Positions 1 to 64,000 of a DNA stretch of 64,000 bases are shown one piece after another. Each line of letters begins with the position of its first letter. Positions within the stretch are counted from its first letter, which is position 1. The notes under the pieces are model-generated. The model made no database searches, was not told where the DNA came from, and saw nothing but the letters and a program-made list of their open reading frames with translations. The stretch lies in the IMG/VR virus record IMGVR_UViG_3300006735_000001, positions 49,578 through 113,577 of that record; one strand, 5' to 3'. Both the position numbers and the translations under genes were made by a program. Origin of the DNA: a virus.

Positions 1-4
1 AGAA

Positions 5-688
5 TTGGGTATGATGTTTGCTTGGACAAACTCATATGACAAGTCAACTAGATTTCAATGTGCTGTTGGAGCATATGTAAAAGTATGTTACAATGGTATG
101 GTTGCTGGAGATATGTTAAATTTTAAAAGAAAACATACAGGGGCAGCACATTTTGATGTTAAGATGCAAATATCTAATCAGATTAAAAATGCAGAAAAGT
201 ATTACAAAAGAATACTTAATGATAGAGATCTGATGAAGAGTATTACACTTAACTGCAGACAACAAGCAGAGTTAGCAGGTAGATTATTTATTGAAGAAGA
301 AATTTTAGATACACAACAAATGACATGTGTTAAATCTGAGATAGATACTCCTACGTATTCATATGATGAGTCTTTAGATTCTGCCTGGACATTCTACAAT
401 CATGTTACTCATGCTCTTAAGAAAGCACACCCAAGAGATTGGTTGGCTGACCAACAGAACTTTCATGATTTTATGACCGCACTATGTAATAGTTTTAATA
501 CTACTAATAGTAAGTATGAAAAATGGTTAACTGATAATCCAGATTATACAATATCAGATAAAGTAGAAGAAATATCTGAAACAGCACCAACTACTGAAGA
601 TGCTGAAGAAATAATAGTAAATGATTATGAGATAGAATTGGCGGATGTAGATTACACTAATGAATCTGAGTTCCTGCTGAATGATTAA
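5..688 (+). CDS. DUF932-like protein (5' truncated by the window)
   Basis: NSYDKS..F....G....VC.NGM and W..YN.VT patterns typical of DUF932. Confidence 0.65.
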   Translation: MGMMFAWTNSYDKSTRFQCAVGAYVKVCYNGMVAGDMLNFKRKHTGAAHFDVKMQISNQIKNAEKYYKRILNDRDLMKSITLNCRQQAELAGRLFIEEEILDTQQMTCVKSEIDTPTYSYDESLDSAWTFYNHVTHALKKAHPRDWLADQQNFHDFMTALCNSFNTTNSKYEKWLTDNPDYTISDKVEEISETAPTTEDAEEIIVNDYEIELADVDYTNESEFLLND

Positions 689-761
689 AACATTTATAAT
701 AGCATTTATAGTAGGATTTATTTGCTTTTATATGTGTTTAACTAATAAGTATAATAAATAA
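681..761 (+). CDS. small hydrophobic peptide, 26 aa (MIKTFIIAFIVGFICFYMCLTNKYNK)
   Basis: ATG lies just inside the 3' end of the upstream gene; single TM-like stretch; not in the ORF track. Confidence 0.4.
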   Translation: MIKTFIIAFIVGFICFYMCLTNKYNK

Positions 762-764
762 ACC

Positions 765-821
765 GGAGAGAAAAACCAACAAGGGTCTAAGTTTTTGCAT
801 TCTTAGGCCCTCTCTCCTTTT
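765..821 (+). terminator. bulged GC-rich hairpin with T tract, probable intrinsic terminator
   Basis: GGAGAGA..GGGTCTAAG / CTTAGGCCC TCTCTCC TTTT. Confidence 0.55.
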
Positions 822-836
822 AAAAAAGAATCACTT

Positions 837-1226
837 ATGATAACAGTAATAGAATGGAGAAGAAGACAACAGTTTGAATCAAAAAAATTAGCATCAGAGT
901 ATTTTAAAATACCTATTTGGCTCATAAATAAAAGTATTGCAAATAATGAAGAGGTATCTTATAGAGTAGATGAAGTAAATACTCCATCACAAGTTAGAAA
1001 ATATAAGTTCTCTCAAGCATATTTCCAAGGTGGTGCTACCAAAGAACTACCTATCCAAACAACTATACCCTTTGGAAAGTATAAAGGTAAAGAACCTAAA
1101 GAAGTTCCTCTTGGGTATCTTTTATGGATGTATAAAAAAACAGACTGCCCTATGGTTGTTTTAAGAGCACTAAGAGAAGTTAATAAATTAATGAACGGTA
1201 AATATGAAAAAGGTAAGAAAATGTAA
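837..1226 (+). CDS. hypothetical protein with C-terminal PFGKYKG domain (DUF3820/QSregVF_b/ExoX C-terminal-like)
   Basis: IPFGKYKGKEPKEVPLGYLLWM motif. Confidence 0.65.
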   Translation: MITVIEWRRRQQFESKKLASEYFKIPIWLINKSIANNEEVSYRVDEVNTPSQVRKYKFSQAYFQGGATKELPIQTTIPFGKYKGKEPKEVPLGYLLWMYKKTDCPMVVLRALREVNKLMNGKYEKGKKM

Positions 1227-1536
1227 TTCTTGTGGGACAAGTGTTTTTAAAATTGATAATCCCCCCTATGCTTATGAGTGTAAGGTATGTAAAAAAGAAA
1301 AATTTGCTTATGAGACATATAATTTTATATCATTATTTAGCAAAGGCATAGTAATTATATTATTAGTGTTAGCCTGTAAACCACCTAAATATAATCCAGA
1401 TACTGATCCTAATATATTAGATTGGTATGTAGACGGAAATGATACAGTAATCTATACAAAACAAGACTCTATTAAAGATGCTCGTGAAAGATGGGAATAC
1501 ATCAGAAGCATAGATAATGACAGCCTTTGGGAATGA
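1204..1536 (+). CDS. hypothetical protein: N-terminal Zn ribbon, TM/lipobox-like segment
   Basis: CNSC..CKVC; IVIILLVLAC. Confidence 0.5.
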   Translation: MKKVRKCNSCGTSVFKIDNPPYAYECKVCKKEKFAYETYNFISLFSKGIVIILLVLACKPPKYNPDTDPNILDWYVDGNDTVIYTKQDSIKDARERWEYIRSIDNDSLWE

Positions 1537-3867
1537 TTAGAATGTGCTTAATGCTGCTCTTCTCCAGTTATTATCAGCATAACAGACATAAATATGATTA
1601 GCATCAAATTTAATCTGTCCAGCTGTACCAGCAGCAGTTGCGCTTGAAGGTACTGAATCAACATTACCCTCAAAAGTATTTACATCTTTCCATTCTAAGT
1701 CAATGCTGCCTGCTGATTTAAGCATGGCCATACCAGTATTTCCTGCTGCTACTTTAGGTAGTCTCCAATATGTGTTAGCAATTGTTGAAGTTGATGCTGG
1801 TCCTGTTAGTTCTAACATACCATTACCATATAATTTAAATAAAGTATCTGTTACTCTTGCATCACCATTAGCGGAATCTAAGTATTCATTTATAATTGCA
1901 AAATAAGTAGCATCATTTTGTGCTGATGTTACAGTACCTGGATTAAAGAACAATTCATTTTCTCTTGACCCTGCTGAATTATTATAAGCAAAAGCCATAC
2001 CTTGAACATTAGTAGGATTTGCTGATGCTGTATTTCCACTAACATATAAGTATCCGTTTGCTCCAGATCCGCTTGTTGTTAGTGGTCCTTGCATATTAGC
2101 TGCACCTGTAACTGTAAGTCCTCCATTAACTGTAACATCTGTAGCTGTAAGATTTACTACATCAGTACTAGCTACAGCAAGCCTTAAAGTAGTAACACCT
2201 TTTACTACACCATTACCAGCTAGATTTGCAAAACCATCATTGCCATTAGGACCTTCTACAGTTAAACCTCCATTTCTGACTGTTGCACCTGCTGTAACAG
2301 TTTGAAACTTTACAACATTATCATGATATAGATTTACACCAGCATCTACATTAAAATCAGCATAAGTTTCACTTGCAATAGCATCTTTTACAAGTCTTAT
2401 TTTATTTTGACCATGTATTAATAAATCACCTGTTCCAACATCTCCTATAATACTATTACCAGTAGTTGCACTATGATAAATAGATAAATCACTTGCATTT
2501 GGCCCACCATTTCCAGCACCAAATCTTAAAATTGTATTATCTTCAAATCGAGCTGATCCTTTAAAGCTTATTATATTATTACTAGCTGCACCGTCATTTT
2601 CAAAAACTGATTGATTAGCATTTGTTGCTGATACATTTATTGCTCCAGCTATTGTTATAAGTGCTGTACTTTGAGTAGCTATTGAATCTCCTAATGTACT
2701 ACCATCTGGTGTCCATAATGGAATTTTATTTGCTGTTCCTGATCCAGTTACTCCATCAGCCCATATAACAGTATTACTTGCAGTTGATTTTAATACTCTA
2801 CCAGCTGAACCAGCTAAACTACTAGCAGAATCTTTTATGGGCCCTTGTATATTTGTAGTAGCTTCAAGGGTTAACTCTTCGGAATCCGCTGATCCTATTG
2901 TTAGCCTTCCATTCCCAGCAGTACTCCATACCATTGGTACGGGTGCACCATTTCCTATTACAGACCCACTGGCTGTAAACATTGCTACGTTAAGTGCAGT
3001 TCCTGTACCAGTTACTAAATCAAGACTGCTAATTAAGTCTCCAAGTTTAATTCTTTTGTTTTCACTAGCTGATTCATCAAGTATCATCAACTGATCAGTT
3101 ATTACTGCATTGGTTGCAAGATCATTTAGAGTAGATATGGTAGTACCAATCTCTATATTACTACCTATAGAGACTACGTTTGATCCAAGCAAATTACCAA
3201 CAGCACTAGACACTATAGATTTATAACCTACAGTTGTACCATCTGATATAATTAATTGACCGGCTGTTCCTGGAGGAAGAGGTTGTTGTATACCTTGAGC
3301 ATTACCTACCCATATATTACCTTGTGGAAGAGCTACAACTGGATCATCATCTGACCATACAACTCTACCATCAGCTAAAGATCTTAATACTCTATTAGCA
3401 GCACCTGCTTCAGCACCAGCAGAATCAAGAACTCGGTTAAATAATGATGTGCCATGTGTAGTATCTCCTGATGTACCTAACTCAATTTTTGTTTTTAGTA
3501 CAGTATCTTTGTTAACAGTAAGTCCACCGTCAATAGTAATTTTAGTAAGACCAGAAGAAGTAGACTGACTTGCAATACTATCTTCTATAGAAGTATTTTG
3601 ATTAACACAAGTTCCAGATACTGGAGCATACATGGGTAAAGTCTTTACTGTAGCAGTACCATTTTGAAGTACTACATTTTCTAAAATTTGACACTTTAAA
3701 TCCCCAAGCTTTAGTATAAAGGGTTCTCCTTTTGGTTGATAACCAGGATTTCCAACACTAGCTTGAAAAACTCTTCCAAGTTCAATGTAGTCTCTTTTAA
3801 AGTCTGCTTTTGTTTGCTTCTTATTTCGGTGTAGAAGTCCTAAAACCTCCTGTATAAATATGCTCAT
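1537..3867 (-). CDS. fibre-like virion structural protein
   Basis: G/T/A/S-rich beta repeats; internal repeats (DSAG..G...RVL.S.....V.W twice); C-terminal VPSSATAAGTAGQIKFDANHIYVC..NNWRR knob. Confidence 0.7.
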   Translation of the reverse strand: MSIFIQEVLGLLHRNKKQTKADFKRDYIELGRVFQASVGNPGYQPKGEPFILKLGDLKCQILENVVLQNGTATVKTLPMYAPVSGTCVNQNTSIEDSIASQSTSSGLTKITIDGGLTVNKDTVLKTKIELGTSGDTTHGTSLFNRVLDSAGAEAGAANRVLRSLADGRVVWSDDDPVVALPQGNIWVGNAQGIQQPLPPGTAGQLIISDGTTVGYKSIVSSAVGNLLGSNVVSIGSNIEIGTTISTLNDLATNAVITDQLMILDESASENKRIKLGDLISSLDLVTGTGTALNVAMFTASGSVIGNGAPVPMVWSTAGNGRLTIGSADSEELTLEATTNIQGPIKDSASSLAGSAGRVLKSTASNTVIWADGVTGSGTANKIPLWTPDGSTLGDSIATQSTALITIAGAINVSATNANQSVFENDGAASNNIISFKGSARFEDNTILRFGAGNGGPNASDLSIYHSATTGNSIIGDVGTGDLLIHGQNKIRLVKDAIASETYADFNVDAGVNLYHDNVVKFQTVTAGATVRNGGLTVEGPNGNDGFANLAGNGVVKGVTTLRLAVASTDVVNLTATDVTVNGGLTVTGAANMQGPLTTSGSGANGYLYVSGNTASANPTNVQGMAFAYNNSAGSRENELFFNPGTVTSAQNDATYFAIINEYLDSANGDARVTDTLFKLYGNGMLELTGPASTSTIANTYWRLPKVAAGNTGMAMLKSAGSIDLEWKDVNTFEGNVDSVPSSATAAGTAGQIKFDANHIYVCYADNNWRRAALSTF

Positions 3868-3876
3868 GATTCAAGT

Positions 3877-4221
3877 TTATAGATATAGTGCAGCCACTTT
3901 AACTGATGCTGTAGCTGAACATGTTATTTTTATATTTCCTGCTGTATTATTAAATGCTCTAGTCTCAAAAGGGCCTAAAAAACCTTCTTTTGTTGCAGCT
4001 AAAGTTAATACTGCATTTTCTTTTACTAATTTACCCAATTGTGGATCAACTACAGTAGTTATTTCAGGCACTACAGTAGCAGTTATACTAGAACTACTGT
4101 CATTTCGTACATGAAAAAACTGTACACCAGTATTAGTTACTTCATCTCCACCTGCTGCTGGAGTTACATAAGTTGGTAATAAACCAGATTGTGTTATCTG
4201 TTGTGCTGTTAACTTTGCCAT
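3877..4221 (-). CDS. small all-beta structural protein (hypothetical)
   Basis: 114-aa ORF tightly packed in the minus-strand operon. Confidence 0.55.
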   Translation of the reverse strand: MAKLTAQQITQSGLLPTYVTPAAGGDEVTNTGVQFFHVRNDSSSSITATVVPEITTVVDPQLGKLVKENAVLTLAATKEGFLGPFETRAFNNTAGNIKITCSATASVKVAALYL

Positions 4222-4231
4222 AATTTAATTT

Positions 4232-4453
4232 TTAACTATTTCTGTATCCATTTTTAAAAGCTGCTGACTGAACTGGTTCTGCTGCTCTTGTGGATTTCAT
4301 ATCACATACAATACCAGCTTTAGCTAATCTTTGTCTTTTAGCAACTTTTTTTGCATTTCTTTTCTGTTGGGACTTCTGATATTGAGAAGTAGGGTTAAAG
4401 TACCCATTAGGTACATTACCGTCTCCCACCGGGAATGATATTTTTTTTGCCAT
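4232..4453 (-). CDS. small basic hypothetical protein
   Basis: 73-aa ORF with MAKK start, operon context. Confidence 0.6.
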   Translation of the reverse strand: MAKKISFPVGDGNVPNGYFNPTSQYQKSQQKRNAKKVAKRQRLAKAGIVCDMKSTRAAEPVQSAAFKNGYRNS

Positions 4454-4464
4454 AACTTTAATTT

Positions 4465-4773
4465 TTATTTTTTCATGTAAGCTTTACGTGCAGTCTTTCT
4501 GACCATACCTTTCTTAGTGCCTGCTTTCTTTTTTGAACCTCCTCTTTTATACTTTACTTTGCCACCATTAGTCATCATATCTAAAAGATCAGACTCCATA
4601 CCTTGAAGACCTCCCATTTCACCTGCCATTTCCATAACTCTTTTACCAGCATTCATAATACCTTCACTAATGTAATCACCTTTTGATGATCCACTACCTG
4701 ATGTAAGATTATTAGCCATACCCATGCCACCCATGTTCATTTTTTTAGCTAACATTTTTTTCATATTTCCCAT
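4465..4773 (-). CDS. small basic M/G/K-rich protein with xxGG motifs
   Basis: KMNMGG, MTNGG, YKRGG motifs; basic tail. Confidence 0.6.
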   Translation of the reverse strand: MGNMKKMLAKKMNMGGMGMANNLTSGSGSSKGDYISEGIMNAGKRVMEMAGEMGGLQGMESDLLDMMTNGGKVKYKRGGSKKKAGTKKGMVRKTARKAYMKK

Positions 4774-4785
4774 AATTTCTAATTT

Positions 4786-5256
4786 TTAATTTTTGTTGTT
4801 ACTTATTGTTTTAAATTTTTCTGCCCCTCTAGAACCAAAATATGCTACATAGACAGTTATTAAAAGTGACTTGAGTAAATCTACCCAGCCACCGTCAATA
4901 CTAAAGTCTATATCAAAACCATCTAACAATATAAATATAACTAATGAAACAGTCAAAAATATTAACGTTAATGGTCTTGTATTTTTAGATAAGTATGAGT
5001 CAGACTTCATATCTGCCTGCCATCTCTTACTTACTTCTTGCATCTCAATCATGTCTTGTTCAAGAAGCTTCAATGCTTTTTCTTTGTCTTCTGGTGGCAA
5101 TACAATATCAGGCTCCTTTTGTATAAGACCTTTAACAACACCCAATAGACCTGCATCAGGCAATGCATCACCAACTAAACCAACAATACTTGGAACTTTC
5201 TCTGTTAGGAATTTTCCAACCTTAGTTTCACTAAATCTTTTCTTTGGCTTACTCAT
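4786..5256 (-). CDS. holin (GTA 3TM-holin-like)
   Basis: RW.ADM.SDS.LSKNTRP, two TM helices, YFGSRG.EK. Confidence 0.75.
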   Translation of the reverse strand: MSKPKKRFSETKVGKFLTEKVPSIVGLVGDALPDAGLLGVVKGLIQKEPDIVLPPEDKEKALKLLEQDMIEMQEVSKRWQADMKSDSYLSKNTRPLTLIFLTVSLVIFILLDGFDIDFSIDGGWVDLLKSLLITVYVAYFGSRGAEKFKTISNNKN

Positions 5257-5266
5257 AATTTTTTGT

Positions 5267-6109
5267 TTATGGATATATTCTTATTTCTATTCCTGTTCTT
5301 AATAATTGATTGTCAGCAAGACTTCCATTTTCCTGCGTACTTAACTGAAAACTTGCAGTAGCACCACCAAATATATTAATCACTACTGTTTGATTTTTTA
5401 AATTACCTTGTGCAGGTGCAAAAAATACTTTGTCCAAATTAGCCAGAGCTGTTCCCCAAGTACCTCTATACATACCTGTGTTTGTACGTGTCCATACAAT
5501 AGTATTACCGGTTGTATTTTCTAGTACTGTTGCAACTGGTGCATCGGTTCCAGATTGTGATAACAACGCAGTATAGCTTGTATACGGTCTCCCATCTGTG
5601 GAATTAATAGTAATCTCATTTGCGCTTTGTGCTAATGTTACATTTGTACCTCCTATTAAAGATCTAAAATTAAGTGTCTCACCTACTTTATCTTTCCATA
5701 TTGCAAATCCAGTTCCTGCATTAGCAGCCGTATTAGGCTCACCTGTTGTAGTTATCTCTACATAATCATCATCATCAGAGTTGGCAAGAGTCAGGTTGCT
5801 ACTCAAAGACTTTAAGGATCTGTAAAATACAGTACAAGTCTCAAGAACGTCATCAGATTCTGTTTTCTGATATACTTGACCAGTGCCAGCAGCTGGAGAA
5901 GCTGGAGAATTTGCATGTGCACAGTGTTCTGCAGCAACCTTAAAATCTCTCACCTTTATAACTTTAACACTCTTGTAAGGTATTGGTGAAGCAACACCTT
6001 CCATATCAGGCTGTTCATTAGTTCCTATTATAAGAACATCATTTAAACCAGCTTTCTTTGCATAAACTGATCTTTTTATTAAACTTAATACATCAGTTAA
6101 AATATTCAT
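5267..6109 (-). CDS. fibre/decoration-like structural protein
   Basis: N-terminus resembles that of the 776-aa fibre; repeated LNFRSL..G.NVTL-type unit; YTALLSQSGTDAP domain. Confidence 0.55.
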   Translation of the reverse strand: MNILTDVLSLIKRSVYAKKAGLNDVLIIGTNEQPDMEGVASPIPYKSVKVIKVRDFKVAAEHCAHANSPASPAAGTGQVYQKTESDDVLETCTVFYRSLKSLSSNLTLANSDDDDYVEITTTGEPNTAANAGTGFAIWKDKVGETLNFRSLIGGTNVTLAQSANEITINSTDGRPYTSYTALLSQSGTDAPVATVLENTTGNTIVWTRTNTGMYRGTWGTALANLDKVFFAPAQGNLKNQTVVINIFGGATASFQLSTQENGSLADNQLLRTGIEIRIYP

Positions 6110-6282
6110 TTCTTCTTCTGTTTTTTAGATGGGCCACTGTATGTATTATGGGTACCCCCCCCTAGTTTTTTCTTTCTCAAGTTTCTTTCAAAAGCAGAAT
6201 GCATCATAATCTCACCACCTTTAGGTAATAACTTATCACCATTTTTAGGTTTCTTCTGTATTGGAAGTTTGTGAGTTCTCAT
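6106..6282 (-). CDS. small basic protein, 58 aa (MRTHKLPIQKK...PKGG...KKLGGG...KKQKKK)
   Basis: Read manually; start and stop overlap both neighbours; not in the ORF track. Confidence 0.6.
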   Translation of the reverse strand: MRTHKLPIQKKPKNGDKLLPKGGEIMMHSAFERNLRKKKLGGGTHNTYSGPSKKQKKK

Positions 6283-6380
6283 TAATCTTTATTTTTTTTA
6301 CAGCATACTTCTTTTCGGCAAGATCCTAAACAAACTTTACCAAATGTAATCCACTGTATAAATACACATATATTTCTCAT
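6282..6380 (-). CDS. Cys-rich peptide, 32 aa (MRNICVFIQWITFGKVCLGSCRKEVCCKKNKD)
   Basis: ATGA and TAATG overlaps with both neighbours; not in the ORF track. Confidence 0.5.
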   Translation of the reverse strand: MRNICVFIQWITFGKVCLGSCRKEVCCKKNKD

Positions 6381-6502
6381 CTTCCTTGACCTCTATATTT
6401 TTGTTTATATCCGCTTTGACCTCTAGAAGCATTCTTAGAATGAACCCCTGGTCTTTTTTTACCAGATACTTTTTTATAATTATTCGTAAGAATTCTAGCC
6501 AT
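6377..6502 (-). CDS. small basic protein, 41 aa, ending KYRGQGR
   Basis: MARILTNNYKKVSGKKRPGVHSKNASRGQSGYKQKYRGQGR; the YRGQGR terminus is familiar from small phage proteins; coupled overlaps. Confidence 0.65.
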   Translation of the reverse strand: MARILTNNYKKVSGKKRPGVHSKNASRGQSGYKQKYRGQGR

Positions 6503-6747
6503 TACTTCTTTTTTCTACCTTTACGGGCCTTGCCTGCTAATGCATCATCAATATCACCAAGTTGATTACCAACTTGTTTTATAGCTAATCCTACATCTGC
6601 TAGCTCAGCAGCAGTAAGTTTATATCTTTTCTTAATCTCTTTTAAAGTAGCAATTGCTTTCTCGTCTAGAGATGTTCTAGACCAAACAGCTCTCCAATAA
6701 TCTTGAAGGCTATAAGTCCATAATACATTTATAAATTTTTTAAACAT
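6502..6747 (-). CDS. hypothetical protein (probable start MFKKFINVLW)
   Basis: The track start (6798) lies upstream of the promoter motif; the ATG at 6747 fits better. Confidence 0.6.
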   Translation of the reverse strand: MFKKFINVLWTYSLQDYWRAVWSRTSLDEKAIATLKEIKKRYKLTAAELADVGLAIKQVGNQLGDIDDALAGKARKGRKKK

Positions 6748-6767
6748 AATAATCTTTTTAATTGACA

Positions 6768-6787
6768 CTATATAAATAATATACAAA
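6768..6787 (-). promoter_or_regulatory. putative phage late promoter, copy 1
   Basis: TTTGTATATTATTTATATAG; matches four other intergenic copies. Confidence 0.6.
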
Positions 6788-6827
6788 TTTTGTCTCACTT
6801 AACCAACATTAAGAGTCAGATTAATAT

Positions 6828-6835
6828 TATATTTG
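6828..6835 (+). promoter_or_regulatory. Bacteroidota sigma-A -7 box upstream of nrdB
   Basis: TATATTTG matches TAnnTTTG; no well-spaced -33 TTTG seen. Confidence 0.4.
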
Positions 6836-6956
6836 TTTTTAAATAAAATTTACTAGATTAGTTTTTTGTGTATGATCTATTTTTCTTACATTGATAATAT
6901 CTAGTAGCTGCACTTCTTTTTGATGTGTGGCTTTTTAATCCTATATACCATATACT

Positions 6957-7937
6957 ATGCAACAAAACATATTTAATTCTAGGGTAAATATCCTACCTTA
7001 TGAATATCCACAATTATTAAAATACAAAGACGCAATTAGACATTCTTACTGGATTGATACTGAGTTCAACTTTACAGAAGACATCCAAGATTTTAAAGTC
7101 AATATATCAAGTAATGAAAAAGATGTAATTAAAAAAACCATGCTTGCTATTGCGCAAATAGAGGTTAATGTAAAAACTTTTTGGGGAGACTTATATAAAC
7201 GCATGCCTATTACAGAGATAGGAGATGTAGGCTTTACTTTTGCTGAGTCAGAAGTTAGACATAAAGATGCTTATGCAAGGTTGCTTAGGATATTAGGATT
7301 AGAGAAAGAATTTCAATCAGTAGTTGAAGTTCCTGCAATAGAAGGTAGACTTAAGTACTTAAAGAAATACCTGGACGGTACACGCTCTAGAGATAATAAG
7401 ATGTACACCAAGTCTGTATTACTGTTTTCACTATTTATAGAGCACGTAAGCCTGTTTAGTCAATTCTTAATTATGATGAGCTTTAACAAAGAAAAGAATG
7501 TACTTAAAGGTATATCTAATGTTGTTGAGGCTACTAGTAAAGAAGAGGAGATACATGGTAACTTTGGTGCTGAGATTATTAATATAATCAAAAGAGAAAA
7601 TCCAGAATGGTTTGATCAAGAGTTTGAAGAATTAATTGATTCAGCTTGTAGAAAAGCTTATACAGCTGAGTGTGGAATACTTGATTGGATTTTTGAAAAA
7701 GGGGAACTTAGTTTCCTGCCACAGAATACAATACAACATTTTATAAAAAACAGATTTAATAACTCTTTAGATAAAATAGGTATGAAGCCCATCTTTGAAG
7801 TAGACCAAGAACTATTAAAGTCAGTAGAATGGTTTGATATAGAAATTACTGGTACTAAAGAAGGAGATTTCTTTTACAAGAAGAGTATTGACTATAATAA
7901 GAAAAGCAAGAGCATCACTGAAGATGATCTATTTTAA
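6957..7937 (+). CDS. nrdB: ribonucleotide reductase beta subunit, class Id (NrdBi)-like
   Basis: AQIEVNVK, ESEVRHKDAY, FIEHVSLFSQF, EEEIHG ligand motifs; C-terminal DFF..K..DY.K..KSIT.DDLF. Confidence 0.95.
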   Translation: MQQNIFNSRVNILPYEYPQLLKYKDAIRHSYWIDTEFNFTEDIQDFKVNISSNEKDVIKKTMLAIAQIEVNVKTFWGDLYKRMPITEIGDVGFTFAESEVRHKDAYARLLRILGLEKEFQSVVEVPAIEGRLKYLKKYLDGTRSRDNKMYTKSVLLFSLFIEHVSLFSQFLIMMSFNKEKNVLKGISNVVEATSKEEEIHGNFGAEIINIIKRENPEWFDQEFEELIDSACRKAYTAECGILDWIFEKGELSFLPQNTIQHFIKNRFNNSLDKIGMKPIFEVDQELLKSVEWFDIEITGTKEGDFFYKKSIDYNKKSKSITEDDLF

Positions 7938-7948
7938 ATAATAATATA

Positions 7949-8089
7949 ATGATAACAGAGCAAACTAATGGTAACACTCAAGTAAACACAGAGAGAGGAA
8001 ACTTCAATCAAAGAGTTTCTAAATTTAAGATGTTGGGTAAATCCAAGAAAGTCCAATGGGACGGTAAGAGAAGAAACAGAACAATTTAA
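7949..8089 (+). CDS. small basic ORF, 46 aa, between nrdB and nrdA
   Basis: MITEQTNGNTQVNTERGNFNQRVSKFKMLGKSKKVQWDGKRRNRTI fills the intergenic gap. Confidence 0.5.
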   Translation: MITEQTNGNTQVNTERGNFNQRVSKFKMLGKSKKVQWDGKRRNRTI

Positions 8090-8098
8090 ATAAAACCA

Positions 8099-9724
8099 AT
8101 GGAATATAATAAATACTACTGGCTTAATGAAGACAGCCGCACATTTTTATCAAGAGGATATATAACAGAAGAACCAGAACAAAGAATAAAAGACATAGCA
8201 AATACAGCAGAGAAATATCTACACATGCCCGGTTTTGCTGAGAAGTTTGAAAAATACATGTCTAAAGGATTCTATAGTCTATCAACACCAGTATGGATTA
8301 ATTTTGGAAAACAAAAAGGACTGCCTATAAGTTGTTATGGATCTAACATAGATGACAATCTAGATAGTATACTCAATGCAGGCCGTGAAATAGGTATGAT
8401 GTCTAAATATGGCGGAGGTACAAGTTGTTATCTTGGTAATATAAGACCTAGAGGATCGGTTATATCAACAGGAGGACTAGCAGATGGTCCTGTGCACTAT
8501 GCTAGAATATACGATACTGTGGTAGATGTATGTAAACAGTCTGAAGCAAGACGTGGTGCTTGTGCTGCTTATCTACCAATAGAGCATACAGACATTGAAG
8601 AGTTCCTAGATATTGGAACTGAGGGAAACTTAATACAAAATTTACAGTATGGTGTTACTGTAAGTAGTAGTTGGTTAGAACAAATGCGTGCTGGTGATAA
8701 AGCTAAACGTAAAATGTGGGCTAAAGTAATTCAAAGAAGGAGTGAGTTTGGTTATCCTTATATAATGTTTACGGACAACTCAAATAACAATAGCCCATAT
8801 AAAGAAATAGGAATGAAGATCACTGCATCTAATTTATGTTCTGAGATTCAGTTGCCTACTGATACATATAACTCATTTGTATGTTGTTTAGGTTCTATAA
8901 ACTTATTGCACTGGGATGAAATTATTAAAACAGACGCTATAGAAACATATGTGTTCTTTTTAAATGCTGTTATGGATGAATTCATTAAAAAGGCTGAAGT
9001 AAAAGCTGGCCTTAAAAGAGCATATAACTTTGCTAGCAAACATAGAGCTATTGGTTTAGGAGTATTGGGATACCATAGTTTATTTCAATCAAAACTAATA
9101 GAGTTTGAGTCACTAGCAGCTAAACAATTAAACAATCATATATTTAAACATTTAAAAGAAACGTCAGATGAAGCATCAAGATGGTTATATCAACACAGAG
9201 GATACAGATCCTTACGTGAAGGATATGCAAACACAACTCTTATGGCTATTGCTCCTACTAAATCAAGTTCATTTATCCACGGTGCTGTATCTATGGGTAT
9301 TGAGCCAATAAAATCTAATTACTTTATTAAGGACCTTGCTAAGTCTAAGACTATATACAAAAATCCATTTCTTGTAGAAGAATTAAATAAGTATGGATTA
9401 AACACAAAGAAGACCTGGGCAAGTATACTTAAGAAAGATGGATCCGTACAACACTTGGACTTTCCAACTAAAGCTGTATTCAAATCGTTTGTTGAGATAA
9501 CACCTAAAGAGTTAGTTTTGCAAGCTGCACAAAGACAGAAGTATATTGATCAATCACAATCTTTAAATCTTATGATACATCCATCTGTATCTGCTAAAGA
9601 TATAAATGCATTATATTTATATGCACATGATGAGGGCGTGAAAACTTTATACTATCAGTTTAGTCAAAGCTCTGCTCAAGACTTTGCTAGAAATATATTA
9701 GAGTGTTCTAGCTGTGAAGGTTAG
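8099..9724 (+). CDS. nrdA: ribonucleotide reductase alpha subunit, no ATP cone
   Basis: STPVW.NFG, ISCY, SNLCSEI, AIAPT.SSS, KTLYY, C-terminal CSSCEG. Confidence 0.96.
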   Translation: MEYNKYYWLNEDSRTFLSRGYITEEPEQRIKDIANTAEKYLHMPGFAEKFEKYMSKGFYSLSTPVWINFGKQKGLPISCYGSNIDDNLDSILNAGREIGMMSKYGGGTSCYLGNIRPRGSVISTGGLADGPVHYARIYDTVVDVCKQSEARRGACAAYLPIEHTDIEEFLDIGTEGNLIQNLQYGVTVSSSWLEQMRAGDKAKRKMWAKVIQRRSEFGYPYIMFTDNSNNNSPYKEIGMKITASNLCSEIQLPTDTYNSFVCCLGSINLLHWDEIIKTDAIETYVFFLNAVMDEFIKKAEVKAGLKRAYNFASKHRAIGLGVLGYHSLFQSKLIEFESLAAKQLNNHIFKHLKETSDEASRWLYQHRGYRSLREGYANTTLMAIAPTKSSSFIHGAVSMGIEPIKSNYFIKDLAKSKTIYKNPFLVEELNKYGLNTKKTWASILKKDGSVQHLDFPTKAVFKSFVEITPKELVLQAAQRQKYIDQSQSLNLMIHPSVSAKDINALYLYAHDEGVKTLYYQFSQSSAQDFARNILECSSCEG

Positions 9725-10227
9725 TCTCTTCTAGGAATTCCTTTACTTTTTACTACACTAGGAACCCGTGGTTTTGAGTTTGTATTATTTCGCTGTACAT
9801 TAATAGTAGATCTTGTATTATTTATATTGTTATTCCAACTTTGTATATTTATATTTGATCTACTGTTGACAGGCGGGACTACAATATTATTACTAGTTCT
9901 TGGGCCATTTATTCTAACTCTTGGTTTCTCAACCTTATCCGGCTTAATATATAGATCTCTAAAATACCATGTCTGTGGTCTATATATTTGATACCCAAAG
10001 TTATAGGGCTGGTTCCAATAGTAGTTATTCCAATTATTGAATCTATAGTTATCAAATACATTTACATAATTATACTTCTGGAATTCTTTTATAGGTATAG
10101 CAACTGTATCGCCTGCAGATGTTATAGTTAAGACTTTAGTAATTTTTAATTTAGGTGTAGTCTCTAAGTTATAAACTCCACAACTCAAAATACTATGCAA
10201 GCATAATAGTAATATTAATTTTTTCAT
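9721..10227 (-). CDS. predicted lipoprotein with N/P-rich disordered tail
   Basis: MKKLILLLCLHSILS-C lipobox. Confidence 0.65.
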   Translation of the reverse strand: MKKLILLLCLHSILSCGVYNLETTPKLKITKVLTITSAGDTVAIPIKEFQKYNYVNVFDNYRFNNWNNYYWNQPYNFGYQIYRPQTWYFRDLYIKPDKVEKPRVRINGPRTSNNIVVPPVNSRSNINIQSWNNNINNTRSTINVQRNNTNSKPRVPSVVKSKGIPRRD

Positions 10228-10628
10228 AAGCCTCGTTTATTGGTGTTAAGTGTTTTTTTCTTACCCCCGTCATAGACATATGCATGCCCTTCTTCTATTA
10301 AAGTTTTACAGACATCAATCTGCAAGCCTTGTTCATTCTTTATAAATACTTCTGCAAGAACCCTGCCGTACTTTCCAGTACCGTATGAGCGTATTCGGAA
10401 GAAACTCTTATCACACGTCTGTTCTGTCAGCATTTCTTTAGTTCGTGCCTTAGCCGCAAGTCCTTTTTCTTTCTCTTCTAAATCCTTCGTTCTGCACTCC
10501 CAAGTATCTAAACCGTAAAATCTAATTCTCTTTTTGACCCAGGTATCAAAACCTAAATCAATCATTGCGTCCACAGTATCTCCGTCAACTACTCGTAATA
10601 GTCTAGCTTTATATATATATTTTTCCAT
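10224..10628 (-). CDS. thermonuclease (SNase-like) family protein
   Basis: RVVDGDT, RIRFYGLDT.E, GKYGRVLA, L...GHA..Y. Confidence 0.88.
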   Translation of the reverse strand: MEKYIYKARLLRVVDGDTVDAMIDLGFDTWVKKRIRFYGLDTWECRTKDLEEKEKGLAAKARTKEMLTEQTCDKSFFRIRSYGTGKYGRVLAEVFIKNEQGLQIDVCKTLIEEGHAYVYDGGKKKTLNTNKRGL

Positions 10629-10632
10629 AATA

Positions 10633-11031
10633 TTAAAATTGACTTGCCTCAGATAAGTCGTTTATATCAGACTGTAACTTATCTAGATCTACAGGACACT
10701 CAAGATCTAATCCGGCTTTATATGTAAATTCTTTGAAACCCTCTTTAAATATTATAAGTGTGGGGGCCATGCGTATTCTATATTTTTTCTTTGAATCTGG
10801 TGAGTCAGCTATATTACATCTATAGTATTTAACTCCTGTAAGTTTTTCCCAGTCTTGAAAAGCATTGTCTTTATTAAAGTCTGCATAAAACTCAATTACA
10901 ACTATCTCATAATCTTCTTCAAAAGCATTGTTACCTGAAATGGCACTATCAAACTCTTTATCTGTTACCCAGTCTTGGGCCACTACTTGTGTCCCTACTA
11001 GCAGTAATAATAATGTTAGTAAGTACCTCAT
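10633..11031 (-). CDS. secreted thioredoxin-fold protein lacking CxxC
   Basis: Signal peptide ending VVA-QD; VVIEFYADFN in place of F.A.WCxxC; cis-Pro motif YRIRMAPTLIIFKEG. Confidence 0.65.
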   Translation of the reverse strand: MRYLLTLLLLLVGTQVVAQDWVTDKEFDSAISGNNAFEEDYEIVVIEFYADFNKDNAFQDWEKLTGVKYYRCNIADSPDSKKKYRIRMAPTLIIFKEGFKEFTYKAGLDLECPVDLDKLQSDINDLSEASQF

Positions 11032-11034
11032 AGC

Positions 11035-11325
11035 TTATTTTTTGGTTAGATCATAGATTCTCTCTTCCATCTTCTCAAACTTTTCTAGCAGCATCTCTAC
11101 ATCTTCTTGAGTTTCCATTATAGTCTGTCTGACAAGTTCATCTTTAAGATCATACTCAACTCTATTTATTGGTGGTTCAGGCATTTCCATTGCATGAGCT
11201 ATATCAGCTTGAAGTGTAAACCACATTGTTGCTAATGTAATTGTAAACCCTACAATCATACCTATTGTTTTTAAATCTAAAGTTACTTTAGTTTCTTCTC
11301 CTATCTGTGGTGCCTGTTGTGCCAT
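11035..11325 (-). CDS. single-pass membrane protein with C-terminal coiled coil
   Basis: TM IGMIVGFTITLATMWFTL; acidic heptad-like tail. Confidence 0.7.
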   Translation of the reverse strand: MAQQAPQIGEETKVTLDLKTIGMIVGFTITLATMWFTLQADIAHAMEMPEPPINRVEYDLKDELVRQTIMETQEDVEMLLEKFEKMEERIYDLTKK

Positions 11326-11331
11326 TATTTA

Positions 11332-12567
11332 TTATTTAAATGAAAAGTTTAAACCTATACTACTTTGGTATAACTCACTATCCCAGAATTTACCATATTC
11401 TCCTTCTATAAAGACACCAAAGTTTTTACTTAATTTCCATCCTAGATTGATACCTAGATTGTAATCTTCCCATTGTTCATGCTGTGAGTCTTCTATTAGT
11501 CCGCCTTTACCCCAGTTGTTTCTATTTAAATAACTAAAGTCCTCATCCCCAGTAATATATGTGTGATTGGGTAATATATAATTAGCATAAGCATGTAACC
11601 AAAATTTACTCTTATAATGATAGAAGTCAAAACCTACTATAGGTGCTATCTCTCCAAATTCACTAATAAGGTCCCATTGTTCATTATTATATCTATTAAT
11701 AAGATCTCTAAATACTGAATTTCTAAAATCTAAATCTGAGTATGCCACTATATTTCCGTCTGCATCTTTCCAAATCCAGTCTTGTCTTTCTTCACCTGTG
11801 GTCACATCCGTGTAAGTTGTATAATGATCTGTGTATCCATATTCAAAACCTAAAGAATACCATGGATTAATAGGGTACTCAACAACTTCACCTTCAGGTG
11901 TTGTAAATGTTTCTGTTTCATTCAACCATATTTCAATGGGGTTATATCCGTAAGCACGCTCATGAGTACGGTAGATAGCACCAGCTGAAATACTAAACTT
12001 TTTTCCAATAGGCAAGCGTAGTCTGGCCTCAGCAGACTTATAGTTTAGGTTAATACTTCCTACTTCTCTTGATTCAGCTTTAATTATATGATATTTACCT
12101 GTATGCTTAACAAATATTCTATGATTATTGAATTCTTCTCCACGGAGTCTTTCTTTTTCTATGTGAAACTGATACTCTAATCCTGCTAGAGCAGAGGTTG
12201 GTGCAGTAAATGCCAGTTGTTGTTCTGTACCATCATACCAATTTCTTGGTTTTCTTTCATAGCTAAATCTGGCCAGCTTTCTGATTCCAAATCCTATTCT
12301 ATAATCAAAGTCATAGTACTCTGTTACATCTACTACACGGGGTATACCATAAAGATCTCCTTCATCAGGTCTCTCTACAAAAAAGTCTTGTCTGCTTGTC
12401 TGATAGGAATTACGTGCATCACCTGCTGCATATACAGTTCCATACTGTAAAAAGTCTTGGTATAATGCCTTGAAGAACTTACCTTTTTCTTTTACTTCTT
12501 GTGAGTGAGAAGCATTAGGTAAAAACAAAAGTAGTATAAAAACCAACAGACTTAAATAGTTTTTCAT
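11332..12567 (-). CDS. predicted outer-membrane beta-barrel protein
   Basis: Sec signal peptide; alternating aromatic amphipathic strands; C-terminal YQSSIGLNFSFK beta-signal-like end. Confidence 0.65.
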   Translation of the reverse strand: MKNYLSLLVFILLLFLPNASHSQEVKEKGKFFKALYQDFLQYGTVYAAGDARNSYQTSRQDFFVERPDEGDLYGIPRVVDVTEYYDFDYRIGFGIRKLARFSYERKPRNWYDGTEQQLAFTAPTSALAGLEYQFHIEKERLRGEEFNNHRIFVKHTGKYHIIKAESREVGSINLNYKSAEARLRLPIGKKFSISAGAIYRTHERAYGYNPIEIWLNETETFTTPEGEVVEYPINPWYSLGFEYGYTDHYTTYTDVTTGEERQDWIWKDADGNIVAYSDLDFRNSVFRDLINRYNNEQWDLISEFGEIAPIVGFDFYHYKSKFWLHAYANYILPNHTYITGDEDFSYLNRNNWGKGGLIEDSQHEQWEDYNLGINLGWKLSKNFGVFIEGEYGKFWDSELYQSSIGLNFSFK

Positions 12568-12603
12568 ATTTAAAGTTTAATATTAATCTAGTTTAATGTT
12601 GGT

Positions 12604-12623
12604 CTATAAATATAATATACAGA
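12604..12623 (-). promoter_or_regulatory. putative phage late promoter, copy 2
   Basis: TCTGTATATTATATTTATAG. Confidence 0.55.
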
Positions 12624-12664
12624 TAAAAGTTTAAATTTCTAAATATTAAACCTGCAAATTTGTC

Positions 12665-15600
12665 TTATTTAATAAAGAAATCTTCCATAGTGGAGTAACT
12701 ACGCCATTTATTAAACGTATGTAATATTGGTAATGCATCTCCCCAGTTTTTCCATAATTTTAATTTACCTTTTCTTTTTCCTTGTTGATAGTATACATCT
12801 TTGTTAGCTTTAACATCTAAGTCACTTTGTACCATATAGTAAAAAGGTGTTTCTAAAGTCATCCATAGTGCCTCTGATAATTCTCCCATTGTTCTTGTTG
12901 AAGCAATAGGTGATTTAACCATTTGCATTTGTTGAGTACCACCAGCTATAGGAAGGAACATTACTAATTCAAATAAAGTTCTATCTGCTTGATATTTTAC
13001 AACATTTTTCAAACGTTTAACTGTTTCACTATCATCATCATCACCAGATAAAATAGAGCTAAAGATTATTGAAGTTATTAATACACTCATCATAATACCT
13101 ATCTCACCCATAGTTCTATAAAAACCTTGAAGTTTATTCATAGCTCTTTGGTCTTTGTTACCACCCTCTCCAGTATACCCATAGTCTGCTAAAAAACCAT
13201 CTTTATAGTTAGTTCTGATTTCTCCTTTTTTAACCTGCTCAAATACATAACTTAAAAACTTCATAAAGGATACATATCTACCTTCCATAAATCCTAAGTT
13301 TTCATCAAAGTATTCTGTTTGATATCTTGCTCTAATTGCAGGAGCAACCCACTTATGAAATTGTGCAGCCAATTTACCAACAGTAATAGATTGCATAACC
13401 ATTCTATCTTCTTTAGCATAGTTACCATGAATCTGTTTATTGACTTCTCTTATTTCATTTCTAATATCATATCTTATTTTATTATACCATTTTTCAAAAG
13501 AAACATTACCTTCAGGATTAAATGTATCTGACTTACCATTTATTCTAATAATAGTATCAAATCCAGGTCTTAATTCATTTTTATGTGTTTCTGGATTATA
13601 ATCAAAGGCATCATAAAATGAAATTTGTTCCTCAGTCTTACTATTTTTTACTTGCGTATCAATCAAAATAGCCATACCATTTTTTGTTTGTACATTATAT
13701 TCTGCCGCATCCTGTAGTATATAACCCCACTCAGCTGCACGTGCAAACCAACTCTTATTATTTGATGTTGACTCTGTCTGTTCACGCAATTGAGACATGG
13801 GGTCCATCATTCTAAAAGAATCTACAAAAGCTTCATATTTACTATTAGGCTTAGTAGAATCATATGAGCTAACATTTGCTCCTGGTATTAAGCCTACAGT
13901 AATTAAGTTTCCAAAATCTTTAGCACCTGTATGAGAAGTTCTATAAATTAAATCAGGAATTGCTCTTTTGTTAAATATCATTTCAGCTCTAACGTAAGCT
14001 GATCTGCTATAGAATCTACCCCCTAATGCTTCAATAGCATTATTTATTCTACCAATAACATAGTTATTAAAGTTACCAAATGGATTAAATGCTACATATG
14101 CTAATGAAGATATTTGTATAAGTCCATCTGCAATTTTATCCCAAGCACCCTTACTTACATTTTCGTTATCATAGTAAACCATGCTCATAAACTTTTTAGC
14201 ACGTCTGACTATGTTTGCTTCTACTTGTGTTTCAGATTGTTTCTTACCAATTTTTTTAAATACTCCATTAATTACCTTACCTAAGTCTAAAGAAGGATCA
14301 GAATCCCCATATTCTCTTTGTCCAATCACCTGCAGATAGGCTCTTAACGTATCTTCTATTTCACCCATAACAGAATAATTTTCTGCCATTGCTGTAAAAG
14401 CTAAAATACTTTCTCCTAAATCTGTATTTATTTCACCAACAGTTGGAGTTGCTTCTAGTTGTTGGACCTTACCTCTTAGTGCATACATTTTTTCTTTATA
14501 CTCATCTTTTTTAATATTCCCTTTCTTACGTTCTTCTTTTAAATCAGATATTTGTTTTTCTAATTCTACTATTGCCTCTGTATCTTTCGGACTACCCACA
14601 TAATAAATAGGTAATGAAGAAACAATATTTCCTAATTCATCTGTAACAATTGTCTTTTCACTATAAGTTCCTGTAAATGCACCCCAAGCTTCTTTACTAA
14701 TAATTTTGCTAAAGACTTTATTTACAAAAGTAGGTTTCTTAGTCATGTCTTTAATAAACTTATCCTTCTGTAGTGGTACCTTATTTATCATCATTGTTCT
14801 TATACCTGGGTCTAGTTTGGATAATAACTCATCTTGATATAAGTCCAGAACAATATTTTCATAAAATTCTTTTTGTGCAACACCTAATGCATCTGTAGGA
14901 TTCATTATTTCTATATATTGCTTACTCATCATATTAGTGCCATCTGCTGCTACATCTCTAACCTCTATAAACTCTGGCTTAACAAAAGGTCTGCTAGGCT
15001 TAACATTTTCAACAACCACACCATTAAATTTACCATCAACTTTTATTGCCTTTGTATAAGGATTTGGAGTTTGATAATATTTATTTTCATATACTGCAAA
15101 CTCTCCAGTACCCACATACTTATTTCTAACCAACCAATATCCAGGGGATCCTTCATTTCCCGGATTCCATACTTCATACTTATCTCTAGCATTTTTAAAC
15201 TCTTGTGTATATTGATGATAATTACCTGCTACAGGCTGACCAGTTTCTGGATCTTTTTGTTCAGCTCTTAAAAATAATCCAAAGTCTTCTTTAGCTTGAG
15301 CAAGCCTAATGTTGTTTTTTATATCTTCTTCAGATGCTACATCTAAATCACTTACAGGTGCATAAACATATTTTGTACCTGTGTTATCAGATAAAGGTGC
15401 ATAAAATTGTGCTTTAAGTATATCATACTGTGCACCAATTCTTTGAACAATATCATTTCTAATACCACCTTGATCATCTTGTGCAAAGGCAAACTTAAAT
15501 GCTTCTTTTCCTTCAAGTCCTGATAGTTGTAATACTGGGTTGGCAAATCTAGCAATTCTATCTTTTTGTAATTGTACTTGATCTAATAATTCTTGATTTT

Positions 15601-18574
15601 TAGATTTAAACATTTTTGCCATAAGCGCTAACATTACATCTGGAGATGTATCCATATCTCTTGTTTGTAACTCAGTGCCGTTTATATCTTTAGTATATCT
15701 AATAAGCTCTTCTAAATTTTCTTCAGTAAATAAACTATTGATACCACCATAATCTCTATTAGATCTTGCCTTAATATCTGCCTTTACAAAATCATCTACA
15801 GCAGTTCTAATAATAGGAGGTTGATCTCCAACACCTTCCTTTAACTCATTCAATAAACTTGTTAATCTAAAATATAAAGACTTCTGTACAGCATTAAGAT
15901 CTTTGTTATCTTTCAATTGATGTAGTCCTCTGAAAGTCGCTGCAAATCTATTATAATTTAAAACATATGTTATGTAGTTTCCATCATCCATATTACTAGG
16001 ATCTAAAACATACTCTTTAAATGCTTTAATTTCATCTATAGAGTCTTTTAAAAATGATGTGTATGCTGAACTTGCTTTTATACCACCTTCTTGTAATGCA
16101 TAACCTATGTAAGATATATGCATTGCAATTCTATCTCTTTGCTCAAGTTTAGTTCTATTTCTAAAGATATTACTTCTTATAGCTTTTTCAGCTTCTTGTA
16201 CTGATATAAGACCAATTCTAAAATTTTCTAGTGCAGCAAGTATAGAATTATATTCTGGATATACTTGTTTATTTATAGTACCTTCTTCATCACTAAAGTC
16301 TTCATCTTTTCCACGGTAAGGTTTGTTAGGATCCCCTTGTGTTTGTCTATCAAGTTTATCTGCTTCAAAATTATCTAATGTTGCAGGTATAATTTTATTT
16401 ATTTGAGGTTTGAATTGACCTGGTGGATGTTTTGTCACACCTTCAAACTTAATAGTACCAAAAGTTTTATCCTTTACAATTTTTATACCTTTTTCATTTC
16501 TTAATGTCTCACCGTCTTTAGTTTCATACACATCTTTTATTCCTGTACTAAAATGTAAAGTAACTACGTCAGATCCGTCCTCACTAAAATCAAATTCATA
16601 TCCCATATTCTCCAACATCCTTCTATAGAGATTTACCTGAAACATTTGTTGAGTCTTTAAGGTCATACTATCCACACCTGCATTAAATACTAAACTACCA
16701 CTTTGTTCAGGTTTGAATGGATATGATGTATCGCTATATGGATTTATAACTGGATCCCCTACCTTCTGACCTTTTCTCTTCTCATATATACTATTCTTAG
16801 ATGTTTTAAGATCTAGTATTTTAATCTTACCTTCTTCTGTAATAATTATTACATCAGCTGTACCTGCAATTTCAGTTGCCTTATCAAAAAGAGTAACTTG
16901 TGTTAACATGATTGAGCCAGCAGGCCTAAATGTATCTAATGCAGTTTCCAAAGCAATTGATATTCTAGTTACATCTTCAACTTGCATTTGATCTAAAGAA
17001 GCTTTTAGTACTCTAAGTTGAAATGATTTTGTTCCTGCAATTGATGAATCCTCTGGAGACTGTGCAATTTCTTTTTCTAACTTATCTATTTTTAATTTAG
17101 TATCCTTAGTAATGTTCTCTAACATTTGTTCTGGAGTAAATAAAATAGAATTTGATTGCATATTAGTTACAACATAATCTAATAATGCATCTACTTGATT
17201 ACCTACTTCTATTTCTAAAGTAGCATCATAATCTATCTGTAAATCACCTTTGATAACATTAGTTACTGATCTGTATTCTTTACCTGTGTTTAAGTTATAA
17301 TATTTATGGTCTGGTTCGTTTAATGCTACTATATCAGTAGGGGTATCCACATTTGCATTTACAGCTAATGTAGATACTTCTTCATCTAATTTAGTAGATA
17401 CCATAGTCATTCTATCTACTAGAGTTCTCTGCAGTGAGTTACCTTTACTTTTAGCAGCATCAACTTGTTTTTGTTTTTCATTTGATAAACTAAATCTCAC
17501 TCTCCCATTAGTAGGTACATCAAGTTTGAACTCTATTCCTTCTGTATTTAGAAGTTTAGCAATATCTGTAAGAGTTGTATTAGGATTTATTGCTGTAACT
17601 GGTATAGCTCTACCGGTAAGATATTCATTTAAATTCTTTATAACTCCACTGAACCATTCTAAAAAATCTTTTATCTTATCTAAAAAAGATTTGGTTGGTT
17701 TAGTTTCATATTCTCTTTTAAAGTGTCTAGTTAATGCTTGCGTTACTATTTCTATGTTTCTATCTGTCTCATTAAAACCCCTATCATTATTATAAGTATC
17801 TTTTATTTCTTGCACCATTGATGGAAATGTTTTGCTAGCCTCAGCTAATAAACCATCATATAGTTCTTTATTATCTAATCTAACAGACTCTATAAAGGGG
17901 TGCATCATTTCTTCTATAGCAGTTTCATCTGTAACTCTTCCTTGAATTAAATAAGCTGTGCCATCTACATAAAATGAGTTTGCGTCTTGTTTTATTGAGT
18001 TAGGAAATGATTTTAGTAGAACATTTGCTTGACCGGGTGTAATCATTTTTACTTTTATACCAGGGAATAACCTCATAAGATGAGTTACAACTGCTCTTGA
18101 TCTAGGAGTATCCCACCCCCTTGATTTATCTATCATATCTTTAGGAGAAAACATATCGTCATTTACAGTAACTCTAAATGATTCTTTTGTTCTTGTAAGG
18201 CTAATTGTATCTTGAGGAATATTATTTATATCTAAATATCTTTTTAACCTTTTAACGTTAGATTGCAAAAACATTTCATCATATTCTCTTGTAGCTGGAT
18301 TTGAATTGTTTACATAGAAAGAATCTTTAAAGTTATGACCTATCCTTTCTCTGCGTAAATTAGATAATAAAGACTCACCAAATAGTTTTTGCTTTAAAGA
18401 GAATGATTTTTTCTTTTGATTTAAATAAGTTTCAACTTCAAAAGGTGTTGGAAAAACATTTGTATTATTTACATCTTGCCAACCATTAATAATATTATTA
18501 GTGTCTATTTCACTTTTATATATATTATTAATTATCTGATAACCCGGATCATTTATATTAAAACACTTAGCCAT
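12665..18574 (-). CDS. giant virion cargo/ejection protein with degenerate zincin and PD-(D/E)xK nuclease domain
   Basis: TAIEEMMHPF; IAGTADVIII..GKIKILDLKTS..Q...Y; C-terminal TM-like helix; adjacent to vRNAP. Confidence 0.7.
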   Translation of the reverse strand: MAKCFNINDPGYQIINNIYKSEIDTNNIINGWQDVNNTNVFPTPFEVETYLNQKKKSFSLKQKLFGESLLSNLRRERIGHNFKDSFYVNNSNPATREYDEMFLQSNVKRLKRYLDINNIPQDTISLTRTKESFRVTVNDDMFSPKDMIDKSRGWDTPRSRAVVTHLMRLFPGIKVKMITPGQANVLLKSFPNSIKQDANSFYVDGTAYLIQGRVTDETAIEEMMHPFIESVRLDNKELYDGLLAEASKTFPSMVQEIKDTYNNDRGFNETDRNIEIVTQALTRHFKREYETKPTKSFLDKIKDFLEWFSGVIKNLNEYLTGRAIPVTAINPNTTLTDIAKLLNTEGIEFKLDVPTNGRVRFSLSNEKQKQVDAAKSKGNSLQRTLVDRMTMVSTKLDEEVSTLAVNANVDTPTDIVALNEPDHKYYNLNTGKEYRSVTNVIKGDLQIDYDATLEIEVGNQVDALLDYVVTNMQSNSILFTPEQMLENITKDTKLKIDKLEKEIAQSPEDSSIAGTKSFQLRVLKASLDQMQVEDVTRISIALETALDTFRPAGSIMLTQVTLFDKATEIAGTADVIIITEEGKIKILDLKTSKNSIYEKRKGQKVGDPVINPYSDTSYPFKPEQSGSLVFNAGVDSMTLKTQQMFQVNLYRRMLENMGYEFDFSEDGSDVVTLHFSTGIKDVYETKDGETLRNEKGIKIVKDKTFGTIKFEGVTKHPPGQFKPQINKIIPATLDNFEADKLDRQTQGDPNKPYRGKDEDFSDEEGTINKQVYPEYNSILAALENFRIGLISVQEAEKAIRSNIFRNRTKLEQRDRIAMHISYIGYALQEGGIKASSAYTSFLKDSIDEIKAFKEYVLDPSNMDDGNYITYVLNYNRFAATFRGLHQLKDNKDLNAVQKSLYFRLTSLLNELKEGVGDQPPIIRTAVDDFVKADIKARSNRDYGGINSLFTEENLEELIRYTKDINGTELQTRDMDTSPDVMLALMAKMFKSKNQELLDQVQLQKDRIARFANPVLQLSGLEGKEAFKFAFAQDDQGGIRNDIVQRIGAQYDILKAQFYAPLSDNTGTKYVYAPVSDLDVASEEDIKNNIRLAQAKEDFGLFLRAEQKDPETGQPVAGNYHQYTQEFKNARDKYEVWNPGNEGSPGYWLVRNKYVGTGEFAVYENKYYQTPNPYTKAIKVDGKFNGVVVENVKPSRPFVKPEFIEVRDVAADGTNMMSKQYIEIMNPTDALGVAQKEFYENIVLDLYQDELLSKLDPGIRTMMINKVPLQKDKFIKDMTKKPTFVNKVFSKIISKEAWGAFTGTYSEKTIVTDELGNIVSSLPIYYVGSPKDTEAIVELEKQISDLKEERKKGNIKKDEYKEKMYALRGKVQQLEATPTVGEINTDLGESILAFTAMAENYSVMGEIEDTLRAYLQVIGQREYGDSDPSLDLGKVINGVFKKIGKKQSETQVEANIVRRAKKFMSMVYYDNENVSKGAWDKIADGLIQISSLAYVAFNPFGNFNNYVIGRINNAIEALGGRFYSRSAYVRAEMIFNKRAIPDLIYRTSHTGAKDFGNLITVGLIPGANVSSYDSTKPNSKYEAFVDSFRMMDPMSQLREQTESTSNNKSWFARAAEWGYILQDAAEYNVQTKNGMAILIDTQVKNSKTEEQISFYDAFDYNPETHKNELRPGFDTIIRINGKSDTFNPEGNVSFEKWYNKIRYDIRNEIREVNKQIHGNYAKEDRMVMQSITVGKLAAQFHKWVAPAIRARYQTEYFDENLGFMEGRYVSFMKFLSYVFEQVKKGEIRTNYKDGFLADYGYTGEGGNKDQRAMNKLQGFYRTMGEIGIMMSVLITSIIFSSILSGDDDDSETVKRLKNVVKYQADRTLFELVMFLPIAGGTQQMQMVKSPIASTRTMGELSEALWMTLETPFYYMVQSDLDVKANKDVYYQQGKRKGKLKLWKNWGDALPILHTFNKWRSYSTMEDFFIK

Positions 18575-18577
18575 AAT

Positions 18578-21500
18578 TTATTTTTTTAATATACATTTTT
18601 TAACATCCTCAACATAGTCTTGTTCACTTTCATACTTCAAATTCTTATCATTAAACTTACCAATAAATTTCTTAAACGTTCCTGCTCCTTGAGCTCTCAT
18701 AATTTTTCTATTTTCTGCACTAGGATTTATTGTGTCTGTCCAAAAATTATAAAGTACAGGATAGATCTCTTCCAAAGATAACTTTAATTCATTAAATAAA
18801 CTAGTTTGTGGGTCAGTCATTTCTGGATTAGATGTATCCACATCTTCAATAGTATATGCTTGGCGCTCATCTTCTTCTACTGCTTCTGAGTTAGCACTAA
18901 TTTGTTCTGCTAGTTTAGCAGTATCTTCTATATTAGTTTCTTTTGCTTCAGGATCTAATTTAACTTTTATTCCAGAATCTTGCATTGGTGTTCCTTGGAC
19001 AGCTGTAATATTACTATTCTGCTGTTTTAATGCCATTTCCTTTACTGCATTCTCATAGCTTGATATAGGAGCCATACTTTCTCCAGGCATTATATCACTA
19101 GATTTTTGATTTTCTGATCTATATTTATTTAAATCATTTGTTGATATTAAATCACCAAACATAAAACCTATACCATTTTGTCTAGGAGAACCTTTAGTTG
19201 ATTCAAGAGAATAAGTGACAGTCATTTTTTTCTGTATATCTTGAACATCCCATTCTTCCATTGCCACTGCTCTACTAACTGTAGGTCCGTCTTCACCTTG
19301 TACTAAATAATTAAATGAATACAATCTAGGGCCTCTGTAAAAACCTTTATCATTTCTTATAGGTTCAATACCAAGATCTCTATAATATTCTAACCAGTCA
19401 ACAACTAATGATTGAGTACCTTCAGGAGTTATTTCAATAGAAACACCCACATCAGAACTACTCAAAGTAAATACTTTATCATTTGATGCAGCAGCAACAG
19501 TATATCCTTTTATAAATTCATTTATTAAACTTCTTATATCCTGTCCAAACACAGTGTCTATAGATTGTTTACCTCTTAGTGCATCATTAACTGTATTTAC
19601 ATGTGATAAATATTTATTTAAAATGTAAGGGTTTACAGCATCTAATAAAGTTCCATAACCAATCTGTAGACCATCTTTTACCATCATATAACTAACAAGA
19701 TTCATTGCGTCTTGTCTAGTATTAGGTGACCCATATAATCTACTAAATCCATTTTGTAAGTCAACTTTCATTAGAGAGTTCATCACTCTAAAAGTATTTG
19801 CCTCAGCTAAATTAAGCCCTGACTTACTGTTTTTAGAATCTGTAACTATTAAGAATCCATTTAAGAAATCATTATCAACTCCTTCTGGTGTTTCTTTTAA
19901 TCTATTTACAATATCAACAATGTTTTCTTGTTTAGATGGATATAATATATCATTTGTTAGTCCTCCAACCACATGACTCTCATTCTCCATCATATTATTT
20001 CTATAACCTTTAATGGTTAAGTATGATAATAAATCTAATGATATCTTGTCAAGCATCTCTTCATTGGTGGCTTGATTAGTTAAATCCATTTGATCAGCTA
20101 TTAAACTCAATATCTCTTGAAAATCTATAGATGATCTAAGAAATGTAGCAGGTAATAAATTATTAGTTAGTAAATTAAAACCTTCTATGTATGTACCATG
20201 CCATGTATTAGGACCAAAGACTTTATTTAGATTTATTGGTGCATCTTTATCAAAAAGCTTTTCAATTTGTTTTTTTCTTCTTGATATATTCTGCATTGAT
20301 TTACCAAGACCTTTTGTTAATCCAGTAACTGCAGCCATATTGTTAGTAAACTCTTGTAGTCTACTTGCTTTTGCAAACTCTCTTAATATAGAAAGATCTA
20401 CATCATAAAATTCTGCTGGATCTAAATTTTCATTATAATTTGCATTAATATAATCAGACATCATTTCTGAAGTCAACTTAGGAACTGAAGGCTTTTTGTC
20501 ATCAAAAGTATTAAGAATAACAGCAAATGCTTTCTTTATTTCTTTATTTACTCTGTATGGTGAGTAGTTAGATTCTGATGCATTCTTATACACTTGTCTT
20601 ATTGTTGGTGTATTTATTAATAGAATAATAGTTTCCATTGGCATACCCAAACTTAACATATTCATTGCTAAACTTGTAGCATGTTTGTTAAATCCTGCCT
20701 TTCCAACAAATCTATTAGTTGGATTATCTACTGTCATACTTACAATAGCAGCTTTACCATCTTGATTTATTTTTGCTTGTTCAACAGATCCTGGGTCAAA
20801 ACTATTATAAGTAATACCATCTATTATAGGAGTAAATGTTTTATCAGTAATTTCACTTCCAGCCTCAACTAAATTACTAAGATATAAGTTAGGCAATACA
20901 GATGCCCCAATAGATGCCCCTTTGTTGTCTTGGAATGCAATTGCTTGACCTAAAAAACTACTTGGATCATAAGGTGTGTCAGCTCTTTTATCTCTAAAGT
21001 AATTGTTTGAATCTAATCCTATAATTTTTTGTTCTTTTTCCTCAAGTAATTTAAGTGCAGCATTAATTGGCTCTTCTGAGGTTGGCGTGTAAGATATTGG
21101 GTTGTTCCCAGTTGTCATACTTTCATTACCTACTAAAGCAAACTTATAATCTAATAACTGATTGTTGAAGGGTGCCTCAAACGGATAACCATATTTTAGT
21201 TTGTATTCTGAATATTGTGCAGGAGATATAGGAAGTCCAAGTACAGCTAAAGCCTTTGCAGTATCTAATAGCATACCACCCCCCTGTTTGTCTATTGGGT
21301 CAGTAGCAATATCTATTACAGCTGAATCAGGTGAGCTATCTATTCTAGCATCTAATTCATTGTTACTATATAACTCAAATACTGATTGTAGCTGTGATCC
21401 CTTTGCTTTAACTAATCTATTAGAATATCTAACATACTCTAAATACTCTTCTCTTTTATTTTTAGTCTTTCCATACTCCTTGAATACACCATCTTGTACA

Positions 21501-24500
21501 TAAAAATCTTTTATATGTGCAAATGTTTTATCTCCATCATGATCTGAACCTGCAATTTCTATTAACTCTTGAGCATACATTCCAACTGAACCCATAGCTG
21601 TAGGCATAAAGTCTACTAATAAAGATGGTGTAGATGAATGAAAATCATCTGTAGGAATACGTACTGCAAATTGTCTAGCTATAACATTTGGAATAGGAGC
21701 ATTAGTATTTTCTATAAGATCCCTTACTGAAGAATGATGAGCTGGCATTTGCATTTCCATAGCTCTTTCACCCGTGTAAGAATTAGGATTTTTAGGGTTA
21801 CTATATACAGGCACCACTCTTAATCTATCAAGTACTATATAACCTTTAGCTGGTATGTTACCAGGTGTTAAATCTTGTAAGTCTTTCTCTACAGTCAAAC
21901 CTAATCTATCAAAAACTTTATCTCTAACAATTTCTGATCTAGTAGGTATTGTTTCTCCATTAACTATTTCTACATCATATACTCTTCTATATTTTTTTAC
22001 CCCAAATGGTGAAACTAAAGTCAGCTTAACCATAGGTACTTTTTGAGAAAATACACCTTTAGCAAAATAATTTAAAAACAATTGTTCAAACTTAGGTGCA
22101 GTAATTGGGTTATTTAAATTATAATTTTGTTTACCATCAACACTTGAAAAGAATTCTAATAAGTTAGTACTTGTCTTACCTGCTTTTAAACTCTTCTCAG
22201 CAAATTTTAAAAATGCTGCTAGCTTAGGAGTAATGTCTGTGTTATTAGATATATTAAAATCATTTACAGCACTTTCAAATTCATATATTAAATTTCTTTT
22301 ATTATTAAAACTTAGTTTAAACTTTTTGGTCTTTACTTCATTGTATGCTGTTATGATTTGTTTTAAGTCTAAAGCATCACCGTTTAAATCTCTAAGTCCT
22401 GGTACTTTAGTCTTATAAAACTGAACTGGAATATTAGTAATTATTTCAGCTATCTGTGTTGGATCAGGACCTTCTAATTGATTTGAAGGTGTAATCTGCT
22501 GTAACCTCATATGTTTAGCAGATAAAGTTGAGTGAGGAAGAACTTCCAATGCTCCTATATTATCATTTATATCACTCAGTGGTACAACTCTCATTTTTTC
22601 TGCCTTACTAGCACTCAATGGTCCAGCAACTGTAATAGTATCTTTACTAGCATCAATCTTTTCCATTGCTACTCTTAAGTTATGAAGCGTCAACATACCA
22701 GGTTTAGCCTCCCAAACTTGAGTTACTGGATTTAAATTAGAAGTGTATTCTTTAAATAGTGTAGTTATTGTAAATTTTAAATACTTTTGCCCATCAAAAT
22801 ATGCATACTTTTTAGAGTTAACCATATCCTTGTCCTGTACTAGACCTATTGGGGTTTCTTCATTACCAAAATATACAGAAGACTGATATGATTCTGACAG
22901 CCCATCTTCCATAGCATCAAGTAATTGAGCTTGTCCTGTACTTAAAGAATCAGTACCAAATTTTAAATGTCTAAATCCTTTAACAGTAGTATATCCTTGT
23001 GCATCAGCAATATCAATATTATTTTCTATTGGCTCTTCAAATAATATATAACTAATATCATCTGTTGTATGTAATATTCCTTTCTTAGTATCAATTACTT
23101 CTGAGTATGCTGGTGTACCCGCATTGTTATTTCCTTTAGCTCTTTTAGTTATATCTGCAGAGCTTTTAAATAACCTTGCTTGATCACCATGTTGTGCTTC
23201 ATTAAACGCAGCTGCATTTAACTTTTGATTAAAAAATATTTGTCTTAAGTTATATCTAGCATTTGTTGGTATTAGATTTAATGATTCTGAAGATTCATTT
23301 ACATTGTTTCTACTTACACCTTCAGCAACCACTAGTCCATCTTTTACCTTTTTGGAAATTTCATCATATATATTTTCATCAATAAGATATTGAACATAAT
23401 CACTATATTCATTATTCAATTGAGTTCTTATATCTTCTCTGATTTGACTTAATGTATAAGGTGTAAATTTAATAGCATCATCAAAACTAATAGTATTACG
23501 GGCTTGGCCTTGATCATAAGCTACTTTAGATAATTCATTTTTAAATTCTTGACTAAGTAAAGTGGTATTATTAAAGAAGCTAAAGCCCCTCCCCCCTACA
23601 TCATTATAACCTAACACTGTTTCTGTAGCTGTATCAATATTTGATTCTCTATTTATTCTAGTAAACTCATTTTTAATACCATCTAAGAATAAATCTAATG
23701 TCTCATCAGTTATGATTGCATTAGATCCTTCTACCGTTTTTATAACAGGTAATCCAATTAATTCAGAAGTATTAGATGCCTCCATTACTTTAGGAAATAT
23801 AGGAGCAATAGCAGACTCATTACCTTGACTGTCTATTACAGTATCTACTCTACCACTTTTAGTATTAAAGAATGCCGTATATAAATTAATTTGAGTTAAT
23901 GAAAATTCTTTAGGTGAAAAGTTTCCATATGTTTGTGTTCTAAAGTAATCTGTATTATCAATAGATACTCCATCTTCTACATTACTTTCTGATAGTGCTC
24001 CAGAAGCAACTTTTGAACCTTCCATTCTAAGCATTCTTATTTGTCTATCCTGACTCATTTTCTTAAATGCCTCGCTATTAAGTAAAAAATTCTGTTCCTT
24101 ATATGGATCTGCTAGAAGATTATTATAAAAGTCTATATTATTTAGATTATTGACAAACAATAAATTAAATGTAGGTTTCTGATGAGCATAAACAAGATCA
24201 CCATTAGAATTTCTATGTATGGTTGCTCCAACTGTTTCATCAAAAGGTGCATTTGCTATAGATAGTTCTCTAAGTCTACCTAGTATACCACCTTTCTCAT
24301 CAAAAATATCTTGGTTAGACTGCAGTTGCTCACTCAATAAAGACATTGTACTAAAGTCACTCCCTGTACCACTATCTTGAATTACTTTAGCATCTGAATA
24401 TAGTTTCTTTAAAGACTTTTGTTTTTTTGTTTTTCCATTTCTATTTTGCAACAGACTTACTTTGATAAACAAACTGCTTAATTTAATTCCAACATTATCA

Positions 24501-27500
24501 TACAAATCTTGTGAGTATGCTTTAGACATTTTATCTAATGCCTTATCTGTCATTTCATTAGAACCTTTTAGAGCTTTGTCAAAATCTTTTATTTGATTTA
24601 TAACATTTGTGGTTTTATTAGAGTCTGCTCTTAATTTTCTTTTAGCAACATAATAAGCTTGTTGCCACCTGGTAAGTTGTGAATTAATATCATCTTTTTG
24701 AGATGCTGTATAAATTCTTACATCTCCAGCTAATGATCTTTCTACAAATAAATAGTCTAGCCTTACATTAGTAAAGCCATTTATAAATGATTGAAGTAAG
24801 CTAGAGTTTTGTATTTCTGCCGGAAAGGATTCATCTGTTAATAATGATTCAGAACTATAACCAACATCATGTAAAAGCTTTCTAACTATAGCACCTCCCT
24901 GTACGTTATCTTCTCCAAAGAAATACATACTCTTTAAAAAGTCAAGTGGATTAGTAATATTAGATGTAGATTTTAATATTGAATTAAATGCATCTACAAA
25001 ATCTACAGGAACAATTATTCTTTCACCTTTAGTTAAATACTCATTTCCAAAGAAATCTTTTTCAGATACTGAAGTTAAAGCTATATATTTTCTTACATCA
25101 GAAGGAATAGCTTTTAAACCACCTATCAGTGATGCATCTAGATCATATTGTGATACAGTTCTAACTCCAACAGAATCTTCAACATTATCTATATTCTCTT
25201 CTTGAATGACAGATTTATCTGTTATCATTTCAAGTAAATTATCCGCTTGCTCTATAATTAAAGTAGAATAGTTTAAAAATGCAGACTCAATTTGTTTTAA
25301 CTTTTCCTTTTGTTCATCTGTCTTTAAATCATTGACTTCATTATTAGGACTATATAACCATTGATAATCATCTACTACTTCATCAAATATATCTTTAGGG
25401 TTATATGGTAACTCAGCTTTTGCTGATCTTGCCAGGTAGCTTGCCGCTATACCTCTGACTATCATATCAGCTATATTTCCATCTAAGTAATCAAAACCTT
25501 CTGTATCTTTAACAACTATCTTTTTAAAAGGCACCAATGCATTAGCAATTATAGGCCCGTCATTTAATACTGACTCAGTAAATTCATTACTCACTACTGA
25601 TGCATTTTTATATTTACCTGCATCAATATCTTCAAAAGTTCTTTGTAATTGTGAAGTAGTAAACCTATCTATAAAAGCTTTTATAAATTCAATTATTCTA
25701 TTAAATAAAGATTTTACTTCTGTATTTGTATTAGTATTCCTTGGATTTATTTTGAACTTATCAAACTCATCAGACATGTACTCTTCATAGTATAATTTTT
25801 CTAACTGCTTTCTACTCATATCACTATAAGTATTTGCTGAGTTCTTAAATTTTTGTAGTTCTTTCTCAAAGCTTTTACCTTCAGCTCTAAGTTTTGCTCT
25901 TACTTCTTTTCTGGCTACAGATTGTAATCTCTTTTGTTGTTCTGGTGTAAGTAATAATCTATATACAGCATGAAAAGCTTCATGATATTTAAATGGATTT
26001 TGTGCTCCTGTATAAATTGTACCTTTTACATTTAATCCACCGGCTAAATCATTTAAATACATTTGAAAAGCACCTACCCTAACTCCTCCAGCTTTCATAT
26101 TATCACCTAATACTGCTATGTCTTCTATGCTAATGAAGTCTGGTAATATTCTTTCAGCCTCCATCATAAAATCATTAATATTAACTATATCAAGATCATC
26201 AAATACTGGAGTAAATACACCACTTAGAATTTTGTTAACTAACCCTTTATCTTGTCTATCTCTTTCTTTTAATAATTTCTGATACTCTTCATTTTTTTGT
26301 AAAGTTTTAAAATGATCTCTTGGTGCTACACCCTCTAACAAGGATACCTTTAACTCTTCAATTTGAATGTTGATATTATTTTGTTTAACAGGTAATCCTG
26401 GTTGCTTACCATCTCTAAACATTAGCCAGCTAGATTTATTATTTCCAACTTGTGGGATACTACCATCTAATCTATCTTGAATATAGTCAACTATAATACC
26501 CATTTTGTCCATAGAAAAATCATAGTCTTTGGTTATTCTTTTCAGAACCATTTCTCTACCTTTTTCTAGTGTTATCTTTCCGTTCTTTATGCCTTTATCT
26601 ATTGTCTTTATGTAACTCTCTATAGATTTATCTTCTACAGCTTTTTCATCAGAATTTAAATATATGATATCACCATTGCTGTCTTTCCCTTTAGTCTTAG
26701 TTCCAAGAGGTTGGGTACTATTACCTCTCCTTGCAGCACTTTTTGCTTCATATAACTGAGTAGTAAGGCTCTTAAATTTAGCTCTATTTTTATCAGAAAC
26801 CTCTCCTGTAACAGGATCTCTTAAAGCTCGAATCTGTTTCTCAACAGTAGATACAACATCATCAAACTTTTGATTTGGATTAGTAGAAGCTGTTGTAGGA
26901 TTAGGAGCAATAGCTACTTTCATATCAATAATCTCTGAATTAGTGTCGTATATACCTTGTTCTCTTAGAGAAAACTCTCCACCTCTTCTTTTGACTTCTG
27001 CTATTTGATCTAAGAATGCAACTGGTACAGGGACATTACCTTCAACCATATCAGTATATTCTGTCTCAGTTATATCTAGTACACTATTCTCTGCTTCATT
27101 ACTAGTTCGTGCTGGAGTTTGTAATACTGGTCCTATTGGTTTACCAGAATAAGGTTCAGTCATCTGAAAAGTCCCTGATGCATTTGCTGCATCTGGTACA
27201 CCTCTACCAGCATCTATCCCTGCTGAGTTAGCATTTAATCTTACCTTCTGTCCTTTAAATACATTTGTTGCAGTTTTTGTTGTAGTCTTATCTAATATCT
27301 CATCATATGTAGCATCTTCAGGAAATCCTTTACTAAACTTAGCAGGGGTAATCACCACACCAGTAGATTCTATTTCTTCATTTAATCTACTAATTAATGT
27401 AACAAGTTTTGCTTCTACAGAAATCTTAGGATCATTTACTTCATCTCTTGTTAATTTTGGTGTTTTTGTAGCTACATCTTTTTTATTATTTTTATCATAC

Positions 27501-30500
27501 AATTGCATTTGTACTTCCCCATATGGGTTTACTTGTATAGATACGGTATATCCACCTTTATTACTTTTAATAAATATGTCCCGTGCTATTTCATCATTAA
27601 ATTTATTATTAAACGTAGAACTTTCTTGTTGAACCTTTGTTTTACCTTTGTTGTCTTCTTGCTTTTTTTCTGCTTGATCTATTAAATCAAAAGCTAACTG
27701 ACTAAACTCATCAGATGTTAGTTGTTTTGCTTGCAATGTTGCAAAACCATATGTACCATTTGGTGCTTTAACAATTAAATAATATCTATCTGTTCCATTC
27801 AGTATTTTATCTTCATATATTTGTTGTGATTTTAATCCACTTACTGTATCATCTATTAGTTTTCTTCTTTCTTCTACTCCAAATTCAGGATCATTATCTA
27901 CTGAAGTTATTTCATTTATACTTTTAAATTGACCTTTATTTCTTTTTACATCAAAGATAAAAGTGTCTCCTTCTTCATTTACAAATTGATATTCTAATTC
28001 AGATACTGGTTTAGGTACGTTATCAAAATCTATTATAGCACCAGTCAGTACTGTTCTAATATCAAAATTAATCATGTCTTCAGAATCAAAAGAAATTGAT
28101 ATTTTATTATTATCACCTAATAGTTTTCCAGCTTGTGTTGCTATCAAAATATTAGTGGTAAACATATCTTGTACGCTTTGAACTAATTCATTATCTTGCA
28201 TTCCTTCTGGAAAGGTTGCATTGTTAATTATATTTTTAACTTCTTTAATAGTAATATTTCTAGGGTCAAGACCTAAAGATTCTGGCGTAGGTTTGATTGC
28301 ATAATTACCATTATCCACATATCCAAAAACCACCCCTTCTTCTAATGCTCCTAAGTTTTCTTTTTGTAACTTATCATTAACCTTATCCAATAAGATTAGA
28401 GGCAGACTAAACCCAATTTTATAAACTGATACAGCTTGAATTAATTGAGGGTTAGGTTTCTTTAAAGTTGGATTAGTAGGAATTACATATGGTCCTTTTA
28501 TTTCACCTGATTTAGGATCTCTTTCAATAACTAAATTAAGTGTTTGTATTTCTTCAGCACTCAGACTACTAAGTATAACTGCTAATCTACGTTGTGCTCT
28601 ACTAAATTTATCTGGTAATGATTGCTCATTGTCAAAAACACGTGGATAGATTTCTACATTTTTACCAAAATTTAATTTAGCAAAATCATCAGTCAAAGCT
28701 TGAACATCTCTTTCTTGAAGTGTATATTCAGATCTAAAGTTACCTAAACCTACTGATCTCATTGGTTCTACATCAGCTGGATTTTTATCATTATCTTCTT
28801 TTTTTCTAAGGAGAATTCTTCCTTTATCACTCACCATTTTTGGTGTACTCTTAACTAACCACTCTTGTCCATCTCTATCTATTACAGTCTCACCTAAATG
28901 AATAGTATAACCATCAAATAAATATGCACTATCATCAGGCATTAGAGAGTCTAAATAATTTAATGCATCACTCGCACTATCCGCTGTATTATATATTCCA
29001 GCTATAAAACCTTTAAATTTTTTAGGTAAAAGACTAAGTACATCTTCTTTTAAAGGATTATTATTTTTATCTCTTAATTCAAAATATGGTTCAGGATCTA
29101 TATCAACTTTAGTTACATCAAACTTAGTACCTTGCATGAAAGGACCTTTACCTTCATTTGCTGGACGAGCAGTCTTAGAAACTGGTGCTCCATCTGAATC
29201 ATCAATAATATCATTTAATGTTAATCCTGCTTCTGATAATAATTTTTGTACAATGGGGTCTTCTATAGCCTCACGTGTCAATAAAAATTCTGCAAAGCCT
29301 TCTTCATTTGTAACTTGCCTTTCACTTACAGTAATCTTAAAAGTGTTTCCTTCTGAATCTTTACTATCATAACCTTGTGCCCATACTTTTTTTATATTAT
29401 TAAATGTTGTTTGAATAAGTTTTGCCTCTTCACTTGATCTCCATTTATTAAAACTATCTACTGGTTCGTTTTTGGAAGATGTTAGTGCTGCATATTTATT
29501 ATAACTCCTATTTAATAAACTATTAAGCATTGGTGTATTGTTTGGTTTTTTTAATACAACGCTTATACCCGCATCACTTAATATTTCTTCTTGTTCTTTA
29601 TTAGTAACTTCACTAACCTCTGCTTCACTAACCTCAGCATCATTTTGTGCTTGATCAGACTTGCTAACCATACGGTTATAATTTGCTATAATAGCTTGAA
29701 TTTTTAACCACTTAGCCTTATCATTTGTAGCATTGATTTGACCATACTGAGTAAAGAAGTTTTTTAACACAGATGAATCTCCTGTCTGCAGGAACTCAGC
29801 TGATTCATCTCCAGCTACAACTACATCTTCTTGAGACATTAGTTCATTAATTAACTTATTTGCTAACTGTATGTCAATATATTTTTCAAGATTCTTTTTT
29901 GTTGTTTCATAATTATTTTCAAATCTTTCTTCTACTACTGATAATGTTCTATTATATATCTCATCAAAGTTTTCAGGCTTCATTAAATATAGTAAAGCTC
30001 TATTGTATATTCCTATGTTACCATCTAAATATGTATAGTCTATAATATCTATTAGTGCTTTACGTACTTCTGTTGGATCTACAAAAGTTTGAGTTAACCC
30101 ATCTTTCTGGGATTGACTTGCTAAAAATTGAACATAAGCTTGAAAAGGTTTTTCAATTGTTTTCATCTTACGTCTATCAAATGGCCCTTTACCATCCTTG
30201 GTTCTATTTTTTGGATTTATAATAGTAGTAAAAAATTTAGCTATTAAATCAAGTTTTTTTGTTTTAAAGGCTAAATCTTTTTTTACCTTATCAGTTTGCT
30301 CTCCAGCCTTTAACAAACTTATTTCATCTGTTAAAATCTGCATTTCCTTTACTAAACTTTCTTTGCTAGTTAAAACTGTTAAATCACTAGCAGACATATT
30401 TTTAAATAGTGGTTCATTTTGTAATCTACTATTGATAGATGCAGCTCTCTCAGCAGCTCTAACCATAGAGTTCTTGGTAAACATAAGAAGCATTCTTGAA

Positions 30501-32887
30501 TGATCCCATGCTCTGCTTTGTAATACTGCTCTTTTATAATCTTCTGATTCAGGTGGATATTGCGCTGGATTAAATAAATTAGGAAACTCATCTCTAAAGT
30601 TATTATAGTCAGTTTGCATTTCTTTAATGTTATCAATTTGATCTTGTAACTTTTCTCTTGCTTTCCCATTCTTAATTTGGGTGGGCGTAAAACCAAAACC
30701 AGCTTCATACAAAGCTTTATCATCTAACTGCATGAAATCTTTAATTTGATCAATAAACAAATGAGAAGTCCCAGTTTCAAAAATTGCATGAGCATTAGCA
30801 AATCTTGATTCATCTTGCATGTTTACAATATTATATAAATCTTCTTGCATCCTAAGATCATTGCTAAGTTGTTTTTGAAAAGTAAGATTAAACATTTTAG
30901 GATCAAAAACAGACAAAGGATCATTTGCCATATTGTCCCATGTATTATTAAGTGCATCTAATGCAGTCTGTACAGTTTTTTCTTTTGCATCTCTAAATTC
31001 TTGAAACGCTTCTTTTTGCTTTTCTGTTGCCAAACCTGTTAAACCAACTTGAGAACCACCGTACTTATATAAAGAAGGTATACCTTGAAATAAAAGCTTT
31101 TGTGGACCTTGTACAAAACCACCCATTAAAAACCCTGACATAAACACTTCAAAACCTTGACCAGAAAGTTGCTCTCCCATACCAGCCTTAATATTAGCTT
31201 TTCTTAAAGCCCATCCTCCTGATAAAGGATCATCTAATATAGCACTGTAGTACCCAGTAGTTGCAGCAGCTACCGCCTCTTGAGATACTTCTTGCACACC
31301 TTCTGCAATATTATTTGCAAAGTATCTTAATGATGAACTAGCTATTAACCCGGCACTTCCCCTAACACCTCCAGCTTTAACTCCATTCCACCATGCTGAA
31401 ATACCAGTGCCTCTATCTTTAAACATTTTACCTACATTAGGTAAACCTGTTTTAGGATTAATACTCTTTCTTGTTCTTAGAATTCTTTTACCTACATTTT
31501 GATAACCCTCTCTAATAGTCATACCCAATGTTCTTCTATAACCCCCTAAAGCATTGCCAAGAACAAACCAGTTACTTGCATAAATAATAGGTGCATTAAT
31601 CATCATAGTCTCAAATGCTGCTTCATGAGACTTAGATATAATCTCTTGCATATCTTTATCAGTGACAGTTTCACCTCTAGCTTCTCTTTTAGTTACTTCT
31701 GAGTTTACTAAATTATTAGCAACCATGCCTCCTTCAAGTCTACCTTCTGATACAGCAAGATTTACAGCACGTAAATCTCTATAGAACCCACCAAATAGTT
31801 TAGTAGTATTAGCAATGTTTCTTGAGTTTTGCGCAACTGTTTTAGTAGTATTCCATCTTTTGAGAGCAAATAAAGTATTAGGGGTAAACGCTTGTCCTAA
31901 AACTTTAGTGCCATTTATTGAACCTTGCCAAAAATTCTTTGCATTTTGAACATCTTTTAATTTTTTTAAAAATTTATTTGCATAAAATGAATTTTTTATT
32001 CCTTGACCAATAGTTTTTACTCCACGAAAAATATTCCAACCAGATCTTGCTACTGTTCCAGCTACAGCAGCACCTGCTGCGGGTGTCGTAGTCCCACCAG
32101 ATGGTATTGTACTTAATCCTAATGCTGAAGTACCTAATACCATTGCTAATTCTTCTACAGCTATAGATGCTATTATACCACCAGTATATGCACTATTTAA
32201 AAAAAAGTTATTAGCAAAACCACCAAAGCCTCCTCTAGTACTATTACCAACCATCATTGCCTCTTCAAATGCTTCTGCAGTTTCATCATCACCACTAAAT
32301 ACTGAATCCCAATCACCAGCCATTACATCTGCTGCAGTTCTATATGAACTCATAAATGCAGCACCACCTAAAGCTCCAAGCTCACCACTCATTCTAGATA
32401 GATCATCCATTATATTGCTATTAGCATTATAGTAAGTTTCCATATCAGCATATGGTACAAATCCTAAATTCTTATATTCTGGATGCTCATAATATCTTCT
32501 AAAATTACTTGACTTGACATCAAATGCAATAGGAGATACATTAATCTTTCCTTCACTTAAATCACCCTGCATTATTTGTTTTGAAGATTCATAACTACCT
32601 GGTTGAGGTGGTCTTGATTGAGAGTAAGGATCAAAATTTGTTGTTGCTGAGCCAGGTAAAGGATTTGAAATATTAGTAGTAGGAACAATAGAATACCTGT
32701 TTATCATTTCCTGAGCAGCTCTTACATTAGTAACGCCACCTGGATCAAGCATCATAGCATCAGCTCTATCCATATCTGGACTTTCAAACATGTCTTCTAT
32801 AGGAGTAAAAGTAAAATTACTTTGAGGTAATGTTTGTTCTAACTGATCTGTTTGTATAGATTGTTCTAAGCTATTTTGATTTAGCAT
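18578..32887 (-). CDS. virion-packaged RNA polymerase fused with zincin and an N-terminal hydrophobic region (4769 aa)
   Basis: AVRIPT..HS and AGSDHDGDK catalytic-loop motifs (~21530-21670); ADAQGY; YHEAFHAVY..EEYMSDEF zincin. Confidence 0.82.
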   Translation of the reverse strand: MLNQNSLEQSIQTDQLEQTLPQSNFTFTPIEDMFESPDMDRADAMMLDPGGVTNVRAAQEMINRYSIVPTTNISNPLPGSATTNFDPYSQSRPPQPGSYESSKQIMQGDLSEGKINVSPIAFDVKSSNFRRYYEHPEYKNLGFVPYADMETYYNANSNIMDDLSRMSGELGALGGAAFMSSYRTAADVMAGDWDSVFSGDDETAEAFEEAMMVGNSTRGGFGGFANNFFLNSAYTGGIIASIAVEELAMVLGTSALGLSTIPSGGTTTPAAGAAVAGTVARSGWNIFRGVKTIGQGIKNSFYANKFLKKLKDVQNAKNFWQGSINGTKVLGQAFTPNTLFALKRWNTTKTVAQNSRNIANTTKLFGGFYRDLRAVNLAVSEGRLEGGMVANNLVNSEVTKREARGETVTDKDMQEIISKSHEAAFETMMINAPIIYASNWFVLGNALGGYRRTLGMTIREGYQNVGKRILRTRKSINPKTGLPNVGKMFKDRGTGISAWWNGVKAGGVRGSAGLIASSSLRYFANNIAEGVQEVSQEAVAAATTGYYSAILDDPLSGGWALRKANIKAGMGEQLSGQGFEVFMSGFLMGGFVQGPQKLLFQGIPSLYKYGGSQVGLTGLATEKQKEAFQEFRDAKEKTVQTALDALNNTWDNMANDPLSVFDPKMFNLTFQKQLSNDLRMQEDLYNIVNMQDESRFANAHAIFETGTSHLFIDQIKDFMQLDDKALYEAGFGFTPTQIKNGKAREKLQDQIDNIKEMQTDYNNFRDEFPNLFNPAQYPPESEDYKRAVLQSRAWDHSRMLLMFTKNSMVRAAERAASINSRLQNEPLFKNMSASDLTVLTSKESLVKEMQILTDEISLLKAGEQTDKVKKDLAFKTKKLDLIAKFFTTIINPKNRTKDGKGPFDRRKMKTIEKPFQAYVQFLASQSQKDGLTQTFVDPTEVRKALIDIIDYTYLDGNIGIYNRALLYLMKPENFDEIYNRTLSVVEERFENNYETTKKNLEKYIDIQLANKLINELMSQEDVVVAGDESAEFLQTGDSSVLKNFFTQYGQINATNDKAKWLKIQAIIANYNRMVSKSDQAQNDAEVSEAEVSEVTNKEQEEILSDAGISVVLKKPNNTPMLNSLLNRSYNKYAALTSSKNEPVDSFNKWRSSEEAKLIQTTFNNIKKVWAQGYDSKDSEGNTFKITVSERQVTNEEGFAEFLLTREAIEDPIVQKLLSEAGLTLNDIIDDSDGAPVSKTARPANEGKGPFMQGTKFDVTKVDIDPEPYFELRDKNNNPLKEDVLSLLPKKFKGFIAGIYNTADSASDALNYLDSLMPDDSAYLFDGYTIHLGETVIDRDGQEWLVKSTPKMVSDKGRILLRKKEDNDKNPADVEPMRSVGLGNFRSEYTLQERDVQALTDDFAKLNFGKNVEIYPRVFDNEQSLPDKFSRAQRRLAVILSSLSAEEIQTLNLVIERDPKSGEIKGPYVIPTNPTLKKPNPQLIQAVSVYKIGFSLPLILLDKVNDKLQKENLGALEEGVVFGYVDNGNYAIKPTPESLGLDPRNITIKEVKNIINNATFPEGMQDNELVQSVQDMFTTNILIATQAGKLLGDNNKISISFDSEDMINFDIRTVLTGAIIDFDNVPKPVSELEYQFVNEEGDTFIFDVKRNKGQFKSINEITSVDNDPEFGVEERRKLIDDTVSGLKSQQIYEDKILNGTDRYYLIVKAPNGTYGFATLQAKQLTSDEFSQLAFDLIDQAEKKQEDNKGKTKVQQESSTFNNKFNDEIARDIFIKSNKGGYTVSIQVNPYGEVQMQLYDKNNKKDVATKTPKLTRDEVNDPKISVEAKLVTLISRLNEEIESTGVVITPAKFSKGFPEDATYDEILDKTTTKTATNVFKGQKVRLNANSAGIDAGRGVPDAANASGTFQMTEPYSGKPIGPVLQTPARTSNEAENSVLDITETEYTDMVEGNVPVPVAFLDQIAEVKRRGGEFSLREQGIYDTNSEIIDMKVAIAPNPTTASTNPNQKFDDVVSTVEKQIRALRDPVTGEVSDKNRAKFKSLTTQLYEAKSAARRGNSTQPLGTKTKGKDSNGDIIYLNSDEKAVEDKSIESYIKTIDKGIKNGKITLEKGREMVLKRITKDYDFSMDKMGIIVDYIQDRLDGSIPQVGNNKSSWLMFRDGKQPGLPVKQNNINIQIEELKVSLLEGVAPRDHFKTLQKNEEYQKLLKERDRQDKGLVNKILSGVFTPVFDDLDIVNINDFMMEAERILPDFISIEDIAVLGDNMKAGGVRVGAFQMYLNDLAGGLNVKGTIYTGAQNPFKYHEAFHAVYRLLLTPEQQKRLQSVARKEVRAKLRAEGKSFEKELQKFKNSANTYSDMSRKQLEKLYYEEYMSDEFDKFKINPRNTNTNTEVKSLFNRIIEFIKAFIDRFTTSQLQRTFEDIDAGKYKNASVVSNEFTESVLNDGPIIANALVPFKKIVVKDTEGFDYLDGNIADMIVRGIAASYLARSAKAELPYNPKDIFDEVVDDYQWLYSPNNEVNDLKTDEQKEKLKQIESAFLNYSTLIIEQADNLLEMITDKSVIQEENIDNVEDSVGVRTVSQYDLDASLIGGLKAIPSDVRKYIALTSVSEKDFFGNEYLTKGERIIVPVDFVDAFNSILKSTSNITNPLDFLKSMYFFGEDNVQGGAIVRKLLHDVGYSSESLLTDESFPAEIQNSSLLQSFINGFTNVRLDYLFVERSLAGDVRIYTASQKDDINSQLTRWQQAYYVAKRKLRADSNKTTNVINQIKDFDKALKGSNEMTDKALDKMSKAYSQDLYDNVGIKLSSLFIKVSLLQNRNGKTKKQKSLKKLYSDAKVIQDSGTGSDFSTMSLLSEQLQSNQDIFDEKGGILGRLRELSIANAPFDETVGATIHRNSNGDLVYAHQKPTFNLLFVNNLNNIDFYNNLLADPYKEQNFLLNSEAFKKMSQDRQIRMLRMEGSKVASGALSESNVEDGVSIDNTDYFRTQTYGNFSPKEFSLTQINLYTAFFNTKSGRVDTVIDSQGNESAIAPIFPKVMEASNTSELIGLPVIKTVEGSNAIITDETLDLFLDGIKNEFTRINRESNIDTATETVLGYNDVGGRGFSFFNNTTLLSQEFKNELSKVAYDQGQARNTISFDDAIKFTPYTLSQIREDIRTQLNNEYSDYVQYLIDENIYDEISKKVKDGLVVAEGVSRNNVNESSESLNLIPTNARYNLRQIFFNQKLNAAAFNEAQHGDQARLFKSSADITKRAKGNNNAGTPAYSEVIDTKKGILHTTDDISYILFEEPIENNIDIADAQGYTTVKGFRHLKFGTDSLSTGQAQLLDAMEDGLSESYQSSVYFGNEETPIGLVQDKDMVNSKKYAYFDGQKYLKFTITTLFKEYTSNLNPVTQVWEAKPGMLTLHNLRVAMEKIDASKDTITVAGPLSASKAEKMRVVPLSDINDNIGALEVLPHSTLSAKHMRLQQITPSNQLEGPDPTQIAEIITNIPVQFYKTKVPGLRDLNGDALDLKQIITAYNEVKTKKFKLSFNNKRNLIYEFESAVNDFNISNNTDITPKLAAFLKFAEKSLKAGKTSTNLLEFFSSVDGKQNYNLNNPITAPKFEQLFLNYFAKGVFSQKVPMVKLTLVSPFGVKKYRRVYDVEIVNGETIPTRSEIVRDKVFDRLGLTVEKDLQDLTPGNIPAKGYIVLDRLRVVPVYSNPKNPNSYTGERAMEMQMPAHHSSVRDLIENTNAPIPNVIARQFAVRIPTDDFHSSTPSLLVDFMPTAMGSVGMYAQELIEIAGSDHDGDKTFAHIKDFYVQDGVFKEYGKTKNKREEYLEYVRYSNRLVKAKGSQLQSVFELYSNNELDARIDSSPDSAVIDIATDPIDKQGGGMLLDTAKALAVLGLPISPAQYSEYKLKYGYPFEAPFNNQLLDYKFALVGNESMTTGNNPISYTPTSEEPINAALKLLEEKEQKIIGLDSNNYFRDKRADTPYDPSSFLGQAIAFQDNKGASIGASVLPNLYLSNLVEAGSEITDKTFTPIIDGITYNSFDPGSVEQAKINQDGKAAIVSMTVDNPTNRFVGKAGFNKHATSLAMNMLSLGMPMETIILLINTPTIRQVYKNASESNYSPYRVNKEIKKAFAVILNTFDDKKPSVPKLTSEMMSDYINANYNENLDPAEFYDVDLSILREFAKASRLQEFTNNMAAVTGLTKGLGKSMQNISRRKKQIEKLFDKDAPINLNKVFGPNTWHGTYIEGFNLLTNNLLPATFLRSSIDFQEILSLIADQMDLTNQATNEEMLDKISLDLLSYLTIKGYRNNMMENESHVVGGLTNDILYPSKQENIVDIVNRLKETPEGVDNDFLNGFLIVTDSKNSKSGLNLAEANTFRVMNSLMKVDLQNGFSRLYGSPNTRQDAMNLVSYMMVKDGLQIGYGTLLDAVNPYILNKYLSHVNTVNDALRGKQSIDTVFGQDIRSLINEFIKGYTVAAASNDKVFTLSSSDVGVSIEITPEGTQSLVVDWLEYYRDLGIEPIRNDKGFYRGPRLYSFNYLVQGEDGPTVSRAVAMEEWDVQDIQKKMTVTYSLESTKGSPRQNGIGFMFGDLISTNDLNKYRSENQKSSDIMPGESMAPISSYENAVKEMALKQQNSNITAVQGTPMQDSGIKVKLDPEAKETNIEDTAKLAEQISANSEAVEEDERQAYTIEDVDTSNPEMTDPQTSLFNELKLSLEEIYPVLYNFWTDTINPSAENRKIMRAQGAGTFKKFIGKFNDKNLKYESEQDYVEDVKKCILKK

Positions 32888-32898
32888 ACTGTTGGTAT

Positions 32899-35800
32899 TT
32901 AATTATTTAAATTTAAAACAGGTCTATTATCTTTGACTATTGTATCCTTTGGTAAATATCTGTTTTTATTATCTTTGATGCCATATCTTTTGCTATCTAA
33001 GTCAAAAAGAGCCTTATTATTTTTTCTTAATTGTTCAAAAGATTTTCTTTGTGCCTCAATTTTTTTATCTAACTCTTTAAGAGAAAATCCTTTTGGAAAA
33101 AACAATTGCATTGTTCCAACATCCGGAATATAATTACCACCTGATTTATCATTTGGATTATAAGGGTTATAGTTGTATGCTTTATACATCATTCTATAAA
33201 TATTATCTGCATCTTTTACTACTTGAAACTCTGCAGTAGTTTGTATATCACCTGGAACAGTAGTAGTATATGTATCATTAGGTGACTCTAATATTGCTGT
33301 TTCAACAAAAGAAAAATACGGTTTATTTACAGCATATTCACTTATATCTTGATCTTGTGGAAAAATTATAGATATACCTTTAGCATTAGAATCGTACATA
33401 GCAGTGCCTTCTTTTTCTCCATAAAGAGTACCAGGCTCAGGAACAATACCTTTTAAGCTATTAATATCTCTTGTATCTAATGCTCCATAAGAATCATTAC
33501 TACTACCTTTTTTCTTACTTGCTAACCAGTCTTCATCAAATACTATTTGCCAACCTGCATTAGCTTTGTCACCATCATCTGATTGTCCTAAAACAGGCTT
33601 ATAAATTAACTCAACTGCTGGTACTGGTTTATCAGGATTTTTTTGAGGATTTGCTAAATATTCTGCATAATCTTTTCTCCACATTCTTAAAACCTTTTCA
33701 GCTGTTGCATCTTTCTGCATAAGTTCATCTGAGTCCAACCCTCTTTTATTAATGCTACCAGCTATCACACCATAAGGTCTTCCTTGAAAACTATTTAATT
33801 GATTAAAAAATGCAAGCACTGCTTCATTATTTTGTCTTTGTAGTTCTGGACTAAGCTTAACAATTGGATTTATTTTATAAGATATTGAAGTACCTGCATA
33901 AGCATTTTCAAATATATCTCCACGTCCTTCCATTATACCTCTAAAACTAATAGGAGGTAAAGAACCATATTTTTTATCTCCTTTTAAAGATTCTGTAAGT
34001 GCTTCTCTATATATATCATAATACTTACCAGCATCAGATGCTACCGCATCTTCATCTAAACCTTTTGAATAAGATATATCCATAAACTCACCATGACCTG
34101 TAACTGTTTTAATATCATTCATGTAGTTTTTATCTGCCGATCCAGATAATAAAGGCACAGAACTTTGATTACCATCTATAAATCTAGAATCCCAGTTTGT
34201 AAGTTGACCAGCCTCAGCTAATTTTATTGCTTGCTGAATAAACTTTTCTCTGGTCATTATACCACCTCTCTCATTTAGTATACTTCCTAAACCTGCCCTT
34301 CTACCATCTCTTGCATCACTAGTTCTAATTAGTTGCTCATTTTGGAATTTATTATCTATAGCAGTATAATGTTGAGTTATTCTTTTATAATTTTCTTCTA
34401 ATACTGCATTAATTGACCTAATTTGATTTTCAGTAGATTGAGGATTAGTAATCATATCTCCATATAACTCATCATATGGAGCTCTATTTTCTGTTAAATT
34501 TGGATTATTCAATATCATCTGCCTTCTATCTTTTATTACTTTGACAGCATCATCAAAAGCTATATTAACTTTATCTCTATTTTCTAATAATCCATTTTCA
34601 CCTACTGCATTCATTTGAAGCCTTAAATCATTAGGTGTACCTTCAAATAATATATTTCCTCCATCATCACGTACAGCATATGTATTAGTTTGTCCTCCTA
34701 CATTCCCAGTAGGGTTTGTAATTGTTAATGTTTTAATAATATTTTCAACTTGTCTTTTATGTAGAGCAGCATCTGCTTCATCAAATTCCTGTTCAAATAT
34801 TTCGTATGGTTTGAATTCCGTCAAATCTGGGTCTCCATCACTATCTGTAGGAAATTTATTTGTATCTGAAGACCCATAAGTTTTATTTACCCCATTTGCT
34901 GCATCTATTATTCTTTGTTGACTTTCACTATTGATAGTACCTTCTGCTATTCCTTTTAAATATTCAAGTTCATATTTTCTTTCTTGTCTTTTATCTGCAG
35001 CTCTATCTCTTTGACTTTGTAAAGCAGAAGCATAATCAGCTTGCTTTTTTATAACACCATACTTACTTTCTCTTATTGAATATTCATAATCTCTAGATGC
35101 ATAATCTCTTGCAGATTTATTTATATCACCTAATATATTATAATTCATAATTAAGTTATATGCTTTATTCATCAAAGCTTGATCAGTGTTGCTAGGTAAG
35201 TTAGCAATCTCTTTCATTTCTAAACTTGCATTTAAAGAAGCTTCGGTTGCATCTAACATTTCTTGCTGATCTTGATAAGCCAAAGCCATTGTAGAGTCAG
35301 GACCTTCCAATATACCTACATTAGCTTGATAGTTTTGCCAATTTACATTTGCATTAACAAGATTTTGTTTTTTTCTAATTTTTTCTTGAGTATCTTTGGT
35401 ATTCATACTATCAATACGTCTGATAGTTTCTTTTGCCCAAGCTTCTTTACCTTGACTAATAGAAGAAAAAGTACCATTAGTAACACCCTCAGATGCAAAA
35501 TCTCTAGATCTTACAAAGCCTTCTTCATAATATGCAGCAATTACTTTAGGATTTTGTAATAGTTGATTCCTTAATATTTGTTCTGCTTGTCCTGTTACTT
35601 GTTTACCGTTTTGTTCAGTAATAATAAAATCTGTTAATGGTCTACCTTTTTTATCTGTCTCAAAATAATCTACCTTTCTTTTCAAAGGAGGATCCATTTC
35701 TGATAAAATCTTATCGGCTAATAGACCTAGGTCAGCATCTTCTACATATTTAGGTAGTGCCATATTCATAGCTTCTTGCTCAGATGCATTTATAAAATCC

Positions 35801-36249
35801 TCCATTCTATATTGTAATCCTTTCTTACCGGTATCCCAATACTTTTCATATTGTTCTTTGTTTGGATTATCTAATAGTAAATTTGCATAAGACATTTCAT
35901 CTCTAAATCTAGAAGTAAATACAACATCTCTTACAGTTAAATCATCTTGATAAAATGGAGCAAACACAGACTTAGCTGCATCTGCATTACTCTGCAGTGA
36001 TAAATCTAATCCAGATATTTTTTCAATCTGTGGACCTATTTGTTGAGCATATTGATCTCTTCTATCTTTAGTATCTTGTCTAGATAGATCAGCATAAACA
36101 ACTTTGTTGTATAAATCATTAGTAGCCTGGAAGTTAGCATCATACTTATCTTGCCTAGCATTTACTACCTGAGATAAAAATTTATAGTCAGGTGTAAATG
36201 GTTTAATATCTGGTAAATAAGTATCAGCTCCTTTTATATATGTTGCCAT
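32899..36249 (-). CDS. large virion cargo/ejection protein
   Basis: 1116 aa, helical; first of three giant co-oriented genes, as in crAss-like phages. Confidence 0.55.
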   Translation of the reverse strand: MATYIKGADTYLPDIKPFTPDYKFLSQVVNARQDKYDANFQATNDLYNKVVYADLSRQDTKDRRDQYAQQIGPQIEKISGLDLSLQSNADAAKSVFAPFYQDDLTVRDVVFTSRFRDEMSYANLLLDNPNKEQYEKYWDTGKKGLQYRMEDFINASEQEAMNMALPKYVEDADLGLLADKILSEMDPPLKRKVDYFETDKKGRPLTDFIITEQNGKQVTGQAEQILRNQLLQNPKVIAAYYEEGFVRSRDFASEGVTNGTFSSISQGKEAWAKETIRRIDSMNTKDTQEKIRKKQNLVNANVNWQNYQANVGILEGPDSTMALAYQDQQEMLDATEASLNASLEMKEIANLPSNTDQALMNKAYNLIMNYNILGDINKSARDYASRDYEYSIRESKYGVIKKQADYASALQSQRDRAADKRQERKYELEYLKGIAEGTINSESQQRIIDAANGVNKTYGSSDTNKFPTDSDGDPDLTEFKPYEIFEQEFDEADAALHKRQVENIIKTLTITNPTGNVGGQTNTYAVRDDGGNILFEGTPNDLRLQMNAVGENGLLENRDKVNIAFDDAVKVIKDRRQMILNNPNLTENRAPYDELYGDMITNPQSTENQIRSINAVLEENYKRITQHYTAIDNKFQNEQLIRTSDARDGRRAGLGSILNERGGIMTREKFIQQAIKLAEAGQLTNWDSRFIDGNQSSVPLLSGSADKNYMNDIKTVTGHGEFMDISYSKGLDEDAVASDAGKYYDIYREALTESLKGDKKYGSLPPISFRGIMEGRGDIFENAYAGTSISYKINPIVKLSPELQRQNNEAVLAFFNQLNSFQGRPYGVIAGSINKRGLDSDELMQKDATAEKVLRMWRKDYAEYLANPQKNPDKPVPAVELIYKPVLGQSDDGDKANAGWQIVFDEDWLASKKKGSSNDSYGALDTRDINSLKGIVPEPGTLYGEKEGTAMYDSNAKGISIIFPQDQDISEYAVNKPYFSFVETAILESPNDTYTTTVPGDIQTTAEFQVVKDADNIYRMMYKAYNYNPYNPNDKSGGNYIPDVGTMQLFFPKGFSLKELDKKIEAQRKSFEQLRKNNKALFDLDSKRYGIKDNKNRYLPKDTIVKDNRPVLNLNN

Positions 36250-36308
36250 AATTCAAAATTAATATAATTTAATAAGTTTACAAAGAGGAATAAATAAACT
36301 CTTTAAGT

Positions 36309-38837
36309 TTACATTCCCATCTTCCCAGTATAAAATGCTGGGTTTATAGCAAACTTTTTCATTTCGTTTCCATCCTTTGCTTCATCTGGTTCATCTGTTC
36401 TTTCTGCTCTATATCCAATAGGTGCTCCATATTCTTGACTATATACTTGTGCATTGTTCATATTAGCAGTATTCTGAGGTAACCCTCCAACCATATTTCT
36501 ATATAATGCATCAACTGTTTTATCGTCCATTGGTCTCCCTAAGTATTTTTCATATCTTTGGACTTTCTGAGCAAATGCAATTTCAGCATTTTGTTTAGGA
36601 TCTTCATAAGGTTGTCTACCTCTACCAGTAAACTCAATATCACCATATTGATCAGCACCAATCTTATACATATCATTAAGACTATTTAAGTTATATGTAT
36701 TTGATGCATTAGTTGCACCTACATTAAACAACTCATTAGCTTTCATTGTCTTCCAGTTATCCTCATTGTCTTTATTTTGTAAAGCAACTATAGTATTATC
36801 ATACAGACTTTTAGTTCTATCATTTTGTAGTTTATCATATTGCATTCCAAATTGAGGTGCAAGCATACCCACTTTATTCATAGTTTGAACATTTGCTTGA
36901 TTAACACCTGATATTGCTTTTGCATTAGCATCTAATGTTGTTCCTTGTATATTACTTCGTGCAATAGCTTGTGGTCCATAATTACCTAATGCATCAGCCA
37001 TAGTACCTTGAGCAGCTAAGTTTGCATTAATAATTGTAGTTGGATCATCTAGTACATAATCTATTTTACGTTCTTGTATTGGAGCTTGAAATGGTAAATA
37101 TAAGTTACTATCAAACATATTTAATGCTTGTAAATTATTTACATCTTGTTGCCACCATGGTTTTCCTGGATCATCTGACGGAATAACTGGAGGTATTTCA
37201 ATAGGTGCTTCAGGTCCTTTTATATTAAACTCATCACCAGGTTCAAAACCTACATTAAGTCTAGGAGTATTAAATGTATGCAAACCAAAGTCACCATCAA
37301 ATCCTCTACCCTTTTCCCAATTAGGATCATCTTTACTTAAGAAATATGGTACATATGGTATATTAGCTGCTAAAGCTTCTTCTTTTCTTTTTGCTTCTGC
37401 TGCTTTTTGAAATCTTAATACTTCCTTTTCGCTAGGGTCAGAATAGTTAAACCCCTCTTCTCCAAACTCAGCTTCTATTACATCACCCCATCTAGTATAA
37501 AAATCTTCTTTATTTTCTTCTAACAGAATGTCTTCAGACCCATAAATTTTAGCACCTTTAACTTTTCCTTGATCACGTGATCTTTTCCCTCCAGATAAAG
37601 AACCATACTTGTATTGTGCTTTATCAGATGCATCTATTACTTCACCTTGTAAACTAATGTCTTCATTATATATATCTACTGCAGTACTATCAGGTCTTAA
37701 CCTAGTAGGTACTCTACGTTCAGAACCTGATCCACCTGGAAACTTACCTTTAGGAGCTAATTTAAAATTATAATTATTAGTTGCTGGATCATATGTCATT
37801 ACATAACCTTTACTTATAGCATCTAAATATTTTTTTGTGTTAACTGGATCACCAACAAATGGGTTTTCTTGTATAATAATATCAGTGTTATCAACCTCTT
37901 CAGGTGACTCACCAGCAGTTTGATATCTTGGTATAAAAGTCTCTAGACCATTCTTAGCCATATTCATCATACTTGTATCAGCTTGAGCAAGTTGTGCTTG
38001 ATTAGCAGAAAACTCTGGTGGCCCTTGAGTCCCTTGAGCTACTGCACCTGCTTGATTTTCTTGAGCCATCATGTTTTGCAACATCTGTATCATATTTTGT
38101 TGCTCTGTAGGTAATTGTTGAATTGCATTTTCTCTAGCTTGAGCTTGACTAATACCTTCTACCTGTGAAGTAAACTCTAAAGGATCAATACCTTGCCCCA
38201 ATAAATAAGGGTGTGCGATTAAAGGAACACCATCATCAAAGTTCTTTTTAGCTTCTTGCATAAAACCAAGTTTAGATAAATCATTCATATTCTTTTGAAT
38301 CATTAATTCTGCACTTCTGGTAGATATATCATCAGCAAACTGAGATCCTATTTCTGCATAATAATCATTTAGATTAAACTTCTGTGATATTTTAGCAGGA
38401 GTCTTTCTTGAACCACCCATATCAAACTCTGACATTTCTTCTTTTGTAAATTTTAATTTTGGTGTATCAGAATATATAAATGACTGTTCTGGTAAGAACA
38501 TAGGTACACCCCCTTGAGAATGTCTTTTACCACTTATATTATATAAACCAAATTTTCCATCATCATTTAAATCTGTCAAAACTGTTTCTCCACCTTCTGC
38601 TTCTACATTAGCAACATCTCTTGGAACTTTTGATAAACTGTATCTTACACTTTTATCTTGTTCATTATTAAAAGATGTACTTCCATAGTACTCTTGAGGA
38701 GTTGTAACCAAACCATAATTAGCTTGATCACCTGTTACATATACGTCACCACCTTGTTGCATAACTTGATCTTCAACAACTTTGCCGTTAACCAATTTAA
38801 ATCCTTCAGGTAATTTATTTATTTTTATTTTTGCCAT
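36309..38837 (-). CDS. virion-region protein (842 aa) with NVEAEGGE..GKRHSQGG domain
   Basis: Motif recalled from crAss-like structural/cargo proteins; Q/N-rich helical C-terminus. Confidence 0.55.
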   Translation of the reverse strand: MAKIKINKLPEGFKLVNGKVVEDQVMQQGGDVYVTGDQANYGLVTTPQEYYGSTSFNNEQDKSVRYSLSKVPRDVANVEAEGGETVLTDLNDDGKFGLYNISGKRHSQGGVPMFLPEQSFIYSDTPKLKFTKEEMSEFDMGGSRKTPAKISQKFNLNDYYAEIGSQFADDISTRSAELMIQKNMNDLSKLGFMQEAKKNFDDGVPLIAHPYLLGQGIDPLEFTSQVEGISQAQARENAIQQLPTEQQNMIQMLQNMMAQENQAGAVAQGTQGPPEFSANQAQLAQADTSMMNMAKNGLETFIPRYQTAGESPEEVDNTDIIIQENPFVGDPVNTKKYLDAISKGYVMTYDPATNNYNFKLAPKGKFPGGSGSERRVPTRLRPDSTAVDIYNEDISLQGEVIDASDKAQYKYGSLSGGKRSRDQGKVKGAKIYGSEDILLEENKEDFYTRWGDVIEAEFGEEGFNYSDPSEKEVLRFQKAAEAKRKEEALAANIPYVPYFLSKDDPNWEKGRGFDGDFGLHTFNTPRLNVGFEPGDEFNIKGPEAPIEIPPVIPSDDPGKPWWQQDVNNLQALNMFDSNLYLPFQAPIQERKIDYVLDDPTTIINANLAAQGTMADALGNYGPQAIARSNIQGTTLDANAKAISGVNQANVQTMNKVGMLAPQFGMQYDKLQNDRTKSLYDNTIVALQNKDNEDNWKTMKANELFNVGATNASNTYNLNSLNDMYKIGADQYGDIEFTGRGRQPYEDPKQNAEIAFAQKVQRYEKYLGRPMDDKTVDALYRNMVGGLPQNTANMNNAQVYSQEYGAPIGYRAERTDEPDEAKDGNEMKKFAINPAFYTGKMGM

Positions 38838-38839
38838 AA

Positions 38840-41386
38840 TTATAACATTTCTATATCAGCACCAGCAGCTATTAATTTAGCTAACATTGCCGGCCCTACA
38901 TTTACAGTTTGACTATTTATACTACCACCTCTTTTTGATGTTCTGGTTGATCCTTGATTTAAAAATAAACCAGTAGTTGCATCATCCTCTGAACCAAACA
39001 TAGAATCATTTACTGATAAACCTTTACCTTTAATAAAAGGAGGAGCTTGTACATTAAACTGGCTATCTGCACCAGTTTGATTAAATAGATTTACATATGC
39101 ATCATCTTTATCCTTATCACCAAAAATTACATCATTTACTACACTTGAACCTACAACACCAAACGCACCCACATCCTCAAAAGTTTTCATAGCATTACTA
39201 TTATATACATCTTTTGCTAAACCACTTAAAGATGTATCAGGATTAAAAGTAAACTTTGCTGGATTAATATTTTGACCAGGATTTACTTGTGCTAGTTGTT
39301 GATCTGTTTGATTATTCAAACTATCTACTATTGCTTGATTATTTTCTTCTAATGGTGTAGAACCTAAATCTGGAAACCTATTTTGTAAAAATGCATCTGC
39401 TACATCTTGTGTATCTTGCATATAGTTTGTCATTCCTTGATTATTAAATAATGCGGAAAAGTCAATATTGGTTTGTGCTTTAGGTAAGTCATTACCACCA
39501 TACTTTCTTTTCATTATTTTATCTTGTACAAAGTCAGGTAATGCACGGAATCCTTCATTATCTGGTTCACCACCTTTTTCAGCTTTATTCATAGATGCTT
39601 TAATAGCTGCATCTTTTCTTGCTAAATATACATCTTCTCCTTTAGGTCCACCATATTTCATATAACCCATCTTGTTACGTACTTGTCTTGGTAACTTACG
39701 TAAACCTTTACCTTTTTTTCCTGATGGTGTTTGTTTTAGTTGACCACCAAATTTTACTTCTTCTTCTATTTCTTCTACCTTAACATCTTCTATGTTAATA
39801 GGAGTATCTACATCATCAGTAATAATATTTTTAAGAGCCTTCTGCTCTTCAGCTTTACTACGTTTTTTTTCATAGTAATTTCTATATAGTTTTCCTATGC
39901 CACTACCTATATCATCTCCTAGTCCATCAAAGAAAGGTACTGCATCATCATTTATAAAACTCTTTACATCTTGCCCTATATTTTTTGCGTTTTCTTTTTG
40001 AGTATTTAACCAATTATTAAAGTTTGCTCTTTTATTTGCTGGTATGTTAGATAAATCAAAATTAGAAAATACACTAGGATCTATATCAGTACCTGCTTTA
40101 AGACTTTCATTTATATAATCTTGTATAGCTTTTTGATTAGCTGGAGATACATCTATCTCAAAATCAACAGATCCTCTGGTAACTCTATCAATATCATTTA
40201 AATTTTTCTTTTTTCTCCAATCTCTAAATGTACCATCTGCAGCACCGTCACCATTTTTATCATCAGAACCAAAAAACATATCATTGGTATTACTTAAAAA
40301 GTTATAAATTCTTCCTAAGTTATTCATAGAGTTGTCTGGAACAGGGTTGTATTTATAACCTTTTTTTGATGCATCTCCTGGTTCTTGTTCATATAAAATA
40401 CTACCATCTAATGCTTTTACATAACCGTCAGATATATTAGGTCCAAAAAATTTAGAGTAATCTATATCATTTAAATTCTTAAATGTAGAATTGAAAGCAC
40501 CTGCACCGGTTGTACCCTGAGTACCTTGAGTACCAGCAATAACATCATCAATCATACTATTAGATTGTCTGTCAGTATTAGAGTTATTTCTATTAGCACT
40601 TGAAATACCAAATGCATTACCCAATGCTTCAAAAGCAGCCGCATATTTTGGATCTAAATCAGGACGTTTTGCATATACATCTTCTGTATCTTGTTTGTAA
40701 TCTGTTTTTCCTTGATACTTATCAGTATACTGCTGAGGAGTAAGACTCTTAATAAAGTCCATATTTATATTAAACTGAGCTTTAGGTAACCCTTCACCAC
40801 CTTCTTCTCTTTTAAACTTAGCAGCATTCTTTGCAAAATTAGCCATCTTTACAACAGCAGGAGAATATTTCTCCTTATTTGCCATAACCTTCTTAGCAGC
40901 TTCTTGAACGCCCATACCACGTGCTTTAGCCCATCTAGTAAACTTACCTCTATTTTTCTTTTTAATTTCTATACCTGATTTAGCTTCATCCATCATTGGA
41001 TCTATTTCGTCTAACACAGGTAACTTATCTTGATCACTTTCTATATATTGCTCTCTACTAAGTTCTTGAGGATTTTGATTTATTTCTTCTCCTGTTGGAT
41101 CAGCAGGTCTCTGCATCTTTTCAACATTCTTAAATATAATCATTATGTCTTCTTCTTGCATTCCAGATACCATCATTGCTTGTGCAAGACTTTGTTGGTC
41201 TACCTGCTTCTCCATTAACATCATTACAACTTCTTCAGGTTTTTTACCTTGTTGTATAGACATCATAAAAAAATCACTTATTTGTTTAATTTGTGGATCA
41301 ACTTGTGGTGGATTTGGTTGCATACCTGGTTGCTCAGGAATCATCTGTCCACCTTGTTGTTTTAAACTTTTTTTGTTTAGATGCAT
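38840..41386 (-). CDS. modular virion-region protein (848 aa) with many xxGG-delimited mini-modules
   Basis: Modules IKKKNRGKFT..ANFAKNA, GLRKLPRQVRNKMGY and GFRALPDFVQDKI, each flanked by GG motifs. Confidence 0.55.
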   Translation of the reverse strand: MHLNKKSLKQQGGQMIPEQPGMQPNPPQVDPQIKQISDFFMMSIQQGKKPEEVVMMLMEKQVDQQSLAQAMMVSGMQEEDIMIIFKNVEKMQRPADPTGEEINQNPQELSREQYIESDQDKLPVLDEIDPMMDEAKSGIEIKKKNRGKFTRWAKARGMGVQEAAKKVMANKEKYSPAVVKMANFAKNAAKFKREEGGEGLPKAQFNINMDFIKSLTPQQYTDKYQGKTDYKQDTEDVYAKRPDLDPKYAAAFEALGNAFGISSANRNNSNTDRQSNSMIDDVIAGTQGTQGTTGAGAFNSTFKNLNDIDYSKFFGPNISDGYVKALDGSILYEQEPGDASKKGYKYNPVPDNSMNNLGRIYNFLSNTNDMFFGSDDKNGDGAADGTFRDWRKKKNLNDIDRVTRGSVDFEIDVSPANQKAIQDYINESLKAGTDIDPSVFSNFDLSNIPANKRANFNNWLNTQKENAKNIGQDVKSFINDDAVPFFDGLGDDIGSGIGKLYRNYYEKKRSKAEEQKALKNIITDDVDTPINIEDVKVEEIEEEVKFGGQLKQTPSGKKGKGLRKLPRQVRNKMGYMKYGGPKGEDVYLARKDAAIKASMNKAEKGGEPDNEGFRALPDFVQDKIMKRKYGGNDLPKAQTNIDFSALFNNQGMTNYMQDTQDVADAFLQNRFPDLGSTPLEENNQAIVDSLNNQTDQQLAQVNPGQNINPAKFTFNPDTSLSGLAKDVYNSNAMKTFEDVGAFGVVGSSVVNDVIFGDKDKDDAYVNLFNQTGADSQFNVQAPPFIKGKGLSVNDSMFGSEDDATTGLFLNQGSTRTSKRGGSINSQTVNVGPAMLAKLIAAGADIEML

Positions 41387-41396
41387 TTTGCTAGAG

Positions 41397-41416
41397 TTAT
41401 ATTAATAATATACAAA
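41397..41416 (-). promoter_or_regulatory. putative phage late promoter, copy 3
   Basis: TTTGTATATTATTAATATAA. Confidence 0.6.
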
Positions 41417-41446
41417 TAATTAAGGAATTTCACTAATCTTTTAGGT

Positions 41447-44400
41447 TTAAGAATTTCCTATGACATGTGTCATAACATAATTAGGTATAGACATATTTGC
41501 TAATTTAGCTGATTTATAATTCTTCCTATTAAGTTTATCATATACTCTTTGAGCTTGTTCTTTTGAACCTCCTTCTTTATATATACCCTTAATGTAGTTT
41601 GTATAAATTTTATTCATAGATCTTAAAGGGCCTCCTTTTTGTTTAAAATATTCTATAATATCATTATACTTAGGATTAATAATAATATTTTCAAACTCAT
41701 CATTAAATTTAGAGTCCTTCCTCTTTAAGATTTTATTAATATAATCACTTGATTCATTATTTATAGAGTCTGTCCAATCTGTAGAATTATATATATCTAT
41801 ACCTTTATTTTTTAATTTTGTTATTGAATTTTTTGCACCAGTTGGACCAGCATTATATGCAAATAAAATTTTAGCCAAAACAGATTCATCATTACCTTGA
41901 TTTAAATAAGGTCGTTCACTTAAATAGTTCATCCATTTTTTTTGTGCTGGGATAGCCTGATTTATATCATATGGATCAAAATCATCACCTACTATTTTTA
42001 AACGTTGCATTTCTTCAATAGTTATAGGTGTAAATTGTGCAACACCTTTAGCATCCTTTTTAGATGTAGCATTTGCATTAAAAGATGATTCTTTAAATAA
42101 TTGTCTTAATAATAAATCATTACTTATAATTGGTGCACTGTTCTTTGTAATAATTTGTGCTCTGCTTGGTGTAGAAACGGGACCTCCTTCTTGATATTTC
42201 TTTTGTTTTATATTTAAATACTTAGAATTCTTTAATGCATTCCGTGTATAGGCATCTCTATTAGGATCACTACTACTAGTTCCTGCATATAATCTTGGTA
42301 AATCTTCTATGGCTACATTACCACCTTCTCTGTTATTACGCAAGTATGCTAAAATACCTACTGTACCTAATGCAGCTTTTTTTGGATCATCAAAGTCTTC
42401 ACCACTTGTTATACCTAAACTAGCTAATGATTTTACTAACTCAGGTTCCTTTAGTATTTGACCCCATCTAACTTGTGTTAATCCCATACTAGCATTATTA
42501 GGATCAGATATACCTACATTATCAAGTAAATTATTTACATTTCTTTCTGCTTTATAGTCTGCACTTCCTCTAGGTCCTATTTTTAAACTATCAGGTAAAT
42601 CTAAATTATCAATAGCTTTATCATAAAGAGATGATCCAAATTTTAGACCAGCTCTTACAGTATTACCTATTGCACTATGTGTATCTCCAAAACCTGTTTC
42701 ATTTCCAAATATACCAAAAGCTAATCCCGCTAAATCATTATATACATCACCATTAACTTTTAAATTTTTCATTACAAGTTGTTTATTATCTTGCAGTGAC
42801 TTAGCAAAAGGTACTACTGTATTATTGTATTCTTCATCATCGTCACCAAAAAAATCAGTTTCATTAAATTGATCTTCTTTAAATTTATCATCTATAGATA
42901 CTTGTATAGGTTTATAGTTTAAAGTATTAACGGTTCTATTTATTCCTTGCCCTTTTTGTATATTACCTCTATCATCTTCATATTCTAAATAATCATTTCT
43001 TTTAGAACCAGCCTTAAAATTTAATTGACCATTTTCAAATACAAACTTATTTCCCTCATCTTCTGGTAGTATAAATACTTCAGAGCTTTGTTGCAAATAA
43101 TCTGTCAATACATTTAAACTGCCTTGATTACATCTTATGCAACCATTAGATACTCTACTGTTATCATCATCAATATATCCTGCATGAAGTGAGGTTCCTA
43201 CATTTTGACCAGATTCATTAGATAAATTAAAGCTAGGTAAATCCATATAACCAGCTCTGTTTATATTAGATATTTTATATCTTCCTGCTCCTGTCATTTT
43301 ATTACCAGCTGACCAATCAATATTATCTGGTGATATTTCATCTTGACTAATAGTACCATCTTGATTTATATCTACATATTTTGTAACTGTTTGAGCATCA
43401 CCCATAACTGCACCTAAATCTACAGGAGCACTATAAATAGGTTCATTTGGATTATTACCTGGCTCATAGACATGCATCAATCCGGATTGTTTATCTACTA
43501 TTACATAAGGTTTATTATTATTTGATTGATTCTGAAAGTTAACAATCAAATCAGCTTGACTCATTTTATTAAATTCATTAGCCCTATTTTTTACATCAGC
43601 AATATCTTCATACTCATCTATATCTACAACATCAGTAGAACTATATGGACTAGCAACCAATTCATTTTGAACTTGTATATCTTGTGCTTCTCTTTGTCTT
43701 AATCCAGCATTTGTCATATCTTCATCAGATGGATTAAACTCTTCACCTTTTAGATTTGTTCCATAGTTTTTATTATTATAATTAAATATTTTATTAGGAC
43801 CATAGTAATCTCTTGCTATTCTAAATGCAGAATTAAAATCTTGTGCACCATTAATTCTATCATCAACTTCTACTACACTTAATGTAGAAAGAGGTGTATC
43901 AGCAGTATTAGATGGAGGTAAATTAGTAGATGGCGTAGGTTTAAATTTATTAGGATTATCTAATAACTCTGATCTTAACTTCATATTTACATCATAACTA
44001 CCATCAGTTAATCCTTGTTCTTTAGCAGCTGACCATGGAGTTCCAGTAACATTTTCCCAAATATCACTTACTGCACCACCTTGTTGTGCTTTAGGTAATG
44101 TTTTAATCTTACCGTTCTCAGTTCTAGCATATCTATTATTTTCATTTTCCATGCTAGGAATGAGTGTGCCTGAATAAGTTTTACCTTTCCATTGCCAGCT
44201 TACTGATCCACCTTCTTTAAAACCTAATTTGTTTTTCCAGTAATTTGGTATATTTTTAATACCTTCCATAGAGATGTCTATATCATTAATGGGAATACCA
44301 GTCATCTCTGCAAAACTATCAACATCAGAAAGCCCCTCAACCTGAGGAATAAATTGAGCTCTTTCATTATATAATCCTTTTAATACATTTGGTATTGTTC

Positions 44401-47400
44401 CTTCTGGTAGATTATCATATATATCTTTTATATCATTACCTAGTTTACCTAATCTATTTTTTGCCATTTGAACTCTACCTGTACCAGGTTTATCACCACC
44501 AGGAAGAACATCTGATAAAAATACATCAAGATCAGCCAATGTTTTATTTCCTAATCTTTCAAAATATGCAGGATTATTTCTATTTTTTATTGCTTTTATT
44601 GCTGTAGGATTTTGTAATACTGTTTCTACTGCATTATTTATTTCATTTCTATCTAAACCATCTAAATAATTTGTGAGAAGATTAATGGTGTCACCACTAA
44701 GATCTACTTTTGCTTCTTCTTTTACTAATTTTGCTAACCCATCAAATCTACTTGTCCTTTTTCCTTTTACACTTCCTGGAACTATTTTATCACTATAATT
44801 TTCTAAAATATTATCCATAACAAAATTAGGATCAGTAATACCCCCTCTACTATTTTCTGGTGAATTAGGATCCATACCTAAGGCCAAACATACTCCAGTA
44901 GCACAATTAGAATCTAAAAAGTCATAATTATATATGCTGTTATCCTCCAATGATAAAGGAAGTTTAGTTGTGTTCATTCTTAAATTACTATGAATAGAAC
45001 TTCTTTCAGTACCTTCAAATAATTGTGCTTGATCTACAAAACCTTTTATTTCTTCATCAGATAAATCTAAATCTAAAACTCTTACCTCATTTTTCCCTTT
45101 ATAATCTTTTTCACTAACACGCTTATTTCCTGAACCAGTTGACCATCTATTTACACGGCCAACTAAATCAGTACCAGGTATTTGATTTACTTGATCACCT
45201 GTATCAGTATTAATTAGTACAGCTTCAATATGTCCAGGACTAAACTTTTTACTTCCATAAGGATATTGTATAACTCTTACATTATATTTTGAATAATCTA
45301 TTTCTTTACCGTCTTGAGCCATATTCCAACTTACTAAACCACCTTCTTTTTGTTGGTTTAATCCCGCTGCTCCTATAATAGCTGGAGGTGCAATAGCAGG
45401 AAAAGCTTTATTATTCATTAATTTAGATAACTTTGGATATGTTGAAGGATCTAAAAAATCTAATAATCTAGTATTACTAAAAAAACTATCTGAAAATCCA
45501 GGATTCTTCTCAATTAAACCAGCAGGTCTTGCAGAAAAACTTTTTTTTGCTGCATTTAATATGCTAGGGGTTATTTCATCATATATGTTATTTATTAAAC
45601 CCCTCTCTAGCATACTTCTCCTTAGTTCAACAGCAAAAGGTATAGGTTCATCTCCTATATATCCTTGTCTAGGGTTAGGACTTCCAGTTGCAAAGTAATC
45701 ATAGTCACTTGTTAATTGTTTACTTCCAGTATTGATCTTAGCTTTGTTCAAACCAAAACCAGTACCAGAAGACAAATCTAATTTAGTATTAACTAAATCG
45801 TTAGGTTTAAGTACTCTGAATTCATCACTCAAACCTATAGGTCTGTTAGCATTAAATAAATGTCCAATTTCATGATCTAAAGTAGTATTAAGACTTTTAC
45901 CACTAAACATAGGGCCTACACCTATAGTTCCTTTTCCAGGTTTAAGACCTAATCTAGTTGTAAATGAATAATCTCCTGACATAGGAGAACTTCTATTTAC
46001 AGTTATTACATCACCCACTGTACCTCCAGCACCTGGATTCCTAAAATATGCATTAGTAAATAAACCTTGATTTTCACTTATAAAATTTTTTGCTATATCA
46101 TAGTATTCACTAGAAGGATTTCCTGCACCATCATTAAACATATTACGTGCATGATGATTAATGGTATTTCCTTTTAAATTTGATAATTCTTGATATCTAG
46201 CTAATGCTGCTGATTGAGCTGCATCATCTAATGTAGTACCTGCTGGCGGAACATAACCAGATGCTTTTAAATGATTTAACTCTTGATTTGCTAGTCTATT
46301 AAAACCTTCTGATCCAGGTTTAATCTCATCTAGTCTCATTGTTATAAAATTATCTATTTCATCAGCATTTCTACCTAACATTTCTAAACCATCTGTTAGA
46401 TCAGGATTACTACCAGGTGTAGCGTCAAAGATCCTATCTCTTACACTTTTTATTTTTTGCATGTCTACATCTACAACATCATCAAAATTAGTAGGTGAAA
46501 TACCTCTGTCATTAAATTGATTTATTTGGATTCCTCTACCACTTGTAGAAGCTCCTGTAAAATATTTACCTGCATTAAGCGCTGGTATACCCATAGATAA
46601 AGCATCAAGCCCTACTGTAGCAGCATTACCCAAAGTAGGGTTATCAATAAACTGTTTTGTGTCGGGAGCTATATTACCTGCTCCATATACAAAACCTACT
46701 CCATCTAATGTTTGACCAACAGTAGCTCCAGTAGAAATTGGTCTATAGTTCATTGCTTTAGAAAAAGGTTGCCCTATATACTTAGAAGCAAATCTTCCCG
46801 CAGGACTGTTAGCTAAGAATCTTAATCCTTGTGGTACTCTACTAAGTCCTCCTACTGCACCCATTCCCATTCCTAATACAGGAGCTGTTGCTGCTCCAAT
46901 AATATTCATAGTATTCATCTGCATTGCATCTCTCTTCTGCAGCATGTCATTCCACTGCGGTCTGAAAAACTCATCCATTGTATAATCCCCAAGGGCTGTT
47001 CCTCTTTGATAGTTTCTCCCATACTTTTGGTTGTATTCCTCTAGAGTCCCTTTGAAAGGTGAATACCACCAATCTGGATCATTTTCTAAATATTCAGGTT
47101 TCTCATACTCATACTGATATATATCCTTTCTTCCCCTACCTGTATTTAATAATCGTGAAACTACATTTCCATCTTTATCTGAGTCACGGAAGGCTGTGTC
47201 TTTTTTTCTTTTTGGTGCACTTAAAACAATTTCATCTAAATCATAACCATCAGTTGTCATTTTAGTTGGTATAACCCCTTCTTCTAATTCTACTGTTTCA
47301 CCAGCAGTCTGCATTTTTGGTAGTTTTAGATATTCAGGTCGGTTTGGTTCTCTTCCAAACAGTCTATCATAATAATTTTTATCATAAAGCTCTCTAGTAT

Positions 47401-48004
47401 ATTCTGATGGAGTGTATCCTCCATCTTCTGCCCATGTACCACCTGTATACCCGTCTATATTATGGTATTTAGACTGATTACTAAATGTTGGATGATTTGG
47501 TTTTTTCCATTTATCACTTCCATGATTATCCTCATCCATTTTCATATAGTCACCAGACTTCCAAAAACCTTGAATATCATATGCTCCAAGATCCATTGTA
47601 ATATCTCTACCCTGTCTTTTAGATTCAGAAGTTACCCAAGCATCATATTTAATTTTTTCTTCTTCTGTAAGTGGTGTATTATACTTTTCTTTAAATATCA
47701 TTTCAGGGTCACCACCAACTTGAGCCATAGGTACTTCAACAACATAGTCTGCATCTTTGAAGTTATAATTTAATTCTCCAGGTTTCATATCCTGAACCAT
47801 ACCATTATTTCCATATCCCCTAACTGGAAAGTCTACACCTTCCATAGTAATATTATTTGACTCAATAATATTAAACGGATTGTTTACATCAGGGCTATCT
47901 GATTTATATCCTTCTACAGATATGTATTGTGTTATATTCTGTAAGAACTCATTAGGTCCACCCGGAAGCCCTCTTCTTTCTGTTTTTGAATAACTTTTTT
48001 TCAT
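41447..48004 (-). CDS. multi-enzyme protein (2185 aa): zincin, permuted papain-like peptidase, L,D-transpeptidase, lytic transglycosylase(s)
   Basis: HEIGH; PGHIEAV..YDFLDSNCAT; IVDKQ..SLHAG..RVSNGCIR; ESSFNANATS.KDAKGVAQF..FAYNAGP. Confidence 0.75.
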   Translation of the reverse strand: MKKSYSKTERRGLPGGPNEFLQNITQYISVEGYKSDSPDVNNPFNIIESNNITMEGVDFPVRGYGNNGMVQDMKPGELNYNFKDADYVVEVPMAQVGGDPEMIFKEKYNTPLTEEEKIKYDAWVTSESKRQGRDITMDLGAYDIQGFWKSGDYMKMDEDNHGSDKWKKPNHPTFSNQSKYHNIDGYTGGTWAEDGGYTPSEYTRELYDKNYYDRLFGREPNRPEYLKLPKMQTAGETVELEEGVIPTKMTTDGYDLDEIVLSAPKRKKDTAFRDSDKDGNVVSRLLNTGRGRKDIYQYEYEKPEYLENDPDWWYSPFKGTLEEYNQKYGRNYQRGTALGDYTMDEFFRPQWNDMLQKRDAMQMNTMNIIGAATAPVLGMGMGAVGGLSRVPQGLRFLANSPAGRFASKYIGQPFSKAMNYRPISTGATVGQTLDGVGFVYGAGNIAPDTKQFIDNPTLGNAATVGLDALSMGIPALNAGKYFTGASTSGRGIQINQFNDRGISPTNFDDVVDVDMQKIKSVRDRIFDATPGSNPDLTDGLEMLGRNADEIDNFITMRLDEIKPGSEGFNRLANQELNHLKASGYVPPAGTTLDDAAQSAALARYQELSNLKGNTINHHARNMFNDGAGNPSSEYYDIAKNFISENQGLFTNAYFRNPGAGGTVGDVITVNRSSPMSGDYSFTTRLGLKPGKGTIGVGPMFSGKSLNTTLDHEIGHLFNANRPIGLSDEFRVLKPNDLVNTKLDLSSGTGFGLNKAKINTGSKQLTSDYDYFATGSPNPRQGYIGDEPIPFAVELRRSMLERGLINNIYDEITPSILNAAKKSFSARPAGLIEKNPGFSDSFFSNTRLLDFLDPSTYPKLSKLMNNKAFPAIAPPAIIGAAGLNQQKEGGLVSWNMAQDGKEIDYSKYNVRVIQYPYGSKKFSPGHIEAVLINTDTGDQVNQIPGTDLVGRVNRWSTGSGNKRVSEKDYKGKNEVRVLDLDLSDEEIKGFVDQAQLFEGTERSSIHSNLRMNTTKLPLSLEDNSIYNYDFLDSNCATGVCLALGMDPNSPENSRGGITDPNFVMDNILENYSDKIVPGSVKGKRTSRFDGLAKLVKEEAKVDLSGDTINLLTNYLDGLDRNEINNAVETVLQNPTAIKAIKNRNNPAYFERLGNKTLADLDVFLSDVLPGGDKPGTGRVQMAKNRLGKLGNDIKDIYDNLPEGTIPNVLKGLYNERAQFIPQVEGLSDVDSFAEMTGIPINDIDISMEGIKNIPNYWKNKLGFKEGGSVSWQWKGKTYSGTLIPSMENENNRYARTENGKIKTLPKAQQGGAVSDIWENVTGTPWSAAKEQGLTDGSYDVNMKLRSELLDNPNKFKPTPSTNLPPSNTADTPLSTLSVVEVDDRINGAQDFNSAFRIARDYYGPNKIFNYNNKNYGTNLKGEEFNPSDEDMTNAGLRQREAQDIQVQNELVASPYSSTDVVDIDEYEDIADVKNRANEFNKMSQADLIVNFQNQSNNNKPYVIVDKQSGLMHVYEPGNNPNEPIYSAPVDLGAVMGDAQTVTKYVDINQDGTISQDEISPDNIDWSAGNKMTGAGRYKISNINRAGYMDLPSFNLSNESGQNVGTSLHAGYIDDDNSRVSNGCIRCNQGSLNVLTDYLQQSSEVFILPEDEGNKFVFENGQLNFKAGSKRNDYLEYEDDRGNIQKGQGINRTVNTLNYKPIQVSIDDKFKEDQFNETDFFGDDDEEYNNTVVPFAKSLQDNKQLVMKNLKVNGDVYNDLAGLAFGIFGNETGFGDTHSAIGNTVRAGLKFGSSLYDKAIDNLDLPDSLKIGPRGSADYKAERNVNNLLDNVGISDPNNASMGLTQVRWGQILKEPELVKSLASLGITSGEDFDDPKKAALGTVGILAYLRNNREGGNVAIEDLPRLYAGTSSSDPNRDAYTRNALKNSKYLNIKQKKYQEGGPVSTPSRAQIITKNSAPIISNDLLLRQLFKESSFNANATSKKDAKGVAQFTPITIEEMQRLKIVGDDFDPYDINQAIPAQKKWMNYLSERPYLNQGNDESVLAKILFAYNAGPTGAKNSITKLKNKGIDIYNSTDWTDSINNESSDYINKILKRKDSKFNDEFENIIINPKYNDIIEYFKQKGGPLRSMNKIYTNYIKGIYKEGGSKEQAQRVYDKLNRKNYKSAKLANMSIPNYVMTHVIGNS

Positions 48005-51000
48005 TAGCGTTTAGATAATAGTAATTTAGTATTGTCTAATCTAAGTAACATTTTTCTGTCACCAGATACATTTCTTCTTAAAATTACTTGGTTGGAATAA
48101 TGTCTAAACTTTTTTCTTTGTGTATTAGGTTTATTATAATTTAAGTTGACACTATTTAATGGTCTTATATATCCATTACATTCTGTATTAAATATAGACT
48201 GTTCTACATTTGTAAACTCTCCTCTATCATTTGTTATATCCCAAAATTGATTAAATCTAAATTTATGTTCAACCTTAGATGATAAAATTTCAATACTATT
48301 TGGAGTTATAATAGGATAAGCTAATTCACCCCAAGGATTTTCTGAAGGTTGAGTATTTAATATTAATTGTCCTGAAACCTGATCACTGTTATATACAATA
48401 GATGAATCAAAATTAAAATCTAAATCTTCCCATTTATCACCACCACACATGTAAAATTGTGGATCTCCTTTATACACATATGATTCTAATTGATATTCAA
48501 AACTACGTACAGTATTTACAGTTTGTCCAGTATTAGAAATTATATCTATTTCCCAAGGATAATTTTTATTATAAAAATTAACAAAAGAATCACATCTAAA
48601 ATTATGTCTCCATATTGAGCCAGTTTCTTTACTAGCTTCTGTTGTTTCTTCTAAATAATAATTACATAATCTTGGATCTGCTTGTGGTGCATCTGCATCA
48701 ACCATTTGATAAATTTGTGGAGCAGTATCAGGGCATGTACCTATAGGAGTAACCACTGAACCTGGTACAGTATTAGGTGGACAACTACATGTAACTTTTC
48801 TACATATAGGTGGATTTGCAGGATCACAGTCTCCTGTGCTATTAATATATGAATTAGTAACAGGATCTCTATATACTAAAGTATATCCTGTAGGACATTC
48901 ACACGTAGTTGGTGTACCACATATATCAGCCGCTATTCCATTTGCTACTATATCCCAATTAGTTATAGGGTAATTGGCATCTATACTAGATTGTATACCA
49001 TATTGGAATGGATCTGTAACTACCCCAGGACCTTGATTAGCAGTAACAGGACCAGGAGTACATGTTATAGTATTCAGTGTAGTATTAAGAGGGGTTCCAC
49101 CAGGAAAAGGACTATTAACCCCACAAAATAATGCATATACAAACTGATCATTTGGGGCAGTACCATTTGTAGCTGCTAATGGTGATTGATAAGCACAACC
49201 TGTAGCTGCTCCAACAGTAGCATCTGTAACAAGTAAAATTATTTTTCTAAAGTTTGCTTGTCCAGTTCTATCTCCTAACTGACTATTTGCTCTATCATTT
49301 AATAAATCTTGTGCTCGATGTAATGCATTATCTGTACATGTCTGGGCATTAATCCAGTTACTAGTGAAAAAATTATCTGCTTGAGTTTGAATAGTATTTG
49401 AATTACTACTCATACTAACTGGTGATGGAGTTCCTTGTATTTGTCCAGTTGCGCATGTTGTTGCAGTACTATTCCAAAGTCTACTACTTTGACAAGCATC
49501 AGCATTTCCAGGAACGCAAACACCATTAACCGTTTGACCTGACCAGCTAACAAAACCAATTTGCATAAGGTTATTATCTAAAGCTGTTGTTACAGTACTA
49601 TTTGATAAAAAACTATTTAACCAACCCATTTCTGCATTAGCCCTAGTTTGAGCACCATCCTGAGTTGGAGGTCCATTAGTACTACCTGATGTATCTATTG
49701 CAATTACTAAATCTACTAAACATGATTGAGATCCGCCACTTGTATTTGAAGCTATATTCTCTACAATTATATCAGCTGGCTCAGTAATATTTGTTGCTCT
49801 TTCACACAAACCTGAGGTTGAATTATAATTATATCCTGGTGGACATATTGGTTCTGCTGATTCTATTGTCTTAGTAGTAAAGAAATGATTTATACTTGGT
49901 AAAGATATTTCTGGATGCCAGTCATGAAATGATAACCACGCTTGAGTTTTTGGATCATAGCTGCAAGTCCATGAACAATCATCAAAAAATAATGGATCAC
50001 CAATATCAACATTTATTGTTCCAGTTGGTAAAGCCAACCTAACAGGTTTTACTAAACTATTTGTAAATGTAGCTACTGTAATATATTCTGGTTTAATTCC
50101 AAAATCTCTTTTCATAAAATACACTACATCATCAACAGCATCATACATAACTTGACATCCCACTCCTTTTACAGGATTGTCTGACCAAACTGATTCTTCT
50201 GAATCCGGAAATTGTTTTACAAATCTAGATGGTAAATATTTTGCAAACCACCACTTCATTCCTGCATTTGATATAGGAGATAAACCTCTACCAGGTACAT
50301 ATTGAAATATTTTTCCTTGTGCTTGAGAAATATAGAATAAACCTGCAGCTGTATTTATTACACCTCTAATACTTTCACATGATCCATATTCCATAGATAT
50401 ATCTGCGTTAGCAATATTTTGCATAGGTTGACTAAATAATCCTCCATCACCAATTGTTATCTTTGTATCTAGTTGAGTTTTTAAAGTATCAACTCCATTA
50501 AATAAACTTGGAGATAAATTTGGAAAAAATACTACAGCACCGTTTTGATTAACAGGTTTAATAACACTAACCTCATTTTTAAAGTCTTTATAATTAAAGT
50601 TTAAGAACACCCTCCAATAATCCTTTCTAGCTTCTTCTTGAGCCTGTAATGAGTATATTAATCTTTTTGGGTATGATACAAAACAAGTCTCTGCAACCAA
50701 TGGATCATAATCTAAAGGTTGTACCTCTGCAAAAGAACCAAGTTGAGAAGGAAACTTAGATGGACTTAAAGACTCATCATATTTATAAAAGTTTCCAGCT
50801 TTTTCAATCTTTGCATGAAATAACTCATCTATATCATTATTACTATATGATGAATATATTTGTCTACCAGGTAAGTCTTCATACTCTCTCTGTGTCAAAT
50901 TGATTTCTGATTCAACAAAGAAATCTAATATACCATTACTATGTGTATACATATATGCATATTCCATTGCAAATGCTGGATTAGGATCTGAACCACCTCC

Positions 51001-54000
51001 AAATATTTGATCCCAGTTGGTAGAACATGAATCATTTCCTCTATCTAAATAATATAAATCACCTGGATATTTATTGTCTACCTCACTTGTACTTGCAAAA
51101 CCAAAAGTAGCTATCTCTGATGCTAAAACACTCATGTCAAACTTTTGAGAGTTTAACCAAAATCTTGGGTAAGGTATATTTGCATATAAAGAATAATTGT
51201 AAGTAAAGCCATCAGGCTGACCCATTAAATAATCAGTAAAAATAGGCATGATAGTTTTTTCAGTAAATCTACCCACAAATGTATCACCAGAAAAAATAGG
51301 TTTACTAGTATATAAAAATTCATTTGGTTTTGTTGGATCTATTAATTCAACACAACCTCTCATCTGTACTTGTTTAATTCCAGAGAGTTGACCATATTGA
51401 TTATCAAAATTAAATTTTAATGCACCATAATAAGATGAAATTGGTGACTGCTTACCAGCTCTAGGATCTAATAAATAACTATCAGAAAAAGGTGCAACTA
51501 CTGTTTGAGTATATTCTCCCTGTGCATTTTGAAATAATTCCATTTCTCCACCAACTACAAATCTTGATTTATCTTTGATAGTTGGATCAGAAACTTGTTT
51601 ATCTAATGCTACTACAACTGTTTCAGGTCTAAATAAATTATTTATTTTATAATTACCTCCATCAAAAAGCTGAAAAGAACTTCCTACATAATTTGAGTCA
51701 GTATTTTTAATTCTCCATAAACCATTTACTTGATTACTATAATTACTATAAAATCCTAATGAATTATATTTCCATGCAAAATCTGAATCCTTAACCAAAT
51801 TATACATTAGTTCTATAATCTCATTACCACCAATTGCAATATTAGATTGAGTTAATACTAAAGAAGTTATTAATCTAGCAAATAAAGGTAGATTAGAAGT
51901 GCTAGTATCTTTATCAGTTCCAAGAGTTAAACGACCACCTACAACTCCAGGAATAGCTCCTAAAGCTTGATCAGTCTTTAATTTAACATCATTAATTATA
52001 TCAAAAACGGCACCTCCTGTGTATACATCATCTACAGTTCCTGCTGTATCTATAACAAGAGCTGTAGCAATATCTGTTAATGTATTCGCTGCAATAGCAC
52101 CTAATTGGAAAGCTGAGATAGTAGCTGTAGTTCCTAGTCCAGGAGAAGTAAATATCCCACCACCATTTGTAAAACCTCCTACTATGAAACCTCCTTCACC
52201 ACCTAATCCAGCAGAGTCTGCTGTCATACCTTGTCTATCGTCTTTTCTTGTTCCTCTAATTTGATGTAATGCATACCCAAATCCTAATATAGAAGCAACT
52301 AATCCAGCTGACCCTCTTAATAACTTAAATTGAGGATGTTCTTCTGAAGGTTTGAAATATCCTGTAGAGGAGCCACTTAACTGACCGTATAATCTTGTTT
52401 CATAAGCATTTAAAAATGGTTTAGTAAACATTAAATCTGGTGAATGAAATGTAAATGCTTTTCTAGAGTATCCACTTGGTTCTCCATTAACATCAGGTCT
52501 ATCACCTAATGCTCTAAAAGTAGTTAAAGATTGTCCAAGGGTATCACATCCATCAGTTCTGTTTAATGAGTTCTTACCTCCTTCATGAAAATAAATATCT
52601 GGTCTCAAATCATTATATGGATAATTAGGATAAAGACCTTGTGTAGATTGACCTATTAAATTATCTCCATTTGGTATAGTATACTTACGCATATTTCTAA
52701 ATATACCTTTACCTAATATTGATTTAGCCCCTAGTCTAGAACCACGTAGTATTTCATAACCAACTATATTTTCTATATATGTACCATCATTAAATTTTGG
52801 TCGTTCAATATTTTCAAACTGAACACCTAAAATATTTATTAAATCACCATTGGTATCAGTTAAATGTAATTGAGAAGCAATTTGTTCAGTTGGCATTTTA
52901 TGATGTCTAATAAATTTACCACATAAATTACCCCATATATCTGGCCTATTAGTAGGATATCTTTCTGTTGATTCCCAATATCCCATATCTCCTTTAGCTG
53001 TAATAATTGATCCATCTTCTTGATCAATATTTAATGTACTAGTTAATGATGCAGTATTATATACTTTAAATAACTTATCTCCATTAATATCTAATACATT
53101 CTCTCCAAATATTAATTCATTTTCTAAAAGTATATTTCCATTTGCATTATAATTTCTTGGTGCACGTCCAGGTATATGGTATGAAGATGATCTTTCTCCA
53201 GTATTATAAATCCATCTTATGAAAAATGCATATTGCTCATCTCTCATAAAATTAAACTTATTACCACCATTACTATAATAATTTGATGGTACTGCATTAG
53301 TAACCCACTGAACTTTTATATTATTTGCTAAAGGTTGGTAATTAAAATCAAATTGTTCTACCGGCCCCTGTCTAATTAAATAGTCATTAACTACAAACAT
53401 TGACTCAGACTTTTCATAAGCTGGAGTACGTAAAGGAATATTTTTTAAACTTACTGCAGTTAATGCTGGGTCAATAAAATCTAAATTTATATTGTTTGTT
53501 TGTGTACTATAAAATCCAATTCTTTTTGCTGATGTCTGTCCTTGATTACGTCTTAAAATAACAAGTTCAAAGTATTCATAATCTTCATCTAAATTAGATA
53601 CAGAAATATTTAATGAACCAGCTGAACCATCATCAGCCCAAATAGTTTGTATATTAGATACACCTATATAATCAGTTACTTTTTGTTCATTTTGCACATA
53701 TGCTATATATGCTTGATAAGCACCATTTCTTAATTGTCCACCATCTGTAGACTTCTCAAGTTTTACACAAGGAGTGTCAAGTAAAGGAGCCAACCTAATC
53801 TTTTCACAATCTAATTCCTTTGGTTCTATATCCTCATATACTGCACATGAATTACCGTCTATTCCAGGTCCACTTATTTGTACTTGTTTGTATGGTATAT
53901 CATCTACATTTAATGATCTAGATGGATTATTTCCATCATCCCAATAAACTTGCCAAGTACAATCAAAATTTTCTTTTGCTGCTCCAGTTATTAAATGCTT

Positions 54001-54402
54001 TCTGCTAAAACTTAAACATGGGTCATTTATTAATACAGTATATTTACACTCACTATCATCAAATCTACCTATCTCTGAGTTTATATCATCTGTAGAATAC
54101 ACAATCCATTCATCACCATATCTGTGTATTGCACCTATAACAGTATAAGGAATAACTCCACATAGTAAGTTTGAAGGTTCATTACCTACAACACCTAAAT
54201 CTCCATCTTCTGAATTATTTACTAAATTACGTGCATGCCACCATGATTGATTATTTTCCAAAGAAGGTGCAATATCTTTGTTCATCCCCTTTACAAAAGA
54301 GTTTGTTTGAACAGTAGATGAACTTCTTGTGGTTGGTGTTCTCCGTCTACTAGAAGGTTGCTGTCTGGAATTCTTTGAAGACTGTCTTCTTTGTTTTGCC
54401 AT
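48004..54402 (-). CDS. tail muzzle/stabilization protein (P22 gp10-like) with vWA insertion
   Basis: NSFVKGMNKD..A.N start; FMRDEQYAF; WTCSYDP...W.SFHDW.P; position after the ring proteins; DTSGS MIDAS insert. Confidence 0.75.
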   Translation of the reverse strand: MAKQRRQSSKNSRQQPSSRRRTPTTRSSSTVQTNSFVKGMNKDIAPSLENNQSWWHARNLVNNSEDGDLGVVGNEPSNLLCGVIPYTVIGAIHRYGDEWIVYSTDDINSEIGRFDDSECKYTVLINDPCLSFSRKHLITGAAKENFDCTWQVYWDDGNNPSRSLNVDDIPYKQVQISGPGIDGNSCAVYEDIEPKELDCEKIRLAPLLDTPCVKLEKSTDGGQLRNGAYQAYIAYVQNEQKVTDYIGVSNIQTIWADDGSAGSLNISVSNLDEDYEYFELVILRRNQGQTSAKRIGFYSTQTNNINLDFIDPALTAVSLKNIPLRTPAYEKSESMFVVNDYLIRQGPVEQFDFNYQPLANNIKVQWVTNAVPSNYYSNGGNKFNFMRDEQYAFFIRWIYNTGERSSSYHIPGRAPRNYNANGNILLENELIFGENVLDINGDKLFKVYNTASLTSTLNIDQEDGSIITAKGDMGYWESTERYPTNRPDIWGNLCGKFIRHHKMPTEQIASQLHLTDTNGDLINILGVQFENIERPKFNDGTYIENIVGYEILRGSRLGAKSILGKGIFRNMRKYTIPNGDNLIGQSTQGLYPNYPYNDLRPDIYFHEGGKNSLNRTDGCDTLGQSLTTFRALGDRPDVNGEPSGYSRKAFTFHSPDLMFTKPFLNAYETRLYGQLSGSSTGYFKPSEEHPQFKLLRGSAGLVASILGFGYALHQIRGTRKDDRQGMTADSAGLGGEGGFIVGGFTNGGGIFTSPGLGTTATISAFQLGAIAANTLTDIATALVIDTAGTVDDVYTGGAVFDIINDVKLKTDQALGAIPGVVGGRLTLGTDKDTSTSNLPLFARLITSLVLTQSNIAIGGNEIIELMYNLVKDSDFAWKYNSLGFYSNYSNQVNGLWRIKNTDSNYVGSSFQLFDGGNYKINNLFRPETVVVALDKQVSDPTIKDKSRFVVGGEMELFQNAQGEYTQTVVAPFSDSYLLDPRAGKQSPISSYYGALKFNFDNQYGQLSGIKQVQMRGCVELIDPTKPNEFLYTSKPIFSGDTFVGRFTEKTIMPIFTDYLMGQPDGFTYNYSLYANIPYPRFWLNSQKFDMSVLASEIATFGFASTSEVDNKYPGDLYYLDRGNDSCSTNWDQIFGGGSDPNPAFAMEYAYMYTHSNGILDFFVESEINLTQREYEDLPGRQIYSSYSNNDIDELFHAKIEKAGNFYKYDESLSPSKFPSQLGSFAEVQPLDYDPLVAETCFVSYPKRLIYSLQAQEEARKDYWRVFLNFNYKDFKNEVSVIKPVNQNGAVVFFPNLSPSLFNGVDTLKTQLDTKITIGDGGLFSQPMQNIANADISMEYGSCESIRGVINTAAGLFYISQAQGKIFQYVPGRGLSPISNAGMKWWFAKYLPSRFVKQFPDSEESVWSDNPVKGVGCQVMYDAVDDVVYFMKRDFGIKPEYITVATFTNSLVKPVRLALPTGTINVDIGDPLFFDDCSWTCSYDPKTQAWLSFHDWHPEISLPSINHFFTTKTIESAEPICPPGYNYNSTSGLCERATNITEPADIIVENIASNTSGGSQSCLVDLVIAIDTSGSTNGPPTQDGAQTRANAEMGWLNSFLSNSTVTTALDNNLMQIGFVSWSGQTVNGVCVPGNADACQSSRLWNSTATTCATGQIQGTPSPVSMSSNSNTIQTQADNFFTSNWINAQTCTDNALHRAQDLLNDRANSQLGDRTGQANFRKIILLVTDATVGAATGCAYQSPLAATNGTAPNDQFVYALFCGVNSPFPGGTPLNTTLNTITCTPGPVTANQGPGVVTDPFQYGIQSSIDANYPITNWDIVANGIAADICGTPTTCECPTGYTLVYRDPVTNSYINSTGDCDPANPPICRKVTCSCPPNTVPGSVVTPIGTCPDTAPQIYQMVDADAPQADPRLCNYYLEETTEASKETGSIWRHNFRCDSFVNFYNKNYPWEIDIISNTGQTVNTVRSFEYQLESYVYKGDPQFYMCGGDKWEDLDFNFDSSIVYNSDQVSGQLILNTQPSENPWGELAYPIITPNSIEILSSKVEHKFRFNQFWDITNDRGEFTNVEQSIFNTECNGYIRPLNSVNLNYNKPNTQRKKFRHYSNQVILRRNVSGDRKMLLRLDNTKLLLSKR

Positions 54403-54416
54403 AATTTATTTACTCT

Positions 54417-55376
54417 TTAACAAGTGGGACATGTACTAGTTGATGTAGAATTACCTACAGCTGTGTTTTGAGCAGGAGAAATACTAGGCTGAGCAGGTGC
54501 ATAACTTAAAAACATATTATAAAAATTATGATATTGAGCTCTACGGTTCATTGTCCATACCTTTCTCATTTCTGCAAAGTTAGGAGTGTTCACAAATGTC
54601 AATGCATTATTTCTTGAAGCACGTAATCTTTGCTCTATTAATCCTAATTGATCACCAACTTTTTCACCTTGAAACATCATGTTTTCAAGTATACGTTGTT
54701 TAATAGCATACTCATAATACTCATTACAATATGGATGATCTAAAAGTAATAAATCTCCTTCTGCATTTTCCATAGCTCCTTGATAACTTAAATATACTTT
54801 ACCAGTAGTAAAGTTTGTTAAAAGAAAACCATCTTTAATTTCTGCTACATCTAAAGCTTGAGCACCTAAAGCAGGACAATAGCATACTTTATCATTAAGT
54901 CCAGTTATTCTTAATTGAGACCAATGATTGTATATTCTAAATTGTTCTGGACCTATTCTTTGAATAAGCTGATGTGAATTTTTATCATCACAAGTTTTAA
55001 TTACACATACATCTCTGCATTTAGAATCATCACATGGTCCTGATTCTCCTGGAGCTGGTACATAAGGTACATCATTAAAAGTTTCTACATGTGTACCTGA
55101 AGGTAGTGTAGAATTTATTTTATACTCGCCACATCTAAAACCATAATTAACATATTGAAAATCCATAGGTAATTGTGCTCTGCCATGCTCAACATCTATT
55201 ATTACTTCTTTAGTTCTATGTATTCTTAAACCTAAATCATAATTAACTCGTTGTGCCACTTTAATTAATTGTTGTGGCTCTATCATTCCTTCTAATGCAT
55301 AAGTAGAAAAATCAATAGAGACACTCTCCATTAATTGACTAAATGTTTTATATTTTTGTGAAACTCCATTTCCCAT
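54417..55376 (-). CDS. tail tubular/ring protein
   Basis: TNF..GKVYLSY....DHPY..YY..K pattern; position between ring and muzzle genes. Confidence 0.65.
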   Translation of the reverse strand: MGNGVSQKYKTFSQLMESVSIDFSTYALEGMIEPQQLIKVAQRVNYDLGLRIHRTKEVIIDVEHGRAQLPMDFQYVNYGFRCGEYKINSTLPSGTHVETFNDVPYVPAPGESGPCDDSKCRDVCVIKTCDDKNSHQLIQRIGPEQFRIYNHWSQLRITGLNDKVCYCPALGAQALDVAEIKDGFLLTNFTTGKVYLSYQGAMENAEGDLLLLDHPYCNEYYEYAIKQRILENMMFQGEKVGDQLGLIEQRLRASRNNALTFVNTPNFAEMRKVWTMNRRAQYHNFYNMFLSYAPAQPSISPAQNTAVGNSTSTSTCPTC

Positions 55377-56050
55377 TATTGTCTATTTAGATTACGTTTA
55401 TTGTCTGAATCTTCAGAAGGTATTTTTAATGTATTCATCATTGTACCTACAACTTGGTTTTCTATTTCTGCAAATAAAGCTTCTGGTATGTATATCTCCT
55501 GTTCATATCTAGGAGTACAGTTATTTGTTTCATCACAATCCCATTTAGTTATATCTGAGTCAAATACTCCTTCAACTTTAATAGCATCCCATTCTATATT
55601 TGGACAATATATATAACCATCTAACCACCAAAAATATAATGTTCTATTATATTTAAATGTAGTTGTTTTAGTCATTGATGTATATGTCCCAGGTTGAGTT
55701 GCTTGTAATTCTTGTGAACCATCTATTGAGCTAATAGTACGGATTAAAGGCCCCCAATATCCTTCAAACATAGAAGGTAGTTTATGTTTTGTACGTTTTA
55801 TTGTACAACCACTTTGAATCCCAGCACAATGTGCTTCTACTTTATCTACCTCAATAAGTTCTACGTATGGTAATGTTTTCCATACTGAATTAAATTTAAT
55901 TAGTTTATTCCTATAATCTTGTCTCCTCATTAAAAACTGAGCAAACTTCTCTATTAAACTATAAATATATCTATCTGTAACAAAAGCGTCTTGTACCTCT
56001 GCTTTTACCTGGCCTCTAATTCTAGATATTGCTTCTGCTATTGTTGACAT
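55376..56050 (-). CDS. tail ring/adaptor structural protein
   Basis: D..VTDR.IY, IKRTK.KLP, YFW..DGYIY patterns; crAss tail-block synteny. Confidence 0.6.
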   Translation of the reverse strand: MSTIAEAISRIRGQVKAEVQDAFVTDRYIYSLIEKFAQFLMRRQDYRNKLIKFNSVWKTLPYVELIEVDKVEAHCAGIQSGCTIKRTKHKLPSMFEGYWGPLIRTISSIDGSQELQATQPGTYTSMTKTTTFKYNRTLYFWWLDGYIYCPNIEWDAIKVEGVFDSDITKWDCDETNNCTPRYEQEIYIPEALFAEIENQVVGTMMNTLKIPSEDSDNKRNLNRQ

Positions 56051-56055
56051 GATTC

Positions 56056-56622
56056 TTATTTTTCAAATTCATTATAATTCTTTAATGCTTTTTCTGTATC
56101 TTCAGGATTAGGATCATATAAATGAGCCACCCTATATTTATTTTTCATAACCACATATTTTGTCCAACTCATAGGATACTCTTTAGCTACAGATCTTTTA
56201 AAATCTCTACTAGCTAAAAAATGCCATAACTCTCTATTTTTAAATCTATATTTAGTAGAATAATTTGTATAAAATATTTTACCAATATTTCCATCTGTGT
56301 CCCAGTTTTTATTTTGCAATACTTTACCATATTCTTTTGACAGAGCATAATTAGTATTAACAGATTTTGAAGGTTTACAAGTTCCTATAAATAAATATCC
56401 CAAGGAATCCGGTAACTCTACACCATCTCTATTTTTAATAACTGTTTCCCATAATCTCTTATTATAGATTTTAATAATCTTTTTAAGTTTAACATTATCT
56501 ATTTCAGAGTATAAAGGTTTCTTATCTTTAAACTCTTTAATTGTATCCTTATTTAATAATCCCAATCTTTTTTCTCTATATCTAGGTGCTTTTAAATTAG
56601 GTTTTTTAAAATTATTTATCAT
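56056..56622 (-). CDS. IHF/HU-like DNA-binding protein of the crAss tail block
   Basis: Basic; GVELP.SLG.LFI and W.F.ASR.FKR; position next to the tail ring genes. Confidence 0.6.
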   Translation of the reverse strand: MINNFKKPNLKAPRYREKRLGLLNKDTIKEFKDKKPLYSEIDNVKLKKIIKIYNKRLWETVIKNRDGVELPDSLGYLFIGTCKPSKSVNTNYALSKEYGKVLQNKNWDTDGNIGKIFYTNYSTKYRFKNRELWHFLASRDFKRSVAKEYPMSWTKYVVMKNKYRVAHLYDPNPEDTEKALKNYNEFEK

Positions 56623-56626
56623 ATGG

Positions 56627-56646
56627 TTACATTTATAATTTACAAA
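56627..56646 (-). promoter_or_regulatory. putative phage late promoter, copy 4
   Basis: TTTGTAAATTATAAATGTAA. Confidence 0.5.
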
Positions 56647-56677
56647 AAAAAGCCCAGTAAATGAAATTTTGCTGGGG
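56644..56677 (-). terminator. intrinsic terminator after the metallophosphoesterase gene
   Basis: CCCAGCAAA..TTTACTGGG followed by C and T8 on the minus strand. Confidence 0.7.
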
Positions 56678-56680
56678 TCT

Positions 56681-57907
56681 TTATATAGCTTGGTATGTTA
56701 ATTCACAAATATTACCCATTGTTGGGTGTTGAAGTTCAAGCTTTCCAGATCTTCTATTACCTACATATTTATTACTATAGTGATAATAATCTGTATTTCC
56801 TATACTTGGTAAAGTTTTATGAATAAACCCTGTTGTCTCAGCAGTAGTCATATATTCTACTTTTCTTTCTGTATGAAAATGACCTGTAAATAAAGTTCTA
56901 TTTACAGTATTACCCCACTCTTTAGGATATTCTGTTGCATAAACCAAAGGGGTATTTTTGCTTGGTTTATCTCCATGTTCAAATGCATTAAAATTATTAT
57001 GCCATACATGTACTTTTCTTTCTTCATATGTTATATCCCATTCAATTTCTTTACTTTCTATAGATTGAGATAATGCATGTACTAAATGAAAAGATGATAA
57101 TCTATCATGATTACCTGGAACATATACTACTACTAATTCTTTACAATAATTTTTAATATAACTTATTGCCCAATGCATTGCATCAAATGCTTGCATATAA
57201 GCTTCTGTAGAAGTCATACAATTTTCTAAAGGTGTACCACTAGTAGTAGTACCACCAAAGGTATCCATATTGATTAAATCACCACCTACAACAAAATATA
57301 ATTTTTCCATATAATGTGCAGGCGCTGCTCTAGATATTAAGTTAATTATTGTGTCTTCAAAATCTTTATCAATAGTTTGATTACCTTCTTTACCAAAATG
57401 TATATCTTGTATAGACATTACACCACAGACCTTCTCAGCCTTTTTAGGAAACTTTAATAATGTTTTAGGTAGTTTATATGTTTTAGGCTTCCAATGCTTT
57501 AAAAGGTCTTCTAAATACTTTTCATTATTATTTTGGATTTTAGAAACTAGTGCAGAAACTCTCCAATGATCACCCATTTGTTTATTCCAATATGTTGAAA
57601 GTTTCCAAATATTTGTATCTATCTTTAATAGCTGGATTATTTCTTCAGCACTTTTAGGTTCATGATCAAATGTTCCTGATAATTTACCTTGTCCTTTTTC
57701 TACATCAATTGATTCTACCAATTGAGAATTTTCTGCAGCTTTAGTAAAAAAATTCTTTTTCTTTTTACTTTGCTTTCTTTCTTTTAGAATCTGTTTTTTT
57801 ATTTTTTTATATTCCTCTTCAGAAATACCTACTCTCTCAGCACTAATACTTGGATGTTTTTTCCATTTTAATGAGTCTAATACTCTTTGTTTTAAATAAT
57901 TTGACAT
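56681..57907 (-). CDS. calcineurin-like metallophosphoesterase with N-terminal HTH-like segment
   Basis: DIHFG, GGDLIN, PGNHD, HGD, GHFH motifs. Confidence 0.85.
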   Translation of the reverse strand: MSNYLKQRVLDSLKWKKHPSISAERVGISEEEYKKIKKQILKERKQSKKKKNFFTKAAENSQLVESIDVEKGQGKLSGTFDHEPKSAEEIIQLLKIDTNIWKLSTYWNKQMGDHWRVSALVSKIQNNNEKYLEDLLKHWKPKTYKLPKTLLKFPKKAEKVCGVMSIQDIHFGKEGNQTIDKDFEDTIINLISRAAPAHYMEKLYFVVGGDLINMDTFGGTTTSGTPLENCMTSTEAYMQAFDAMHWAISYIKNYCKELVVVYVPGNHDRLSSFHLVHALSQSIESKEIEWDITYEERKVHVWHNNFNAFEHGDKPSKNTPLVYATEYPKEWGNTVNRTLFTGHFHTERKVEYMTTAETTGFIHKTLPSIGNTDYYHYSNKYVGNRRSGKLELQHPTMGNICELTYQAI

Positions 57908-57970
57908 GTCTAGTTATGTATTGATTTTAGTAAAAGTAAGAATAAAATATTAATTTTCATATTAGTGCAT

Positions 57971-57999
57971 AAAAAAAGAGACTGAGTTTCCTCAGTCCC
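57971..57999 (-). terminator. intrinsic terminator
   Basis: GGGACTGAG-GAAA-CTCAGTCTC-T7 with GNRA tetraloop. Confidence 0.85.
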
Positions 58000-58049
58000 T
58001 CCCAACGTTTGCAGTAGAAAACCAACAAACCACTTGCATGTTGTTTCTT

Positions 58050-58610
58050 TTAAGCAGCTAATGTTGCAAACAATATTCCTATTGGTTTGCATGCTGCATT
58101 ATTTCCATTATCAACCACCTTAACTTTGTATGCTGTTGAAGCTGTTAAGTTAGTTAGTTTAAGATTAAATATTGTTGTTGCTATTGGTGTAGCGTTTTGT
58201 AATACCCATCCTTGCGGATTAATTTGTGTATCTAAATAAATATTTATACCTGTGCTTGAACTCCATATTCCATTCCATAATATTTCTACAGAGTCTTTTG
58301 TAATTGTTCCTGCATATACATTATATGGATCATGTTGTACATCATTAGATGTGCATGCACCTAAGCCATTTGATAAAATCATTGCAAATTTTTGAATAAT
58401 TGAATCTAATCTTTCTCCTGATGTAATTACAATCTTTTGTCCTGTAGGACCTATTTGAAAAGATGTACCACAATAACTAACACATGCTGCACATTGAACA
58501 TCATCACACCTTTCACTACCTACACTACAATCCGTATAAGTACATGGATTTGTTAAAGCTGTATCAGAACAACTACATTTTTCACTACATTTTGTACAAT
58601 TACATGCCAT
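58050..58610 (-). CDS. Cys-rich structural protein with C-terminal FN3-like domain
   Basis: MACNCTKCSEKCSC; LTNLTASTAYKVKV. Confidence 0.65.
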   Translation of the reverse strand: MACNCTKCSEKCSCSDTALTNPCTYTDCSVGSERCDDVQCAACVSYCGTSFQIGPTGQKIVITSGERLDSIIQKFAMILSNGLGACTSNDVQHDPYNVYAGTITKDSVEILWNGIWSSSTGINIYLDTQINPQGWVLQNATPIATTIFNLKLTNLTASTAYKVKVVDNGNNAACKPIGILFATLAA

Positions 58611-58623
58611 ATTCTTTTATTTA

Positions 58624-60861
58624 TTATGGTGAAGGTGGTGAACAAGCAGCTGTTATACTACTTTCAATTACAGATGGTGATGCACTAGCATTCCATGCAG
58701 CTCCTGTAGCTGTTGCAAGATCACGCCATACATAAACTCTATCAGAAGCTGATCCACCTGGAGGCATATAAAATAAATTTACTCCAGCACCTAATACAAA
58801 TACTTTAACACCTTGAACATTTGCTAAATTTCCTATTGCTTGTACTTGGCTAACATCTGTTAATGTGAATGCGTCATCATTACCACTTGGAAGACCATCA
58901 GTTATTAAAATAACATATTTTGCAACATTAGCTCTAAATACATTAAGGAATCCACCTGACAATACTTGTGCTAATGCCATATCTGTTGGATCTGGACCAT
59001 TATTACCACCTCCTAAAGGTACACCTGCTGTAGGATTTCCTGAATTAAGTTTGTTAATTTGAGTTGTTGCTGATGATCCATTATTATCTGCAAACTTTTC
59101 CCATGCAGTAATAAATTGCGTATTACCTACACCTTGATTAACAATTTTTTGAGTAGCTCCTAAAGCTACATAATCAGATGAAGTATTATATGTTGGTACT
59201 TGATTTACTCCAGCTGTCTCATCAGAAGTTACTATACCAATTCTATAATTGTTACCACCTTGAACTTGACTAGATATTGTACTTACTAGTGATGCAAAGC
59301 CTGTTTTAATTGCATTTATTTCAGAGCCCATTGTAGATGTATAGTCTAATATTAAAGCTACATCTAATCCAAGACCACAAGCTGATCCCGCTGATAATGT
59401 TTGGAATGCTACTGCTGAACAAGTTGAATTAGTTACACCATTTAATGTAACTGTAACTTGTACATTATAATTTGTATTAGGTGTTAAACCTGTAAAATTA
59501 TGAGTTACGGTTGCTGTTGGATTATTTATAGTTGTAGTCTTTTCTATAACATTTGTAGCTACATTAATTATATCTATTTTATATGTTGCTGCTGAACCTA
59601 ATAAATTTGCTAAACTTACTGTCAAACCTGTTGTTGTTATACTACTTATTATTGGAGTAGCACATGGTACTTTACCACCTATTGTATTTGTTTGTACATC
59701 ACTACATGTATCCACTCCATTGGTTACACCAAATTCAACTCTTACAGTTAAAGCACTTTGAGTATTTAATGAGCCTGTACTAAATGTTAATCCTGCTCCA
59801 TTATTTTGTTCTGATACAATACTAAATGTAGTAGTTAATGATACTCCACTTGTATCAGTTACAATAATTTTATTACCTCCTGTTACATCATTAAATGTTC
59901 CTGGTATACTTGAGCCTGAGAAATCAAATAATATTCCATTTATTAGTCCAGATGTATTTAATGTAGTTGAAGTACTATAAGCAAATGTAACAGATGAACA
60001 TCCTGATTCACAACAACTTGATTGTACATTAGCTAACGCTGTGTATAAGTCATCTATAACTACCCAAGCATTTTGAACACTTTGAGCAAGATTTAATGCA
60101 CTGTTATTCCATCCAGTTATTGATCCATATGATGTACTTGATGTTGTTAATGAGTTGCTACTACCAGTTATATCTGATTGAACTATTGCTAAATTTATTG
60201 CTGAAGGTAAACCTACGGCATCTCTTAAATTACAAAAAGCACTTTCTAGTGCTAATACTACTACAGATACATTAGTTAGATTTCCTACATTTACAATACA
60301 TGTAGGTACTATTTGTTTTTCTGCAACTGTTCCTGAACATGGTAATACACATGCTTCTAATACATCAAGTCTATTACTATAGCTTGTTAATGTTGCATTT
60401 ATAGTTTGTATGCTAGATAAATTAGTACATACTTGATTTGCTATAAGTGAAGCAAAATCATCTAAACGTAATTGAGTAACAGGATTTCCATTAGTATCAG
60501 TATACTCTAAACATGTAGGTAATGTCATTAATGGTAATTCTGCTCCAGGTGTTGGATCTACTGCTGATTGTGCATTTGCACAAATAGCCACTATCATATC
60601 ATTTAATACAGGAACTAAAGTTGTTGGATTTGTTCCGGGAATATTTAAACAATCTATATTTAACCCTACTAAACTTGGATTTGCTGTAACACCATTAGTA
60701 ATAATATCACACACCTTAGTACCTAATTTAGCCGTAACTTCACTTATTGTATCTCCGCTACATAAATTTATGCAGGAAATATCAGGACCTTGCCAAATTA
60801 CGCAATTAGAGGAAATGTTATCACAACCATTGGTAGAAGCACTTGAACTTGTTGGGATCAT
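58624..60861 (-). CDS. structural protein: Cys-rich N-terminus, FN3 and C-terminal vWA domains
   Basis: SSNCVIWQGPDISC; FTGLTPNTNYNVQV; DVALILDYTSTM..VILITDG..VKVFVLG. Confidence 0.7.
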   Translation of the reverse strand: MIPTSSSASTNGCDNISSNCVIWQGPDISCINLCSGDTISEVTAKLGTKVCDIITNGVTANPSLVGLNIDCLNIPGTNPTTLVPVLNDMIVAICANAQSAVDPTPGAELPLMTLPTCLEYTDTNGNPVTQLRLDDFASLIANQVCTNLSSIQTINATLTSYSNRLDVLEACVLPCSGTVAEKQIVPTCIVNVGNLTNVSVVVLALESAFCNLRDAVGLPSAINLAIVQSDITGSSNSLTTSSTSYGSITGWNNSALNLAQSVQNAWVVIDDLYTALANVQSSCCESGCSSVTFAYSTSTTLNTSGLINGILFDFSGSSIPGTFNDVTGGNKIIVTDTSGVSLTTTFSIVSEQNNGAGLTFSTGSLNTQSALTVRVEFGVTNGVDTCSDVQTNTIGGKVPCATPIISSITTTGLTVSLANLLGSAATYKIDIINVATNVIEKTTTINNPTATVTHNFTGLTPNTNYNVQVTVTLNGVTNSTCSAVAFQTLSAGSACGLGLDVALILDYTSTMGSEINAIKTGFASLVSTISSQVQGGNNYRIGIVTSDETAGVNQVPTYNTSSDYVALGATQKIVNQGVGNTQFITAWEKFADNNGSSATTQINKLNSGNPTAGVPLGGGNNGPDPTDMALAQVLSGGFLNVFRANVAKYVILITDGLPSGNDDAFTLTDVSQVQAIGNLANVQGVKVFVLGAGVNLFYMPPGGSASDRVYVWRDLATATGAAWNASASPSVIESSITAACSPPSP

Positions 60862-60902
60862 AAATATTTATTTTACTATAACGTTATGTTGTCTCAGTAT
60901 TA

Positions 60903-60922
60903 GTATATTAATAATATACAAA
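60903..60922 (-). promoter_or_regulatory. putative phage late promoter, copy 5
   Basis: TTTGTATATTATTAATATAC. Confidence 0.6.
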
Positions 60923-60967
60923 AATTTTTAAAACCAAACAAGAATAGTATAGTTTTAAAAATTTTTG
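60919..60967. repeat. perfect 16-bp inverted repeat with 17-nt spacer
   Basis: CAAAAATTTTTAAAAC ... GTTTTAAAAATTTTTG. Confidence 0.8.
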
Positions 60968-60990
60968 ATAAATATTTATGTAGTAAAATC

Positions 60991-61257
60991 TTATGCTGGA
61001 CTCAATACAGGTTCTTGCTCAACTTCTTTGACTTCACCTGTAGCTAAATCTATATTTACTTTACCATATTTCTCTTCAAGAGCTTTTGCATTTTCATTCC
61101 AAGTTTCTTGGATTGTTGAATGCTTGTCTAAAAGTTGATTTTTGACTACTTCAGTATTACCTATTTGAGCTAGTACATTACTAACTTCTTTTTGTAATTG
61201 ATTTAGAGTTTCTAATTCTTTTTTAGAAATCTTTTTTACTTTTTTTGACTTTGCCAT
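60991..61257 (-). CDS. small coiled-coil protein (possible fibre chaperone)
   Basis: LEEKYGKVNIDLATGE end; located downstream of fibre genes. Confidence 0.6.
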   Translation of the reverse strand: MAKSKKVKKISKKELETLNQLQKEVSNVLAQIGNTEVVKNQLLDKHSTIQETWNENAKALEEKYGKVNIDLATGEVKEVEQEPVLSPA

Positions 61258-61279
61258 TATTTTATATATTGATTTATAA

Positions 61280-61287
61280 CAAATATA
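61280..61287 (-). promoter_or_regulatory. Bacteroidota sigma-A -7 box
   Basis: TATATTTG about 23 nt upstream of the ATG at 61257. Confidence 0.4.
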
Positions 61288-61317
61288 TAAAAATTATTTA
61301 TTTCTAAAAAAATTTTA

Positions 61318-61821
61318 TTAATTTATTTCCTGTGCATCTTTTGTATATTCTCTATCTTCTTTTGGCTGAAATAAACCAGACATATGAAACAAACCATTCT
61401 TTTTCCATTTACCGTTCCATTGTTTACCGTACTTAGTCCACCTATCGTGTGCTTTAGCAAACTTCCAAACTTTTATTCCATTGTCTTTACCTTTAAATAT
61501 CTTATCATAAGTTTTGACCCAGTACATATCAAAAGGACCCATAGCTCTAGCCTGCAACATTAAATCTCTAGTTTTATCATTAGGTTTACCAGTTACACAT
61601 ATATCTATATCTGTTGTTGGCCAACCTTCAAGTATGCCACCAACCACATACAATTTATGATGTTGCCAATCTAGCTTTAATAATTCTTTTATGTAACTTT
61701 TATATATAGGATCTTCTAATCCATGCATCCAAGGTATAAATATAAAACCACCATTTACATTTTTTACTTCACCATCTTCAAATACGTTATAGTCTTCTTC
61801 TTTCCAAAAAGTTTTAAGCAT
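61318..61821 (-). CDS. minimal nucleotidyltransferase (pol-beta superfamily)-like protein
   Basis: LYVVGG..W.TTDIDICV and third acidic residue in PFDMYW. Confidence 0.55.
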   Translation of the reverse strand: MLKTFWKEEDYNVFEDGEVKNVNGGFIFIPWMHGLEDPIYKSYIKELLKLDWQHHKLYVVGGILEGWPTTDIDICVTGKPNDKTRDLMLQARAMGPFDMYWVKTYDKIFKGKDNGIKVWKFAKAHDRWTKYGKQWNGKWKKNGLFHMSGLFQPKEDREYTKDAQEIN

Positions 61822-61828
61822 AATTTTA

Positions 61829-62332
61829 TTACTTTGCTACGTTTAATTTATATGTAACTTCATCTTTACCATCTGAAATAGTTATATTTAATGTTCTTGA
61901 TTTACTGTTATACACTATAGAATGTACACTAGATAAATGACTATTGCCATTTTCGCCGTCACTGCCATTTACGCCAGCTGGACCTTGAGCTCCTGTAGAA
62001 CCTGTATTACCTTTTGGTCCTTGAGATCCAGTATCACCTTTAGCACCTTGTGAAGCTGCAGATGAAGAGTCTTTACCAAAAGCATCTTTTATAAAGGCGT
62101 GCAGTTCTTCTACATCAGCCCTTAAATCTTCAACTTGCTTTAGTAAAAATCTATTAACCTGATATAATCCATCATCATTAAATACATCACTAACATCTGT
62201 TAATGATGCTAAATCATCTGATATCTCTTTAGATACAGTTATTTCTCCATCACTACCTTTAGATGCAAGTTGTTTAGAACTACCCTCTTTGAATAGTTTT
62301 TTACCTCTTATGTTGTCGTTTAAATTTGCCAT
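61829..62332 (-). CDS. coiled-coil plus collagen-like (Gly-X-Y) structural protein
   Basis: GAKGDTGSQGPKGNTGSTGAQGPAGVNGSDGENG. Confidence 0.75.
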   Translation of the reverse strand: MANLNDNIRGKKLFKEGSSKQLASKGSDGEITVSKEISDDLASLTDVSDVFNDDGLYQVNRFLLKQVEDLRADVEELHAFIKDAFGKDSSSAASQGAKGDTGSQGPKGNTGSTGAQGPAGVNGSDGENGNSHLSSVHSIVYNSKSRTLNITISDGKDEVTYKLNVAK

Positions 62333-63999
62333 TATACTTTTGTAAATTCTATTATTATTGATGCACTAACACCTCTCCAATATTTACTACTTGCACTTTT
62401 TCTATAAGCAATCATTACTTTGTCACCTTTACTAAATGAAAGATTAGGTTCATATTCTATTGAACCACCACTAGCAGTTAAAGAACCAGAGGATTGTGTT
62501 GGAGTTTGAGTACTGTTTCTCCATATATCAAATATAGTTGTAAAACCGGTACTTAATGTACCTTTTGTATTTTGCATTCTAATTCTTTTTATAGTACCAT
62601 CAGCAGGACAATCAAAAGTATTATAGTATTGATTTGATGTTGTATCAGTTAAAGTGTTAAAAGGTATTCTAAACGCAGACGTTGAGCTAGTATCATCAGA
62701 AAAATTACTAAATAATACTGTTTGTGTAGTAGTACCACCAGCTGTTCCCCATTGAACACCTGAACCTGTAGATGTTAGTACTTGACCATTTGTACCTTGA
62801 GCACCGTTAATTTTAAAATTATCGGCATCCATTACACCTTGTACATTTACATTTGTAACATTACTTGCTGGTGCTCCAAAGTATACAGTGCCGCCGCTTG
62901 CACCTGTGTTGATAAAGGCTAAACCACCAGATTTAAACATATTTAAATAAGTAGTTCCACTATCTTGTAATGTTATATTACCTGCAAAAGTTGTGTTATT
63001 ATTTATATAAACGTTTCCACTCGCTGCTCCTATGTTTAAATCTTTTGATGAACCCGTATTAATAGAACCGTGTCCAGAACCAGTATTTGAAAATTGTAAG
63101 CTACCACTATTTTGTGTAATAGTTAAATCATCAGTAGTTTGTAAAGTTCCTTCTATAACAGTATTTGCAGAAACTTGAAAAGGATATGATGGAGTAGCAT
63201 CATTTATTCCTATATACCCATTGCTTCCTTGTATAAATATATAACCTGCACCACCTTGCATTCTTGTATCTGTATCATTACTATTTCCTAATGTTATATA
63301 ACTTTCAGTAGCTTCTCTAAAATCTATAAATTCATCTCCACCTGCATAATAAGTTTGTCTATCTGCTGAAAATACTATCTTTGTATCTGTATCTCCATTG
63401 TGATATATATTGTCATCTATATAAGCATCTCTTATAAACCCATCATCTACATATAAATCTTCCCAGCGTAATGATGCTGAACCAATATTGTGTGCATTTT
63501 CTGCTGAAGGTAAAACATCTCCTGCAAAAGTTGCGTTTCCTGAACTGTCTATGGTCATTCTTGTTGTAGCAGTAGTGTTGTTTGCAGCTGCAGTTGCAAA
63601 AATAATTTCTGAGCCACCATTTGCACCTTGTAAACCTATATGTGCGTGTGATTTATTAGCATCATTGAATGCCCCTGTATTAGGATTTCTTTGAGTATTA
63701 AATTGTAAATTAGTGCTATCAAAATCAATATAACCTCCACTATTTATTCTAATTACTTTTGAGCTTCCTGTCATATTTAAACTTCCACCCATATCAATAT
63801 CATCTCTAAATGTAGCTGAGCCACCATTTGACATATCTAAGGTTAATGCTACAATACCAGTTCCACCATCATTTCCATGAAATTTAATATCCTTATCTTG
63901 TATTGATGAGGTAATATTTAAATTACTACTTGCATTGTCAAATTTAGCATACTCAGTTCCATTTACTTTTAATCTAATATCATCTCCACCTGCATCTAA
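62332..63999 (-). CDS. tail fibre protein (5' truncated by the window end)
   Basis: Frame is open to the window end (LDAGGDDIRLK...); RMTIDSSGNATFAG, NIGSASLRW and GQVLTSTGSGVQW fibre motifs. Confidence 0.8.
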   Translation of the reverse strand, partial: LDAGGDDIRLKVNGTEYAKFDNASSNLNITSSIQDKDIKFHGNDGGTGIVALTLDMSNGGSATFRDDIDMGGSLNMTGSSKVIRINSGGYIDFDSTNLQFNTQRNPNTGAFNDANKSHAHIGLQGANGGSEIIFATAAANNTTATTRMTIDSSGNATFAGDVLPSAENAHNIGSASLRWEDLYVDDGFIRDAYIDDNIYHNGDTDTKIVFSADRQTYYAGGDEFIDFREATESYITLGNSNDTDTRMQGGAGYIFIQGSNGYIGINDATPSYPFQVSANTVIEGTLQTTDDLTITQNSGSLQFSNTGSGHGSINTGSSKDLNIGAASGNVYINNNTTFAGNITLQDSGTTYLNMFKSGGLAFINTGASGGTVYFGAPASNVTNVNVQGVMDADNFKINGAQGTNGQVLTSTGSGVQWGTAGGTTTQTVLFSNFSDDTSSTSAFRIPFNTLTDTTSNQYYNTFDCPADGTIKRIRMQNTKGTLSTGFTTIFDIWRNSTQTPTQSSGSLTASGGSIEYEPNLSFSKGDKVMIAYRKSASSKYWRGVSASIIIEFTKV

Positions 64000-64000
64000 A

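Follow-up and report, generated by a model that had tools for sequence, protein, structure and literature searches.

Two-component spanins of the lambda Rz/Rz1 type are encoded in lysis cassettes beside the holin and the endolysin and pair an inner-membrane with an outer-membrane partner (Kongari et al. 2018, PMC6139136). The i-spanin is a small, N-in/C-out inner-membrane protein whose periplasmic domain forms helical coiled coils. The second exported subunit, a small Pro-rich lipoprotein, is encoded immediately downstream, or by a gene that overlaps the i-spanin gene or is embedded in it; spanins have two coiled coils, ~130 residues in total, and periplasmic Cys for intermolecular disulfides. 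A different kind of phage envelope protein is represented by lambda Lom and the outer-membrane proteins (OMPs) of huge phages, which are phage-encoded, Sec-exported, BAM-type barrels bound for the host outer membrane. Their genes often lie in late regions, and Lom, which has 8 strands, is reported to block LamB (preprint 10.64898/2026.10.24.761521). In T4, holin T, a lysis protein that crosses the inner membrane once and has a periplasmic domain, works with the antiholin RI, a small secreted periplasmic partner. To our knowledge, Bacteroidota phages are a group in which spanin pairs of the canonical kind are difficult to find, and we know of no experiments on how these phages, including the abundant phages of marine Flavobacteriia and the crAss-like phages, break the outer membrane. 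Here we describe an envelope gene module from a 64,000-nt stretch of the IMG/VR record IMGVR_UViG_3300006735_000001 (the window) and compare it with these systems.

Five tightly packed genes in a crAss-like phage

The window's phage carries a run of giant late genes (1116-4769 aa) and, at 54417-56050, matches to CrAss_Ring_1 (E 1.4e-7) and CrAss_Ring_2 (E 4.4e-18), both over their cut-offs. These Crassvirales-like tail ring proteins place it among the crAss-like phages, and the lytic type that a sequence-only reading had assigned to it, along with envelope-targeted proteins, is borne out. That reading had also described five tightly packed genes, and we found five minus-strand ORFs at matching coordinates; their spacings are 6, 3, and 4 nt, with a 4-nt overlap between the last two. 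In order, they encode BB (11332..12567, 411 aa), a secreted, predicted outer-membrane β-barrel with probably 12 strands; TM (11035..11325, 96 aa), a single-pass membrane protein; TRX (10633..11031, 132 aa), a secreted, redox-dead thioredoxin fold; an SNase-family endonuclease (10224..10628, 134 aa); and LipoA (9721..10227, 168 aa), a lipoprotein. Export signals had been claimed for four of the five, and they are there: type-I signal peptides in BB and TRX, a hydrophobic segment in TM, and a lipobox in LipoA.

The 97-nt gap between a 1969-aa gene and the BB gene contains, on the minus strand, a promoter-like motif (12605..12622) that is a 3-mismatch copy of TTGTATATTATTNATATA. Three perfect copies of TTGTATATTATTNATATA occur in the window, at 6769, 41398, and 60904, all intergenic and on the minus strand. 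The operon's supposed promoter copy is this 3-mismatch motif, and at ≤3 mismatches the 8 matches observed against 3.7 expected are not clearly above chance. An element of the form TATATTAT..TATA.ACC upstream of the BB gene is conserved in the closest clade only.

BB, TM, and TRX form the conserved unit

We counted the five genes in non-redundant IMG/VR loci whose flanks extend for 2.5 kb or more (n = 74), seeded with BB and separately with TM. BB, TM, and TRX occur together in 74/74 loci, while the SNase gene is present in 8 (11%), at varying positions, and the LipoA and LipoB families combined in 20 (27%; 17/68 in a smaller set). The conserved unit is the BB-TM-TRX trio, not the five-gene set. 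Besides the 113.6-kb crAss-like genome, complete records of 33, 63, and 64 kb carry the trio, and its presence on different phage backbones fits a portable lysis module. We found no cultured phage, Pfam family, or paper that covers it. One relative encodes a type IX secretion (T9SS) sorting domain beside the trio; we counted this domain, the Q-rule in BB and TRX, and the BB β-signal as support for real export and for Bacteroidota hosts.

The SNase (PF00565, E 2e-7, 31.7 bits versus a cut-off of 21; phrog_452 "endonuclease," E 1e-38) has no signal peptide or membrane segment in its protein sequence, and therefore the export implied by the sequence-only reading is not supported; it is, by prediction, a cytoplasmic passenger outside the conserved module. 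LipoA has the lipobox I-L-S-C16, with C16 invariant in the alignment, a short conserved N-terminal segment, and a low-complexity tail that is first aromatic and then Pro/Asn/Ser-rich. The suggested resemblance of TM and this lipoprotein to a spanin pair is not supported as a general arrangement: a lipoprotein gene is missing in about three quarters of relatives. One trans-envelope complex of all five products, exported nuclease included, is hardly credible. The tight packing and the overlap of the last two genes in this genome speak for it, but the nuclease lacks an export signal, and most relatives lack the nuclease gene, as most lack a lipoprotein gene. The co-occurrence counts contradict a five-protein complex: a failure to co-occur in other phages, which was to refute the idea, is seen for the nuclease and the lipoprotein but not for the trio.

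BB is predicted to be an outer-membrane barrel

BB starts with a type-I signal peptide (residues 1-22) with n-, h-, and c-regions, ending in A-S-H-S, with Gln23 at +1. The Q-rule of Bacteroidetes signal peptides (PMC5837995) is satisfied in 66 of 70 BB family members. The AF2 model (pLDDT 79.8, pTM 0.72) predicts a closed antiparallel outer-membrane β-barrel, probably of about 12 strands, and the strands show hydrophobic/polar alternation. The C-terminus, S403-I-G405-L-N407-F408-S-F410-K, fits the BAM β-signal with a single residue beyond the last aromatic, and G405 and N407 are invariant. BB thereby combines the features expected of a BAM-assembled barrel: a cleavable Sec signal peptide, a closed antiparallel barrel, and a C-terminal β-signal. 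The best structural matches (VIA-align) are all outer-membrane barrels with Z scores of 10-13: the EstA barrel (12.7), KdgM (12.1), NanC (11.8), Tsx (10.6), and LpxR (10.2). Model and matches agree with the earlier description of the 411-aa protein as a barrel and speak against the opposite outcome, that it is not one.

Set against the 12-stranded barrels (the autotransporter β-domains EstA/NalP, KdgM/NanC, Tsx, and LpxR), BB has a similar fold (164-209 residues aligned) but only 7-13% sequence identity and an rmsd of 4.5-6 Å, and the structural comparison found no family-specific match among them. Its own additions are a loop region of ~100 residues (203-303) and an N-terminal helix (30-40); its loops are long and conserved, and so is the sequence of a 31-residue periplasmic turn (98-128). 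The predicted long outer loops match the strands in conservation, and the most variable part is a predicted surface hairpin (246-267). Pfam and PHROG searches with BB found no family, and a collection of 5.8 billion proteins holds 2,469 relatives. Cellular-looking homologues (L087) exist and are rare. BB resembles Lom and the huge-phage OMPs in its export and predicted destination. It differs from Lom's 8 strands in having ~12, with large conserved loops, and from both in that its gene is strictly tied to those of two dedicated partners and to lysis genes; its carriers, at 33-114 kb, are not huge phages.

A Tsx-like nucleoside or phosphate channel that supplies nucleotides, tied to the ribonucleotide reductase (RNR) genes and the nuclease, would account for the resemblance of BB to Tsx and for the RNR genes that neighbor the module in about 48 of 76 loci. 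We consider such a channel very unlikely. The Tsx match is no better than those to other 12-strand barrels, the nuclease is rare and predicted to be cytoplasmic, and an uptake channel that is expressed late would miss the period in which replication needs feeding. The functional tie to the RNR genes in the sequence-only reading is not supported either; these genes lie on the opposite strand (in the window, as an inverted island) or at variable positions, which looks like synteny at a late-block boundary.

Lambda Lom and T5 Llp provide a model for receptor-blocking exclusion. BB, aided by TM and TRX, might likewise remodel or block a receptor in the outer membrane and so keep other phages and newly released progeny from adsorbing to debris or to cells already infected. 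Many phages encode outer-membrane barrels, for which such a role has been proposed, and both the variability of hairpin 246-267 and the rare cellular-looking homologues would suit it. However, exclusion genes are usually sporadic accessories, whereas several phage backbones carry the complete trio; its place is in the late block, next to endolysins, the predicted long outer loops are conserved, and TM-TRX is found without BB. We regard exclusion as distinctly unlikely.

The TM and TRX genes are paired, and TRX is redox-dead

TM has a conserved N-terminus of 19 residues and one hydrophobic, Gly/Thr-rich segment at roughly residues 20-38, with a mean Kyte-Doolittle value of about 1.65. Its C-terminal domain of ~55 residues is acidic and helical and has a heptad pattern (V76, L79, F83, M86, I90, L93). 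Residues E57, K61, D62, R66, I69, D75, V76, and R89 are invariant in the alignment of relatives, of which IMG/VR holds at least 547. A Pfam search gave no family for TM, and PHROG only a weak match (phrog_1009, E 0.007). TM would be anchored in the inner membrane and extend a short coiled coil into the periplasm. The TM and TRX genes are adjacent in 66/67 loci, with a median gap of 0 nt.

TRX has a type-I signal peptide, with a small residue and then Gln at the cleavage site (Q-rule satisfied in 61/68), and no lipobox. It matches Pfam PF00085 (E 6e-6, 26.7 bits versus a cut-off of 23.5), and its profile matches PDB thioredoxins at E 1e-9 to 4e-11. The homologous fold, the cis-Pro loop (P90), and the flanking FWA...PT motifs of the TrxA family are retained. 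Unlike that family, TRX is secreted and has Asn in place of both active-site Cys (N-x-x-N), with F52-N-K-D-N56 aligning with the W-C-G-P-C of thioredoxins; thiol-disulfide chemistry is therefore impossible. The motif [FWY]-N-x-x-N occurs in 40 of the 49 family members found beside endolysins, and CxxC was found in 0/68 TRX of trio members. The protein had been called a Cys-less periplasmic thioredoxin fold: the secreted fold without CxxC stands, but TRX does carry two Cys, C72 and C112, both non-conserved.

The trio usually lies near lysis genes in relatives

In 56/74 loci the trio has an endolysin or holin-like gene no more than 2.5 kb away. The endolysin is at most one gene from the trio in 19 loci and at most six genes from it in 42, and in 42/42 it is on the trio's strand. 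Three kinds of endolysin occur beside the trio: M15 (phrog_894, E 1.6e-31), a short Amidase_2 (E 1.9e-17), and PG_binding_1+Amidase_2, the last in the lineage L086, where BB identity is down to 33%. The holin-like genes c12 (phrog_3427), c26, c8, and c28 accompany the trio in relatives, and c12 can directly follow the trio-adjoining endolysin (TM-TRX-BB-endolysin-c12). In a scan seeded with endolysins, which is independent of the trio (n = 37 loci), TM-TRX was beside the endolysin in 20 loci, 14 of them with BB too, and 15 of the 37 had no module. TM-TRX-M15-c12 and TM-TRX-BB-M15-c12 were the recurrent cassettes. Some barrel-less cassettes (L241, L246, and L248) read TM-TRX-M15-LipoA, with LipoA directly after the endolysin, and others (L216 and L235) have TM-TRX without a recognizable outer-membrane component, which a spanin model must account for. 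Because cassettes occur with and without BB, the core is the TM-TRX pair, to which BB and the lipoprotein are additions at the outer membrane, LipoA being an optional one.

Lysis genes of crAss-like phages are reported to lie within the late transcriptional unit (PMC10136315). In the window, c12 (4786..5256, minus strand, 156 aa), a holin-like protein (phrog_3427 "holin," E 3.6e-17) with hydrophobic segments at its C-terminus, is encoded in the same late-strand block as the trio, 5.4 kb downstream and past the inverted RNR island. The endolysin of the window's own genome (PG_binding_1+Amidase_2) is ~37 kb from the trio; both distances count against a lysis reading.

The pair could instead control the timing of lysis, with TM as a single-pass holin or holin partner, TRX as a periplasmic antiholin-like regulator that binds the TM periplasmic domain, as in T4 T/RI, and BB as an optional outer-membrane sensor or accessory. 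TM-TRX lies right beside the endolysin even without an outer-membrane component, and TM is the sole membrane protein universal to these cassettes; its small size, single Gly/Thr-rich membrane segment, and highly charged tail resemble class III holins and signal-anchor-release (SAR) domains. The pair nevertheless differs from T/RI in having adjacent, translationally coupled genes, a thioredoxin-fold partner, and usually an attached barrel, and it has no sequence similarity to T, RI, or any holin family in Pfam or PHROG. Many cassettes have separate holin-like genes (c12, c26, and c8), and BB is strictly retained in a very large clade, as would not be expected of a mere accessory. Timing control is, in our view, unlikely.

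A possible role in outer-membrane lysis

Taking the gene neighborhood as its one basis, we put the probability that the trio is a lysis-cassette envelope module in the spanin (outer-membrane disruption) role at about 45%. Among the three roles offered by the sequence-only reading, non-canonical outer-membrane lysis is the best fit to the endolysins and holin-like genes that flank the module in relatives. Accessory "moron" genes also cluster beside lysis cassettes, which counts against a lysis reading drawn from neighborhood.

The comparison with spanins is mixed. Like them, the trio occurs, in relatives, in lysis cassettes beside holin and endolysin and has partners predicted for both membranes, and the gene for a second exported subunit lies immediately downstream of that for TM. 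TM has an N-terminal membrane segment and C-terminal heptads and may be oriented like an i-spanin, with its heptads in the periplasm. In contrast to a spanin partner, that subunit is a soluble thioredoxin fold: in 66/67 loci the gene after TM encodes TRX, with a type-I signal and no lipobox, rather than an o-spanin. No embedded lipobox ORF was found in 9600-12700 besides the 168-aa gene, and no periplasmic Cys for spanin-type disulfides in TM or, beyond the lipid-modified C16, in mature LipoA. The outer-membrane component is an integral β-barrel, and there is no sequence similarity to spanins. Further points against a spanin role are that the predicted periplasmic part of TM is short (~55 residues, one helix), that the module is conserved far above usual spanins, and that a rigid barrel is an improbable partner in membrane fusion.

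If the trio does belong to the phage lysis gene set, it would be a late product, expressed from where the structural operon ends. TM and TRX would be the basic, translationally coupled pair, with TRX soluble in the periplasm and occupying the gene position of the outer-membrane subunit; BB and, in some phages, a Pro-rich lipoprotein like LipoA would be added at the outer membrane. Once the wall is gone through the action of holin and endolysin, the module would act on the outer membrane in the slot of the spanins, with BB, inserted by BAM, as an integral outer-membrane anchor, pore, or destabilizer. A more specific proposal, which we make tentatively and hold to be rather doubtful, is that Bacteroidota phages have a third outer-membrane lysis device, in which TM is coupled to redox-dead TRX as an o-spanin stand-in, the pair docks on BAM-inserted BB, and the barrel, not membrane fusion, opens or destabilizes the outer membrane, perhaps by forming a gated pore or by acting enzymatically on lipids.

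The module is a simple gene set and, going by the numbers of TM and BB relatives, very common. An outer-membrane lysis step would be a new mechanistic class beside spanins and disruptins, would explain a recurrent "hypothetical" gene block of marine viromes, and would give the secreted thioredoxin fold without CxxC its first function in phage biology. If the trio is instead an exclusion or timing system, it would still be a widespread system that spans three envelope compartments and for which no counterpart has been described. The trio may thus represent an undescribed route by which Bacteroidota phages breach the cell envelope.

Gene layout at the end of the late block

The record that supplies the window (its bases 49578-113577) is 113,577 bp long and has direct terminal repeats. 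Positions 54417-56050 of the window match the Pfam families of two crAss-type tail ring proteins, 1 and 2. The minus strand carries almost every gene between 63999 and 9721, among them giants with lengths of 1116 to 4769 aa; the stretch represents a crAss-like phage's late block. At its 3' end is a five-gene set (9721-12567) whose minus-strand ORFs encode a 411-aa barrel protein, a 96-aa single-pass membrane protein (TM), a 132-aa secreted thioredoxin-fold protein (TRX), a 134-aa nuclease, and a 168-aa lipoprotein. The genes are as tightly packed as a sequence-only reading had described them, with gaps of 6, 3, and 4 nt and a 4-nt overlap between the last two. That reading also credited four of the five products with export signals, and we found signal peptides in the 411-aa and 132-aa proteins, a hydrophobic segment in the 96-aa protein, a lipobox in the 168-aa protein, and no signal in the 134-aa protein. 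A promoter copy dedicated to the set was borne out in part: the 97-nt upstream gap does hold a copy of TTGTATATTATTNATATA, but with 3 mismatches. Perfect intergenic copies lie on the minus strand upstream of late-strand genes at window positions 6769-6786, 41398-41415, and 60904-60921, making the sequence a candidate late-promoter motif of the phage. Scanning for sigma-70 promoters and terminators and a generic repeat search were uninformative.

The five-gene set is followed immediately by two plus-strand RNR genes, nrdB and nrdA (6957-9724), beyond which the minus-strand genes resume; RNR thus occupies an inverted island within the late region. The nrdA stop and the lipoprotein gene stop share 4 nt, so transcription converges there without a spacer. 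A role for the barrel as a nucleoside channel tied to RNR has little support and is very improbable. Two other late genes gave domain matches: in the 1969-aa product of the gene immediately preceding the barrel gene (12665-18574), one region weakly resembles a PD-(D/E)XK or exonuclease domain, and a 2185-aa protein (41447-48004) has an SLT match (E 1e-8) and a YkuD-like match that falls below the cut-off (E 0.0014).

Three of the five genes form the conserved unit

Seeding IMG/VR with the barrel protein gave 76 loci, all of whose ORFs we clustered; the tallies count the window itself. Of these loci, 75 had the barrel gene, 70 had TM, and 68 had TRX; the nuclease gene occurred in 8, and members of two lipoprotein families in 12 and 10. 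All three of barrel, TM, and TRX were present at 74/74 nonredundant loci, compared with 20/74 for a lipoprotein and 8/74 for the nuclease, and at 66 of 67 loci TM adjoined TRX, the median distance between them being 0 nt. A search seeded with TM returned at least 547 relatives, and both barrel and TRX were present at every one of the 57 TM-seeded loci with enough flank. The co-occurrence expected of all five genes in other phages therefore holds for barrel, TM, and TRX (the trio), which are the conserved unit, and fails for the nuclease and lipoprotein, which are passengers or optional add-ons. These counts lend little support to the five-protein trans-envelope complex proposed from the sequence, which we regard as hardly credible. 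The position of the SNase gene in relatives shifts within the late/lysis region, following either TRX or the endolysin.

Complete records 33, 63, and 64 kb in length also carry the trio; they gave no crAss ring-protein match in a search that matched nowhere, controls included. The barrel family comprises 2,469 relatives in a word-indexed collection and 406 representative clusters at 50% identity, all metagenomic. Among 50,697 GenBank phage records there was no DNA or protein match to the region, the barrel, TM, or TRX; two remote barrel members (P0173 and P0155) were absent from IMG/VR; and none of 300 additional genomes from the class to which a Flavobacteriales MAG belongs encoded the barrel. 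No paper that we found describes the module.

Properties of the encoded proteins

We modeled the barrel protein twice with AF2, obtaining a pLDDT of 66.7 from 28 relatives and a pLDDT of 79.8 (pTM 0.72) from 45 more diverse relatives collected by exhaustive profile search. For both models, outer-membrane barrels alone filled the top of the structural-match list, in agreement with the earlier description of the protein as barrel-like; Z scores for the second model were 12.7 for the EstA autotransporter domain, 12.1 for KdgM, 11.8 for NanC, 11.0 for NalP, 10.6 for Tsx, and 10.2 for LpxR. The hairpin at residues 246-267 is polar and the most variable part of the protein, suggesting that it is surface-exposed rather than membrane-spanning and that the modeled barrel probably has 12 strands. 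The long loops (203-245, 268-303, and 332-367) are conserved to the same degree as the strands, and a 31-residue periplasmic turn (98-128), modeled with low confidence, contains several invariant residues. The C terminus, S-I-G-L-N-F-S-F-K, matches the BAM beta-signal. At the N terminus, a type-I signal peptide ends with a small residue, and Gln23 comes next, in line with the Bacteroidetes Q-rule (PMC5837995), which is kept in 66 of 70 family members. The barrel matched no Pfam or PHROG family, even when the 45 diverse members were scanned singly, and a protein-atlas look-up gave generic outer-membrane-protein neighbors only. Invariant His, Asp, and Asn residues, among them H202, H317, H325, H335, D314, and D368, occur in the barrel. 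We set aside the idea that the protein is an enzyme resembling LpxR, PagL, or OMPLA because the similarity of fold is generic; this idea survives only within a pore- or lipid-acting reading of lysis. A remote homolog on a Tara contig (L087:2983-4194; 26% identity to the window's barrel; profile E 3e-43) lies without TM or TRX among cellular-looking genes, which we named by eye as flavodoxin-, PspC-, and DUF2892-like, and the phage barrel may thus derive from a rare host outer-membrane protein.

TM has a single Gly/Thr-rich hydrophobic segment followed by an acidic helical tail with a/d heptad positions V76, L79, F83, M86, I90, and L93. It had no Pfam match and a single weak PHROG match (phrog_1009, E 0.007), and the protein atlas returned weak DUF leads. 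Paralogs of 95-111 aa, which share an N-terminal motif and the membrane segment and differ in the tail, adjoin TM or the endolysin (L006:8866-9201, L190:6456-6773, L241:1895-2182, and protein P0322); in one record, a paralog is fused to TM. TRX matches PF00085 over the Pfam cut-off, and its family profile matches PDB thioredoxins at E 1e-9. Its W-C-G-P-C site is replaced by F-N-K-D-N, with the cis-Pro loop retained; CxxC occurs in no TRX member of the trio, and among the 49 family members encoded next to an endolysin, 40 carry the signature [FWY]-N-x-x-N. The label "Cys-less" was inexact because C72 and C112 are present, but it stands in the sense of a redox-dead site. TRX, too, has a type-I signal peptide that ends with a small residue, Gln19 coming next (Q-rule kept in 61 of 68 members). 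Two TM-TRX fusions (P0323 and P0325) were discounted as evidence of contact: each is a singleton that keeps the TRX signal peptide, and both are therefore probably read-through or assembly artifacts. Complex prediction for barrel, TM, and TRX scored 0.00, which speaks neither for nor against binding.

The 134-aa protein, which lacks an export signal, is an SNase-family endonuclease (PF00565; phrog_452, E 1e-38). The D-G-D-T and R...D-T-x-E motifs, identified by eye, are retained (window 10224-10628), suggesting that it is probably active. The 168-aa lipoprotein has a lipobox with an invariant Cys16 and no match in Pfam or PHROGs.

The trio is associated with lysis genes

The commonest neighbor of the trio is a 153-aa M15 peptidase (PF08291, E 1e-13; phrog_894 "endolysin," E 1.6e-31). 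In other lineages the same place is taken by a 140-aa Amidase_2 or a PG_binding_1+Amidase_2 protein, the latter in locus L086, where the barrel is only 33% identical. An endolysin gene lies at most one gene from the trio at 19 loci and at most six genes away at 42, on the trio's strand in 42/42. Holin-type small membrane proteins also flank the trio, namely the 156-aa c12 (phrog_3427 "holin," E 3.6e-17), the two-segment c26, c8, and c28, and an endolysin or holin-like gene lies within 2.5 kb at 56 of 74 loci. Recent work on barrels encoded by phages (10.64898/2026.10.24.761521) raises superinfection exclusion or receptor masking as another role; the trio's late, lysis-side position and its strict retention argue against it, and we consider it distinctly improbable. 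On the phage-like Flavobacteriales MAG contig of L086, the gene directly upstream of the barrel-TM-TRX-amidase cassette (positions 3024-6008) encodes a secreted protein of 994 aa whose C-terminal sorting domain is of the type IX secretion kind (Por_Secre_tail, E 3e-13); this protein looks like phage-encoded T9SS cargo.

In an independent test, we used the M15 endolysin alone as the seed and labeled ORFs with HMMs. Flanks of 4 kb or more were available on both sides of 37 loci, of which 14 carried TM-TRX-barrel, 6 carried TM-TRX without the barrel, 2 carried TM only, and 15 carried none of the three. Recurrent cassettes were TM-TRX-M15-c12 (e.g., L216, L229, and L235) and TM-TRX-barrel-M15-c12 (e.g., L180, L184, and L226); at other loci, TM-TRX-M15 is followed by a gene of the 168-aa lipoprotein's family (L241, L246, and L248). 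TM-TRX is thus the basic pair of these lysis cassettes, to which the barrel and the lipoprotein are outer-membrane-targeted additions. Cassettes with TM-TRX and no outer-membrane part lend weight to the main rival reading, control of lysis timing of the T4 T/RI kind, which from the gene neighborhood we judge unlikely.

In the window's own genome the lysis genes are scattered, and the case for a lysis function is built on its relatives. A search of this genome for an M15 endolysin found none; the endolysin that it does encode, a PG_binding_1+Amidase_2 protein of 306 aa (genome 21831-22751), lies about 37 kb from the trio, and c12 (window 4786-5256) lies on the trio's strand beyond the RNR island. 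Elsewhere in this genome (27244-27728, plus strand), the ORF for a basic lipoprotein of 53 aa overlaps the beginning of one for a two-segment membrane protein of 110 aa. At 23921-24100 on the minus strand, another ORF encodes 59 aa with a lipobox and, at the C terminus, a hydrophobic segment. These further small envelope proteins could be exclusion or spanin-like candidates.

A possible spanin-equivalent role

Phages of diderm hosts normally keep spanins at this place in the lysis cassette (PMC6139136). Setting aside the unexported endolysin and the holin-like gene, the four-gene cassette leaves two envelope proteins at the usual spanin place: TM, which resembles an i-spanin in outline, and TRX, which occupies the o-spanin gene position but is a soluble thioredoxin fold. 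The outer-membrane component comes from the barrel or the 168-aa lipoprotein family in many lineages. On this gene neighborhood we tentatively favor a spanin-equivalent role for the module, with a probability of about 45%. We stop short of classing it as a spanin, since it departs from the definition on three points: the adjacent lipoprotein and the periplasmic Cys are absent, and the periplasmic arm is very short. An ordinary spanin pair of TM and the 168-aa lipoprotein was rejected as a general explanation, since about three quarters of loci have no lipoprotein; such a pair may operate in the window's own genome only. For the favored spanin-equivalent role, a barrel would be poorly suited as a partner in fusion, and pore formation or destabilization is therefore as likely a mechanism as fusion itself.

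Follow-up and report, generated by a model that had tools for sequence, protein, structure and literature searches.

Three neighbouring proteins of a crAss-like phage, probably carried as cargo in its particle, are chains of exchangeable modules joined via a short conserved Gly-Gly peptide. Their genes (Table 1) lie in a window of 64,000 nucleotides, the whole stretch of DNA analysed, which belongs to a complete 113.6-kb marine genome with 99 ORFs. The junction consensus has two halves, [K/M]-x-x-G-G and hydrophobic-P-[K/M]-[A/M/F]-Q-x-[G/A]-G, which are often paired, and its first G is often substituted (AG, DG, SG, NG). Relatives carrying the motif number in the hundreds, and its presence was confirmed in at least 8 other genomes. 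Enriched, located in linkers and coincident with the borders of homology blocks, the motif marks the sites where modules were exchanged, and cassettes have moved between these sites at the DNA level.

Table 1. Features of the three cargo genes, with positions in the window (aa, residues of the respective protein)
Feature	Position	Strand	Basis
P0003, 842-aa cargo protein, conserved full length	36309..38837	-	>896 relatives
EAKDG near P0003 C-terminus, aa 819-823	36369..36383	-	motif copy
P0003 variable region, aa 270-330	37848..38030	-	MAKNG, PRYQTAG
MQQGG, P0003 aa 26-30	38748..38762	-	M, G, G invariant, 120/120 relatives
P0002, 848-aa cargo protein	38840..41386	-	>555 relatives
SKRGG and conserved C-terminal helix ...MLAKLIAAGADIEML, P0002	38843..38938	-	invariant columns
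Mini-module run, P0002 aa 544-638	39473..39757	-	VKFGG, MKYGG, KAEKGG, RKYGG, LPKAQ; pLDDT<50 linkers
LPKAQ after KREEGG, P0002 aa 200-204	40775..40789	-	motif copy
IKxxNRGKFT...MANFAKNA mini-module, P0002 aa 139-197	40796..40972	-	invariant columns; flanks EAKSG, KREEGG
P0002 N-terminal leader, 13 residues, ends KQQGG	41348..41386	-	pattern match among relatives
P0001, 2185-aa cassette-carrier cargo protein	41447..48004	-	ORF; Pfam SLT and weak YkuD
P0001 C-terminal handle, aa 2126-2185, after KQKGG, includes YKEGG	41450..41629	-	35/35 orthologues
KQKGG and YKEGG, P0001 aa 2121-2146	41567..41644	-	motif copies
SLT lytic transglycosylase cassette, P0001 aa 1960-2070	41795..42127	-	Pfam SLT E 1e-8; PHROG 669, 342
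KYQEGG, P0001 aa 1936-1941	42182..42199	-	motif copy
YkuD-like cassette, P0001 aa 1499-1645	43070..43510	-	Pfam YkuD E 0.0014, below curated cut-off; 12/35 orthologues
Tudor/SH3-like mini-cassette, P0001 aa 1267-1310, FKEGG to LPKAQQGG	44075..44206	-	nucleotide matches L005, L002
Three-cassette block common to P0243, P0001 aa 901-1309	44078..45304	-	motif copies at both borders
GFKEGG, P0001 aa 1261-1266	44207..44224	-	motif copy
His-before-Cys domain, P0001 aa 900-1075	44780..45307	-	AF2 pLDDT 80; 3/35 orthologues
QQKEGG and NMAQDG, P0001 aa 884-899	45308..45355	-	motif copies
HEIGH zincin signature, P0001 aa 711-715	45860..45874	-	sequence; weak Reprolysin_3 match, E 0.12
PKMQTAG, P0001 aa 229-235	47300..47320	-	motif copy
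PMAQVGG, P0001 aa 92-98	47711..47731	-	motif copy
P0001 N-terminal handle, aa 1-98, ends PMAQVGG	47711..48004	-	35/35 orthologues

A junction motif concentrated in three genes

A preliminary description of this DNA had noted a motif K-[AMYF]-x-x-GG at module boundaries of the three proteins. Each copy that it listed was found at its given coordinates; the true consensus is looser, since the literal pattern matches only three times, although even this exceeds the 0.41 matches expected. Patterns picked after the data had been seen gave, in the three proteins together (3875 aa), 6 matches of P[KRM][AMY]Q against 0.22 expected from shuffles, 5 of [KRQ][KQEYFAM][KQEYF]GG against 0.56 and 10 of K.{1,2}GG against 4.3, while bare GG is not enriched (29 observed, 29.7 expected). 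The remaining 16,778 aa of the window contain no P[KRM][AMY]Q, and such motif contexts are lacking in its four other giant proteins (4769, 2132, 1969 and 1116 aa). Across the complete genome, hardly any copies lie outside the three cargo genes, which hold six of the seven PKAQ-type and seven of the eight strict KxxGG matches in the 99 ORFs.

An independent sample of 44 related IMG/VR loci replicates this distribution for two of the families. Per 1000 aa, PKAQ..G occurs 0.83 times in 2185-aa-like proteins, 0.46 times in 848-aa-like proteins and 0.13 times in other ORFs; the corresponding values for [KM]xxGG are 1.68, 4.88 and 0.81. The 842-aa family shows no overall enrichment in these loci (0.04 for PKAQ..G, lower than other ORFs, and 1.16 versus 0.81 for [KM]xxGG). 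Its N-terminal M-x-x-GG is invariant among its relatives (Table 1). A conserved GG is present within the first 30 residues of each of the three proteins and looks like a leader. After redundancy removal (453 contexts), the consensus flanking GG carries little information (0.15-0.26 bit per position), which fits a hinge and also low-specificity protease sites as in T4 or phiKZ.

Module architecture and exchange of cassettes

The 2185-aa protein, matched by PHROG to an internal virion protein with endolysin domain, has 35 orthologues of 406-2276 aa, and only the two ends are common to all. Each internal cassette is present in 1-15 of the 35, and one segment in none. A module homologous to the N-terminal handle, with GG on either side, occurs in unrelated large phage proteins, and the C-terminal handle was aligned with P0243, P0246 and P0247. 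Cassettes between the handles include the SLT domain, flanked by KYQEGG and KQKGG and found in 15/35 orthologues, and an optional zincin segment (about aa 501-889; 2/35). The His-before-Cys domain, with invariant PGHIE, NRW and NCAxGV, is modelled as a circularly permuted NlpC/P60 (papain-like) fold; VIA matches of the model are TseH (Z 8.1, best), YiiX (7.7), RID (7.7) and 3kw0 (7.4).

The 848-aa protein has a conserved N-terminal part, a variable middle of mini-modules and a conserved C-terminal helix (invariant L838, A841, G842, A843, I845, E846 and L848). At least 90 of 120 relatives have the leader K/N-Q-x-GG by pattern match, and at least 98 of 120 have a GG upstream of the C-terminal helix. 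Its AF2 model (mean pLDDT 55) consists of confident islands with linkers between them. Stretches with pLDDT <50 comprise 51% of residues and hold all ten motif copies, which are thus not buried, though in the variable region low pLDDT may partly come from thin alignment. Several copies directly follow helix ends (176-190/KREEGG, 585-599/KAEKGG and 619-625/RKYGG). The GG-flanked IKxxNRGKFT mini-module is found also in gut crAss phages, in crAss001 gp45 and in non-orthologous phage proteins. Relatives of the 842-aa protein are about 45% identical to it across the whole length, and their variable region carries cassettes common to the 848-aa family.

That the motif marks module boundaries, as had been suggested, is borne out by homology blocks, whose starts and ends coincide with it at 2 to 7 times the frequency seen for random positions. 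For the 848-aa family, 20.4% of the ends of BLAST blocks fall no more than 2 residues from a GG (5.8% at random), and in the 2185-aa family 10.3% lie within 3 residues of the motif (1.4% at random), statistics that overstate the number of events because related sequences are not independent. The block shared by P0001 and P0243 (79% identity, 415 aligned columns) begins two residues past NMAQDG and stops at LPKAQQG, with unrelated flanks. At the DNA level the Tudor-like cassette shares 90-93% identity with L005 and L002, yet stands at other positions there; at every position it has the form xxGG followed by SVSW...TLPK[AG]QxG, with the same two motif halves around it. Cassettes common to the 842-aa and 848-aa families (P0142 versus P0007, P0014 and P0087; 70-77% identity) terminate at ...MQDGG or ...MEMGG, and others are common to the 2185-aa and 848-aa families. 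Gain, loss, reordering and exchange of modules at the motif are thus seen among homologues, both within one family and between the three genes.

Cleavage, docking and comparison with known systems

The preliminary description proposed either cleavage or a capsid-loading tag. On the first reading the three proteins would be true polyproteins, each seam being cut C-terminal to G-G or to the Q of PKAQ so that cassettes are freed as separate effectors; the cutter, either a host enzyme or a phage protease so far unrecognised, would act within the capsid or once the proteins have been ejected. The motif is sequence-specific and sits in exposed linkers bordering modules, the leader-like GG lies 12-30 residues from each N-terminus, and the 2185-aa protein holds two peptidase-type cassettes, one immediately following NMAQDG. 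Against this, a Pfam search of the complete genome gave no match to Peptidase C5, C48, C39, C97, S78 or S77, the known GG and prohead protease families. The motif is ubiquitous, whereas the His-Cys and zincin domains are optional cassettes, therefore neither can be the general processing enzyme; moreover, TseH, the top structural match of the former, is a type VI secretion effector and no GG peptidase. The frequent exchange of the first G also speaks against cutting, as does the lack of the motif in the 4769-aa RNA polymerase fusion, the protein whose cleavage is suspected in the literature. Proteolysis at GG is thus unsupported, and we regard it as unlikely.

Several known systems are comparable. 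In T4 and phiKZ, the prohead proteases gp21 and gp175 cut at short consensus sites; as here, a short low-information motif is repeated in internal virion proteins, and N-terminal targeting pieces occur. Both phages encode a recognisable prohead protease and their capsid protein is cut too; the present genome gave no S77 or S78 match and its other structural proteins are without the motif. Adenovirus and African swine fever virus process polyproteins at Gly-Gly by clan CE proteases, and their mature virion-protein pieces end in G-G, a likeness to the motif described here. In our case there is no C5 or C48 match, the register of the hydrophobic or basic residue differs and the hosts are bacterial. 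In polymorphic toxins, too, a short conserved peptide (VENN in CdiA, PxxxxDPxGL in Rhs) separates the constant carrier from exchangeable cassettes and acts as the recombination point, but this is a single border ahead of the C-terminal toxin, whereas our chains have many borders, handles at both ends and cassettes other than toxin-immunity pairs. The polyvalent proteins known from phages and conjugative elements (Iyer, Burroughs, Anand, de Souza, Aravind 2017, PMC5512222) are similarly large, with many unrelated domains including zincin and cell-wall enzymes and with highly variable architectures. Co-delivery with DNA is predicted for them and processing by embedded peptidases proposed, unlike the optional peptidase cassettes here; the text searched mentions neither a conserved junction peptide nor conserved N- or C-terminal handles, and crAss is absent from it. 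Cleavage of multi-domain phage proteins had already been proposed (PMC5512222; bioRxiv 10.1101/2020.03.07.982082), and the polyprotein idea has precedent among such proteins; of the junction motif itself our literature search found no published description.

The cargo protein C1 of crAss001, gp45 (Bayfield et al. 2023, PMC10172136), occupies the same gene-order place as the 848-aa protein, with a muzzle-type gene ahead of it and the RNA polymerase genes following, and is of similar length (842 aa). It contains 21 GG sites, and its residues 375-428 form a GG-flanked IKxKNxGKFT...FAxNA mini-module as in the 848-aa protein, but its seams are mostly aromatic-GG without the PKAQ half. Pieces of gp45 resolved by cryo-EM are residues 214-245 in the tail barrel and 425-552 on the portal (PMC10172136, where seams or processing are not discussed); the first is bracketed by GG 209/210 and 263/264, the second by GG 427/428 and 562/563. 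No crAss_CARG1 (PF25725) portal-binding domain was detectable here, and the model had no fold match among solved chains. Cutting, we infer, would spare twelve gp45 chains threading the crAss001 portal. On the other hand, peptide-mass matching of published crAss001 MALDI lists (PMC6235969), covering gp47, gp50, gp49 and gp44, assigns band 3 to gp47 and gp50 and band 4 to gp49 and gp44; provided that numbering starts at the gel top, these giant cargo proteins fit the full-length 270-kDa (gp47/gp50) and 150-kDa (gp49/gp44) bands.

Alternatively, the seam could be a short linear motif recognised either at a site repeated within the particle (portal, tail rings, capsid interior) or by a packaging chaperone, so that any cassette bearing it is taken up and kept in order. 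Handles are kept in all 35 orthologues whereas cargo differs, the motif is limited to cargo genes, its conserved residues exceed hinge requirements, and crAss001 gp45 docks by separate short pieces, in 6 or 12 copies, to tail rings, muzzle and portal (PMC10172136). However, the docked, resolved parts are inter-GG modules while GG stretches are mostly unresolved, and the motif is low in information content; we consider such docking rather improbable. Least credible by far is a peptide with no function of its own, a relic of one much-duplicated ancestral mini-module or a composition effect: many copies do come from few module families (NNPGFKALP...MGG, AYLANRD...KGG, ...GYTHDAPKAQTGG) and bare GG is unenriched in the window, but this reading is largely refuted by the shuffle controls (0.2-0.6 expected, 5-6 observed) and by conservation of the same junction in 120/120 relatives, and the motif survives redundancy removal and borders folds as unrelated as SLT, the predicted permuted NlpC/P60, Tudor-like and helical modules.

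A proposed uncut hinge and recombination seam

The explanation we prefer, with confidence that is about evenly balanced, is that the seam is an uncut hinge doubling as a recombination seam. The three genes would code for virion cargo (ejection) proteins of beads-on-a-string design, whose conserved end handles enclose a variable series of independently folding cassettes, some of them putative cell-wall-acting enzymes and others mini-modules of 20-65 residues. The recurring peptide would join the beads and serve two roles without being cut. As a hinge, it would close each module by a basic helix cap followed by flexible Gly-Gly, so that, as we infer for packaging and ejection, every bead could dock, unfold and thread portal and tail separately. 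The fixed P, K/M, A and Q and the invariant M-x-x-GG exceed the needs of a plain hinge, which points to recognition by some partner. As a seam, it would provide in-frame joints for recombination, since every cassette has the same ends, and these may thus be swapped, inserted, deleted and reordered, both from one phage to another and from gene to gene within the trio.

Genomic setting of the probable cargo genes

The virus record containing the window is a complete genome of 113,577 bp with direct terminal repeats, of which the window is the late-gene half. Its 2185-aa, 848-aa and 842-aa proteins are probably cargo or ejection proteins, because the order of genes corresponds to that of Bacteroides phage crAss001, where gp44 is followed by cargo proteins gp45 and gp46 and then by polymerase-associated gp47, gp49 and gp50 (PMC10172136). 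As in the case of crAss001 cargo protein C1, the genes are located between a muzzle-type gene and RNA polymerase genes. The 2185-aa protein matches PHROG 342, named internal virion protein with endolysin domain; this name and the adjoining virion genes suggest that the proteins would be delivered into the host together with DNA. Unlike crassvirus C1, the genome has no match to the crAss_CARG1 portal-binding domain (PF25725) at E<=1, a search that a divergent domain could escape. Comparison of the 842-aa protein with 50,697 phage records by tblastn gave no match, and therefore no cultured close relative was found.

Two further features of the window lie outside the cargo genes. The 411-aa protein may be a phage-encoded porin-like protein, judging from its two ends, and the starts of the 326-aa and 541-aa plus-strand ORFs presumably resemble ribonucleotide reductase subunits.

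Features of the window, of the 2185-aa protein family and of related IMG/VR loci (L numbers; P numbers denote proteins)
Feature	Location	Strand	Remark
2132-aa protein		minus	first in transcription order; matches PHROG 37948, virion structural protein
2185-aa, 848-aa and 842-aa proteins		minus	next in transcription order after the 2132-aa protein
1116-aa, 4769-aa and 1969-aa proteins		minus	transcribed after the 842-aa gene
4769-aa ORF (polymerase fusion)	window 18578-32887	minus	23 GG sites, none with cargo-type context
411-aa protein	window 11332-12567	minus	signal-peptide-like start (MKNYLSLLVFILLLFLPNASHS), outer-membrane beta-barrel-type end (...IGLNFSFK)
ORFs of 326 and 541 aa	window 6957-9724	plus	break up the minus-strand block
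N-terminal handle	aa 1-98 of 2185-aa protein		ends PMAQxG; 35/35 orthologues
C-terminal handle	last 60 residues of 2185-aa protein		starts after GG; 35/35 orthologues
SLT segment			15/35 orthologues
YkuD-like segment			12/35 orthologues
Lysozyme-like segment			12/35 orthologues
Tudor-like segment			4/35 orthologues
His-Cys domain	aa 900-1075 of 2185-aa protein		3/35 orthologues
Zincin segment			2/35 orthologues
2276-aa orthologue	L006:3110-9940		differing N-terminus (MALTPGKAKKMLDDGTVHGRGLTDKQKRYFGAIAGG...); handle searches still match
~290-residue cassette	L043:7253-9940 (aa ~360-650); P0013, P0016, others		GYGCTSYGCG...SGGSGxAHTMIF
IKxxNRGKFT...ANFAKNA mini-module	window 40796-40972	minus	common to gut crAss-like phages
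Same mini-module	L081:5995-7725; L082:11988-14516		

A Gly-Gly motif between exchangeable modules

Every motif copy listed in the preliminary description was found in its place. The literal pattern proposed there, K-[AMYF]-x-x-GG, describes a real motif too narrowly and has only 3 matches. The consensus consists of two halves, [K/M]-x-x-G-G and hydrophobic-P-[K/M]-[A/M/F]-Q-x-[G/A]-G, which are often paired (for example KRKYGG-ND-LPKAQ), and the first glycine is substituted in variants such as MAKSG, MAQDG and QTAG. After reduction of redundancy, the consensus around GG is weak (0.15-0.26 bit per position). The expected enrichment was borne out: the motif patterns exceed shuffles in the three proteins and bare GG does not.

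Occurrence of motif patterns, picked after inspection of the data, in the three proteins and in the remaining 16,778 aa of the window
Pattern	Three proteins	Expected (shuffles)	Elsewhere
P[KRM][AMY]Q	6	0.22	0
[KRQ][KQEYFAM][KQEYF]GG	5	0.56	1
K.{1,2}GG	10	4.3	10
GG alone	29	29.7	92

Since the patterns were chosen post hoc, replication was sought in the whole genome and in related loci. Throughout the genome, these three genes account for 6/7 and 7/8 matches of the two main patterns. Among 44 related IMG/VR loci, the patterns are 2 to 6 times denser in proteins resembling the 2185-aa and 848-aa proteins than in other ORFs, and matches in the latter are mostly mis-binned members of the families. 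Cargo-type GG contexts are absent from the remaining giant proteins of the window, among them the 4769-aa polymerase fusion.

Orthologues of the 2185-aa protein range from 406 to 2276 aa. Both handles are always retained, and each internal segment is optional, being present in 0-15 of the 35 orthologues. The 848-aa family, with > 555 relatives, is built in a similar manner. Its N-terminus keeps a 13-residue leader with a K-Q-Q-G-G end, followed by a part ending ...FAKNAAxWKKEEGG, and its C-terminus keeps GG-x-VNVDxxMLAKLIAAGADIEML; between them runs a variable series of mini-modules, every one with an x-x-G-G end. The 842-aa family is otherwise conserved over its full length, with one variable region taking inserted cassettes, and M-x-x-G-G at residues 26-30 is invariant (120/120).

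Comparison of homologues indicates gain and loss of modules at the motif, as the preliminary description had anticipated. BLAST blocks of the 848-aa family end within 2 residues of GG in 20.4% of cases (5.8% at random) and those of the 2185-aa family within 3 residues of the motif in 10.3% (1.4% at random); because the sequences are related, these percentages count cells, not events. Individual cases are more informative. P0243 shares residues 901-1309 of the 2185-aa protein at 79% identity between unrelated flanks, the common block starting two residues past NMAQDG and ending with LPKAQQG. The 44-residue Tudor-like cassette has DNA identity of 93% to locus L005 and 90% to locus L002; it directly follows the N-terminal handle in L002 (PIAKSGG, then SVSW...), and in L005 a further cassette of 185 residues, inserted at FQEGG, precedes it. 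Exchange of cassettes extends to the three genes among themselves. Members of the 848-aa family share with P0142, of the 842-aa family, a block of 185-220 residues with 70-77% identity and the end ...MQDGG, and the ~290-residue CHAP-like cassette is common to the 2185-aa and 848-aa families. From its sequence motifs, this last cassette looks CHAP/NlpC-like. Only 12-15 bases are shared at the seams, which is suggestive of DNA microhomology.

Large phage proteins that are not orthologous, as well as gut crAss-like phages, have the same mini-modules with the same GG punctuation. Carriers of the IKxxNRGKFT mini-module include cr127_1 (annotated as putative endolysin/lysozyme), cr50_1 (annotated as transcriptional regulator), cr108_1 and crAss001 gp45, where the copy lies at aa 375-428; the search also matches BK063667, a virus record assigned to Methanofastidiosa. 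Because the annotations differ among themselves, they are probably not descriptions of this module.

Modelled by AlphaFold2 with 60 relatives included, the 848-aa protein presents confident islands between low-confidence stretches. All of its motif copies (10/10) have pLDDT under 50, as do 51% of residues, and in variable regions these low values may partly stem from thin alignment; three copies directly follow a helix end. The copies are thus not buried. Foldseek matched this model to no solved chain in the PDB; searching solved structures by sequence likewise gave nothing useful.

Hinge, cutting or docking

The preliminary description regarded these genes as coding for polyproteins cut at Gly-Gly, or the motif as a capsid-loading tag. 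The position at module borders stood; cutting gained no positive evidence. We favour, with moderate confidence, the reading that the seam is an uncut hinge and a site of recombination: cargo modules would be joined by flexible uncut seams, doubling as joints at which cassettes recombine. What speaks most against a plain hinge is that the PKAQ half is sequence-specific and the N-terminal M-x-x-GG invariant; the weakness of the consensus, however, tempers this argument.

Structural data on crAss001 are compatible with modules on flexible seams. Its gp45, which has 21 GG sites, was resolved by cryo-EM in two pieces: residues 214-245, seen in the tail barrel, and residues 425-552, seen on the portal (PMC10172136). 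The former lies between GG 209/210 and 263/264, the latter between GG 427/428 and 562/563; this arrangement is silent on integrity of the chain.

Cleavage at the seams we consider unlikely. The account of polyvalent proteins proposed that embedded zincins process multi-domain phage proteins (PMC5512222), and cleavage of fused polymerase polyproteins has been suggested for crAss-like phages (bioRxiv 10.1101/2020.03.07.982082). The 2185-aa protein resembles polyvalent proteins (PMC5512222) in combining several unrelated effector domains in one chain, namely a zincin signature (HEIGH) together with permuted NlpC/P60, YkuD-like, lysozyme-like and SLT segments, and its orthologues vary in architecture. 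Against cleavage stands the complete genome, with no match to Pfam peptidases C5, C48, C39, C97, S78 and S77 at E<=1, although a divergent enzyme could escape. Viral polyproteins of the adenain, pS273R and Ulp1 type would have a repeated GG-type consensus bordering their mature products and a cognate clan CE or other GG-specific cysteine protease, for which families C5, C48, C39 and C97 were searched; in the present proteins the motif lies at module borders and in linkers.

Both embedded peptidase-like domains, also counting against cleavage, are optional cassettes. In the His-Cys domain, PGHIE, NRW and NCAxGV are invariant, and catalytic-type H36 precedes C145, both invariant in 15 sequences. 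Its predicted structure (pLDDT 80) confirms a circularly permuted NlpC/P60 (permuted papain-like), enzyme-like fold, with matches to TseH (Z 8.1), YiiX (7.7), MARTX RID (7.7) and 3kw0 (7.4), unrelated entries staying at Z<=5.3; a weak Lnb_N match has E 0.007. The best match, TseH, is an effector of type VI secretion and does not belong to the Gly-Gly peptidases. Peptidase_C97 (PF05903), the family of PPPDE/DeSI Gly-Gly isopeptidases, gave no match to the domain at E<=1, and CLN5, the sole PPPDE-like structure among its matches, reaches Z only 3.8. The domain was rejected as a dedicated GG protease on grounds of its rarity, and the zincin, rarer still, as a general processing enzyme.

The last point against cleavage comes from crAss001 virions, whose published MALDI peak lists (PMC6235969 supplementary) were matched to in-silico digests. 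Band 3 contains gp50 (51/97 peaks) and gp47 (48/97 peaks), band 4 gp49 (47/68 peaks) and gp44 (19/68 peaks). If bands are numbered from the gel top, bands 3 and 4 run at 270 kDa and 150 kDa, which puts the giant cargo proteins at full length. Peptide-mass matching did not locate gp45, of expected mass 90.8 kDa, in the gel bands, bands 11-13 being excluded: 3-5 matches per band are at noise level. Part of the gp45-matching masses we take to be keratin, whose masses presumably dominate band 5.

That the seam serves as a docking or loading handle, to which the same sequence specificity and the same weak consensus apply, is doubtful. Equally improbable in our estimate is a maturation signal, cut in the capsid or after ejection by an unrecognised phage or host protease, with the handles serving loading only.

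Significance for crassviruses

Literature on crAss cargo proteolysis, LPKAQ and crAss-like polyproteins yielded no description of the junction peptide, conserved handles or cassette exchange. Our present results set out, for this genome, the census of handles and cassettes and the DNA-level reordering of one cassette, as well as the optional status of both peptidase-like domains and the assignment of crAss001 bands (gp47 with gp50, gp49 with gp44).

Few phages are as abundant as crassviruses, and how several megadaltons of protein are packed into their particles and ejected is, to our knowledge, an open question. The conserved seam, delimiting every module, provides a parsing rule that splits unannotated cargo proteins into units, and it explains the slotting of new enzymes into an injected carrier. 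As gp45 bears such seams, crAss001 is suited to testing whether they are cut. If the maturation-signal reading is true, crassvirus cargo genes would be true polyproteins delivering a changeable set of separate effectors. Seams that are cut would present a new virion maturation system; seams that are not would present a natural plug-and-play linker for phage protein delivery.
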